Of a DNA stretch of 64,000 bases, positions 1 to 64,000 are shown piece after piece. The position numbers and the translations under genes are program-made. This DNA comes from Amphiscolops sp. MND2022 (Eukaryota): positions 37,698,001 through 37,762,000 of the forward strand of contig OZ076409.1 of the NCBI GenBank assembly GCA_964187785.1, in the 5' to 3' direction. The notes beneath the pieces were generated by a model. That model searched no databases. It was given only the letters and a program-made list of their open reading frames with translations, and was not told where the DNA came from. The stretch's first letter is position 1, and every line of letters starts with the position of its first letter.

Positions 1-505
1 TTGATTAAACCAGTTCTCCAACTTAATTTGCGAAGCATGTCAAATTGCAAGCTACTCACTGAGAGTGCCCAAGATGCTCCATGTTGATTTTCATTTCAGA
101 TATCATCAAAATTGTGATTATTTTTTTCAATTATTTCACATGTATTAAGATGATTCGTGCATTTGAGTTTGGGGCATGTTTGATTTCCTCTGGGATTATA
201 GCATCAAGTGAAATACAAATTTAAAAACCGAACGTATTAGTACAGAACGTATCAATTGATATCTGGAATTTCTCCTATCTGCATACATAGAAAAAGAACA
301 TTTGAAATTTGCATTTTTTGTTGAAGATAAGTTTAAAACAAGTTGTTCCAGAAATTTACTGGGTTTTTACGGTATAATTCATGATTATCAAGACGACTTC
401 TTTGTTCACGAGGTTTCTAGAATACTAACGATCGCCCGGAACATTCTTTTTTCAACTGTAGTTCAAACACTCTAATCATTGTATTGCCACAGGTTGGCCT
501 GCAGC

Positions 506-1230
506 TGTAACGTCCAGCAAAAGACGTCACAAAAATTCGATGAAATGTGCGATAGCAAAATTTCTAAATCAAGATGGCCGACCTGACAGGTACTGAAAAT
601 TGAAAAGGATGATGAAAAAAAGTGCAAACCACCCCCCACCCTACCCGAGAGAGAACACACCGTCACAGAAGTATCGCCGAAATCGCCGTGTTGTGCCATC
701 TCCCTCGGAAGACGTCCCAGCTGCCAGCAGAACCCGAAGAATGGCCCAAGAGATGAAGAAACTCAGAAGTTTGCATATTTTGCATGTGCCACCTAGTAGG
801 TCCAAGACCAAGGCTCGCTGACACTGACGCCTGATGTTTTCTGAATCTATTGTACCATATTTGCGGTTTTTGTAGATGTTTGGTGATGTTTTACCCCTTA
901 TTTCACCCAGTTTAGACGTTATTCACTAATTGAATGCACTTTGGCTAAACCCCTGTTTTTGGACCTCGGAGGTATGTAGGAACACGCAGGAACATTAGGA
1001 ATTGTTTTTACTGGCTTGTGGGACGTGTCCGGACTTTGAGAGAGCCGGCACGTCGCCTCGGAGCTCTAGCTGAGGAGACTCCTTAGGCGTATAGGAAAAG
1101 TCCCTTTTAGGAGACCATTTTGGGATTAAAAACTAATGTCTAGGTTGTAGTAAGACACTGGTCTCCTGTTCAAGCAATCTAGGCATTGTCCCACTTCTAT
1201 GATGTACTCTGCTAGGTGGTTGACGTTACA
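506..1230 (+). repeat. LTR copy 1 of the non-autonomous element
   Basis: TG...CA termini with a 9-bp terminal inverted repeat (TGTAACGTC/GACGTTACA); repeated at 5205 and 9904. Confidence 0.92.
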
Positions 1231-1246
1231 TCTAGAATAGTTTTTA

Positions 1247-1264
1247 TGGCGCCCCACAAGGGAC
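1247..1264 (+). promoter_or_regulatory. Putative primer-binding site, tRNA-Lys(UUU)-like (second copy 5946-5963)
   Basis: TGGCGCCCCACAAGGGAC matches the tRNA-Lys3 PBS TGGCGCCCGAACAGGGAC at 15/18 positions; it lies 16 nt downstream of the LTR end. Confidence 0.65.
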
Positions 1265-4200
1265 ATTTTTCCATCTTTTCGCCATAATTGGAGTTTTTCC
1301 TGCTTTCCGGCCCTGTTAGGTCCAGATCTAGGAAAACATTTTGGAGAGTCCTAGATTATTTTTATTGCCTTAGTCAAGCCTGGTAGGCTTTCTTCTAGCT
1401 GAATTCCTGCGTTTCCTGCATGTTTCCGAGGTCTGAGATGAGAAATAACTGTTTAATTACAAAGTACCGTTTCGACACCGTTTCTCTGTACCGAGATTAA
1501 CCATCCGGCTTAACCGGATTCTGTTTTAAAGGGTTTTGTAGTCTCATTTCAGCTTAGTTGTAATGTATTGGGACTGCAGGGACGTGGTGTGAGCGCCTCC
1601 ACTAGCTGTGACGACGGAGTGACGTCCTTCACGGCAACACCCCATTGACCCACTGGTGGATCACTACGAATCGGCTGGGTTACAATCTCCTTTTTTGTTT
1701 TTGTGGCTTTAAAAGCCTATTCCCAAGCGTACTCCCATTAGTAAGAACTGAGAAAAATACACACTGGGTATTCCGATTGTTTTCTGAAAAAATATAGCGA
1801 GCTAGCTATAACACCCTATATAGCTCTAATTTCGATTTGGTTACTTTTAAAAGTCGAAATTTTTCAGAAGGTAGTACGAACAATGGGAATACAATAAAAA
1901 CGTTCCATTAGACCTATCAGGTCAGGAACAGAAAAATTTGTTTAGCTAAATTGTGAAAAACACCGAAAACTTTAGCGATTTTTGTTTGAAAACGTCAACT
2001 TTGGACTTTGAGACGAAAAATGGTGAGGGCGAAGCCCTGTTCGTTTTTCTCAGAGCATTGCGAGCCACCTAAAATTCTTTTTCCCGAGCCAGATATCAGA
2101 AAACGTTATCGTCAAGCAGTTTTTTGAGGCCCTCCAACGAAATATTGAATAAGTTACCAGCCAATTTTCATTTTCATACAATAGCCATTTATCGGTTATC
2201 ATTAGTTACAAAAGCCAAAATTTTTCAGAAGAGGGTACGGCCAGTGGCAATACAATAAAAACGTTCCACTAGACCTATCAAGCTAGGAACAAAACTTTTT
2301 AACCCGCTAATTTACTTGAAAACAAAAAAAATTAGCGATTTTTGTTTGTGAAGACCCAAAATTGGCCTAACAGATCAAATGTGGTGAGGGCGAAGCCTTG
2401 AGCGTTTGTTCCAAAGCTTTCAGAGCTGCCCAAAAACATTGTTCCCGAGCTTGGTGGTACAAAACACTACTGCCAAGACGTTTTTTACCCTTTCCCAATA
2501 TAAATTGATAGTTTAACCCTTGACTTTCTATTGTTATACATAGACCTGAGTAGAGGACCCCATAGACCTGAGAGTTATAACATCAAAACTAATAATTGAA
2601 ACAATCCCAGTCCCGTGAATAAAGTTATTACACCTTATTACGTTACGTTTAGAACTATCCCGAACATCTGGGAACAGAGAAATGAAAAGTTGCTAGGGAA
2701 AATACGTATTTTTCACATTGTTACCAGAATGTAAAAGGTGTAACTTGAGAATTTTTTGAGAGACCTTATTTGGAACCTACCAGGTTTCGCTTGCCTATTT
2801 TCTGTTATTATAGAGTGTAACGTTACAAACGCAGAAAACCGCGAGTGATTCCAACCAGTGGTTGTTGAGAAATAGCCGAAAACGCGTTATTTTTGCGACA
2901 TTTTGGGAACCATGTAGTAGTGCTTCCAGCACAGGTCGAAATCTCTCCTAGTAGAAGCAGCCTCAAACGGATTGCACCATCGTGTAGACCATAAAAAGTT
3001 ACGTTAGTGGTGTAATTTTCGTAGCGCTAGCACTACTAGTGATTGAGAAATCTTAGCCGAAGTTTTGCTCAAAAATCGTGTGAAAATGTCGAAAAGTTTG
3101 AATTTTAGTTGAGCATAGTGCAATACCTCGCAGGTATCCCAACACTAAAATTCTTGCATTTTCGTGTGCACGGCACAAGAGCACGACGATTTGTGCAATT
3201 TGAGCAGCCGGGTACTAGCGAAAGCTGAGAAATTGACATTTTTGTGATTTTTGACCCGAAAAAGTTGTACCTCTGGTACATCAAGGTTTTATCACTTCAA
3301 ATCACCAGATACTAATTCAGGCACCTCGCCGCCATGTTTTTCTGTTACGTGGGCAAAAGTTACGCTCACCTGCAAAATTTCAGGTAGCTGGGACGCCTAG
3401 AAGGCGAGTTTGACCACTTTTTTTGAATTTCACGACATAGTCAAATTTTCAGTGAACAATGTCAAGTGACCGCGACACACACAGGGTCAATTTTAGCGCA
3501 ATCGGAGGTTTGTTCCCCACGATTCAGCCAGTGTGTTAGATGGTGTGAAATTTTCAGGTCGCTAGCAGCGCTAGAAGTGATTTTCACCTTCCCCGGAGGT
3601 GCATGTTGACGAAAAAATTGTTGATTTTGGGCATTTTTGCAAAAAATCACATAGTTTTTCTCAGTGTACGTGCCAGTGAGGGCCAAGACGACCCAATTAG
3701 CATACCAAGCGCTCTCAAGACGTCTTCTTGAATCACTTTGATTAGTGCTAAGCTGACCCTAAGATGTCGGGTCTCTGAGAAAACCGGTCTACGAGACATA
3801 GAGGTGAAAAACCGAAAATGGAAATTCGCTTCCTGACTGCTATCAAAGTCACCCAAGTGCAATCTATCCATTGTGAACATGCATGCTCGATGTTTTGTGT
3901 ACCCCGTGGGTGCTGGAGCACGTTTATAGGCACTTTTAGAGGTTTAGACTTTGAACGCAGTGCGTCTCAAAACAGAACAACAAGTACACAACTGACTACC
4001 ATAGTTGAAAAAGAACGCTTTTTCAGATCGTACTACGATCGTAAGGCACGAAACCACTTCAAACTCAGTGTCTCTCCTCCTACTCACCCCCAAGGTCTAC
4101 CCGTAGTCCCTATTTACATTTTTGTTATCACTTGTGCTCTCCAGAAACATGGCAGCATGAGTGACGAAACGAATTTTCAGACTATCTAACGTCTGTAGCC

Positions 4201-5196
4201 AAGCAGGCTTCTCAAACAATCAATGTTCGTTGCTCGATTCATGCCTAAGGTAAACCTCGGTACTCGGTACCACAGTTGCATGAACCATATCGATGTGAAA
4301 ACACCGGACAAGAGATTGGCCCGGGGAGCACCTGTACTCTGCCGAAAGGAATCAACATCAAGCATGATAAAACACCTAGAGCTTCGAAGCTCTGAGAACT
4401 GCTTGGCCTGCGGCCGTGCTTTTAAAACTCAAATGATTGCTTTAGAACGCATTTTAATTGCCAAAGACTGTTTTCATTGTTTTAATGATCCACTATACCT
4501 GATTTTTTAACTTCCCTCGGTCATAGTCTATCATCGCTATCGACATAATCATCCTCTTGAAAAGCAGTTTATTTCCATCTTTTACATATACACTTGTGCC
4601 TATGTTACCTACACACACCTTTATCTGAGTGTACACTGCTAACTCAATAGATTGAATGGGTCCTCGCTTTTGGTGATATTTTTGAATTTTTGGGATCTAT
4701 TTCTCTATTTGTGCTTTTTATTGTGCAGTCTCTGTTGGCTATGAACTACGACACTTTTGCAAGACCACAGCCGTTACTTTCATTTTTCGCTTTTCAAGTG
4801 CTATCGTGCATTTTGTAAAACCTAACCTATCAGGTGGGCCCCTGGCCAGTGCCAAACCTGTTGTGATTAGTGCTTTTTATGCAGGTGCAATAAGGTGCTA
4901 GAAATTTTGAAATCTTGGTGCGAAATTAAAAGTTTGAAAATGTTTTGAATAAAAGGCTAAGTGTCTAAAGTTGCTAACGCTATTCCAGCGCTAGAACCCA
5001 TTGTTGGTGTGGAATCCAAGGAAACCTGCTAGGCTGGCAAAAACTAGTGTTTTTGGGCAATAACATGTTCTTGGGCAATGACTTCCATTTAGATTCCTGA
5101 AGTACTGGGTCACAACAGCATCACTGGATCACTGGATGATGGCAACCAAGACGTGAACATCCACTTTCGTTTGTCGAGGACGACAAACTACGGCCC

Positions 5197-5204
5197 GGGG
5201 AGGA
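5197..5204 (+). promoter_or_regulatory. Putative polypurine tract (second copy 9896-9903)
   Basis: GGGGAGGA directly abuts the TGTAAC start of LTR2 and LTR3. Confidence 0.6.
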
Positions 5205-5929
5205 TGTAACGTCCAGCAAAAGACGTCACAAAAATTCGATGAAATGTGCGATAGCAAAATTTCTAAATCAAGATGGCCGACCTGACAGGTACTGAAAATT
5301 GAAAAGGATGATGAAAAAAAGTGCAAACCACCCCCCACCCTACCCGAGAGAGAACACACCGTCACAGAAGTATCGCCGAAATCGCCGTGTTGTGCCATCT
5401 CCCTCGGAAGACGTCCCAGCTGCCAGCAGAACCCGAAGAATGGCCCAAGAGATGAAGAAACTCAGAAGTTTGCATATTTTGCATGTGCCACCTAGTAGGT
5501 CCAAGACCAAGGCTCGCTGACACTGACGCCTGATGTTTTCTGAATCTATTGTACCATATTTGCGGTTTTTGTAGATGTTTGGTGATGTTTTACCCCTTAT
5601 TTCACCCAGTTTAGACGTTATTCACTAATTGAATGCACTTTGGCTAAACCCCTGTTTTTGGACCTCGGAGGTATGTAGGAACACGCAGGAACATTAGGAA
5701 TTGTTTTTACAGGCTTGTGGGACGTGTCCGGACTTTGAGAGAGCCGGCACGTCGCCTCGGAGCTCTAGCTGAGGAGACTCCTTAGGCGTATAGGAAAAGT
5801 CCCTTTTAGGAGACCATTTTGGGATTAAAAACTAATGTCTAGGTTGTAGTAAGACACTGGTCTCCTGTTCAAGCAATCTAGGCATTGTCCCACTTCTATG
5901 ATGTACTCTGCTAGGTGGTTGACGTTACA
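5205..5929 (+). repeat. LTR copy 2 (shared central LTR)
   Basis: Near-identical to 506-1230; preceded by PPT and followed by PBS. Confidence 0.92.
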
Positions 5930-8900
5930 TCTAGAATAGTTTTTATGGCGCCCCACAAGGGACATTTTTCCATCTTTTCGCCATAATTGGAGTTTTTCCT
6001 GCTTTCCGGCCCTGTTAGGTCCAGATCTAGGAAAACATTTTGGAGAGTCCTAGATTATTTTTATTGCCTTAGTCAAGCCTGGTAGGCTTTCTTCTAGCTG
6101 AATTCCTGCGTTTCCTGCATGTTTCCGAGGTCTGAGATGAGAAATAACTGTTTAATTACAAATTACCGTTTCGACACCGTTTCTCTGTACCGAGATTAAC
6201 CATCCGGCTTAACCGGATTCTGTTTTAAAGGGTTTTGTAGTCTCATTTCAGCTTAGTTGTAATGTATTGGGACTGCAGGGACGTGGTGTGAGCGCCTCCA
6301 CTAGCTGTGACGACGGAGTGACGTCCTTCACGGCAACACCCCATTGACCCACTGGTGGATCACTACGAATCGGCTGGGTTACAATCTCCTTTTTTGTTTT
6401 TGTGGCTTTAAAAGCCTATTCCCAAGCGTACTCCCATTAGTAAGAACTGAGAAAAATACACACTGGGTATTCCGATTGTTTTCTGAAAAAATATAGCGAG
6501 CTAGCTATAACACCCTATATAGCTCTAATTTCGATTTGGTTACTTTTGAAAGTCGAAATTTTTCAGAAGGTAGTACGAACAATGGGAATACAATAAAAAC
6601 GTTCCATTAGACCTATCAGGTCAGGAACAGAAAAATTTGTTTAGCTAAATTGTGAAAAACACCGAAAACTTTAGCGATTTTTGTTTGAAAACGTCAACTT
6701 TGGACTTTGAGACGAAAAATGGTGAGGGCGAAGCCCTGTTCGTTTTTCTCAGAGCATTGCGAGCCACCTAAAATTCTTTTTCCCGAGCCAGATATCAGAA
6801 AACGTTATCGTCAAGCAGTTTTTTGAGGCCCTCCAACGAAATATTGAATAAGTTACCAGCCAATTTTCATTTTCATACAATAGCCATTTATCGGTTATCA
6901 TTAGTTACAAAAGCCAAAATTTTTCAGAAGAGGGTACGGCCAGTGGCAATACAATAAAAACGTTCCACTAGACCTATCAAGCTAGGAACAAAACTTTTTA
7001 ACCCGCTAATTTACTTGAAAACAAAAAAAATTAGCGATTTTTGTTTGTGAAGACCCAAAATTGGCCTAACAGATCAAATGTGGTGAGGGCGAAGCCTTGA
7101 GCGTTTGTTCCAAAGCTTTCAGAGCTGCCCAAAAACATTGTTCCCGAGCTTGGTGGTACAAAACACTACTGCCAAGACGTTTTTTACCCTTTCCCAATAT
7201 AAATTGATAGTTTAACCCTTGACTTTCTATTGTTATACATAGACCTGAGTAGAGGACCCCATAGACCTGAGAGTTATAACATCAAAACTAATAATTGAAA
7301 CAATCCCAGTCCCGTGAATAAAGTTATTACACCTTATTACGTTACGTTTAGAACTATCCCGAACATCTGGGAACAGAGAAATGAAAAGTTGCTAGGGAAA
7401 ATACGTATTTTTCACATTGTTACCAGAATGTAAAAGGTGTAACTTGAGAATTTTTTGAGAGACCTTATTTGGAACCTACCAGGTTTCGCTTGCCTATTTT
7501 CTGTTATTATAGAGTGTAACGTTACAAACGCAGAAAACCGCGAGTGATTCCAACCAGTGGTTGTTGAGAAATAGCCGAAAACGCGTTATTTTTGCGACAT
7601 TTTGGGAACCATGTAGTAGTGCTTCCAGCACAGGTCGAAATCTCTCCTAGTAAGAGCAGCCTCAAACGGATTGCACCATCGTGTAGACCATAAAAAGTTA
7701 CGTTAGTGGTGTAATTTTCGTAGCGCTAGCACTACTAGTGATTGAGAAATCTTAGCCGAAGTTTTGCTCAAAAATCGTGTGAAAATGTCGAAAAGTTTGA
7801 ATTTTAGTTGAGCATAGTGCAATACCTCGCAGGTATCCCAACACTAAAATTCTTGCATTTTCGTGTGCACGGCACAAGAGCACGACGATTTGTGCAATTT
7901 GAGCGGCCGGGTACTAGCGAAAGCTGAGAAATTGACATTTTTGTGATTTTTGACCCGAAAAAGTTGTACCTCTGGTACATCAAGGTTTTATCACTTCAAA
8001 TCACCAGATACTAGTTCAGGCACCTCGCCGCCATGTTTTTCTGTTACGTGGGCAAAAGTTACGCTCACCTGCAAAATTTCAGGTAGCTGGGACGCCTAGA
8101 AGGCGAGTTTGACCACTTTTTTTGAATTTCACGACATAGTCAAATTTTCAGTGAACAATGTCAAGTGACCGCGACACACACAGGGTCAATTTTAGCGCAA
8201 TCGGAGGTTTGTTCCCCACGATTCAGCCAGTGTGTTAGATGGTGTGAAATTTTCAGGTCGCTAGCAGCGCTAGAAGTGATTTTCACCTTCCCCGGAGGTG
8301 CATGTTGACGAAAAAATTGTTGATTTTGGGCATTTTTGCAAAAAATCACATAGTTTTTCTCAGTGTACGTGCCAGTGAGGGCCAAGACGACCCAATTAGC
8401 ATACCAAGCGCTCTCAAGACGTCTTCTTGAATCACTTTGATTAGTGCTAAGCTGACCCTAAGATGTCGGGTCTCTGAGAAAACCGGTCTACGAGACATAG
8501 AGGTGAAAAACCGAAAATGGAAATTCGCTTCCTGACTGCTATCAAAGTCACCCAAGTGCAATCTATCCATTGTGAACATGCATGCTCGATGTTTTGTGTA
8601 CCCCGTGGGTGCTGGAGCACGTTTATAGGCACTTTTAGAGGTTTAGACTTTGAACGCAGTGCGTCTCAAAACAGAACAACAAGTACACAACTGACTACCA
8701 TAGTTGAAAAAGAACGCTTTTTCAGATCGTACTACGATCGTAAGGCACGAAACCACTTCAAACTCAGTGTCTCTCCTCCTACTCACCCCCAAGGTCTACC
8801 CGTAGTCCCTATTTACATTTTTGTTATCACTTGTGCTCTCCAGAAACATGGCAGCATGAGTGACGAAACGAATTTTCAGACTATCTAACGTCTGTAGCCA

Positions 8901-9903
8901 AGCAGGCTTCTCAAACAATCAATGTTCGTTGCTCGATTCATGCCTAAGGTAAACCTCGGTACTCGGTACCACAGTTGCATGAACCATATCGATGTGAAAA
9001 CACCGGACAAGAGATTGGCCCGGGGAGCACCTGTACTCTGCCGAAAGGAATCAACATCAAGCATGATAAAACACCTAGAGCTTCGAAGCTCTGAGAACTG
9101 CTTGGCCTGCGGCCGTGCTTTTAAAACTCAAATGATTGCTTTAGAACGCATTTTAATTGCCAAAGACTGTTTTCATTGTTTTAATGATCCACTATACCTG
9201 ATTTTTTAACTTCCCTCGGTCATAGTCTATCATCGCTATCGACATAATCATCCTCTTGAAAAGCAGTTTATTTCCATCTTTTACATATACACTTGTGCCT
9301 ATGTTACCTACACACACCTTTATCTGAGTGTACACTGCTAACTCAATAGATTGAATGGGTCCTCGCTTTTGGTGATATTTTTGAATTTTTGGGATCTATT
9401 TCTCTATTTGTGCTTTTTATTGTGCAGTCTCTGTTGGCTATGAACTACGACACTTTTGCAAGACCACAGCCGTTACTTTCATTTTTCGCTTTTCAAGTGC
9501 TATCGTGCATTTTGTAAAACCTAACCTATCAGGTGGGCCCCTGGCCAGTGCCAAACCTGTTGTGATTAGTGCTTTTTATGCAGGTGCAATAAGGTGCTAG
9601 AAATTTTGAAATCTTGGTGCGAAATTAAAAGTTTGAAAATGTTTTGAATAAAAGGCTAAGTGTCTAAAGTTGCTAACGCTATTCCAGCGCTAGAACCCAT
9701 TGTTGGTGTGGAATCCAAGGAAACCTGCTAGGCTGGCAAAAACTAGTGTTTTTGGGCAATAACATGTTCTTGGGCAATGACTTCCATTTAGATTCCTGAA
9801 GTACTGGGTCACAACAGCATCACTGGATCACTGGATGATGGCAACCAAGACGTGAACATCCACTTTCGTTTGTCAAGGACGACAAACTACGGCCCGGGGA
9901 GGA

Positions 9904-10628
9904 TGTAACGTCCAGCAAAAGACGTCACAAAAATTCGATGAAATGTGCGATAGCAAAATTTCTAAATCAAGATGGCCGACCTGACAGGTACTGAAAATTG
10001 AAAAGGATGATGAAAAAAAGTGCAAACCACCCCCCACCCTACCCGAGAGAGAACACACCGTCACAGAAGTATCGCCGAAATCGCCGTGTTGTGCCATCTC
10101 CCTCGGAAGACGTCCCAGCTGCCAGCAGAACCCGAAGAATGGCCCAAGAGATGAAGAAACTCAGAAGTTTGCATATTTTGCATGTGCCACCCAGTAGGTC
10201 CAAGACCAAGGCTCGCTGACACTGACGCCTGATGTTTTCTGAATCTATTGTACCATATTTGCGGTTTTTGTAGATGTTTGGTGATGTTTTACCCCTTATT
10301 TCACCCAGTTTAGACGTTATTCACTAATTGAATGCACTTTGGCTAAACCCCTGTTTTTGGACCTCGGAGGTATGTAGGAACACGCAGGAACATTAAGAAT
10401 TGTTTTTACAGGCTTGTGGGACGTGTCCGGACTTTGAGAGAGCCGGCACGTCGCCTCGGAGCTCTAACTGAGGAGACTCCTTAGGCGTATAGGAAAAGTC
10501 CCTTTTAGGAGACCATTTTGGGATTAAAAACTAATGTCTAGGTTGTAGTAAGACACTGGTCTCCTGTTCAAGCAATCTAGGCATTGTCCCACTTCTATGA
10601 TGTACTCTGCTAGGTGGTTGACGTTACA
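9904..10628 (+). repeat. LTR copy 3
   Basis: Near-identical to LTR1/2 (about 3-4 substitutions seen); homology ends exactly at GACGTTACA. Confidence 0.92.
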
Positions 10629-11176
10629 AGCCATAGTGTTATTATCAAGATACACTACGACAACTACCATCTTGTTTTAGGAAACCCGGGTGTCTTTTCA
10701 GCCTGTGTTGTGTGAACTCCAATTCTAACTCAGTTTTTTGATTTTTTCAATCCTTCATTTTCATTGTAATGAGCAAAAACTCAATGGCAGGACTATTACC
10801 AGAACGATGATCGGTTGGTCATCCCGCATTGACTGTGACATTTCATATACTCTAGTGGAACAAATGGTTTCTGTGCCAACATTTGATCGATGAGTCATTG
10901 TCGCAGGCTATGGCCTGCGGCGGGAAATACTACCAAATAACTCCTGATTACGACAACTCAATGCCTCCGACAGGGACTTTGCCATTATAAGATGACTTGG
11001 ACATGAGGTCAACCGGCAACAGCAACATACTTTCAAACACATGTCAACTCTATGTATGCTGATTGTTATACTATTAAACATCTGTACTCACGTATTATTT
11101 CAAATACAGTAGTAACCGGAGCTACACTAACCTAACTATGACCTTAAACTAACGCCAAAAAAAATGACCTTAAACT

Positions 11177-14100
11177 AAAGTCAAATTAACGCCAAACGAT
11201 AACTCTCCTGCCTTTAGCCAGAGTTAACCAACACCAATTAACCTCGAGGAGGACATCCTCAAAGAACTAGCACAATTACACCGTTACGGGATAATAACAA
11301 CCCTACTGTTTTCCATATAAACAAGCCCGATTTTCGCCCAGAAGAAGCCGAACGGAAATTTGATACATACTTCTCGTCAACCTGAGAAAGATCAACATTA
11401 TAATTTTTGATGTTTACATCAGAAAGGTTCATCCTGTTGGCACTCTGACGACTGCCGCGCATCATATGGCTGGTAAAAGGCTCTTCTGCAAACGGGATTG
11501 CTCTCAAGCATACCATAGTCTGCAAATTGCTGACGAAAGGTCAATTGAGATGCTATCGTTTATTTTCGCAAGGAGACCCTTTGCTCACAGGAGATTAGCG
11601 CAAGGTCTTAATCAAGCTTTATCGGCTTGCTTCAGCTTCATGAGCGAATACCTAGGCAAAGTGATCAAAGCCGATCAATACACACCAGTATGTCCACGAA
11701 ATTGGATAGCTGTCAATGACGCTTAGCAACTGATCAACAACACAACCTTAGAGCATTTTTCCAATACATCCAGAAGGCTGCACTCAAACTAACGATGCAT
11801 GAATGCCATTTCGGAGCCACGAAAAATGACGTTCTTGGACGCACAATCGCCCCTGAAGGAGTGCCGTCACAGAGATCTAGGGTCCAAGACTTCCGGGAAA
11901 AAACGAATTTCCCAAAATCCAAGAAAGCCTTGCAAAAATGGTTTCTCAATTACTATCGCGACTACGTCCCCAGGCTCTCAGAAAAAATAACCCCTTTTTT
12001 CAAATAATTAACGAAAGATGAAAAAGTCCTTGTAACACCGACCCCGTTGGAAAAACTCTTCGAAATTAACAAGGCTCTTGATCAACGCTGTGAACTTGCA
12101 CTCAAACAACCTCTGCCGAACAAACACTTTGCGCTCTTGACCGACGCTAGCTTCTCGGCAGCTGGTTATGATCGACGATGATCCATTTGAGAAGTATACT
12201 TCAACGAGGAGGGCATTCTCACTAGTAGCTTGCTGATCTAGAGTCCTACCCAATTGAAAATTGTTCCTTTACCCTGAAAAATCTTGGCAATATTTTTTGC
12301 CTTTGAAGAATTCGGACATGTTTTTGAGGAACCCCAAACCGGTGATTATCCTCACCGACAACATGTTGGTCACACAATTTTTCAGAACGAAAATCATACC
12401 ACTCACATTGTGGAAGGCATGTGACTACGTCATCAAAGTTCAATTCCACTATAGCCCATATCCCATGCAGAAATAACACGTCTCGAAATCTCACCAAACA
12501 AGAAAATGATACTGTGAATACTGGAGGATGTTGCGACAACGCCTAATGAGCTCATCGTAAAATCTGCAGGAATCGCCGATGAGGATCAAATCTTCTACAC
12601 CGACGATGACGAAGAAACTGAAGAACAACTCTGGCAAAGATAGAAAGAAGCCAGAAACCACCCGTCCAACCAACTACCGGACATTTGTTAGCGAAATTTA
12701 GCACTCACCATAGTCCATATCCCAAATTGACTACTTCACAAAAACTGTCCAATAAGACCACTTTGACCATCGAACAAAACAACGAAATATTTCTTCAACA
12801 AGTACGGCTTAAACTGTTGAAAGAAGAATGCTCAGAAACCATTGTACAACAACGTAACCGTTATCGCCACTACTGCAGTCAGATTGACCGTCTGTATATT
12901 CAAGACGACATTTTCATCAAAAAATTTTTGATGAAACAGGAAGTATTCAATACCATCTAGCATTAATTATACCCTAAACAATTAGTCATGGAATTGCTGT
13001 AATCACTTCACGGAACAGCCATCAAACATCCGGGAATTTCAAAGATGCTATAGGAAACTCACCAAAAATATTCATTTCCCTGGAATAGCAAAAATTGTCA
13101 AGAAATGGGTACACGGATGCGAAATATGCATCAAACACAAGCACTATTCAATTTACCAAAATGAGATGTAGGCCCAGAGGATGTCTTACAAACCGACATG
13201 TTGCCTAATTTGTCCGCAAGTGGAGGGTATGAGAACATAATATCAGCACTAGATGTTTTCTCTAGATAACTATTTGCTCACCCAGTCACGGTTGCTTCAG
13301 CAGCAACCACCGCGAAAGACATAATGAGAAGAGACACTCACCTGTCCACCACTCTGACCGCTGACAAATGGTCTGCCTTTACATCCAAGTTGGTAGCCGA
13401 GAGTGCACAGATTTCAGGCTTTCAAGCAAACTGTGCGGCGGCGAAGCATCCACAGACGATTGGTAAACTAGAACGAAGGCATGCTAGCCTTAAAACCAAC
13501 CTTATAATGGACTCTGGTGCTTACAGCGTCAATGGCTTAAATATCTTCCATTGGCAGTGCTTAACTACAATTCAACTTTTCATTCGAGCTTAGAATTTGT
13601 ACCTTCACGAATTTTACATGGACGTGTGCCCTATAATAACTTAAATCATATGTTAAGACCTAATCCTAACCCCAAGATCCTACCGACAACAGTTTTTACA
13701 GAAAAGTTTCGCTGCTGCACGCAAATACTTATTGACACGACGAAGAGAAACATCATGCAGTGGTACTTAAAATACAAAGAATACTACTACCGAAAAACAA
13801 GAGAAGCCCCATTCCAAAAGCGAGACTACTGTTTCATACTGCAACTGTTAGCATTTTATCAAGGTTCAAAAATCCTGTTTCGCAACTTCTGGTGGACAGG
13901 ACCTTATGTCATTGAAAATGTTCTACCGAATGACAACTACATCGTCCGTAAACTCAATTCCAAGCAAACACAAACTTTACACGGAATAAGATTACGAAAA
14001 TACAAACCAAATGAACGTTAGCGAGATGACCATCCGTAAAGAAATTTACAAGCTGATGACGAAATTGTTATCTCACAGGTTGATCTCTGTATTAATTCGT

Positions 14101-14595
14101 GAGAAACTGAATTTCGCGTTTTTCCGACTTATTCAGACAATAGAAACGTTCTAGACAAGGCCTCTACTGATTCTGCACAGCACAACGCTGAAATGACAGA
14201 TTTGGACCTTCGGTTCACTCGACTGCAGCAAGACACTGATGTCACTGCTACCGAAACACAACAGAACGACTCAGCTAACTTGGACATTACGTCCACTGGA
14301 CCGCATCAAACAACGGAAGCAGCTGACACCGAGCGGCGGACTTGGGATGAAAGGGATGACAACCTTACGTCTACTTGACCGGAGCAAAAAACTGATTTCG
14401 AAAGGGACGATATAAGTTCTACGGAAACCAACGAACCTCATGCGTTCGAAAAGACTATTCCGGCGGGAGCAATACAATCGTGCCCGACATACCAGACACT
14501 GAAAATGACAGATTGGTGTGGAGAATGAAAGTCCTGGGGAAAGAAAATATAACCTACGTCCCAACCCCAGCTATTCAGAAGAATTCAGATACTAT
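11177..14595 (+). pseudogene. pol: Degenerate Ty3/Gypsy pol (RT, RNase H, integrase, C-terminal tail), 5'-truncated
   Basis: Fragments SPIFAQKKPNG, LFCKRDCSQAYHSLQIAD (RT), LLTDAS and PVIILTDN (RNase H), HPQTIGKLERRHASLK (integrase), WTGPYVIENV (GPY/F) and ERKYNLRPNPSYSEEFRY tail. Many stops and frameshifts. Confidence 0.88.
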
Positions 14596-14767
14596 AAAAT
14601 TTTACTGGTTAACGCAGAATAATAATAACCAGTATCAAGACACCACAATGGCACAACAGAAATCAAATAAACACTGTCAAGATAAATCAACACACAATCA
14701 ATACACCAACTAACAAACAGACATAGTACAAAAATACAAACAAAATACAAGGCAACACAATGTACAA

Positions 14768-16620
14768 TCACTCAAGGTCTTTTTCAGAGAGGGGAGTAAT
14801 CGAACTCATTGACGTTTCGCTGTCTGATGGACGCTTGGCAAACAACTTTTTGGGCCGTGTTGGAGGCAGACATCTCGAAGCGCCACTATTCTTTGGCTCT
14901 CCAAACATTATATTCTTTTCCACAGCCCGACGCTTCGAGACAGCAGGTTTCAGCTTAGTGAGGATATTAGCACGAGCGGAGTGATCTAGGCCATCCCAAG
15001 GACTGTAAATGTCGGAAAAGGATGGGCCATCAAACGTAGGTTCAAATATCAAGAACTTAGAAATAGGAGGAGCTGTGGTGAAGGCATCGATACTTCGTCC
15101 CAAATCAATGAAATAGAACTGCACGTGTAAAATAATGTCCGCGAGCTTGCTTTTCGGATCATCAGTTTGCACGGGACCAAACTACACGGGAGGCATTTCG
15201 TCATAGCCTTCGCCCAAACTCAGGCGATTTAGTTTGAAATTGCGGGCTAAATGCGGACGGGACTTCAGGTCGCCATGACTCGCAATGTATGGAACGGCAT
15301 CAAAGTTGACCGCCCCGTGTTGATAAAGCTCCATCATTTCCTTCCTCAACTCATCCAGGAAGGACGGATACTCCTCACTACAAATTGACTCGTCATGAGG
15401 CTGGAAATACTCGCGGAGCTGGAACCTTCGAAAAAGCTGCTTAAACTAATAGACACTAATAGACAGCCTGTTCCAATATTGCACAAATAATGATGTCTAG
15501 GTCGAAAAAGCACAGACCTATCACGATATCAGAGGTTAACTGTGGAATAGAATGGTTACTCTGGAATAAAAATACTACATACCTTCGCCTCAGACCACCG
15601 GATTCCTCTTTCATGTCTTTAATGAGTTTAGTCAAGCTGACATCATCTCTTTTCGTCTCACTCACCTCTCTCTCAGCCTTGATCTTGCAAGCTGTATTAA
15701 GTCTCTGGTCAAGCTCTGATCGGGCAAGGAAATCGGGCATAGCGAGAGCCCAGGCATCGCACACGACAATATCCAGAATACCAGCAAGGTCAGACTCCTG
15801 AGGAAGACCTTTAACCTTGAAACATAGCCTTCCAAGCTTAAATAAAAAATGGCATAGCTGTCGATAAAAATGGAATTCGTGATCTCGTCTCTTAGCCAGT
15901 TTAGAATTGAAACTGGTAGTATCTGAGGGAGACTACCCAATTTCTTTAGTACACATGAGAAAAGCAGCGACCGAGGCTGTTTACATTCTTTGACCAGGCC
16001 ATAGAACAGCTCAAGCCGACATAAAAAAGTTTTTCACCATCTCCAAATTCTGTGGCTATAACAACTAAAAAAAAATGAGAAATGTTACCAAGTGGATGGG
16101 TAGTCGATTTGTCTATAATACCTAACTGGTCTTCTTACTCCCATCATTCCTTGAGGAGGAACGTGGGTATCCAAGAACTCAGTTACGTTCGTCCAATTTG
16201 CTAACAACTCCAGACACAAAGTAGAAGTTGTGGCCAAGTTGAATTGGAAAAGGCATGGCCAATCATGATACGAAGAGTTGTGCATATAAGCGTACTTTTG
16301 AGATCAAAAGACCGGAAAGCTTGCACATGAAGCGGGAAAAAGTCGAGCTGGACCATAAAAGCAGCAAACATAAAAAGAAGCAATACCCCGACTAGAGTAA
16401 CAAGCAGATATGTATGGGTCCTGATTGAAACAACTGATCGTTGACGAAAACGATTTTGAAATTGAACGAACGTTCTTTTGGACGGATCCGACAATTGTTT
16501 TTCCATTGTTGCATAGAGAGCTTACAAGGAACAAACGGTATTTGTTGCACACAGAGTCGCTAAGATCCTTAATATTTCAACCACTGGAGGCATGTCAGAA
16601 GAAAGAAAGAAGATGATTCG
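14768..16620 (-). pseudogene. Decayed antisense accessory gene downstream of pol (homologous to 28549-31862)
   Basis: Minus-strand coding fragments (LFRRFQLREYFQPHDE...PVQTDDPKSKLADIILHVQ...; GILDIVVCDAWALAMPDF). GT-AG-like junctions near 15437, 15582 and 16065-16088. Shares a WxxA[ML]P[DE]F motif with the second element. Confidence 0.6.
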
Positions 16621-16879
16621 CCACGAACCTCATTGCACTTGTTTCAACAGAAAACAGAAGACATAGAGCAAGTCTTTAAAGTCGTGTCAGAAGGAAATGC
16701 CATAGATTGAGAGAAGTTCGGTTCTTTCAGAAAAAGGACACGGATTTTCGTCTACTGTCTTCGGTTCCAATCACAACTCAAGGGAAAAGTCGTTATGATA
16801 GAAAACTTGCATCAAGTGATCCAAGTGCAACTGCGGAAAAGCAAGATGGATGGCTTTGGTCCAAATTATCAGACATTGG

Positions 16880-17420
16880 TTTCAGGTAGACCTATGGCAG
16901 CATCTGATCACTTGAACAAACTATCTCAATTTTCGGACAATCAGGAGCTCATGTGATTAACTCATGTTGAAACTAATTATGACACGAAACATCCAATTTG
17001 GTTGTCTGCGAAGGATCCGATAGTTGGGAAATTAATTGAAGATACGCACGAAAAAAAACAATCACGGAATAAATTCGGCTTAGTTTGCAGCAAAATTAAT
17101 GGATAATTAGAATCCGAAACGCTCTCAGAAACGTGAAGTCGAAGTGTGGCAAATTTAGAAAACAACAAGTTGGGAACTTTCAACCTTTCATAGCAAACCT
17201 GTCTAAAGAACGTTAGGGAGAAAAGGTTTTTCCTTCTGCCACTACTGGAGCAGAATAATTTGGATCATTCGAAATGAGATTCAAGAGGATATCGAAGAAA
17301 CGATGGTGTTGTCTTTTCACACGTTTGACAACATGAGTTATACATGTTGAAGTTGTACCCAGCCTGGAAGCCGACACATGTCTCGATGCCATTACAAGAT
17401 TCATCGCTAGAAAAGGAAAA
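16880..17420 (+). pseudogene. BEL/Pao retrotransposon integrase relic
   Basis: Plus-strand fragments KHPIWLSAKDPIVGKLIEDTH and KRWCCLFTRLTT*VIHVEVVPSLEADTCLDAITRFIARKG, typical of BEL/Pao integrase (CLxTRAVHLE...RFIARRG). Confidence 0.8.
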
Positions 17421-17811
17421 CTCGATGGCAGAGCAGATGATGTACTACCCACAACCATGTATCTAGTCGAGCAGATATCAGTGACGATCCTGAAGGTTTG
17501 CAAGCTTTGACTCCAAATGATCTTCTGTAGGACGAGCGAGTCCAGCAACTCCCCTTTTTCCTGTCCTGACGCACAGCGACATACAGATCTGCGAAGAGCA
17601 TTCATTAATATTCAGAGTATCACAAGCACATTCAGATATGATCTGGTGGAGCAGATGCAACAATGAATATTGTAAATATTGGAAGTCTAGCATGACCGCG
17701 ATGGTGACATCAGTGCAGGTGAAAAAAGAAGATCGAATATTAAAAAAACAGCAGTTAAATAAGCACTCTTAGTCTGCGAAAGTGTGTTTCAGGAGAAAAA
17801 CAGGGCCGGCA

Positions 17812-18118
17812 AGATTGGTACCAGTCAATTCCAAGACGCAAAAGTTGTTTCGAACGTTACTGATGAAATTTTGAACTCAAACACTTAGAAACTTTGTCGA
17901 GATTTTAGTTGGAAAAGTACAAATTTCAGCAGTAGGCTTGAGTGCAATCACACCATCATCCCTCACTGGTTGAAAAACTCATACAATCACCTCGAAACTT
18001 GCGACACATATACCGGTGTAATAACCTAAAATTTCACTCGGTGCACCCAACCCTTTGCCACGTGGATGCCGAGCAACTACCACTGAATTGACCTCGGTAA
18101 ACCCAATTTTGCTAAACA
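17812..18118 (+). repeat. Possible 3' LTR of the BEL/Pao relic
   Basis: Follows purine-rich GGAGAAAAACAGGG and ends in ...AAACA. No second copy in the window, so boundaries are uncertain. Confidence 0.3.
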
Positions 18119-20090
18119 AGTTTCTGTATATTTCTCATTCGACCTTGAAGGAAAAATACCTTTGTTGAAATCAATGTTATTTACATTGTGTAACTTCATA
18201 TTATGCTTCAAATGTCTTTTGTTTATACCTACTTATATTTGATGAATATTTACTAAGGAATTGTGAACCAAAAACATACCTTTACTAGATATAGATTTTA
18301 AATCACACAATAGTTGTAGTCAAATTGGGTCTCAGGACCGCCAGACTACTTGATTTTCCATATCGTCACAAATGTTTGCAAGAGTCAAAGCGAACAAAGA
18401 GCTACTCTCATAGTTGGAGTGTCGGAGCGCGTAAATTCACAGAGCGAGAAGTTTGTGATGGGTCTCAGAAGATCTAACGAGTAAAGCGGGATCGTAGGAG
18501 TTCACACGGGTCACATCGGACCCACCAGCTAAAAGATATAGTCCTTCTTAAACACGAAAACCAGAATTCTTTAGTAACGGTCCACGGTACTAAACAACGG
18601 ATTAGGGCGGCGTAAAGCTTGTCAATGATATTGGCAAGCAGCCGTTACAGGTATTGTATTTTTGTAGTCTTAGGATTGTGTCCATCGTGATAAGTTACGA
18701 TCTTGGAATAATTTACTATCTTAGTAGGATCTTAATGAGAATCTTGCCATGGGTTCCATGGTCGAAAAGTTGTAGTAGGAATTTAATAAGATCTTGCCAA
18801 GACAGCCAATATGCTATTAAGAGGGTCATCCCGGGCGGTCAAGTGAAATTGTTTTTATTAATACCTGAAATAACAGTGACAACCAATCATATTGCAGTAT
18901 TCTATAAGTCTAACTCATCGCTCGCTGATACTGGGGAGGGGCGATAAAAAACTTTCCGCGTTAATGGGGGTTGTTAACAGAAAACAGATGTCATCGTTTA
19001 TTTGTTTATTTTTTGAGTTCCGTGGGAGAACGTTTCTGAAGCATGAAGTGTTTTTTGATACACCCAGTTTTTTTCAGAACACTACCCACAGATCGAGGCT
19101 TAATTTTTCTTAAATGACCGTCAGAATGAGACTCAAAAGATTTCATGTTCCTAAATTTTCGACAATTTGAGGCTCGAGATATCCTTAATTTCTAGAAATC
19201 GAAAGCTTTTCACTACCACGCGTGATAGAGTTTTGTAAGCGATGCAAGTATCGGGCTCTTTATTCGGCTCTTTATCATAACGGCTGGCACGTACGAAAAA
19301 CCGCATACTTCAGCAAACCCAAGCAGATGTTAAAATTGACTACCAAGTTAATTGAATTGACTATATTAGTCCTTCTGAAATTGTGCTGATGTTTATTCTG
19401 TTGATGTGAATTTCAATTTGAGCCTCTGTGGCGTTCTTGAAGTGTTCTTGTTTTTTTTCTTTCTGAGGCTAGTGTTCGTATAAAGTGTTTTTTATAAAAA
19501 ATTGGATGTAATGATTTCACTCCCCCAGATATGAAACGAGAGTGGAAATGAATTTACAGTAGTCATTTACAATGAGTTAACGTAATGATGAACTGTAGAT
19601 TCAAAGCATCAAACTCTCAGAACGCTTTGTCAAAAATTTCACAGGTTGATCTTCAAAACTTCAATTTCCAAGAAAGAAGGCTAGCTATACTTCATTTTTG
19701 GCGCCAAATTTTTTCCAATGGTGCTCAATAAAAAGTAGTTAGCCTCCGCACAAGTTATGACATCAGAAGCGGTTATTTTCATGAACGAATGGTTAATCAG
19801 AATCGAAAGATTTTGAAGCAGAAAAACACAATAGACTATGTTTTGAGCTTGATTAGCGGAAAAAATCTGCATCCCATTAAAATTTTGAGCTTTCATTAAT
19901 TATGAAAGCTGAAAATTCCGTCTTCTACAGAGAATGACTATTTTGTCTGTTTCATCTTTTCAATTGAAATCAATTAAAAGTTTACATTTAGGTTCGTGAC
20001 GATTGAAATGTACAAACAGTGCACACTATCTTGGAAATAAAGCTTGCTTTTTTGACTAAGAAATCAACAATCTTGCAAGATTTTGTTAAG

Positions 20091-23000
20091 AATGAAAAAA
20101 CGCTTTCCTTTCTCGATCAACAAAATTCATGAAAATGGTTTTTACTACGAAACAAAATCTTCCAGGAAAATTCAAGAATACCCAGGATCTTGTAACTAAA
20201 AATAACTAAAAATAACTAAGAAAGCCACGAATAGCGTGAACAAGCAAGAGGTCTCACAATTCTCGTGTACAACGTATCCCACCGCATGAAAAACATGAAC
20301 CACAATTTTTCAGGAATCAAACCCGGCATCAAGATGTAAAACCTAAAATCACAGCGGACTTACTCTAAAACCACTTTTTCAACTACTGTTGTACTTCAAA
20401 TACGCAAAACCATGGAATTTATTGAAATACTGCACTTCTTGTGGACTTTACAGAGCGTTATGTGTTAACGTGTTAGAAAAGTCGGATAGGGAGCTGAAAA
20501 CGTTGGGTCTCCGGATTTTTTCACAGGTTCAAGGCATTTCGAGATCTTATGAAGACTTTCAATAAGTAACGGGAACTTGTACAAAATCCTATTCGTTTTC
20601 AATCAAGACAGTTCACATTGGGTTTGTCATCAACTGATTCAACCTTCACATGATGCGAGAATGAACAAAATTTCAGTACAAAAAACTGAAACGGTAATTG
20701 TTTATGTAAATACGCATTTAACTGTCAGTGTTAATTTAACACTGTCAACGTTACGTTATTTATGAATTCCCTAGTTGCAACTGCTTGAAACTTTTACATT
20801 ATTTTAGAGGCTACCAAGCACTTTTAGCATGATTTTTAGAGTTTCATAGAGAATGATCAATGCTAAATATTCCCTTCTTGAACTTGCTTGAACTTTTTAT
20901 ATGTTCTTTAAAGTTGCCAGCACTTTTTCAATGATTTTCTAAATCTCTTGCGGAAAGTTTAATGCATTAATATTCCCTGTTGTCATCAACTTTTATCAAG
21001 CTGCTTCAAAGAACTATTCACGTTTTGGCGGCTATTTCAAGACGTGAAGTTTTGCAAGTTTTATTATGCATCAGTTTTAATTTTAAATGCATCTGAGACG
21101 TCAAAAAGTTTACCGCCTGTTTAATGCAAATTAACTTCATTCGCAATGTGAACAACAAACTAGCGTCATCTCCGGCGTCCTGTTTGAGAAGCGGTGATTA
21201 ACATAGATGGGTAGTTGAAAAATAAATGTGTGAATTCAACGTAATCGTGTCCGTAAAGAAGGGAAAGTATTTTCAAATTTAATTGCAGTATTAGAGAATG
21301 CAGAGTAATTCTACAAGATTTATCACCGGATGGTCACTGAATTTTTTAGGTTTTATAAAAAATACCCTGCATGCAGGCCTGTAGCATGTAAAAATTTCAA
21401 GCAGACTGAACTAAGATTTCCCTAAGGCAATGATATTTCTTTTTGCTAGTACTGAAGCTACAGTATGATGTAAACAAAACTTTTGCGTGTGCCAGTGTGG
21501 CAAACGAATTCGTATAACTGGAATTTTTTTCGATGGAAATTTTTTTTGCTTGGAAACTGTTTCAAACGGTAATTATTATATATTCTTTGGGCAAAGCGAA
21601 AACTTGTTAATTATTAAGTTCTTCGAGGTTTTTTGGGGAACTACTTCAAAAGCGGAATATTAGAATCAGCTGTTTTGATTGGGTGAAATGTTTCATCGCA
21701 TTAAATCAGAAAAAAACTGAGAAACTGAGAAAAACAAAATCTTTGAAATAACTTTAAAAAGTTCACCGATGAACTCAACAGTTATGGAACTAAATACGTA
21801 TATCGTGTTTTTTTTATATTGGGATGATTCTTTTTCTCATATCTTTTTCAATTGAAAGTTTTTCTGCCTATTTTGTCAGCCATTAGGGACGCTAAGGATT
21901 AGCAATACTGTTATCGACAAGATTTTATTGAATAAGTGGAGATTTGCGCTAAGAAAATGGTCGTTATTGAAGAAAATGTTTACAGTCTTGCATGGATTTT
22001 TTTTTCAAAATAGCTTTAGGCAGCTTGGACATTTTTTCAAAGCACAGGGAAATGCTGCCAGGATTTTCCAAGCTGCAGGGAAGTTTTGCAAGAATTTTCC
22101 ATGGAGGGTCACTGAGTTTTCTATGTTTTTATAGAAAATTAGTCTGCGCGCATTAATGCTGCATGTAAAAAGTTCCTGTAGTTTGGACCACGGTTCAAAG
22201 CATCGGTTTTAATTATAACTTAAAGGTTGAGATAAAATTAGTGACAAAAAGATGTCATTTTGAATAGAATTTTCATCCTTGGAGATTTTCACAGACAACT
22301 TTTTACATACTTCTCGAAGAACTTACCTGAACTTTTTACATCTTTTGGGGAAACACTAAGCTCCTAAATACCACCGGCGAAGTCACAATAATTTTCTACA
22401 GAGAAGAAAAACAAGGTTTTGAAGAGATAAAACGGATAATGACAAAAAAAATAGAAGAAAGACGTCGTTGAACAAAAGTACAAGTACGTAGTAGAAGAAA
22501 ACGAGGAACTTCAATCATTCATGTCTACAGTTAGATGTTACACACTGAAAAACGGGATTACGTTGTGAAAACAAATGGTCTTGCTGCTATTGTGGCTCAG
22601 ATAAAATCAATTCTATCAAGGATCTTGCAACATCTTTAATGATGCAGCCCTTTAAAGATGTTGCTATTAAACATGTTCTGTCAACAAAATTCTAAAATCT
22701 TCCAAAAATTCATGCCATTTTTTTTCTCAATAGATAAATGAATCCGAGGGTAGAAATACCGTAGTCAAGACTGCTGGAAAACTTTACATGCTGCAGACCT
22801 GCAACAGGTTAACCCGATAGTTATTTATTCTGCAATTGATGGTACTAATCATATATTTGTAAGAGTATGAAGAATATACGAATGAAAAAACGCTTTCCTT
22901 TCTCGATCATTAAAATTTATGAAATGGTTTTTACTACGAAACAAAACTTTCCGGGAAAGTTCCAGAATACCCAGGATCTTGTAACTAAAAATAACTAAAA

Positions 23001-25657
23001 CTAACTAAGAAAGCCACGAATAGCGTGAACAAGCAAGAGGTCTCACAATTCTCGTGTACAACGTATCCCACAGCAACAAAAACACGAACCACAATTTTTC
23101 CGGAATCAAACCCGGCATCAAGATGTAAAATCTAAAATCACTGCGGACTTGAATCTAAAACCACTTTTTCAATTACTGCCGTACTTCCAATAAGCTAAAC
23201 CATGGAATTTATTGAAATCTGCACTTCTTGTGGACTTTACAGAGCGTTCTGTGTTAAGGTGTTAGAAAAGTCGGATAGGGAGCTGAAAACGTTGAGTCTC
23301 CGGATTTTTTCTCAGGTGCAAGGTGTTTCAAGATCTTATGAAGGCTTTCAATAAGTAACGGGAACTTGTACAAATTCCTGTTCGTTTTCAATCAAGACAG
23401 TTCACATAGGGTTTGTCATCAACTGATTCAACCGTTACATCATGCGAGAATGAACAAAATTTCAGTACAAAAAACTGAAACGGTAATTGTTTATGTAAAT
23501 ATGCATTTAACTGTCAGTCCTAATTTAACACTGTCAACGTTACGTTATTTATGAATTCCCTAGATGAAACTGCTTGAAACTTTTACATAATTTTATAGGC
23601 TACCAAGCACTTTTAGCATGATTTTTAGAGTTTCATAGAGAATCATTAATGCTAAATATTCCCTTCTGGAACTTGCTTGAACTTTTTATATGTTCTTCAA
23701 AGTTACCAGCAACTTTTTCATAGATTTTCTAAATCTCTTGCGGAAACTTTAATGCATTAATTTTCCCTGTTGTCATCAACTATTAACAAGCTGCTTCAAA
23801 GAACTATCAACGTTTTGGCGGCAATTTCAAGACGTGAAGTTTTGCAAGTTTTATTATGCATCAGTTTTAATTTTAAATGCATCTGAGACGTCAAAAAGTT
23901 TACCGCCTGTTTAATGCAAATTAACTTCATTCGCAATGTGAACAACAAAAGTAGCGTCATCTCCAGCGTCCTGTTTGAGAAGCGGTGATTAACTTAGATG
24001 GGTAGTTGAAAAATAAATGTGTGAATTCAACGTAATCGTGTCCGTAAAGAAGGGAAAGTGTTTTCAAATTTAATTGCAGTATTAGGGAATGCAGAGTAAT
24101 TCTACAAGATTTATCAACGGATGCTCACTGAATTTTTTTGGTTTTATAAAAAATACCTCGCATGCAGGCCTGTAGCAAGTAAAAACTTCAAACAGACTGA
24201 ACTAAGATTTCCCTAATGCAATGATATTTCTTTTTGCCAGTACTGAAGCTACAGTATGATGTAAACAAAACTTTTGCGTGTGCCAGTGTGGCAAACGAAA
24301 TCGTATAACTGGAATTTTTTCGATGGAAAATTTTTTTGCTTGGAAACTGTTTCAAACGGTAATTAATATATATTCTTTGGGCAAAGCGAAAACTTGTTAA
24401 TTCTTAAGTTCTTCGAGATTTTTTGGGGAACTACTTCGAGAGCGGAATATTAGAATCAGCTGTTTTGATTGGGTGAAATGTTTCATCGCAGTAAATCAGA
24501 AAAAAAACTGAGAAACTGAGAAAAACAAAATCCTTGAAATAACGCAAAAAGTTCACCGATGAACTCAACAGAGTTATAGAACTAAATACGTATATCGTGT
24601 TTTTTTATATTGGAATGATTCTTTTTCTCATATCTTTTTCAATTGAAAGTTTTTCTGCCTATTTTGTCAGCCATTAGGGACGCTAAGGATTAGCAATACT
24701 GTTATCGACAAGATTTTATTGAATAAGTGGAGATTTGCGCTAAGAAAATGGTCGTTATTGAAGAAAATGTTTATAGTCTTGCATGAATTTTTTTCAAAAT
24801 GGCTTTAAGCAGCTTGGACATTTTTGCAAAGCACAGGGAAATGCTGCCAGGATTTTCCAAGCTGAAGGGAAGTTTTGCAAGAATTTTTCATGCAGGGTCA
24901 CTGAATTTTCTATGTTTTTTAAAAAATTAGTCTGCGCGCATTAAGGCTGCATGTAAAAAGTTCCAGTAGTTTCGACCAGGGTTCAAAGCATCGCTTTTGA
25001 TTATAACTTAAAGGTTGAGATAAAATTAGTGACAAAAAGATGTCATTTTGAATAGAATTTTCATCCTTTGAGTTTTTCCCAGAGAACTTTTTACATACTT
25101 CTCGAAGAACTTACCTGAACTTTTTACATCTTTTGGGGAAACACTAAGCTCCTAAATACCACCGGCCAAGTCACGATAATTTTCTACAGAGAAGAAAAAA
25201 CAAGGTTTTGTAGAGATAAAACGGATAATGACAAAAAAAATAGAAGAAAGACGGCGTTGAACAAAAGTACAAGTACGTAGTAGAAGAAAACGAGGAACTT
25301 CAATCATTCATGTCTACAGTTAGATGTTACACCCTGAAAAACGGGATTACGTTGTGAAAACAAATGGTTTTGGTGCTATTGTGGCTCAGAAAAAATCAAT
25401 TCTTCCAAGGATCTTGCAACATCCTTAATGATGCAGCCCTTGAAAGATGTTGCTATTAAACATGTTCTGTCAACAAAATTGCAAACTGTTCCAAAAATTC
25501 ATGCCATTTTTTTCTCAATAGATAAATGAATCCGAAGGTAGAAATACCGTAGTCAAGACTGCTGGAAAACTTTACATGCTGCAGACCTGCAACAGGTTTA
25601 CCCGATAGTTATGTATTCTGCAATTGATGGTACTAATCATATATTTGTAAGAGTATG
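20091..25657. repeat. Tandem duplication of about 2.79 kb (20091-22868 and 22881-25657)
   Basis: Both copies begin AATGAAAAAACGCTTTCCTTTCTCGATCA and end ATATTTGTAAGAGTATG. They are colinear, roughly 95% identical by eye. Confidence 0.93.
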
Positions 25658-27334
25658 TACTGCAACATGACCATAATGTATACCTTAATGCTGAACGAAT
25701 CAGTCTCTACCATACAAAAAAGCAAAGAAAAATGAGAAATCAATCTTGTTAAAATTTCATGAAATGCATTTCATTTTTGGTTTACTAAACGCTAAGATGA
25801 TAAAATATTAAAATTATAGTGGCTCAGCCAGTCTAAAGAAAAAATTCTGATTTTTCACACAAAAGTTTTTTTGTGGCTACTTTTGGGTCTTTTGAGGCCT
25901 TTTTTCCAGGCATTTCATTGAAAAAATTCAAGTACTTCAACAAATACATAGGCTACCAAACCTTTTGCAATGGCAGTAGAACGCTTTAGAAGAATCCTGA
26001 TCTTTCGGTATGAAATTGGAATATGGTAAAATTAGTTCTAAAAACAATTATTTCTAAATAATAATAGTTTTAAAAACAATTATTTCTGGTTATATTTGAA
26101 GCTTATTTTATTATCTACTGCAGTAGTACCTGATCCTCAGTAGTTTTTTTACTTCATGCATCTGCTAGAGCAGAGAGTGTTCCCTTAAGATTCACATTTA
26201 TCCTGTACTATCTTGTCTCGTCTGGTTTTAATAATTAGGTCTTTTGTCTGAAAATTTGATTTTGTGGAGCCAGCAGGTAATACTATGTACCAAAATGTAT
26301 GACTCTCCTGGAATACAAAACACTTCATTGAAAAGTCTTGCTTATACCTCTGAAAGACGTGGTGTCGCCGGTTAGTTCCTCAGAACTACTCCGTTTTCCA
26401 TCCGCTTTCATGTAAATTTAATTATTGTCTCCTATCCTCGAAAATTACACCTTCTTTGCAAGGACATGCAAAATTAATTCCACCATGCATCTTGGCTTTT
26501 TTTATCTTCTACTTTTCTCATGGTGTTGAATTGTATCATTTTGAGATTTAAGTGTAAAAACACTGGAATTCTTGATAAGAATCTCATAATTTCGTGGAAA
26601 TCTTGGTAAGAACCTTGCGAAGAGTTTCAAGAGAAAACCTTACAAAAGTGAAAAAAAATCATCAAAAAGCAACCACCAACTGTGGTTTGATGAGAGTACC
26701 GATTATGACACAGCTGTTCAGTTACGAACAAAGCTATCACATCCTTCATTTCCATTCTTTGTGTCGGCCTTGATTCATAACTTCAAAGAACGAATGTGTA
26801 GTCTGTAGTACGAACAGTAAAAAAGTGCTTGTAAAGAATAATGTTTTTTTTGGAAGTTGTTTATGTTCTTGAGGCTCTTGAGACTCTCACCAAAAATCCC
26901 ACAAAAATTTCAATAGCTTTGTGTAGAGTAATTTAAAAAAAAAACAAAATTGTAAGAAATTTGAAGAATCTGAATTTACTTTGCACTGTGATGATTTTTG
27001 CATGCTATTAGGGAACAACTTGGTTTGTTTTCAGATATATTCTGGACAAGGAATAATGAAAGAACGCTATCTTTGAGAGCTTGACTACCCGCATCTATTG
27101 ATTTTGTACAGTGTTTGGCCGATTGACAGCAGACACACGTTATGACAGACTTTTCAAAGACTGCTTGGACTTTTCTTTGTTCCTCTCACCAAAAACATTC
27201 ACAAAATCTCCGTGCAGGGTCGATTACTCTGGGTTGATCTACCCGTGGGTATACCTGACTATAGCAGTGACCTTTCTCAGGACTGACAGATTTCCATGAG
27301 CCATTTTCTATACGCTGTCTGACTGGCACAGAAG

Positions 27335-27432
27335 CATAGTAACTACCACTTGGTACAGAGGTTACGAGGAATTTTGAGCCGGAGAAGCAGAAGGACATAG
27401 GTTCGAGTCTCGCACTTGACCAAAACTTTTTT
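27335..27432 (+). repeat. tRNA-derived (SINE-head-like) segment; related copy on the minus strand at about 63055-63170
   Basis: A-box-like TGGTACAGAGGTTA, B-box GGTTCGAGTCTC and a T-run. The reverse complement of 63055-63170 shares CCACTTG...GGTTA and GAGTCTCGCACT..ACCAA. Confidence 0.4.
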
Positions 27433-27610
27433 TGCTTGCAAAAGTATCTGGAAGACCAAAGCGAATTTTTGCCCGAACTTTGCTCAACTGGAGTGCCGCC
27501 CTCTGATTTTCATTCGGCAATATGCGACTTATCAAAGCCATTTTTTGAATTTCGAAAGGTTTGAAATTTTTCGCAAAGCTTTTATTTCTTAGGCCTTCCG
27601 TTAAGAAAAG

Positions 27611-28263
27611 CCGAGGTACACCTTGGGCATGAATTGAGCAACCAACACTGATTTTTTTGAGAAGCCTACTTGGCTACAGATGTTAGATTGTCTGAAAAGT
27701 CCGTTTGTCACTCATGCTGCCCTTTTTCTGGAGAGCACAAGTGAGGACGTAAATGTGACCAGGGACTGGGAATAGGAAGAGGAAGGACACTGAGTTTGAA
27801 GTGACTTCTTGCCTTACGATTGTAGTACGATCAGAAAAAGCGTTCTTTTTCAACTATGGTAGTCACTAGTGTACTTGTTGTTCTGTTTTGAGACGCACTG
27901 TGTTCAAAGTCTAGACCTCTAAAAGTGCCTATAAACAAGCTACAGCGCCCACAGGGTACACAGGGAACCAAGCATGCGTGTTCACAACGAAAAACTTGCT
28001 CTTAGGTGACTTTGATAGCAGTCAGGAGGCAAATATCAGTTTTTGGATTTTCACCTTTATGTCTCGTAGACTGTTTTATCAGACACCCGACATCTTAGGG
28101 TCGGTTTAACACTAATCAAAGCCATTCAGCAGGAAGTGCTGAGGGTGCTTGGTATACTAGTGAGGTCGTTTGTGGACTCACCGGCACGTACGATGACAAA
28201 AGGTTTTGCGATTTGTCTTGAAAAATTACAAAATCAACAATTTTTTCGTCAACATGCACCTCC
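27611..28263 (-). mobile_element. Diverged inverted fragment of the non-autonomous element internal region (equivalent to about 3596-4260)
   Basis: Shared blocks in reverse complement, e.g. GAAAAAGCGTTCTTTTTCAACTATGGTAGTCA, GTGTACTTGTTGTTCTGTTTTGAGACGCACTG and AAAATCAACAATTTTTTCGTCAACATGCACCTCC. Confidence 0.88.
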
Positions 28264-28410
28264 TCTCCATCTCCATCCCCAGAAAATAAAGCTGAAAATC
28301 GAGAAAACCATGAGGTTCAAAAAGAAAAACCCCCTACCAATACGCGTGGTGAAAAATACAATCAACGACCCAACCCAAACCCTAACTTCTCAGATTCATA
28401 CAGATACTAA
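28264..28410 (+). pseudogene. pol: 3' tail of a Gypsy pol (rest deleted)
   Basis: Reads ...PPTNTRGEKYNQRPNPNPNFSDSYRY*, the same terminal motif as the pol ending at 14521-14595. Confidence 0.7.
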
Positions 28411-28548
28411 AAACAGAAGACTACGTAGACTCAACTTCCTAACTCTTGCTTCAATCCAAAAATCAAAAACAGTAATAATACAAAAAATCAAAAACTCAAA
28501 GAAGAAAGCATCAACTAGCAGTTAAATGAAGTCTAAAAGAATGATAAT

Positions 28549-31500
28549 CTAAGCAGATGGCGCTGCAGGAGAGGAGGTCTTCTTCTTACTCTTCTTAGTT
28601 TTGCCACTTGCAAAAGGAGCAGCGGGATAAGGGAACAGTGGGACCTCAACGAGCTGTCGAACAGCAGGACTATCTTCAACTGCTGAAGAACACTTCCTAG
28701 GAGATGCCTTACTAGGAGTACTGGAAGCACTCGAGCTCCTACTAGGGGATGGATTCGCCTTATCTGAAGTCGGCATCCAGACTTTTTCACCAACTGTGAC
28801 GCTGTTTCCATGATAAGATTCCAAAGAAGAGCGAATTTCTATCTTATGGAAGTAGGTAGATGACAGAAGGTGCCAAACGGAGAATTTTTGCTTTGCGAGC
28901 AACCCAGGTTCTGTTGGATGAAGTAACCGCATAACAGTTGGATGGAGTCACTGTAGTGAGCCCCAATATCATCTCTAATAACTGCTTCGTCAAACAAAGA
29001 TAAACCCCGAGCAAGGGAAGAAGAACCCAGTTCACTGGTAAACAGAGATTTCATGAAACAGCGATAGAACGAAATTGCTTGGCCCACGAATCGTCGTGGT
29101 GTAGAGATTTTGCTCCGGTCAACTAAGTCAGAGAAGTCCCGATCCTGGAGGAACTCTTCAACAGATTTGTAGGGCAAATTATCGACGGTAAGGTCTAGGG
29201 TCAAGTAACTGTCCCAGTCGTCAACGTTGCCCAGAAAACAAGCTGGAAAGATCACTTGCAGTTGAGCATAAATAAACACACAAAACTGATTGTAAAGGCG
29301 AAATCCTCCGGAGACAGTGGCACGTACTTGAAGATAGAATTGTCTGAAACAAAATCGAAATGAATCCAAACGACTGATAACTCAGGAAACCCTAATAAAA
29401 CACCAATAACAAGACACAAGAGTTGCATAGGGGAAAGTATTAGCCAGCAAACAATTAGAAAAGAAAACTAACTGGCTAAGGATGTTGCGGGTAATAAACA
29501 AGCGCCCAACAAACACACGATCTTTGATGATAAGGTCATCCATCCCAACTGGCTAAAACAGAATCGAAAAATATACAAACTGATCAGGAAACATAAGAAG
29601 AGAGAATCGAAAATATAAACCTCTTGCATATGGAGTCTAAAAGAGGGGATCCGCTTGCAATCACGCAAATGACATATGACTTTATCCCAATTGGCAATCA
29701 AGTGATCCAGAATTTCGACTGCTTGCACCAAGTAGTAATCGAAATTAGTAACGCTCTAAAACAGAATGGCAACGAACAATTTACGTTGTGGAACCAAGAA
29801 AGTGAATCATCACGTGCTCAAAAATGACAAATACATGATTAAAAGGGTCAGTGACAAAGTTAGCAGGTGCACAAGTCAACAAAAATCTAATCGTGATACG
29901 TCACAACATATCTATTAGTTCGATGTATTATGCAACAATGAGTCACAGCTGAAATCGGAAGAATTTAAATGGAACGTGAAGACTAAAAAGGCTGCATTAT
30001 GCTGCAAACGTTGTGTTGCATAATGAGTATCTTTGTCTTTAAAAGGAAAGGAAACGAAATCACAATTCACAATAATGCAATCACACGCAAAAGAAAAGGA
30101 AACAATTCGGATGTAAAGACTGAATATGAAAATGCGAATATGAAACTTGATCTTTGTAAATCTTGGCGCTGATAAGAAGGCCCGAACAAGTTAACAAAAA
30201 TTCAGAAAACCTGAATCGGGCCAAATTGGCGTGGATTAATACTTATAAAAGTGAGCGAAACAACGAGTGAAGAGAAAAGACAAAACGGAATTGCATATTG
30301 ACCTTTTGGAATTCTGGCAGGGCTGTTAACCAGAACAAGTTAACAAAAATTCAGAAAACCTGAATCGGGCCAAATTGGCGTGGAATAATACTTATAAAAG
30401 TGAGCGAAACAACGAGTGAAGAGAAAAGACAAAACGGAATTGCATATTGACCTTTTGGAATTCTGGCAGGGCTGTTAACCATAAACTACCACAAGCTGAT
30501 CGTAGCCGTACCATTAGGAAGTCCAGAACACTGCGGAAATCAAATCTATCGAGGATTTGGACTGTTGGCATCAGTAGAACCTGCTCAAGATCCTCTTCAT
30601 CGAATTTATGGACTTGACAGACCCTCTTGTGCTGCGGTAACACTCGTGACACGACCCAAATGAAACGCTGGGTAAAGCCCGACACAAACAGGAGCTGGGC
30701 GTCTTTATCCAGCAAGGCAAGGAGATTGCTAATAGGTGGAAAGAGATCGGATGGGGTACACATACGTCCAGGGAAAACAGCAAGACACATGCTGTGGAGA
30801 GAATTTACAGACCAGAAATTTATGATGAGCGTCGTCTCAGTGGGGAGTGAAGTGAAGCGGAGAGAGTTACTGTTACTAGCCTCGACAGAAGTTATGTAGT
30901 GGGACAACAACTCCCGGAACATGTGAGTTAAGAGCCCCTACAACAAAAACGATAAAAAACAAATTAAAAAGGAAAAAGTCCAATGGCAAAGAAGAGATGA
31001 CTTACCAGAATGCGATGAGGTCTCCAGTCGTACTTGGTAATTGCCTCAGTCGACTTCGTTTCCTGAATGAGATGATGCCACAATGCGATAACGGTGTACA
31101 AATGACCTCCATTGATCAGCCCAAACTTGATCAAATTGAGCTGAGACAGCACCTCTTTGTTGGGCAAATTCGTTGACGTTCCTGCGGGTTCTTCTAGTTG
31201 CCCGATTCGGAGGAAGATTCCCCAAATTTTGGCGCTATAGGATACTCTCGTTTGGCCTGTTCCTTTGCGTATTTTAACGCCATTCCAGTCAGTTCGTTGC
31301 CGCAGTGCTTATCAAACAGAGGTAACCCCGGTGTCTGCCCTCTTTAACTAAATGAGCACCCGTGCGGTAATGATGGAGAATTTCCAGCGGGCCCTTAGTT
31401 TTCAGAGAGAGTTCTACAAGACAAACTCTGCAGCGATACTTGTGCGGGTACCGGACGGCATCTGAAGGAGCAGTGGCAAAAAATTTGAGGACCAGATATT

Positions 31501-31862
31501 TGTGGTACATCCAGCCCGACAAAGTGTGACGTGGTTTAGCTGGGGAAGAATCTGAAACAAATTTAAAATATGTGCTAAATTAGCAAAAAGGAAATTAGGA
31601 TTTCTGCTCAAAAAGTCAGAAACCGGAAATTGACAAATCTGAAGATAGCCGACATGAATGTGAGTCTGGCCAACTTGCATTAAAATTCGAGACGTCTCAA
31701 AAAACAAAACACCGTCTGACGAAGTCAGAAAAAGAATAAAAATTCGAGCTTACCATTAGAGGAATCGACCTCTTTGACTCGTGATTCTACAAGCGGCGTA
31801 GCTGGATACCGGGTAGGGGCACTTCGTTTACGACGACTTGCTGATTGTCCAGGTTTTCCCAT
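28549..31862 (-). pseudogene. Six-exon antisense zinc-finger gene (frameshifted) lying tail-to-tail with the pol end
   Basis: Exons 31862-31754, 31551-31006, 30937-30452, 29755-29621, 29552-29473 and 29343-28549. All five introns are GT..AG with pyrimidine tracts and every junction joins in frame. Zinc-finger motif KYRCRVCLVELSLKTKGPLEILHHYRTGAH. Frameshifts occur within exons 2 and 6. Confidence 0.8.
30184..30481. repeat. 149-bp tandem duplication
   Basis: GAACAAGTTAACAAAAATTCAG...GGGCTGTTAACCA at 30184-30332 and 30333-30481. Confidence 0.95.
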
Positions 31863-32999
31863 AATTGAAGTCGAGAAGAAGGAGTGGATTTATTAGTGGA
31901 AAATCGTGTGGCAGTATTGGTGTATTCTGATTAATGTACGAAAAAAAACAAGAAAAGAAAGAACAGTTGAGGTAAGAAAATCTACAAAATCCGTAAAAAT
32001 CGAGAAAATGACGAGCAAGATTAGATGAAATTATGACAAAACTTGGAAAATTACTGGACAGAATTGACTTGACTTTAAAACAAACAACGTTGTTGCGTGG
32101 CTTCCGGCTGAACAATTTCTAAGCATGGCAAATTAGCATATTTGCGCAAATACTGTGCGCTGATTGGTTGAGCTTATTACGGACCAATCTAATCTGCCAG
32201 AGCGATTGGTGTCCTGAAAAGCATAGCTGAAACGAATTACGCGTACATGATGCTCCGCCCCTAGTGGCAGTTTAATGTCACGTGCCGAAACAGACAGCAA
32301 AATGCAGTATAGTACCAATTGAATGACCTAAAACAGAAAAACCATACGACTACATGTTTCATTCTCATTATTAACTGACCATCACGCATCAAACATCTGA
32401 CATATTTGTGCTGAAATAGACATCATGAAGCAGTATGTACATGAGTTAGGGAAGTGAACCAAATTAATTACGGAACTTATCATGTGTTTTAATAGAGTGT
32501 CATGTAGCTTGTTTATATTTTATACTTTTAATGACTAAATTAGTTAGTTTGCATGTTTTGTTTTCCATAATAGGAAATGAAAAATCCCAAAAACAAGATT
32601 AGTATCTGACAGAATTTGTTATTCAAATTCCCATTCATCAATTTGTTTACAATTAATTTTCATCGTTGAAACCCTGTGAAGTGTGAAAACCGAAGAGATT
32701 ATCACCATAAATGGAAATCATAAGATGAATTACAAATTTGTTATGGAGCTATTTAAACGAAGAAGTAAGAATATAACACTACGCCTCTTACGGAATTGCC
32801 GGGAAAACCACAAACTAGAAGAAAGGTGACATCGAGAATTGTTTACAACACCCCAAAACCCGGGAAAAGACTCACCAACTGAAACAGAGCGAAAAGTTTT
32901 TATTTTACGAATTTTCACGAAAAGAATCAGTTGCTAACGTTAAGCTCAAATGGACAATAGATATCCAAAAACTCTCATCTCTTCACAATTGACGAAGAT

Positions 33000-34097
33000 A
33001 TGCGTTCTGTTTCTACAAACTCTCCCGGGTTGATAAATATTTCAAGCGATTCTGGGGAGGAGTTTCTCACGGAGCAACCCAACTTAGAACCCAAAGACCT
33101 GAGATTCAGAATCGGGGGACCACTTAATGATCCCATGACCCCATTCGCAAATGAAGATGCTGCAAGATTGTTCGCAGTAAGTGAACCAGAATCGAGAGAA
33201 GATTTTGTGATTGATATCACAGGTACCGATTTCGAAAGAGAAATGCTGAGCATGATCTCAGAGGATACTGAATTACCTAACATTTCACCGATTTCATTCT
33301 TCGAATCTAGCGGGAGCAATAGTGAAGAATTGCTCTTGAATGCCAACTTCGCAAATGTCCCAAGAAACAACTATGGTAGACCTATGTTGGCTGTTCCACC
33401 TGTAAGAGCCGACAGACCGGCAAGACAAATACCTATACGGTCTGATACTGACAGCAATATCCCTCCAGCTGTCGTCCAAGGAAATGGGCCGATCAGACCC
33501 ATACCTATCACGCCCGTGGTAATTCCACATGAGATTCCCCAACCGAACTATACTCAGCCATATAACGGGGGAGGAATACTGCAAACACCTATGGTAAACC
33601 AGTTCGGTGTACTGGCCACTCAATTCCAGTTACCAAGTTTGGCTGCTCAAAACATGATACAACCCCCACACAACCCAAGTACAGAGATATTGCAACATGA
33701 TGGGCCTGTTAATGTTGCATATTATTATAATGCCAATGGTCAGTTGTACCTGGACACCCAAGGCACTCATAGCAATATGGAGACGGCTGATGTGGGTCCT
33801 GCTCGGAGTGACAACAATGCACAACAACAGAGGAACCCCTTACGAAGGCAACTTAACCCTCCTGTTATGCCTCATGTTCAGGAGAATTGTCACTGGTGCG
33901 GCAGGACCTACGACGAAGTTGCCCTTGATGCTCTGGCGGCCTATACAGCAAAAACTGAAAACCCAGGCGAGACAGTGAGAGATAGAAACATCAGATCACG
34001 GGCCTATCTAGATGGGTTCAAGGCTGCACTCATTTGCTTCAAGAATACTGGCCTGTCGCAGCCTAGCGCTCGCGTTGGATCCGCGGTGCAGCATTGA
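33000..34097 (+). CDS. Intact 365-aa orphan ORF (acidic N-terminus, Pro/Gln/Asn-rich middle, C-terminal CHWC plus helical region); probably element-borne
   Basis: Long uninterrupted ORF in AT-rich DNA with protein-like composition; AATAAA at about 34331. No family recognised. Confidence 0.6.
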   Translation: MRSVSTNSPGLINISSDSGEEFLTEQPNLEPKDLRFRIGGPLNDPMTPFANEDAARLFAVSEPESREDFVIDITGTDFEREMLSMISEDTELPNISPISFFESSGSNSEELLLNANFANVPRNNYGRPMLAVPPVRADRPARQIPIRSDTDSNIPPAVVQGNGPIRPIPITPVVIPHEIPQPNYTQPYNGGGILQTPMVNQFGVLATQFQLPSLAAQNMIQPPHNPSTEILQHDGPVNVAYYYNANGQLYLDTQGTHSNMETADVGPARSDNNAQQQRNPLRRQLNPPVMPHVQENCHWCGRTYDEVALDALAAYTAKTENPGETVRDRNIRSRAYLDGFKAALICFKNTGLSQPSARVGSAVQH

Positions 34098-34695
34098 AGG
34101 CAAATGACACACCCATCTGCAGCGAATTCAGAGAAAACTCATCGCTTCATGAAACTTATATTGTATGGATTTATACATAACTTTTGATTATCAGCTATGT
34201 CTGAATTTGTTTGCTTTTGTTGCTAGCCATATTTGTAAAACAATATTCATTCATAAATGATTTACCAGATGTTACATGGTGTTAACTTATTTGACGCATA
34301 ATACTGTTTATCGCGAATTCTTGTGAAAAGAATAAATTATACGTGGCTTCTATGTAATATTAACGCATACTGACTTAAGTATTTGAATTGAATTGCTGTA
34401 CTAAGTTTGCAGCATATTGCAGTACAATTTCACATTTTCAATATTCCTAATCATGGCATTTGAGAGTATGATTCATCTTAACAATCTGATCACGCATGCA
34501 GTAATATGTTGGAATTAATACTTGCACTACATATGAGTCACACTACGTGTTGCCACATTTTTCTCATTAACGATGAACGGATTGGTACAGTTAGTGTGAT
34601 GACCAATCAAAACGCAGGAAATTATTCGTCATGCAAGAATCTTACTATAGAAGTGATGTGACTTACAAACCTATTTTAAACCAAATCAGGTGCTA

Positions 34696-35327
34696 TTTTT
34701 AGTCGGCGCATTTTCCTTTAAGGAAAAAAGCCCGACTATTACAGTGGCTAGTTTTTTTTTTTTCGTCAGACCACAGAGCTCATCGCGTATGTACCACTTT
34801 TTACAGAAACTGATAAGTTCACTCAGGCCAGTTCGACCAATGCAAACTTACTGCAAAGGGTCCCCCCTTTCGTTTTTTACCTTTTTTACGTAACCTACAA
34901 AACCGGAAGACTCCAAAGGGTCCCCCTTTTCAATTTTTTTTTCGGCACTGTGCGAATTTTTTTTCGAAAATTTTTAATTTTTCAAAAGAGTCCCACCTTC
35001 GGATTTTCTGATATTTTGCAACAAAATGTAGGTTAATGAATCCCAAAGGGTCCCCCCTTTTCATTTTTTGGCACTATGCGACGTTTTCGAAGTTTTTTCA
35101 AAAAAAAATTTCAAAAAAAAAATTTCAAAAAATTTTTCAAAATTTTTTTTGTTTCCAGTCGAGTCGGGAAAAGTGATTTTCCAGTCATATCGAGCATAAA
35201 AGGCACACTTTGGATGTCTCGAAAGTGTTTTCAAAGCTTTTCAAGAATACATCCTGGGCATATTTAGAAAACTCTGAGCTTTTTGAGCCTTAGATATAGC
35301 GCCGACTTTAGACGTTCCCGTCTTGTT
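34696..35327 (+). mobile_element. Non-autonomous Helentron/HINE-like element
   Basis: 5' TTTTT followed by AGTCGGCGC, a nearby CCGACT partial repeat, 3' GCGCCGACT, hairpin AGACG-TTCC-CGTCT, then TGTT. No TSD. Internal AAAGGGTCCCCCC repeats. Close inverted copy at 44578-45207. Confidence 0.75.
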
Positions 35328-35339
35328 AGTGATTACATA

Positions 35340-36185
35340 ATCGTGATGTAACCGTGACATTTCAAAAATTGGTTGTCATGCTGCTAAATTTAGCCCAAAC
35401 CAAAAGGAGAGTAAGAAACCCAATAATATTCATTCAACAGAAAACTTTCGGACTGATTAGACCTCTCTTTTCATCCCCACAACCTTTGTTTCAACTTTGA
35501 TAACTTAACATTATGTGCATTTTCTTCAACTTTATTTCAATCTAATTTTACGTTGCTCATCATTCTAATTAAAATTGAAAACAGCACCTGACTGAAACTG
35601 ACAACAAATTAACCTGACTAAAATGGGTAACACAAGAAATAGAAGATCTAGACGAGGACAATCACCCTCGCTTGAGAGAGAGTTGAGCACATCCGAAATA
35701 GAAACATCACAAGGTAATGAAACCTTTATTGAAACTTTAGGTAACTTTGAAACCGTTAGTTCAATTAGGAACGAAGAAATAGCTCTAGACAGCGGAACAC
35801 AAATTAAAATGAAATGCAAATTTGGACCCAAAGATTATCAGATAAAACGAACAAAGAAGTGGCAAACCTAAGGAAAGAAATGGATGAGAAACTAGAGAAA
35901 ATACTGAGAGATGAAAAATAACAGAAGAACACAATCAGTACCAAACAGACGATATCGAGAACAAAACACCCCCAGAGCAGAAACCTCAAAATACGCAAGT
36001 AATGAGGACGGTGAAGAAAAACGCATCTGAACCAGAGAATCAAGAATGTGAAATACAGGATAATCCTTTCAGGCCATCTAATTTAAACAAACTTAGAACG
36101 CTAATACAACCTTTGAGCATGCAAAACATTGATCTAAATGACTCTGTGGTCATAAATGAGGACCGCACAGGAGAGGATTATCACA
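35340..36185 (+). mobile_element. Probable 3' part of an LTR containing a decayed gag-like N-terminal frame
   Basis: Frameshifted coding stretch MGNTRNRRSRR...LERELS...DNPFRPS...EDRTGEDYH ending abruptly at TATCACA (LTR-like CA end). The 5' boundary was not found. Confidence 0.45.
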
Positions 36186-37109
36186 TCGAGGATTGAAATA
36201 TATACTTTTCAAGGATTTTGTTGTACTTGCTAGACGGAGATCAATTATAAAATGCCAACTGTGTTTTTCTGGCGTAATTTACTTTGGATCCGAAAGTTTT
36301 AGATGGATAGCACTGGAAGCTAGCGTTGGAACTTTGATTACCTTCAATCTAAGTATTTTTTATCAAAACTTATCGAATTATTGAGAATACTGACAAATCT
36401 CAAGCGAGCTGCCTCTGCTTGAACTTTTTTACATGTTGTCATTTTCATGTCTAATCAAGAACTTCTAGCAACAATTTCTAGGCCTTGATAACTCTCTGCT
36501 TCATTATGCTTTTCTCAGACTGCCTGAAAGATTGATGTTTAAATTGGATTCAATATTTTTTGGATTCAATAGGGATTAGTTTTATCATGTTTAGTGAACG
36601 AAAGAAATGAAGATTTAAATAATCTAAACTAAATTTTAACTGTCTTTGAAAAATTTTTATAGTGCTGAAAAAAGTGCCAAAATGATAGCGAAGAATTTTT
36701 ATAGTCTTATTGGCCCTCTTTAGATCTTATGCTTCTTGGGCAACTCTTTGGTTTTTCAACCGAATTTTGAGCATATTTAATGAGCTAATTCAGCTTTTTT
36801 GAAATTTTCTATACATACATTCCGAACATGCATGGACCATGGATGCCTTTCCATGTGAGAAAACAACATGACCACCATGCACATCAAAGCTGCGTGGAGG
36901 TAACATGGACTATGCATAGAAGCACATAGTTGTCAACATGTTCTCCAAAGCATAACCGTCAAAGTGGATATTCTCTCTTACGACGCAACTTACGTATTGG
37001 CCAACAACTATGTACGTATGAACTCCTTCATGTAGAACAACTATGTATGAAAAACTATGACCAACAACTATGTATTGAACTCCATCACGAAAATTGCAAA
37101 ATAACGTCC

Positions 37110-38312
37110 AACAAGACGGGAAGGTCTAAAGTCGGCGCTATATCTACGGCTCAAAAAGCGCAGTTTTTAGAATACATACTATTTTCAAAATACTGAAAAT
37201 CAGTGAATTACATGTCCAATAGTATGTCAGTGGATTTCGGTAACTTAATAGAACAAAAGTGTGCTAACCCACTTTTGGCACTGTAATGTATGCGTAGGAC
37301 GTTTTCATGAATAGTTTGGATATAACGTCAAAAGTTCGGATATAGCGCTTCAATTCGGATATTACGAAGGGAAACTTCAATAAAATCGAAAGGGGGACCC
37401 TTTGGAGACAGAAAAAAATCGAAAAAAAATCTAATAGCGCCGAAAAAAATTGAAAGGGGGACCCTTTGCACTAAGTTTCTGATGGCCGGACTTGGCCTTA
37501 CCCAGTGTAAAATATCTTGAAACTCTTGCCAAGATCTTGGATTTTCCCGCAAATTCCCGTTACCTCTTGAAACCCTTGATAAGATCTTGTTTGTTCTTGC
37601 TTGACACAAAACTCTTGAAGTTCTTGATAGGAATCTTGGTAAGAGTCTTATCAAGAGTGTCAAGAAAATAAATAAACTTGTAAAACAAACAACAATTTTG
37701 TTTACAAGTTTTTGCTGTTGTTCGCACTACCAGCTACACCATCATTCTGTGAAGTTTTGGATATAAGACAACACAAAGTATTGAAATTCAGAACATGATA
37801 GTTTGGCTGGTAGCGCGAACAGCCGTGGTAGAATAGGTACGCTGATCAAGCCGAAGTTGGCGTGGGTTTTTGTTTGTTTTCATTCACTTTTGTTAGCTTT
37901 TCTCTTGAAATTCTTGGCAAGATTCTTGACATTTCTTGCATTTTCCCGGATTTCTTGGAAAGATTCTTGGCGTTTCTTGGATTTTCTTGGATTTCTTGAC
38001 AAGATTCTTGGTTTTTCCTGGAAGGTTTTTTGTACTAAAAACACTTTTTCTACGTTTTTTCAGTCGAAAAAATTAGGCATTTTTCTTGAAGTTCTTGGCA
38101 AGATCTTGCAAGATCGTACATATTCTTGGCGCTCTTGGTAAGAATCTTGTCAAGATTCTTGTCAAGAGTTTCAAGATATTTTACACTGGGTAGTAGTCTT
38201 GATAGTTTCTGTAAAAGTCGACCGATCAGTGTGATCTCTGTGGTCTGGAGAAAAAAAGGTCACTGTAAGAGTCGGGCATTTTTCCTTCGAAGGAAAATGG
38301 GCCGACTAAAAA
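37110..38312 (-). mobile_element. HINE-like element (related subfamily) interrupted by a MITE
   Basis: AACAAGACGGGAAGGTCTAAAGTCGGCGC at the left end and GCCGACTAAAAA at the right. Sequence across the MITE matches 45061-45130. Confidence 0.75.
37501..38190. mobile_element. MITE with 28-bp terminal inverted repeats and TA target duplication
   Basis: CCCAGTGTAAAATATCTTGAAACTCTTG ... CAAGAGTTTCAAGATATTTTACACTGGG flanked by TA on both sides; many internal TCTTGNCAAGA motifs. Confidence 0.9.
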
Positions 38313-41199
38313 ACACAAGAACCGTGAAGTTGGAGAAATGAAAAAATTAACATGAAGTCATTTAGTACGGCAGAAAAATCTGCAATCAATAAAAAAGAGC
38401 TCGATAAAAATGAAAACTCAAATCTTTTTGCTGCAATTTTTTTGCACTTTTGTAACTACACAGAAAAACACGGGTTCAATAATAGAGGAATTTGTCACCT
38501 TCTGTAAGTTTAATTCTACCACAATCTAATTGCACAATGTTTTCAAGTTCTTTCGTACTATTGCATGCATGAAACCTTACCACTTCTTACATTCCTCACG
38601 AATCCATATGATTTGCCATTCCAGGTACCCAGACTGACAAAATCTGACCTCTGGTCTGCAAGGATTCCCAAGGATTGGTAAGGCTATTCAAGTACTGGAC
38701 CAGTCCTTGCAAGTGCCACTTTTATCCTGACAAGTATCTAGATCAGGACCTCGGGAACAATGAGTTTTTCTAGTCTTCAAGACTTGAAGTTGGCTGTCCA
38801 AACAAAATACCCCCCGATCAGGTGCACAAAATAGCACGATAACTAATTAAACAAATTATATTTGACACAGTTTTAAAACCAATGAATTTATGAGTGTTTC
38901 CGAGATACCTCAAAATCCAGATCAGGACCTCGGAGAAACTGAATATTTTAAGTCATGACTCATGACTGGCCGAAGTCGTCGACTGAAAAAGATTTAATTT
39001 CTGAAAAGTGTAATTTCTTGCATATACAACTTTCTTTGTTCACAGCAGAGAAGAGACGAAGCGTAGCAGTAACACCTCCAATTTCGACAATGAACGCCGT
39101 GTAACTGAACACAAAGCTATGATTAAGAAGAAGATCAAATTGTTGAAAGGTCTTAAAACTCTAGCAAATTTCTCACCGCAGTGCACATCATGCAATTTCA
39201 ACTTCTCTGGAATTGCTTACGCAACAGCCTGAAGCCTCGGTGTATGATCCCACAGTACTTGAAAACCGGAAGCAACTAACCGCAAAACGTCGTTTCAAAT
39301 CTCTGAAATAACCTGAAGTTATCAACTTCTTCAATTAGCTTTTCCAAGTTAAGTTGATTCTCTTCCGATCTTTTTCTGAAACATTCCGGCAGAGGGGTTG
39401 ATATAATAGCGAAATGTTTCAATCATTGAAATTTGGAATGCTTGAGTAGCGTAAGTTGAAGCAATCGATTTAACTGGTTGCTGGAATGATCTCAGTTGAG
39501 TGGTCAACTGATTTCAAAGTTTCAGTCAATAAAATTCCACCAATTGTTACCCACGCAGTGTAGAATGCTGAGACTAATATTTATTTTTAGCGCATTCTGT
39601 GGGGATAATTACCGGGCAGATCCAAAAGTCTGCCACTATAAACCCAAATTACCCCTGGAAGTTAACTTACTCTAAGATTGTGGAAAAACTTACTTTTTGC
39701 ATTTGCAAAATAATTGTCAGCTAAATTGTATTCTTCTCGATGTTGTTTGCATGGAATTAATGACAATATCGGCTGGATTATCGGATAAAAGCTCAGGAAA
39801 TTGCACTTTTTTGAAAAAAAAATAAGATGAAATGCACTATGAGGAGTCTAGGAGGCTAATCTAGTGTCGGGTAGTTTTTGAAAACACTTTTTTATGATAA
39901 TTAGTTTTGAAGCACTTTAGGAGGAAGTATTCAATTGAATTTTGCTCGGGATTAGAAGGAAGAAATTGTTGAAAAAATGTTATTCCGGAAAGTAAAGTTG
40001 TTCATCAACAGATTCTGAAAAAAAAACAGCATTTAAGTTCCCGGTAACATTGGCAATTTAGTTGGTTTTTGATTGCCACAACATCCCCTCCAACCCCTCC
40101 CCCACCACCTGCAATTTCGAAAACAATATTGAAGTTTCTAATGTTCTAGCAATTCGAATCATTGAAACTCGTTATTGTCCAAGATAAGAGAATCCATTAA
40201 TAGATAAAAGCTAAAATCTCCTTATGAAGCAATACATTAGTTACGACGGTACCTTTTGAGTCGCTTAAAACAGTTAATTTCATCAAATTCATGGTCATAA
40301 AAGTGTGAACTTTCATGTTCAACAATTTCTTAGTTCAATTGAAGCTATCTTCCGCTATTAGAAAAAGATTTCATATGGAATGTTGACAGTTAGAAATTAT
40401 TTGACAAATTTCTTGCAAAAATCTTCGATGGCGATAGGACAGAAAAGAGTTGACTATGCATGCCGCATTTTCTTTTGATGTTTTGAATCGGTGAGCATGA
40501 GTGAAATTTGGCCGTATATGCTTGCAAAACCGTCAGATGGGGAATTCAACGTTTAAAAGCATAAAATCTGACAAAAATATGAATCTGACAAATATCTGAC
40601 AAATAGAATTTTTTTCTATGTGATGTCACAATGAGACATCAACTGGTGGATGGTTTCATATCGTAAAATGTGATGAAAGTTCCATTCCTTTCTAGGCATA
40701 CATAGCTAGAACAAAAGGTGAAACAATGTTTTCATCTAACTTGAAAGATGGCAAGGTTTTATGGGTTTGATGAGACCTGAGAAAGCCGCCACATTTTAGC
40801 TTGATTAAAAAACCATTTCTGTCTGATTATAAAAAATGTATGATAAAACAGAATGTATAATTACTTTTTCGAATGTGTTTTAAAACAACCAATCTTTTTT
40901 AGTAACAAATTGGGTTTTCACGGATAAAACTTAGACTCTCTGGGGGATTTTTTCTGTTATACGGAGCAATGCCGATTTCGAATTATTCGGTTCGCAAACT
41001 GTCAATCAATCTGATTTCAAATGAACAATAATCATTCGAATTTGTGTTGATACAAATTTATATACATAAACACAACAAATATGCTAAATTAAACTGATAG
41101 AGAATCATTGGTACTTGTTTTGCAAGCGAAATCAGTTGATAATGATTTGAAGACTTTAGAAAAACATTACTTTTTTTATCAGACCTCTCAAAATAGAAC

Positions 41200-44100
41200 A
41201 TGGCGCAGTCAGCAATTCATTTTATCTAGTGACATTATTTTACAGAAACCAAGAAGATGACGGAAAAATTTCAAGTACCAAATTTCGAGGCTACCGCCGA
41301 AAGAAAGAAGATATACACACTGAAACAATGGCTCGAAAGAGTTCGGCAATATACGAAGAGAAAACGCAAAGTAGACATAGCAGAAGTGGTACGAGGGGCC
41401 GAACTGGCACGATCCGGCTGGCAAAAACAAATTGAAATAGAAAGAGACTTCATTTGGGGCATCGAAACGGACGCATTATACCACATGACACGGGCAGAAT
41501 ACAAAACCGAACCGGACAAAATAGCAATTAAAGACTTAATTCGGTTATTCAAAGAATACTTCTTAGCAAAAAGAAATGCATACCAAAACCGGGGTGAATT
41601 CCTCAGGTCAAAACAAACCGGAACAGAAACTCCGAAAAACTTCGGGCAAAGACTGAGAGAAATTGGAGAAGAATTTAGCTTCGAAAGCATAACAGCCGAA
41701 GAATTACTCATTTTGCAATTCATGGCAGCAATTACGGACAAAAAACGTCGAAACAAACTAATGAAAAAGAAAACGTTGAAAAGAAGAAAACTGTTGAAAT
41801 GATGAAACAGAACACTTACGAGAAGAAGAACAGCAAAAACACAATACCGGAATCATTGATATGTAGTCAAGAAAAAGAAATTTAAAAAGAACCGATTGAA
41901 AGAATGGACAAATTTGCGGCGACACTGAAGCAGAAACTCAACAACGAAAGACCGTGCAAGTTCTGCAATGGGCCGAACTGGAATACAACACACAAATACC
42001 CTGCACTAGACAAAACATGCAAGAACAGCGGAAAGAAGGGCCACTTCGCGAGAAATTGCAGATCAGAGAACGAAAACATAACGAGTAGAGAAGGAACCGA
42101 CGAATCAGAATCCAGAATATAGAGAATTGGGAGAATCCACAGAATAGTAGACAAAAAATAAATACCCGACAACGACAGTGAAATAAAGGAACGGGAAAAA
42201 TTTGTAAGAGATACCGAATCACAATACTCAATAATGCCGACGGGTAAAAACAACAATTAAAAAGACAGAATTACGAAAAAAAAATCAAACACCAGCACCA
42301 AAACGTAAACAAGAACGAAATTAAATCCCGGTAAAGATACCGGTAGACATGTAATACGAAAACAAGAAAAAAAATGCAAATACTCATTTCCGAAAGAACT
42401 GATATAACGCCACTGCCTGGAATCGACTGGCTAATCAAATTTAAGTTAAACGTTGGGAAAATCAGAGTGGACGAGAACAGCCAATCAGGAAAGAGACGAG
42501 TGATTTGTAAGTTCAGCAATAACACCACTAATAAAGATGCCGAAATTAACATACAGCTGAAACAGGGATGCTATCCGGTGACACAAAAACCAAGACCGAT
42601 ACCACTACATATCCAGGAAGCAATCGGTAAAGAATTAGAAAAACTAACAAAATCAGGACACCTGGTAAGAGTGAAACAAGTAGATGACGATTGTTTTGTT
42701 TCGTTACTAGTAGTAACCGTAAAGAGCAACAAACTGAAAAAACCTGCTCTGGATTCACGAAAACTGAAATATTGCTGCATCACAACTCGACCGTACATTC
42801 CGAAAGTGGACGAACTTTTAAATCGAATTTCAGCTGACATATCAATTGACCGAACAAAAAAATCATGATATCCAAAATAGATTTAGACTACGCATACGGC
42901 CAAATGAAATTATCAGAAGAAACAAGCCGACAATGCTTATTTGCCAAAACTGGAGCAAAATTTATTGGATATTACCGATTCGAATTAATTTCTCGGATTA
43001 CCCGACATCCCCACAAAATACCGGGAAAAAATTGACCAAACATGAGAATACTGTACACTGGCATGGCAGGTGAGAAAATATTACAATTATTTTAATTCTA
43101 AATGGAATTGCTGGACACTAAATTGACGAAAACGGTATAAAACCGAAGAATGAAAAAGCGGAAGCAAATTTAGATTTGAAACAACTTAGCAAAATTCCAA
43201 CGAGACTATTGTACGGGCCGACAGACTACGAAAATTATTGAAGGAAAATTATTGAAGGAGCTGTGTTTGGAACACTATGCAATGACAAAGATAACATAGT
43301 AACTACTGACGCAAGCAATCCCGGTCCCGAAATAACATTGTGGCAAAAACAATCGGACGGTGAAACTAAACTGATAGCAATCTGATGCAGACTTTCAGAT
43401 GACCCTGAGAAAAAGCACTCAATTGGAAAACTAGAATTGTTAGCAGTTTTCTGGGGGTAGAGAAATTCCGATTCTACATATACGTAAAAAAGATATCTTT
43501 AAATTCTGACCATCAAGCATTAGAACTGCTAGTTAAACGAAATAGATGCAACAAACAATTCAGCGCCAGAAGAACCAGATGGCTTGACCAACTGGCACAT
43601 TTTGATATTGCTATACAGCAGATAATTGGAAGCAATCTGATATTTGCCGATTTTCTCAGTAGAAATCCAGAGAGGGTGCCGCGACCAAAAACGTATATGG
43701 TGAACAAAACGTGATAAACGTTTCCAAAAAACAAGTCGAATTAAATTTGAAATACGGAAGCATCTTCGCAAGCGAATCACAAAACAAACCAGAACAGAGA
43801 AAACCAAATATTAGTAGCGTTTGATAGATTTAGCAAATGGCCGACCGTCAAAATTAGTAAAAACATCAAAAACAAAAAAGTCATAAAATACCTAACGCAA
43901 AGGTTTATTCTAGATGGAATATGGGAAAAGATCAAATCGAATAAAGGTGAAGCTTTCATTCTCAAAGACTACACCGAAATTTGCTTATCGAAAAACATTC
44001 AAATCCAATACTGCACACCGAGAATACATACAAGTAAGGGGGCAATCGATCGAATTGCAGCCAATTTGAAAGATAATTTTTTCTCGACAAATGTGTTAAT

Positions 44101-44570
44101 AGAGCGTTAAAAGTTAAAGTTTACAACACACACGGGATTAAAAGTAACACCGTTTGAGATTCATTAGGGCAGGAAACCGAATACAGAATTAACCAATCTT
44201 ATCAAAGACGGTAAAATGCATCACTCTGATTGGTTCAAATTATCTGTTTCAGCAGAAAAGAACCCGAAGATCCCGATATACATTACCTGAGACGAAGAGA
44301 TGACGTATCTAATGTTTTGGTAATGGCCAAAACCAAAGTCGATGAAAAAGCAGCAGAAAAGACACGGAGACAGAAAGTTTCAGTTAGTGCTCTATAACAA
44401 GAAATCGCTTTAAGGGAGAATCCAAAAGATAAAACGACCCGCAGTAAACGGAACCGAACATTCTGTAACCACCGAAGACGGAAATTGAATCAGCGAAAAC
44501 ATATTTTGTGACCAACTGCATTTCAGAACGAAAAGATGAAAGAATGGGCCACGCCAATTGGTGACAAAAG
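41200..44570 (+). pseudogene. Degenerate gag-pol of the 40955-46385 element
   Basis: Zinc-knuckle remnant TCKNSGKKGHFARNC; QKPRPIPLH, ALDSRKL and SKIDLDYAYGQ (RT); TTDAS and DHQAL (RNase H); LVAFDRFSKWP (integrase). Heavily interrupted. Confidence 0.85.
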
Positions 44571-44577
44571 AATATAA

Positions 44578-45207
44578 AACAAGACGGGAACGTCTAAAGT
44601 CGGCGCTATATCTAAGGCTCAAAAAGCTCAGTTTTCTAAATTTGCCCAGGATGTGTTCATGAAAAGCTTTGAAAACGCTTTCGAGACACCCAAAGTGTGC
44701 CTTTCATGCTCGATATGACTGGAAAATTACTTTTCTCGACTGGAAACAAAAAAAAAGTTTGAAAATTTTTTTGAAAATTTTTTTGAAATTTTTTTTTGAA
44801 AAAAACTTCGAAAACGTCGCATAGTGCCGAAAAATGAAAAGGGGGGACCCTTTGGGATTCATTAACATACTTTCTGTTGCAAAATATCAAAAAATCCGAA
44901 GGGGGCACTCTTTTGAAATATTAAAAATTTGCGAAAAAAAATTCGCACAGTGCCAAAAAAATTGAAAGGGGGGACCCTTTGGAGTCTTCCGGTTTTGTAG
45001 GTTACGTAAAAAAGGTAAAAAACGAAAGGGGGGACCCTTTGCAGTAAGTTTGCATTGGTGGAACTTGGCCTGAGTGAACTTATCAGTTTCTGTAAAAAGT
45101 GGTACATACGCGATGAGCTCTGTGGTCTGACGAAAAAAAAAGAAAAAAAAGCTAGCCACTGTAATAGTCGGGCTTTTTTCCTTAAAGGAAAATGCGCCGA
45201 CTAAAAA
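44578..45207 (-). mobile_element. HINE-like element inserted in the Gypsy element (inverted copy of 34696-35327)
   Basis: AACAAGACGGGAACGTCTAAAGTCGGCGC ... GCGCCGACTAAAAA; colinear with the reverse complement of 34696-35327; inserted in an A/T run. Confidence 0.85.
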
Positions 45208-47066
45208 GACACTGCTTACGCGGCGTAGACCGAAAGTGGAATGATGTCCTGAGAAATATCCTGAATGGAATGCTGGAAATAATCCAAAACCGAACGCGAA
45301 AAAAGATACCGAATCCGAAAGAGAGGAAAGAGAGATGGGAGTCTTAGACGAGAGCGATTTCGAAATGGACAACCCTGATACGTCCGAAAGAGACGGATAC
45401 AAATCGATAGCAACCAAACCCGAAAATGGCTGAAACTCCATGCCGACGGCAAAATAGATACCAGTGAGAATAGAAACCAAAAATTAACAATCAAAAGTAC
45501 TTCCAAAAGAAGGTCAAGTTGGGAAAGTAGACAATCAAATAGATACGAAGGAAAACCATACACAAAAATTTTTTGGATATAAAAAAATGGTTTCCGAAAA
45601 ATCTGTTTCAGGATTCATCGGCAGACATGGAAACATACCGAAACCAGCGGATTTCGAGAAATGACCAACCCCGATGCCATGCGTATCAAAAATGTAGAAG
45701 AGAGCGTCCCCAACAGATGGGAATGTTATACGTTGTAGTACCGATTCCGAATTATTCGATTCACAAACTGTCAATCAATCTGATTTCAAATGAACAATAA
45801 TCATTCGAATTTGTGTTGATACAAATTTATATACATAAACACAATAAATATGCTAAATTAAACTGATAGAGAATCATTGGTACTTGTTTTGCAAGCGAAA
45901 TCAATTGATAATGATTTGAAGACTTTAGAAAAACATTACTTTTTTATCAGACCTCTCAAAATAGAACATGGCGCAGTCAGCAATTCTTTTTTATCTAGTG
46001 ACATTATTTTACCGAAACCAAGAAGATGACGGAAAAAATTCAAGTACCAAATTTCCAGGCTACCGCCGAAAGAAAGAAGATATACACACTGAAACAATGG
46101 CTCGAAAGATTTCGGCATAATACGAAGAGAAAACACAAAATAGACATAGCAGAAGTGATACGAGGGGCCGAAATGACACAAACCGGCTGGCAAAACAAAC
46201 TGAAATACAAGAAGACTTCATTTGGGGCATCGAACCGGAAGCATTATACCATTATGAATTATAAGTATGCTAGATTAGTTTCAGAGAGATTCATTGTTAC
46301 ATATTTTGCAACAGAAGTCAGTTGATAAATGATTGATAATATCAGAAATGCATTACCTATCTATCAGACCTCTCAAAATAGAACATTTTCAACAACTGTA
46401 AAATTTTACAATCACACAAGTGCAAGAATAGCGCAGAAAGTTCAAAACAAATTTTTTGTTCCAGTGATTTCTTTTTTCCTTCAATGCTATACCTACTGAA
46501 AATTTTGTCTCAACATTTTGGCCTGTGAAAAAGCATTGACCAAATATTTGATTTCAGTAAAGTGTTTACTCGATATATTACGGTTTTTTTGTATAAAGGA
46601 AACAAGCTTTGAGGATCATCGATGTTTTTCGTGTTATGGATTACAATATGTAGAAAGAAATGATAGAAAAAGAGCATTTGAAGAAAGAGCAAAAAAAGCA
46701 TTGGCCGAAAATTAGATTTGAGAAAGTATAGACTGGATATATTACGATGTTTTTGAACAAAGAAAACTAGCTTTGAATATCATCAATGTTTTTTGTGTCA
46801 TAGATTTCAATATGTAGAAAGAAATGGCAGTTCATGTACTGGGGGTTTTCAAACGTAATGAACAGCCGCCTATAGGAGCAAACTGAGCAAACAAAGTTCT
46901 AAATGTGATGAATACAACCTTGAAACTTTTCAAAAGCTATCGAGTCAAATGAAGATATATCAAATGATCTTTTCTGGCTGTTCCCAACTGCTTAAAAGAT
47001 TGTAACAGAGAATTTGTGTTACTGCGTGTTGGCTTCCCAGGCTGTCCGTCTTGAATTGTTCATGGA

Positions 47067-47886
47067 CAGGGCTGTCAATAGCATTGCTGTATACAGCGCG
47101 GTAAACCGCAAGCTGCTGTTTGCTGTGTAAACAAAAACTTGCTGTAAAACAGCTCATTCTCATTTTATTGTTTACATTCGCATTTTACTATTTAACATTG
47201 AAAAGTTTCTTGCATTTTGTGTCTTTTACAGGCAATTCGTTTTTATATCTGCTTATTTAAAATACTTTACAACTCAAAATGACTTCAAAAAATGTCGCAC
47301 TTGCTCAGTTCGGATCAAATTTAAAGACTTGCATACCCATGGAACATCATTACGAACACATATGCTTAAACAACACCCTGAATTGTTCGAAACAGACAGT
47401 AAACAGTCAAAACTACCAAAAATTTCTGACGTTTACACAGAAAACAAACATGATTTACCCGCCTTTAATGCCAAACAACTATCTCGTCCATCAAACGCTT
47501 GCAAAATTAATCAAGAAATTTCCGGTTTCTGAAGCTAGCGTTAAACGAGCTTCTTCACGTCATAAGCTAGTTCACAGCCGATTACGGGCAAGTTTGGGCG
47601 TTGAAAAATTAGACGAGACACTTTTCATACGGTACAACTTTGAAGTTATTCTGAAAGTGTCGCAAAAGGACAAAAAACCCATTGAACTCGAAAAAGTAAT
47701 TGAAAATTGGAGTAGTGTTTATATTGATGATTTGGTAGAAATTGATGATGAAAGTTAAAATTTTCAAAGTGATTCAGTTTTTAACAATGTTTTATAATTG
47801 CTGTATACCGCGCGGTATACAGCGTTTTGAAAGCTGTATTTGTTTTACCGCAAATTGTGCTGTATACAGAATTTTGTACAGCCCTG
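47067..47886 (+). mobile_element. Internally deleted hAT DNA transposon
   Basis: TIR CAGGGCTGT/ACAGCCCTG; 8-bp TSD TTCATGGA (47059-47066 and 47887-47894); subterminal GCTGTATAC repeats. Confidence 0.93.
47279..47758 (+). pseudogene. hAT transposase remnant (end of BED finger plus C-terminal dimerisation domain)
   Basis: GTSLRTHMLKQHP in one frame and FPVSEASVKRASSRHKLVHSRLRASLGVEKLDETLFIRYN in another. The catalytic core is missing. Confidence 0.85.
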
Positions 47887-50800
47887 TTCATGGATGATCA
47901 GTTATCATCAGGAAGAATTGTACAGAAAACCTGAAGATCATGAATGATCTTGGCTATTCGGACCAGCTCTCGAGTCATCCATGATTACTCTTCATAGTAA
48001 AAAATTCGAAGACCGTTGATTCCAAAGTTACAGAAAACCCGACCTGGCAAACAAACGCAATCCACTAGGGGTCACCGATGATCCATGGAATTTCCTCCGG
48101 TGGACCGATAACGTGACATCTGCAGCTTTCGAAACAGATAGAAATTTTGCAATACAAAACAAAAAATTTCATACAAAGGCATGTTTCATAAAAAAGTTTC
48201 ATGCAAAACCCGTTATTCTGAACTGTAGTCTGGTAGTTGACATGCCAGGATTTCACCATCTTTGCTCACATATTCAACATTTCATTCTTTCCCATCGCTG
48301 GTGCATCAATAGAAATAGTGCCTGACGATCCAAAATTGTCTCCACCGGTAGTTAAAGATGTTCAACACGGGTAATTTAAACAGACATAAAATACTTTAAG
48401 CACTCAACTAATTCGTGGTCGAAAAGTTCAGCATGTCTGAAAACAAGAAAGTGGAAAGAAAGTCAGTTGTTGCAAACAGAAGTCGTTTGAGATTCGGAAT
48501 TAGAAATCAGTTTAAAACCAGAAAGACAGTAGAAAAAGTCAGGTTTACTGGTATGCTGACCGGTAAACAAAGTAGGAGCGTCGGAAAATTACATCGAGGA
48601 CATTATATCATCATAAACTAGCACCGAGATCATTTTTCGCGCTCGAGAAACTTCCTGATTATGAAATTTTCAGCTTCGATACTATAGTGCAGCAGTGACG
48701 TCAATATATTTCGATAAATAATATTTTCGTTTCAAAACGGCTAAAAAACCTGTTGGGAGGAATAGAATGATATTTGTTCAGAAGTACGATCAAACTTTAG
48801 GAAACAGCGCAGACGGTGCGCTATCATATTCTTGTTTGTTTTTAAACAACAGTATCAAATCAGAAGAAAATTTCTGGAGCTATGTTACTAAAGTGTCCGT
48901 TATGATAACCCCATCTTAGAGAGGTAAAAATGTCAAAAACAGAGTTAAAGTAAAAATAACTTACATGAGAAAGGTTCTCCGCACTTTAGGTAGTTCACCC
49001 ATTCTTGCACTTCTTGTTTGAGGTTGTCGGGCAACATTTGGAAAGTCCTTTCAGAGGAAATTGATCGTGTGACGAGATTGTAGCAGAGTAAGCACAAATT
49101 TATTTTTCAAAGTAAAATATTTATTTTTTTACAACCAAACAAACCGAATAATTCGAATAAAAGTATCAGCACTGTGTGTGATTGAAAAATGTGACCGAAA
49201 TATAATCGAGCCAATAGGATTTGGAGAAGTGCTGCTGTATAAAAATCAGCAGAAATTGTAGTGGCGAAGACAGTCAGGAGAAATGTTGAGGAATAGTAAG
49301 AAACGTCCAATTGGTGTGTTATTTAATTTTACTTTTCCGCTCATTAGAGGTAATTGAAGAAGGTATCATAAGTCATTGTTTCTTTTGGCAATCCAAAGCC
49401 GTGCTAATAACCTCAAGAAGATTGTAAACAACAAGAGGATATGAAACTAATTTGCTTTTCGATTCGAACCCGACGGTGCGAACCCAATTGTAATTTACCT
49501 GAAATACCAGAATGGCAGCTAAATTATGAATGAGAGGTAGAAACTGCGGCAACCAAAGGGCTAAAATGAACCGATTGTTTGACTTTTGACTGATTTAATT
49601 TATCCTGGTTATTAACATCATCCTAGAGGTTCTACTAGCACCGGGAACAAAGTTCTAAACTGACTGAATCGGCTCTCCGTAAGTCTGCCAGAATTTGTAT
49701 CTCCAGAAAAAGATACGCTGTCTGGAGTATTTCCTACGTTTCCCATTGCTTCGAATGAATATCAAATTAAATGAACATTTGACCCCAAAACTTTTTGTAT
49801 ATGTAAGTCCCACCTCTTGTTTGAATGTCTATTATTTTTCAGTTTCGATCATTTCATGTTTTTCAACAGCGTTTAGAATTTCATTTCCCAGTGAATAATA
49901 GTTCATCGTTCGTTTTCGAGATTTGCGTGAATGGGTTTTTACTCATTTCTTTTAAGGAATCGAGTTTTTAAACTCGCTGTCTTTGCTCTCTTCTCCATAT
50001 TCACTCTAGGACTCTCTACGCGTTTTACCGGTAATTCAGTTGACTGTTTCACAGAGTAACTCGCCCCATCGCGGCGTAAACCCCTCAGTATCTTTGTGTC
50101 TCGTAGTTCATTAATGCTTGACGTTATAATACTATAGTAATTCGCCCTCTGTAGTTTATTTCACAACTGCATTATTGCCCGTTAAAACTGATTGAAACTT
50201 TTGAAAATTTTTGTAAATTACCAAGGTAATTTTTCATGCTTTTATTGAACTTTCACGGAAAGTTCCCTGCATTAAGTCACTGATTCAACTGAATTTTATC
50301 AGGCTGCCTGAAAGATGCATCTTAAAGTGTTGGGGGCAATTCGGAGCCACAAAGTTTCTTTAGTAGGCATCGCTACTTCTAAAGCAGCTTGGACTATTTG
50401 TACCACCACTTTTATTGCAAACCAACTTCAGTCACCTTTTTTTTACTTTAAAGTAGAGTATTCATATTCAGGGACAGTTCGACTAGCAGTGATTACCTAA
50501 ATAGTGTACCTGAGAAGCTGAATTCTGAAAACAAAGCTGAGTCGATCGAGACGGTGAGAAGTAGAAGTGTAGAAATATTTCCAGTTTTGGTTAAAATAAT
50601 GGACGCTGCATTGTAATCCTGGAAACTTATTCTAAACAAGCGGCCGGAATTATTCATGTTTTGCAACAAATTAGCCTTGTATGTATGAAAACATCATGAA
50701 AACTTCCAGCAGTTTGATCTAAGGTAATGTTGTATCCTGATAATCATGAGTTTGTTGTTATCCAATAAGTGATTCAATCTTTTAATTGACTCAGTTTTCA

Positions 50801-51014
50801 ATAAAATACAAATAAATTTAGCTGAACCGATCCTGGTTGTTAACATCTGATTAGAAGTTAAACTTCAGTTAAACTAGCTTCGAGAACAAACGTTGACACA
50901 AAACCTTCAGCTGAAATGATTTTTTAAAGAATTTAGAGTAGATCGTTTAGCAAAAAAATCAAAAATTACTCATGTGACTTGTATTCCATATCTTTTAATT
51001 TCCATGCATGGACT

Positions 51015-54000
51015 TGTTGACGTGGAACTCAATATGTAAAACGAATTGAAGGAATGGATGTGAATTGATGAACGATGAATTTAGATTAATAGACTGTCTC
51101 GTTTTAACAAAGACTTTCGCAATGAAGCAAGACAATTTCAAGCTTGATACACTTTATACCAGTAGTTGTCTACAAATAGATTGCGTCATTTCAATCGCTC
51201 TATCACATTCCCCTTTTTGGGTACAAACAAAGATTAAAACAAATGTAGTTAATGTATTCATGTAACTGTAGATTAACTCAAAATTTCACACAAAGTGAAA
51301 TTGTTTTACTGTCTCTTGCTTTCCCTGGTGGTTAGCTACTTAACTTCTTTTTTGGGCCCTTACTTCTCTTCAGTGACCAGATCGATCCCATAACGTTTTG
51401 GCGGCACATGTTTTCTTTCCGAGTATCGTATGGGCCCCTTTTTCTCCACCTGCCACGATGTCATAGCTTTTATCGGGATTGCATCATCTGGGCCTTTTTC
51501 TTCTTTTGACGCTTTCTCTTGTTTTGGCGGGGGTGCCTCTTTTGGCGCCTTTTCGTTTGTTTCGATAGTTGATGTAATATCGATGATGGAGGGTTGCGTC
51601 TCTCTCTCTAGGTCGAAAGCCATCTCTGGGGTTGGTGCCTTTCCCCACTTTGTGTTCACTTCTGAGGGAAGTGACTTTCCCCACTTTGTCTTCTTTCCCT
51701 TTCTTTTTGCCGATGTCTCCAACTCACTTCAACTCGATGAGTCCTCGATTATCGCCCGTTTTCCTGCCTTCTTGAGTTTGTCCTTTTGCTCTTTGGACGC
51801 CTGCATTCTGTCTCTTTTGGAGAAGACCTTTGCGTGTTTTGCGGCTTCTGGCAGAACTGCGATGGTGTGTGTTGTTCCATGTACTTTTCCGGTCTTTTTG
51901 GCAAACACGGGTTCCAATTTAGATCCTTTTGATCTTTCACGCACCAAGATCGTTGAGTCGCATTCGTCTTGGAAGTCCGCTTGTTGAAACTCCACTCTAT
52001 TATCTTGGGCTAAATCCAGATATCTTTATACTAAATTCGATTTCACCGGCTTTGGTTTTTTCCCATCTGTTTTTCGAACGGCGACTTTCCGTCCTTTTTC
52101 TTACTAATTCTCAGCGAGTACAGGATCTCAGACAATCCGGTCTTATCCTTGTTAAAATAACTTGTTTATTTGTTCGGAGTTGTTCGTTTATCATTCTGAT
52201 TAACCGTTCTATTTTCCCGTTGCCCCTGTGATCTCTAATAGGACACGTTATATGCTCTATTGCAAAATGTTTGCAAAACTGTGTGAATTACTCACTTACG
52301 AACACTGTGCCAGAGTCCGTTTGTATTTTCTTAGGTACTCCATACTGTACTGTGCGCAATATTGTTTTAAAAATTTAATCACTTTTTTCGTTGTCGGGCG
52401 GTGTAAAAATTTTGCGTCCGGCCATCCTGAAAAATGATCTATTGACACTAGCAAATATTTCCTTCCTTTTTTCGCATTTTGGAACGGTCCCACGAAATTG
52501 AGTGCTCCTCGTTTGATTCCTTTACGTCCGGCTTTACCTCCTCGTTTGATTCCTTTACGTCCGGCTGTTTTCCTATTTGTTTTAGCTTTAGCATGTATTT
52601 TAAATTCTTTAAATTCTTACCTGACTGTAGGCACTGCTCACATAACCTTGCTTGATCAATGACCTCTCGATGAAGCGAGGACACCAAATATCCTCGATCA
52701 TCGCCAACATGGCGTCCCGGCCGGGATGGCCATAATGTAGGGAGCACATTATCATGGCCGTCTTGGCCTGCGGAATAACTAGGCGATTCTCGGTATGAAG
52801 GAAACCGCGTTCGTCGAGTGAAAACGTTTGAAACTTTTCCCTCCCGGGGGACGGTAGCCGGGTGACTCCTGTTTTGTTGTACGTTTTAACTAGGCGGATA
52901 ACCCGTTGTATCAATTTGTCAGCGCAATAATTCGATAGCAACAACTTTTCGTTTAATTGTGTAATCGATGTGCTTTGACTCATCTTACGTTTCTGTACGC
53001 TTTTACCACAATGACGCTTACTTGGTTGCCGCGAATTGCGTTCGTTCTGCAATTTGATTGGCTCTTGGCAGCCTGCTTGATTTATTCGATTGATGCAAAT
53101 CTCTTCGCTCGCACTTTCCGCCGGCTTGCTTTGCTCGCTGCTCGTTTCACTGCAATCTAAAACCTTATTTAAACTAATTACGCTGTTTACAGTAAACCAT
53201 TCATTCCACAGGGTTTCAGCTTTAATGGTGGAACCGTATAATTCCGTGGGATGTTTTGACAGATAATATGTCATTCTTAGCGTTCTTCCTGCCACGTGTA
53301 CTACCTGAAAATCAAATGACAGCAGTCTATCCACCAAGCGTGTCAGTCTACTAAAAATTGTTTTATTTCCCCTGTTTGGTTTTAAAACTGATGCTAGCGC
53401 TTTGTGGTCCAAAACTATTTTAAACTGTACACCATATACATAATTTCTAAAACTTTCTACCGCCCAAACTATCGCTAAAAGTTTTAACTCGCTAATAAAG
53501 TATTTGGCTTCAAAATTGGTTAAAAATCTAGATGCAAAACAAATTGGTTTCCATCCTCCGTTTGCCTGGCTTTGTTGTAAAACTGCACCTAGACCTTGTT
53601 TGCTAGCATCGCAAATAATTCGTATTTCTTGATTCCTTTTAAAATGTGACAATTCTACTACTCTTTTTATTTCATCGTTTATTTTTACAAACGCTTTTTC
53701 GTGCTCGCCGTTCCAAATCCACTCTGCATCTTTCTTTAAATTTGTTCTAAAGGGGATACTAATACTAGCTAAATTCGGTATAACTTTTTTGAATTGATTT
53801 ACCGCTCCAAAGAATGAGCGCAGTTGCTTGAAATTATTCGGTCTCAATCTATCGCTTATTCCCTGGGCTTTTGCATTAACTGGGGATATGCCCGTTTTCG
53901 TCATTTTATATCCCAACCATTCAATGCTTTCTTGCGCAATTATGCACTTCTCTGCCTTCAGCTGTTTTTTCGCTTCGTCCAGAATTTTCATAACTTCCCT

Positions 54001-56277
54001 CACTTTATTAAAGTGTTCTTGCTTAGTTCCTTTTGTTACAATTAATACATCGTCTCAATATACAAATACACTATTTACATTTGTTAAAATGAGGTCCATT
54101 AATTTCTGAAATTCTGTTGGCATTAGAGTACGGCCGTAGAATCCCGTTCTGAATCAGTACGTGCCTGTTGATTTTCCTCCCACGATTTGAAAATTACAAT
54201 GTTTTTTTGTTAATTCTTGCAACGGAAATTGCCCATACGCGTACGTCATGTCAACTGACGAATACCACGCCTCCCTATCTTTTTCATCTAATTTCTCTGC
54301 AATCATGTCAATTAAATTATCTAAATTAGGCATTTGGTATTTGTCTTTTGCTATTGATTGGTTTAGCGCTCTCGCGTCTAAGGTAATTTTCACAGACTTA
54401 TCTTTTTTCACAGTTAATACCGTCGGCTGAATAAATATGTCATCTTGAATTTTGCCGACTTTCTCAATATGTCCCCCTCTAACAACTTTCCATTTTCATT
54501 ATCCACATGATTTTGTAGTTGGATGGGAATACGGCGTCCCTTTTGCTGAGAAATTCTCACGTCATCTTTCATTTTAACTTTAAGTTCGTAATTCTTCACT
54601 CGTCCTTTCCGCTTGAACAAATTTGGAAACTCCCCCACTAATTGCTGAACCTCGGGGTTTAGTCTTTTCTCAGGACTTATCTCATTAATTGATTCTTCAC
54701 ACTTCAAACTTTGTTTATGTATTTTACACTCACCTCTTTCTATCGGCTGCGTAATTTTGTTGCGGAGAGCAACTAGCCAATCACGGCCCACTATGGATTT
54801 TCCTGAGTTAGGTGCTACTAGGACTCGTGCTTTTGAAACTGTTACTCCTGCAACTTCAAGTCGTACGAATTGGTAGCCAAGCAAATTCAAGGGTTTTTTT
54901 ATTGTATTCACCATAGCGTTCTCCCGCAATCATGTCCCTGATCACCACTTTTCTAGGCCCCACAATTTTGCGCAAATCACTCTTCGTAAAAATGGACACC
55001 GGTGACCCAGTATCGATGATTGCTTTAAAATAGTTGCCGCACATTGTTCCTTCCATGTAAAATGGCTTGCAACCGTCGCCATCCACACGTAGAACTAGTT
55101 GCTCTTCGTCTTGGTCTTCGTCTTCTTCAGATTCTTCGTCTGATTCTTCAATACAATTTACTCTTCGCATTCCCTTCTTGTTGTCCCGGCTCTTCAGTCG
55201 TTGCAACATCTCTTTCTGCCGCTGAGGAAATTTTTTATTGCAACACTTCTCTAAATGTTCAATCAGCTGACAAAGTTTACAACGGTAGTTGGTGGCCATG
55301 CAGAAGTTGACGTGATCCATGGGGAAGTTAGCTGCCCCACATCTATAACACTCCCTGGGGTTAGTCTTCTCCATGGCATCGACCGGTCCGTTTTTTATAG
55401 CTGTTTTTGTTGATTCAGGTTCTTGTGCGCCATAGGCTTTTAGCCGTTGTATTCCTTCCTCTAAAGCAAGGGCGAACTCTAATGCTTGGTCAGGTTCCTT
55501 AAGCTCAGTGCACAATTTTTCTTGCACCTTTTTATTGTTCATGTGAAGTATAAACATGTCCTTGACCAGGGTGGGTGTTATTTTCCCGAAGTCGCACAAT
55601 GCCGCAAGCCCATTTAGGGCGTGCCAAATTTGAAACAGAGATTCTTCTTGTTGTTGATGTCGTGAAAAGAATCGGTGTCTATCGAGCGTTCTATTTCTCT
55701 TTTTCCGAAAACACTCAATGCAAAAATTTATCAATTCTTGGGCTTTTAAGTCCCACAGTGCAGTGTGTGGATATTTATCCATGAACTGCTTTCTTGGGGG
55801 TTCGCCGAATGACAGGTACAGGATACTAATTACTTTTTTGTTTGCAGGATCCTCGTCGAGATCCTCGAGAAGAGCGCAGACCCTGGGGTTTTGCTGATCC
55901 ACGTTTCCGGTCAGTTCCGTAATGTACATGGAGTATTTGGCCATTATAGGTACTTGAAAAAGGTCAAACCACTTGTCCCAATCCATCGGAGGGTTTGCGA
56001 CCGCATCGCTCCAGAATACTGTTAACCCGACGAGATGTGACGATAATGATGAAGAATGCCCTGAATTTTCAGCTCGCAGCTCCATGTTGACGTGGAACTC
56101 AATATGGAAAACGAACTGAAGGAACGGATGTGAATTGATGAACGATGAATTTAGATTAATAGGCTGTCTCGTTTTAACAAAGGCTTTCGCAATGAAGCAA
56201 GACAATTTCAAACTTGATACATTTTATACCAGCAGTTGTTTACAAATAGATTGCGTCATTTCAATCGCTCTATCACA
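51015..56277 (-). mobile_element. Full-length, mutated Ty3/Gypsy LTR retrotransposon
   Basis: 193-bp LTRs at 51015-51207 and 56085-56277 (9 substitutions counted). 5-bp TSD GGACT on both sides. Minus-strand PBS-like TGGAGCTGCGAGC and PPT AAAAGGGGAA. Confidence 0.96.
51360..56085 (-). pseudogene. gag-pol (gag, protease, RT, RNase H, integrase) with frameshifts and stops
   Basis: CYRCG knuckle, AIIDTGSPVS (protease), VDMTYAYGQ (RT), IICDASKQGLGAVL (RNase H), LHYGHPGRDAM and LLVSIDHFSGWP (integrase), in Gypsy domain order. Confidence 0.93.
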
Positions 56278-56497
56278 GGACTAGTTTTAAAAACAAGAAT
56301 GCTTGTCAAGTAGCAAAAACTAGCATACAGTTTTTCCCATTTCTCAGTACAATTTTTTTTAAAATACTAATTGAATATTAATTTCGAGCATCGTGAATTC
56401 ACCACAAAAAAATCGTACTCCAAAACCGGTAACGCTGCGCCATGCTACTGAACAAAAGCAAATTTCCGAAAATCTTCAGAATAAAAGATATGGTGTA

Positions 56498-56699
56498 CAC
56501 TGAAACTTACATTTCAAATTAGGAAATATGAGAAAATTTCTAAGGGATAAAATTTAATCGAATTTACAGCAATATTTGGTTCTGATTGTTAATCTAACGT
56601 TAGATTAACAATCAGAACCAAATATTGCTACAAATGCGATTAAATTTTATCCCTCAGAAATTTTCTCATATTTCCTATTTTGAAATGTAAGTTTCAGTG
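56498..56699. mobile_element. 202-bp spacer-less palindrome with CACTG...CAGTG ends (fold-back MITE-like)
   Basis: 101-bp arms, centre AATCTAAC|GTTAGATT at 56598/56599, few mismatches; no clear TSD. Confidence 0.8.
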
Positions 56700-57286
56700 C
56701 TTGCCAACACAATCAGTACATGTACACAGGAAACCGAGGTCGCTCATACAGCATCTTTGTCGACGAAATCTAACACAAAAGTAATTGCGTCATTACATCA
56801 TGAAAGGATAAGAGTATAAAGCTTTGAATTTTTTTACCTTTTACGGGGTAAGCAATACCAATCTCTCATTTACTGGCGCCACGGGGCGAGCAGGATAGGT
56901 GCCTAAATTTAAAACAGGAATAACATCTCCAACCAAATCATCCTCATTTCGTATTCGGAGACATTGAGGACGTTGTTAGAATTGTTCCTGAAACTCTTTC
57001 AGTCGTTATTGTTTGATGTCATTCACTCCTCTAGGCGTAAACGTTTAAAACGGCTTAACAAAAAAGGAAATATGAAACTGATGTGCTTTTAATTTTTCAC
57101 TTTACTAAAAAAATCACTATACTATATTACAGTTGTTGCTCATTCAAAGGATTCTCGCGTTTTTCTTGTTATCTGACCCAAACTCTATTGTTACAAACAG
57201 TAAAAAGCCATGTTGATGAGCGAACTTCGGAGTTCGGATCTTTTCTGTTAATAGCTCTCAACCCCCCCCCAAGCAGCGATTTGATT

Positions 57287-57370
57287 CCCCCGGTTAAGCG
57301 GTCAAGTAAAGGAATCATTGAATTGTTATAATAATTCAATGATTCTTTTAATTGACCGTTTAACCGGGGG
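57287..57370. repeat. Imperfect inverted repeat (possible MITE core)
   Basis: CCCCCGGTTAAGCGGTCAA...GAATCATTGAATT pairs with AATTCAATGATTC...TTGACCGTTTAACCGGGGG. Confidence 0.75.
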
Positions 57371-57489
57371 GGGTTGTTGTTGGCGATTAAATCGGTGGTG
57401 GTGGGGGATTTAAGTTACGCTATTATGATGCTAAAAGACAAAAATAGAAACAGTTGGGACGGTTCAACTGTGCTATCTAGATCACAAAA

Positions 57490-57870
57490 TGTAACGTCAG
57501 GCAGTCGATGTTACAAAATTTCGATCAAAAATTCGAAATGTGCGGTATCAAAAAAGCACCTTTCATATGGCCGACCCGGCAGGTACGGAAACCGTAGAAG
57601 AAGCGAAAAAACGCAAAAAAGACACCCCCACCAGCCCGAGAGAGAACACCCCGCCACAGAAGTATCCCCGAAATCGCCGTGCAGTGCCACCTCCCTCGGA
57701 AGACGTCCCAGCTAACGGCAGAACCCATAGAATGGCCCAAAAGATGAAGAAACTCAGAAGTTTGCATAGTTTGCATGTGCCACCTAGCAGGTCAAAGACT
57801 AGCTGACACTGACGCTTGATGTTTCCTCAGTCTGTTGTACCGTATTTGTGGTTTTTGCAGACATTAGGTA
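57490..57870 (+). repeat. Diverged, 3'-truncated LTR of the 506-10628 family
   Basis: Starts TGTAACGTC and is colinear with about 506-885 (e.g. CCCTCGGAAGACGTCCCAGCT, AGATGAAGAAACTCAGAAGTTTGCAT). Confidence 0.9.
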
Positions 57871-58374
57871 TTATTGCAGATATATATAAACAACCTGAAC
57901 CAAATCTTGCGACAAATGCTAGTGAATTTCATTCCTCAAAAGTTTCAATTTGAAGTGCAAATTTCAGTACTTCCGAGCACAATCAGTGAAGTGGTTATCG
58001 AGGGCATCTATATGACAATTTTGTCAGCTAGTGATACCAGATAAAGCACCATAAGCTGAATCTTAAAATCATGTATCTCTCTATTTATTAGGTTTTTACC
58101 TAATTTACATAATGTTTCTTTCAAAACTGTGCAATAAAGTTTGTACATTTGGTCCTTTTAACCAAATTCAATTCAAACTGGCCTTCTTTTTGGCCTTCGT
58201 TTGTACAATTCGTTTGACGAGTTTACTTTTCAATCGATCCCCTCCCCTCGCGAGTTTACTGAAGCCTCTGATCTGTTTTTATTTGGAAACCATTCTGTAA
58301 CAAGACGCCCGCTAGGCACCGGGATATTTTCCGCCCTGTTCGCCTTCACCAACTGAGCCATAGATATTTTGGGA

Positions 58375-58484
58375 GGGGGGAATAGGATCTAGAATCTAAA
58401 GAATAAGATCTAAAATTTAGTGGTTTTAGATCTTCTTCCCTTTAGATCTTATTCCCTTTTTTGACTTTAGATACTATTCCCGCT
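58375..58484. repeat. Small inverted-repeat element with AGATCT repeats
   Basis: GGGAATAG...CTATTCCC and GAATAAGATCTAAA/TTTAGATCTTATTC pairs. Confidence 0.5.
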
Positions 58485-58542
58485 GTATGCTGTTTTAGTA
58501 ACAAGCTCATACTAAATCAAATTACATTACAACAATTTCTAG

Positions 58543-59099
58543 AAGCAAGTTGGGAACGGCCAAAGTCGGCGCCATATCCAAGGCTCAAAAAACGCAAAGT
58601 TTTTGAAATTGTAAAAAGGGGGACCCTTCGGGCTTTTTGAAACTCCACTTTGTTACAAATTATGAAAAAAATAACAGGGAACCCTTTGGAGACATTAGAA
58701 AGTTTCGAGAAAAAAAACGAAAATTCAGAATTTTGAACAGTGTCACAGTGCCGAAAATGTAAACGGAGGACCCTTGAAGATTTTTTAACATTCATGTTGT
58801 TTCAAAAAAAATGAAGGGGTGCCCTTTGGTGCAATCAAGAAATTTTCGAAAAAAAGGTCATAGTGCCGAAAGAAATGTAAGGTAAAATCACCAAGATGAC
58901 TAAAGTTTGAATCCTCAATATGTTTTTGAGGTTCTGGACTACGTCGGTTTTGTTTTGAACGAAATTCTGATAATTACAGCATGTTTTGGGCGTCCGTAGT
59001 TCAACTTGAACAAATGAACATAAAAGTGGACCTTACGCGCATAAAAAAACTACCCACCGTTAGAGTCGGTCACTTTTCTTCAAAAGCGCCGACTAAAAA
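58543..59099 (-). mobile_element. HINE-like element (third subfamily)
   Basis: CAAGTTGGGAACGGCCAAAGTCGGCGC ... GCGCCGACTAAAAA with internal GGGGACCC and AGTGCCGAAA motifs. Confidence 0.75.
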
Positions 59100-59914
59100 T
59101 TATCTGAGATAAATCTTTTGATCGATAATGAAATAAATCGTTTTTGATTTGCAGGTCTTTGGGCGAATCCAATTCAAATTTCTAGCTACAAGTATTTATT
59201 CCCCTAATTTATTGGCTTTTCGAGGGTTGTAACAACATTTGTGTGACTCCATTCAAAGAACTTGACTCAAAACTGATAATTGTTATATTGAAGTTTTGGT
59301 GTTTTTCGAGAGCCGTGTAAAGCCATCATCCTATTGTTTCGACTTGACAATATTCTGGAAAAAAATCTGCATTCAGCTAGGATTGAACCCGGCCCAAACC
59401 ATGAGCATCTATGGCATTTGCTTTGGCAAATACCATACTAATTTTTTCCCTCACCACCTAAGTTTTTTTGAAAAATCTGTAAAAACATTAGAATAAAAAG
59501 AGTTAGAACAAATTTACAAACTTTTCTTCTCAGGATGAGTTTAGAATCCAAATACAGCTTTTGTTCACACTGTTTTTGCAAATGAGGTCACGCATTCTTG
59601 ATAAACAAATCAACAGCTTCCTGTCTTAAGTCACAAAAAACAGTGAATACAAACATAATCACAGTTAAAATGTGTGAAAAATGTTTTGTTCAAACAAAAA
59701 ACTATTCGAATAGAATCTAACTTTCCGTTATGGAAAAATACTTCACTTTTATTTCGGCCAGCGCTGCAGCACTCTATTTATTATTTCATTCACTCATCCA
59801 CTTCAATTCTTATGAACGCTGCAAAGGGGGCGACTATTGTGTGCTTATACGTTGAGTACTAAGCGATAACACGCGAAAAACAACCATTTATGCCCTTTTT
59901 TAACGTTTGCTCGG

Positions 59915-60114
59915 NNNNNNNNNNNNNNNNNNNNNNNNNNNNNNNNNNNNNNNNNNNNNNNNNNNNNNNNNNNNNNNNNNNNNNNNNNNNNNNNNNNNNN
60001 NNNNNNNNNNNNNNNNNNNNNNNNNNNNNNNNNNNNNNNNNNNNNNNNNNNNNNNNNNNNNNNNNNNNNNNNNNNNNNNNNNNNNNNNNNNNNNNNNNNN
60101 NNNNNNNNNNNNNN
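59915..60114. other. Assembly gap (200 N)
   Basis: Run of exactly 200 N, probably a fixed-length scaffolding gap; contiguity across it is not assured. Confidence 0.99.
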
Positions 60115-60397
60115 CTAGCTTTTTGAATTTTATTTTTAGAATGTTCTTTTCATGATGCTGTTTTTAGCTACAACTTGGAAATATTTAGAACCAGATTCCC
60201 AGAATATGGGATGTGATCTTTCCTGGGGTATACATAGTGCACCCCAGGGACCTAGGACACAATTTATTTCAACTTTGTTACCGAACAGTTGATAGTAAGA
60301 CAATATCTGGTTCCATGAAAAATGTTCTCACTCGCTTGTACGATTTTCATTCCTTCGATTAGAAGAAAGAAAGCAAAGGCTAGAAGACCTAGAGAAA

Positions 60398-60870
60398 TGG
60401 ACTTATTGTCCGGCGTCGATAACATGGACGAAGTATTAATTAGGTGATGAAAATTCTAGCACCCTTGAGCGGGAATTAGCTAATACTATCAATGGCTCAG
60501 TTAGTCATAATGCCACTGAGGCCTTTTCTAATAATAGAGGAAATTCATCCCAAGACAACGAGATTAAGCACTTTAATGTCGGAAACGAAATTCCGACTGA
60601 AATGATAGACTGATGGAGTCGATGAAAATCTTCGCAAACGAAATGAACATGGGATTTTCTCAGGAAATGGATTTCTCAGATCTGATGGCCATGATAAACT
60701 CTCAGAGCAATAGGGCCATAAGCTCTGCAATCAGTGATTGAGTTATTCCTGAAATACAAAATCTAATGGGTTCGCTGACTTCAGGACAGAGAGACACTGA
60801 GTCGGGAGCGTCTGTTAACAACCAGGATACCATGGAGGAAACAAACGGTTCAAAAACAAAATTACCAAGG
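60398..60870 (+). pseudogene. Decayed coding fragment, possibly a gag N-terminus of another LTR element
   Basis: Frameshifted protein-like text (STLERELANTINGS...RAISSAISD*VIPEIQNLMGSL). LEREL also occurs in the 35623 fragment. No diagnostic motif. Confidence 0.35.
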
Positions 60871-62504
60871 GACACTATAGACCTAAATCTTTACCAGCAG
60901 ACTTTTCATGCGAAAAAATTTCAGATAAATTTTAGAATTTATAATCGCAAACTAGCAATGAAATGTCTTTGAAGTAGAATTTGGGTATTTGTGACCCATT
61001 GACATACCTGATATGTGTTGTCGCTTCATACAATTTGTCGTCTGACATGAGCTGCCACTTTAGGCTAGCAGTCGAATCTTTAAGCAAGCAAACAATTATC
61101 AGGAAAAGAGTTACTTTGGTCTCGTGGAGAAGCATTTTGTAGCTAGTTTTTTTCTGCTACGGCTGTTTGACTTCCCAGCTTTTACTTGTTCGTGCTTTTT
61201 TGATTCAAGCGTTTGAATGCTCACAAGTCCTATGTTATTTAATCAGTTGTGTTTGAAAAATTACAATTATTTCTTCCCGCTTTTGCCTTTTGATAGGTTA
61301 CATGAATAAAAAAGAATCATGAACATGGCGGCATTTTATTGCTAAAAAATCAGTTATTGTTAATCGGAATTGCTAATCGTTTTGCCAGCTCCCGACTGCT
61401 TTTAATCATCTCTACCGTCAATCTCTAAGACGACTCCTGCATTCAATTATTTAACCAGTTGAAAGTCAGCCATGTGTTGCCATGATGTTTCACCCGGCGG
61501 GCAATGTTAAAAAAAAACAAAAATAGGTGACTTTTTACTACACTCGATTATGTTTTCTGTATATAGTTCGACAGAGTCTGTTTCCTACCATAAACTATAC
61601 GGATGAAAATCCGTTCATTCAAATATTTGATGAGAAAGTAGAAGTTATCATTTTACAGAATGCATTGTCACACGTTCACGACATTTTCAGTTATCCTTCA
61701 TCTCCATTAAACTTTGAAAACGTTTGAAAAAAGCTCAAAATCATCATTTTATCATCCAATATCCGATACAAGCTTAAAATTTTCAACAAATTGATCAATT
61801 TAAAAGGTGCTACTTTTGTATCAATGTGAACATTTGTGCTACCTTAGAACCCAAATGTTGGCAAGAAACGAACTAACCAAAATGGTTTTTGGACACCGAA
61901 AATGTATCAGAATGTCGAAAAATTTAAAAGGTACGCTTCCGTGTCAAACCACTCAAGGAATAAAATGACTTATAACTGTTCGCACGTATTGAGTAGGAGT
62001 TGCTATTTCCCGGGTTGACTTCCAAAGAGAAAACATCTTGATGATGAAATGATATATTTGGTGATGTATGAACACATTTCAGTCATACAATGACCATACA
62101 AGAGCAAAAAAATCAAAACTGACATTATTGACTGGTCTTTTTATGGACTAAATGTTTTGCATGCATTGCAAATTAGCGTAACGTAGTCATTTAAAGTAAC
62201 GTTGATGATAAGTTGGCTTCTCCCTAATCATGAACCAATTTCTGACGGAAATGTGTCAACATCAACTCGCTTATTGAATTCTAGCATCTACTACTAATTT
62301 TAAACGGTTGATTTGAAATTAAGCACAAATTAAATAAGTTGAACAGTTTCGTAATTCATTGTAATAAGCGTATGTTACGTGATCTCCGGTTCCACCTTCA
62401 GCCTTTAACGCCTAACGCCATTACTATTTGAAATGTTCGTAGGAACAAACCCAGATCTACTTTAATCTTTTCCAGAGAACATGCAAGTCATACAATGACT
62501 AAAT

Positions 62505-63272
62505 AAACAAGCCGGGAAAAGCTCAGGTCGGCACCCCGCTCAAGGTTCAATAAATCAAGTTTTTTTTTGATATTTCAAAAGATACTACTGTGAGAATGTC
62601 ATCAAATTTACAGTGCCGGAAATTACCAGAAGGGGCATCCATAAGACTCAAAAACCACTTTTGTTTCCATCAAAAAACTGAAAGTTTTCAAAATTCAATA
62701 ATATTTCGTGAAATTTTTCTTCTGAAAATGTCTCGCAGTGCCGAAAAAGGAGCCTTAGGCTTGCCAAACACTTTTAAAAAAACGAAATATTTTATGAATT
62801 TATGAAAAGAGGGTACCCTTTGACCAAATGAAGTTCGAAGAAAAGTCGCAAATTGTCAAAAAAATCGTCTGCCATTTCCCCAATTATTGGGAAACTCTCA
62901 TCTCCGGTAAAAATCCAGATTAGCTCTCTATTCAAGCAAAACATTTTTTTCTGCTAGTGTTAAGGGACGGTTTTTGGTTTTAAAAAACATATCAAAAATC
63001 GAATGGTGCCGAAAAAAAGCCCGAAGATCGCCTTCGGTCTCCCCTCTACGTTAGCAAACATAAAAATATTGGTTTAGTGCGAGACTCAAATCAACATACC
63101 CCTGCATATCAGACCTCGCCACCTGAACAAGAAATCCGCATTAACCACTGGGTCAAGTGGGAGTGTGACTAAATTGAGTATACTAACTTATAGAAGCTTA
63201 CAGAAATCTGTCAATTGTCCTGTCTTCGAAAAACAAGCCGGGAACGGCCCAAATCGGCGCCCGATCAAGGTC
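62505..63272 (-). mobile_element. Degenerate HINE-like sequence(s)
   Basis: Two end motifs, AAACAAGCCGGGAA...TCGGC(A/G)CCC at about 62505 and 63231, plus internal AGTGCCGAAAAA and GGGTACCCTTTG motifs shared with the other copies. Confidence 0.55.
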
Positions 63273-64000
63273 CAAAGAGAGCAACAAGTTCCCATGTTGA
63301 GCTTTCCTTGAGAATCTGTAAAGATCTGTGAGCCAATTTTCCTTGAGGATCTGTAAAGGTCGTGCCACTTCTACGTAAGGACAACTGCAGATCTGCAAGG
63401 ATCTTTACAGATATTCAAAGATTTTCTGTACAGATTTCTCAGGAAAAGTTTTTCCGGACCTTCTAGTGAAACTATGCATTTCATTTTTTAGCTTCTTCAG
63501 TAGATATTTTTGCTGACCAAGGCTCAGTCAGTTGAAACTCTCCATCACTCAAAATTCTTGAGCAGGAAATCTTGTCCCCATCACGGTAATTTTGGTGTCT
63601 GGGGAATGTTCGGTGTTGGTTATACACTGTAATTTATCCATTTCAGTTGAACTTTCCAGAAGTGGTTTTTCAACTTTGAGAGGCTCGTTTGCCATATTGA
63701 CTTCGTTTTGACGGATGAAATTTGACATGTGACAACCTTCTGGGTTGGTAGAGTTGTTGATAGAATGCTGTGGTTGTAATATTTCGGGAACATGGTTTGT
63801 TGGAGTAGTTTAAGTAATTGCTGGAAACTCGGAATACGTTATAGTAATTTATTGGTATGGTTAATTTTTAACAAATCCTGGAATATCTGCAAGGATCTGT
63901 ACAGATCTGTACAGATTCGCACAGAAACGTTTTTAAAAACTTCAAATAAGAGGCGTGTTTTTTTCGTAGAGCACTTTTTAACCAACTAATTTCTTTTTCG

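Follow-up and report, generated by a model that had tools for sequence, protein, structure and literature searches.

An LTR-int-LTR-int-LTR array with nearly identical units

The window, by which we mean the whole 64,000-nucleotide stretch of DNA analysed, carries an LTR-int-LTR-int-LTR array made of three LTRs of 725 bp and two interiors of 3974 bp. These compose two 5424-bp units that overlap head to tail and have one LTR in common:

503..505, forward strand: left 3-bp flank (AGC), recurring at 10629-10631; candidate non-canonical 3-bp target-site duplication (TSD) or chance match
506..1230, forward strand: LTR1, 725 bp, TG...CA
1231..5204, forward strand: interior 1, 3974 bp, non-coding
5205..5929, forward strand: LTR2, the middle LTR common to both units, with 1 difference from LTR1 and 3 from LTR3
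5930..9903, forward strand: interior 2, 3974 bp, with 7 substitutions relative to interior 1
9904..10628, forward strand: LTR3, with 4 differences from LTR1

The array is real in the sequence. Between its units there are 11 substitutions and no gap (99.8% identity), which bears out the layout and the roughly ten differences given in a preliminary description of this DNA. Every LTR has TG...CA ends and a perfect 9-bp terminal inverted repeat. Interior 1 contains an old duplication (1841-2125 and 2202-2486; spacing 361 bp, 72% identity), and phased A/T tracts are found in the interior at 2500-3900 (z 4.0; period about 10.1-10.2), along with an AA/TT periodicity of about 10 bp in LTR1 (z 3.2). 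This 10-bp A/T periodicity was absent from the preliminary description, as were the LTR-leader helix and the Gypsy-type PPT hairpin presented below.

A search for exact repeats found no 4-6-bp TSD at this locus, also with the termini shifted by up to 3 nt, and the outer flanks have just the 3 bp AGC in common (chance of a 3-bp match, about 2%). Neither the 3-bp match nor the lack of a 4-6-bp TSD had been stated previously. A tandem produced by recombination need not carry a TSD. When flank collinearity was examined for signs of a clean insertion, neither flank usefully matched any of 193 proteins or other DNA of the window, and to the right of the array a Gypsy relic begins at 11177.

The perfect terminal inverted repeat and the 3-bp flank match would also suit a 725-bp repeat that is a MITE (9-bp TIR, 3-bp TSD) or an element derived from Troyka, which has 3-bp TSDs and known non-autonomous members (PMC12440569). 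We consider both readings very improbable and largely refuted by termini, LTR length, PPT and hairpin: the single repeats are without TSDs of their own and are adjoined by a PPT and a Gypsy-type hairpin, and Troyka has CG...CG termini and LTRs of 100-400 bp (PMC12440569), in contrast to the TG...CA ends and 725 bp found here.

The interior is non-coding and belongs to a long-lived family

The longest stop-free frame of the element measures 136 aa. This frame and two relics elsewhere in the window lie as follows:

3779..4189, forward strand: 136-aa open frame, judged spurious, which served as probe for family copies
27611..28263, reverse strand: older interior relic, 81.6% to 3595-4260
57490..57869, forward strand: older truncated LTR relic, 77.8% to LTR nt 1-379, beginning exactly at the LTR 5' terminus

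In six frames read through with X, no Pfam match was better than E 0.07, and the scan detected a neighbouring decayed pol as positive control. Substitutions relative to the relic fell on codon positions 25/19/15 of the 136-aa frame without bias (mod-3 p 0.46), and amino-acid changes among family copies were neutral-like, with mean BLOSUM62 scores of -0.68 to -1.03 compared with -0.46 in a neutral simulation and +0.24 in gag and pol controls. Copies of the frame in the family also carry frameshifts and truncations. A coding interior was rejected on this Pfam, codon-position, BLOSUM62 and frameshift or truncation evidence, in line with the earlier claim that the 3974-bp interior has no coding capacity. 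Atlas gave no usable match for the coding reading, a result that is uninformative by itself.

Drawn from ENA contigs, this dispersed family comprises 76 database sequences in 24 clusters, five of which have 6-17 members (24 of 30 candidates passed); this multi-copy evidence covers about 3600-4280 of the interior only. Relatives of the spurious ORF are 58-94% identical. The relics at 27611 and 57490 had been recognised in the preliminary description, whose proposal of a long-lived family is upheld by their 78-82% identity and by these relatives, just as its young, large, non-autonomous LTR element is upheld by the non-coding interior and the multi-copy family. A BEL/Pao relic near 17121-17435 likewise agrees with the animal-type genome that it had proposed; to our knowledge, BEL/Pao elements are confined to animals. 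In JGI metagenomes and IMG/VR there were 0 matches to a family-specific DNA pattern, to the PBS junction pattern (one other match was unrelated) or for a neighbouring pol.

A hairpin beside the PPT points to a putative Ty3/Gypsy helper

Two features at the 3' end of interior 1 bear on the origin of the proteins that would move the element:

5170..5189, forward strand: 8-bp hairpin with AGGA loop just upstream of the PPT, a motif also seen, with covarying outer stem, in Ty3/Gypsy elements
5197..5204, forward strand: PPT adjoining LTR2, with a copy at 9896-9903 adjoining LTR3

One of the 7 interior-2 substitutions weakens the hairpin. The combined pattern of hairpin, PPT and TGTAA gave 44 matches in 42 JGI loci. 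These had 11 distinct flank types, in which 41 of the 44 stem cells outside the searched letters were Watson-Crick (5000 shuffles: mean 20.3, maximum 35). Upstream ORFs were retrotransposon in 17 of the 19 scanned, with SH3_Tf2-1 in 12, Chromo in 7 and BEL or Copia domains in none. This signature points to a putative Ty3/Gypsy helper; its chromovirus link may reflect sampling, the JGI collection being likely biased towards plants, fungi and algae. Within the window we found neither a helper with the same termini nor a match to a chromovirus-type integrase end. A BEL/Pao helper was rejected, as 150 BEL-type proteins showed no similarity beyond three queries at chance-level E values of 0.005-0.04. 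A targeted literature search found no prior description of an AGGA-loop hairpin before the PPT, and a systematic search for PPT hairpins has been called for (PMC3601003).

The PBS-like motif is atypically placed

At the 5' end, the following features surround the LTR-interior junction:

1125..1130, forward strand: ATTAAA, the sole poly(A)-like signal of the LTR
1125..1144, forward strand: stretch that includes ATTAAA and, overlapping it at 1127-1135, a putative RNA start and self-primer that could reach to 1144
1231..1246, forward strand: 16-nt spacer from LTR end to PBS-like motif, complementary to LTR 1127-1144
1247..1264, forward strand: tRNA-type PBS-like motif, starting TGG

The PBS-like site and PPT of the preliminary description fared differently: the PPT stands where it should, next to LTR2 and LTR3, whereas the PBS-like motif is present but begins 16 nt past the LTR end. 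In all 7 tRNA-primed junctions used as controls the distance is 2-5 nt, and the coding Gypsy of the window has 0 nt. The 16-nt offset had not been stated before. We take the motif to resemble a tRNA-Lys PBS; no tRNA genes lie within the window. The PBS-like motif may not be the primer site, and for minus-strand priming we lean slightly towards a tRNA, regard a self-primer as a tentative second option and give little credence to any other primer.

Tf1/sushi elements self-prime (PMC10085805, PMC4600332, PMC6317226). Were the present element to do the same, which we hold to be doubtful, its RNA would start near 1127 and the first 9-18 nt would anneal to the 16-nt spacer, the tRNA-type motif being a vestige or structural partner. 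The spacer/LTR duplex, with 9 perfect bp, an internal loop and 6 more bp, takes up the spacer exactly and stops at the LTR boundary. Its energy of -11.9 kcal/mol was reached by 1.35% of shuffles (n = 2000) and 0.4% of natural 16-mers (n = 461), p-values that are optimistic because several pairings were tried. The 9-bp core can be imposed for just 0.9 kcal/mol if the RNA begins at 1127, whereas the price of the flush 9+6-bp form is 7-10 kcal/mol. A pseudoknot could form, as the nested fold leaves both partners unpaired; however, the duplex occurs in no minimum-energy fold, reaches a pair probability of at most 0.06 and is absent from the modelled genomic RNA. Self-priming would account for the 16-nt offset, a start at 1127 would remove ATTAAA from the RNA 5' end, and the 3' signature is chromovirus-like; on the other side, a TGG-starting tRNA-type motif is present. 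Among the components of the pretzel, the 9-bp core and a U5-IR-like stem are predicted, but the third duplex, beside the PBS, was not found in predicted folds.

LTR 1100-1117 is also the window's best ungapped match (13/18) to the complement of the PBS-like motif. We gave this anti-PBS pairing little weight because its duplex energy was reached by 26% of 1000 shuffles and the window's coding Gypsy has PBS-LTR complementarity too (-19.6 kcal/mol).

A predicted duplex between LTR and leader

RNA folding predicts a pairing of the LTR's 3' half with the initial 210 nt of the interior:

957..1118, forward strand: LTR arm of the predicted duplex, including one strand of a 26-bp helix (957-982)
1246..1438, forward strand: predicted leader arm, with the opposite strand of that helix at 1413-1438

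The predicted helix is unbroken, includes 7 G·U pairs and was found on the sense strand only. By comparison, the longest helix measured 13-18 bp in 60 shuffles and 15 bp on the minus strand; Gypsy junctions gave 13-16 bp in 6 controls and 13 bp for the window's own element. Helices of 21-32 bp did turn up in 4 of 20 control blocks taken from other parts of the window. The strand bias is seen in G·U substitutions (4/4 in the Watson-Crick-anchored core, 7 in the whole helix). The folding z of the duplex is -5.5 and that of the minus strand is similar (-5.7); taken alone, the z-score is therefore evidence of an inverted repeat rather than of RNA function.

When a genomic RNA of 4731 nt was modelled, its fold had the 26-bp helix as the longest, and the duplex, with 109 cross pairs, is predicted to close the RNA into a 5'-3' panhandle. 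With a transcription start downstream of about 1000, 957-1118 would be U3 and present at the RNA 3' end only, so that the pairing would produce a panhandle. Such a long RNA-end stem may help a borrowed reverse transcriptase copy the element. CYC5/CYC3 pairing in Ty1 is needed to start reverse transcription (PMC4974528). The likeness is that sequence downstream of the PBS is complementary to sequence at the RNA 3' end; the present duplex, which is predicted only, is far longer, and Ty1 is a coding Copia element whereas this element is non-coding.

Origin of the dimer

We think it probable that the locus holds a protein-less, LARD-like LTR retrotransposon of ~5.4 kb that a Ty3/Gypsy helper, probably of chromovirus type, mobilised in trans, and that became a dimer by LTR recombination after integration. 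Pol II would transcribe the element from the 5' LTR, and the helper would package and reverse-transcribe the RNA, closed beside the primer site by the long duplex of LTR 957-1118 with leader 1246-1438; plus-strand priming would take place at the PPT. The young dimer would then stem from homologous recombination between LTRs, through unequal crossover in one insertion or between two near-identical copies or a cDNA.

Recombination products have an intermediate middle LTR and outer LTRs that are most different, whereas template-switch or read-through dimers are marked by flanking TSDs and highly similar outer LTRs (PMC1950507). The array follows the first pattern: its middle LTR is intermediate, and no two LTRs differ more than the outer ones. 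Because of this difference and the missing 4-6-bp TSD, an integrated dimer is weakly disfavoured; between the origins considered in the preliminary description, LTR-LTR recombination fits best and read-through integration less well.

Divergence does not differ significantly between LTRs and interior (p 0.08-0.27) and is therefore compatible with formation as a dimer at insertion, an origin we judge unlikely. The dimer would in that case have been inserted as one unit, by template switch of co-packaged RNAs, from a read-through transcript or as a circle-derived concatemer. All parts could then be of equal age (4 LTR changes in 2175 bp versus 7 in 7948 bp; p 0.27), the 3-bp flank match could represent an aberrant single integration, and such a mechanism is on record (PMC1950507; discussion in PMC11899658 and PMC7215508). 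The outer LTRs, the least similar pair with 4 differences, and the absent 4-6-bp TSD speak against it, and folding gave equal poly(A)-signal accessibility in 5' and 3' LTR contexts, hence no push to read-through. Occlusion of the poly(A) signal by the leader as driver of read-through dimers was unsupported in nested folds.

Two observations also weigh against recombination: an unequal crossover in one insertion needs a normal 4-6-bp TSD, which is not present, and a two-locus event needs the 3-bp flank match to have come about by chance.

An assembly artefact, in which two family loci or haplotypes were wrongly joined via an LTR, would yield the same layout, slightly different interiors and no TSD, and the family has many close copies. 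We find this rather improbable. All 11 differences are substitutions, with no homopolymer indels; the long contigs and the 200 N at 59915-60114 suggest long-read sequencing with scaffolding, and such reads should be able to cross a 725-bp repeat; and the 3-bp flank match is unlikely by chance.

Comparison with known elements

The link made in the preliminary description between shared-LTR tandems and TRIMs such as Cassandra was overstated: these tandems are reported to be common both for full-size elements in plants (PMC11899658) and for most LTR families in Drosophila (PMC5932611). The tandem arrangement is ordinary and matters little. Rice TLI loci, BARE1 complexes, Drosophila tandems and Cassandra arrays have the same layout with at least 99% identity, and the same candidate mechanisms apply (PMC11899658, PMC5932611, PMC1950507, PMC7215508); the present unit differs in being large and wholly non-coding, with only two units. 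Perfect 5-bp TSDs occur in 10 of 28 rice tandems, whereas the flank match here is 3 bp.

TRIM, Cassandra, Helenus and Ajax (TRIMp3 included) were rejected: such elements measure under about 1 kb and have a 5S- or tRNA-derived LTR (PMC10886601), whereas the present one has 5424 bp. Rfam gave no family at gathering score on the element, and even up to E 1 neither 5S nor tRNA was matched; a histone stem-loop hit at 1681-1722, whose E of 0.004 fell short of the gathering score, was taken as chance. An LTR retrozyme was rejected, with 0 hammerhead core-plus-stem-II matches on either strand and no Rfam ribozyme match.

Dasheng is a LARD. The element resembles LARDs such as Sukkula in its multi-kb non-coding interior, LTRs, PBS-like site and PPT, following the definition in PMC7215508, and likewise in family-wide lack of gag/pol and predicted RNA structure, with one copy folded here. 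Its large interior is free of gag/pol remnants and occurs in many copies (about 3600-4280), and as in LTR retrotransposons generally there are TG...CA direct repeats with inverted repeats and a PPT adjoining the 3' LTR. It differs from LARDs in its animal-type host, the PBS-like motif 16 nt from the LTR, the long predicted LTR-leader duplex and the lack of a canonical TSD at the present locus; a helper was sought in the window and not found.

Mouse ETn and VL30 are 5-6-kb non-coding animal LTR elements moved in trans; both are retrovirus-derived, and the PBS of ETn is tRNA-Lys. In contrast, the present element gave no sign of a retroviral helper. With chromoviruses it has in common the AGGA-loop PPT hairpin of chromodomain-bearing Gypsy elements, and with Tf1/sushi a sequence beside the LTR whose complement lies within the LTR, about 100 nt upstream. 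Unlike Tf1/sushi it is non-coding, without integrase or chromodomain, the full pretzel was not found and a tRNA-type motif is also present.

Significance

Chromoviruses are listed from plants, fungi and vertebrates only (PMC2864245, PMC10085805); a chromovirus-type helper in an invertebrate, if true, would be a classification novelty, as would a 3-bp TSD on TG...CA ends, if real. A bolder combination, which we think unlikely to hold jointly, is a satellite of a chromovirus helper in an invertebrate-type genome with a ~110-bp panhandle, a Tf1-like self-primer by a vestigial tRNA PBS (a priming switch in transition), the AGGA-loop hairpin, 3-bp TSDs on TG...CA and a silencing-escaping, PATC-like 10-bp A/T phasing. 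The panhandle of such a satellite would bring U3/R to the primer site. Should the duplex covary across subfamilies, it would represent the end-to-end pairing of yeast Ty1 in much longer form, used by a Gypsy parasite of an animal. Covariation over 11 flank types in unrelated Gypsy elements is seen for the hairpin with the AGGA loop that precedes the PPT, and the present element offers a clean view of the cis signals that an LTR retrotransposon retains once freed from coding.

Structure, age and origin of the array

Self-BLAST of the window aligned 506-5929 with 5205-10628 at 99.8% identity (11 mismatches, no gaps), and 506-1230 also with 9904-10628. The LTR-int-LTR-int-LTR array with about ten unit differences that the preliminary description proposed is thus present in the assembled sequence.

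Features of the array and of repeats discussed with it (window coordinates; the first five delimited by self-BLAST and comparison)
506-1230, LTR1
1231-5204, int1
5205-5929, LTR2
5930-9903, int2
9904-10628, LTR3
16400-17900, BEL/Pao integrase-region relic (near 17121-17435); 7 of 9 scanned relatives carry Peptidase_A17
27611-28263, older relic of the interior, 81.6% identity to the array
51015-56277, coding Gypsy in decay on the minus strand; its 193-bp LTRs are 95% identical, its PBS abuts the LTR and its termini are unrelated to those of the array
57490-57869, older relic of the LTR, 77.8% identity, beginning exactly at the LTR 5' end

Each LTR runs from TG to CA and is bounded by a perfect inverted repeat of 9 bp. 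In pairs, the LTRs differ at one (LTR1/LTR2), three (LTR2/LTR3) and four (LTR1/LTR3) sites; the interiors differ at seven. The coding Gypsy of the window has LTRs that differ at 9 of 193 sites, which puts the relative age of the array at roughly one-tenth to one-thirtieth of that element's. The expected PPT was found, as a purine tract adjoining both LTR2 and LTR3, and a PBS-like motif is present, but it starts 16 nt past the LTR end. The PBS offset is 2-5 nt in 7/7 tRNA-primed junctions among the loci retrieved for comparison, and 0 nt in the coding Gypsy control, which has a 5-bp TSD. The outer flanks of the array have 3 bp in common and no more (chance ~2%), with no exact 4-6-bp repeat there even when the termini were shifted. 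The 3-bp flank match and the 16-nt PBS offset are two departures from a textbook LTR element.

Of the variable LTR sites, LTR2 shares the LTR1 state at three and the LTR3 state at one; judged from the LTR relic, the LTR3 state at LTR position 289 is derived. This pattern is consistent both with unequal crossing-over close to the 5' end of the LTR inside one insertion, which requires a normal TSD, and with recombination between two close copies or with cDNA, the inter-locus form of which requires that the 3-bp flank match arose by chance. Had a ready-made dimer inserted, TSDs at the flanks and outer LTRs of high similarity would be expected (PMC1950507, available portion). Neither was observed and we consider this route unlikely, but the difference counts are small and LTR and interior divergences do not differ significantly (p 0.08-0.27). 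An LTR-mediated assembly mis-join seems slightly less probable still. Such tandems had been linked to TRIMs such as Cassandra, which is too narrow: in the portions available, PMC11899658 describes tandems with a shared LTR as widespread among plants, with perfect TSDs in 10/28 rice cases, and PMC5932611 reports them for most LTR families in Drosophila.

A non-coding, multi-copy family

The best Pfam match in six interior frames (read through with X) did not improve on E 0.07, in a scan that did detect integrase domains in the adjacent decayed pol. Substitutions between interior and relic lack codon-position bias. The longest frame (136 aa), used as a probe, was matched at 58-94% identity on ENA contigs: of 30 candidate clusters, 24 belong to the family, together holding 76 member sequences, and five of them have 6-17 members each; the pooled contigs may come from more than one organism. 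The substitutions look neutral: their mean BLOSUM62 was -0.68 against 12 in-frame matches and -1.03 when 5 representatives of multi-member clusters were compared, where a neutral simulation gave -0.46 and controls from gag and pol gave +0.24. Since starts and frames also vary and many relatives are truncated, we take them to be mis-called genes on repeat copies. The interior, over about 3600-4280, is thus a family trait with several subfamilies. With 11/5424 differences, a non-coding interior and a multi-copy family, the earlier view of a young, large, non-autonomous LTR element with older diverged relics at 27611 and 57490 is borne out.

The BEL/Pao relic supports an animal host, as first suggested; BEL/Pao is not known outside animals. 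Among neighbouring repeats, 11177-14600 and 28280-32300 are relics of one high-copy Gypsy family, with opposite-strand open frames beyond pol and a dUTPase domain (PF00692) in some relatives; the interior relic at 27611-28263 abuts, back to back, the pol end of the second. A 2.79-kb AT-rich unit is duplicated head to tail at 20087-25657 (94.9% identity, no LTR features at its ends). At 32961-34097 lies a 378-aa open frame with no Pfam match, possibly a retroelement accessory ORF. A scattered 630-bp, MITE-like family with A/T tracts occurs in both orientations (34696-35327, 44578-45207, 58546-58875), and 530-bp direct repeats (40955-41483 and 45724-46251, 93.8%) flank a Gypsy relic and overlap a gag-like frame, with no clean LTR pair. 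Exactly 200 N at 59915-60114 mark a scaffolding gap.

The PPT hairpin and helper class

A short way upstream of the PPT, at 5170-5189, the RNA can form a hairpin of 8 bp closed by an AGGA loop. A pattern of hairpin core, free gap, PPT and TGTAA (allowed length 28-51) matched 44 times across 42 JGI loci (L002-L043), and match length concentrated at 36-41. Over 11 distinct flank types, the four stem positions outside the pattern were Watson-Crick in 41/44 cells (shuffle mean 20.3, maximum 35); the stem covaries across these flank types of Gypsy elements. Upstream ORFs of at least 150 aa numbered 20; of the 19 scanned, 17 were retrotransposon, 12 with SH3_Tf2-1, 7 with Chromo and none with BEL or Copia domains. 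By this comparison the 3' end of the element is Ty3/Gypsy-like, of a kind that chromoviruses share. The JGI collection is probably animal-poor, leaving room for non-chromoviral animal Gypsy helpers; no helper was found within the window. At six loci of one family (L003, L005, L009, L031, L032, L042) the hairpin-PPT unit is doubled, ~200-270 bp apart, and L019:91-5364 encodes a chromodomain Gypsy polyprotein in which a SET-domain match (E 2.7e-05) separates RNase H from integrase. Targeted searches, covering few subscription journals, returned no description of an AGGA-loop PPT hairpin.

Priming and RNA folding

The 1247-1264 motif presumably resembles a tRNA-Lys PBS. The 16-nt spacer before it is complementary to LTR 1127-1144, in a duplex ending at the LTR boundary, which we take to be Tf1 geometry. 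Tf1-like self-priming, in which the RNA 5' end would anneal to the spacer beside the LTR, is a tentative reading. Among 2000 shuffles, 1.35% attain the energy of this duplex, as do 0.4% of 461 natural 16-mers; forming its 9-bp core in an RNA that starts at 1127 would cost 0.9 kcal/mol. The duplex is in none of the minimum-energy folds and its flush form costs 7-10 kcal/mol. In the three-duplex pretzel of self-priming described in the accessible part of PMC10085805, a third duplex is expected, which we looked for and did not find.

RNA folding of 940-1450 in a single copy gave -185 kcal/mol (z -5.5), with 109 predicted pairs joining LTR 953-1202 to interior 1231-1442. At its core, 957-982 is predicted to pair with 1413-1438 in a continuous 26-bp helix (pair probability 0.98, 7 G·U pairs), after which come 9 further pairs. 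The longest helix is 15 bp on the minus strand, 13-18 in 60 shuffles, and 13-16 in control Gypsy junctions (n=6; 13 in the window's Gypsy). Two results call for caution: z is comparable on the minus strand (-5.7), and 4/20 blocks elsewhere in the window contain helices of 21-32 bp. The LTR has one poly(A)-like word (ATTAAA, 1125-1130) and one TATA word (1090). With transcription starting near 1127, 957-1118 would be U3, present solely at the RNA 3' end, and the ends of the modelled 4731-nt RNA close by those helices, the 26-bp one longest. Alternatively, with a start upstream of 957, that helix would be a 5' leader domain. Ty1 requires 5'-3' RNA pairing to initiate reverse transcription (PMC4974528, in part), which the predicted end closure would resemble. 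Targeted searches, again of few subscription journals, returned no comparable duplex in a non-autonomous element.

At the DNA level, two regions show AA/TT phasing at ~10.1-10.2 bp: the LTR, with z 3.2, and 2500-3900, with z 4.0. In each region 0/300 run-preserving shuffles reached the score. The window's highest AA/TT scores fall inside the array and the relic at 27611 has no phasing; a block near 36751 outscores the array on the tract measure. A preprint ties such phasing to silencing escape in C. elegans and notes it in young L1, in a section that leaves out LTR elements (10.64898/2026.08.08.743475, in part); a functional role here would be speculation.

Placement of the element

TRIM and LARD reports exist for animals, and ETn, VL30 and Dasheng are among the known elements used for comparison. 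Troyka was rejected, its termini and LTR size not fitting (PMC12440569, as far as available). By definitions from the available parts of PMC7215508 and PMC10886601, the element behaves as a LARD with Gypsy affinity would, and its tandem layout is an ordinary one; its predicted cis-RNA features are unusual but unproven.
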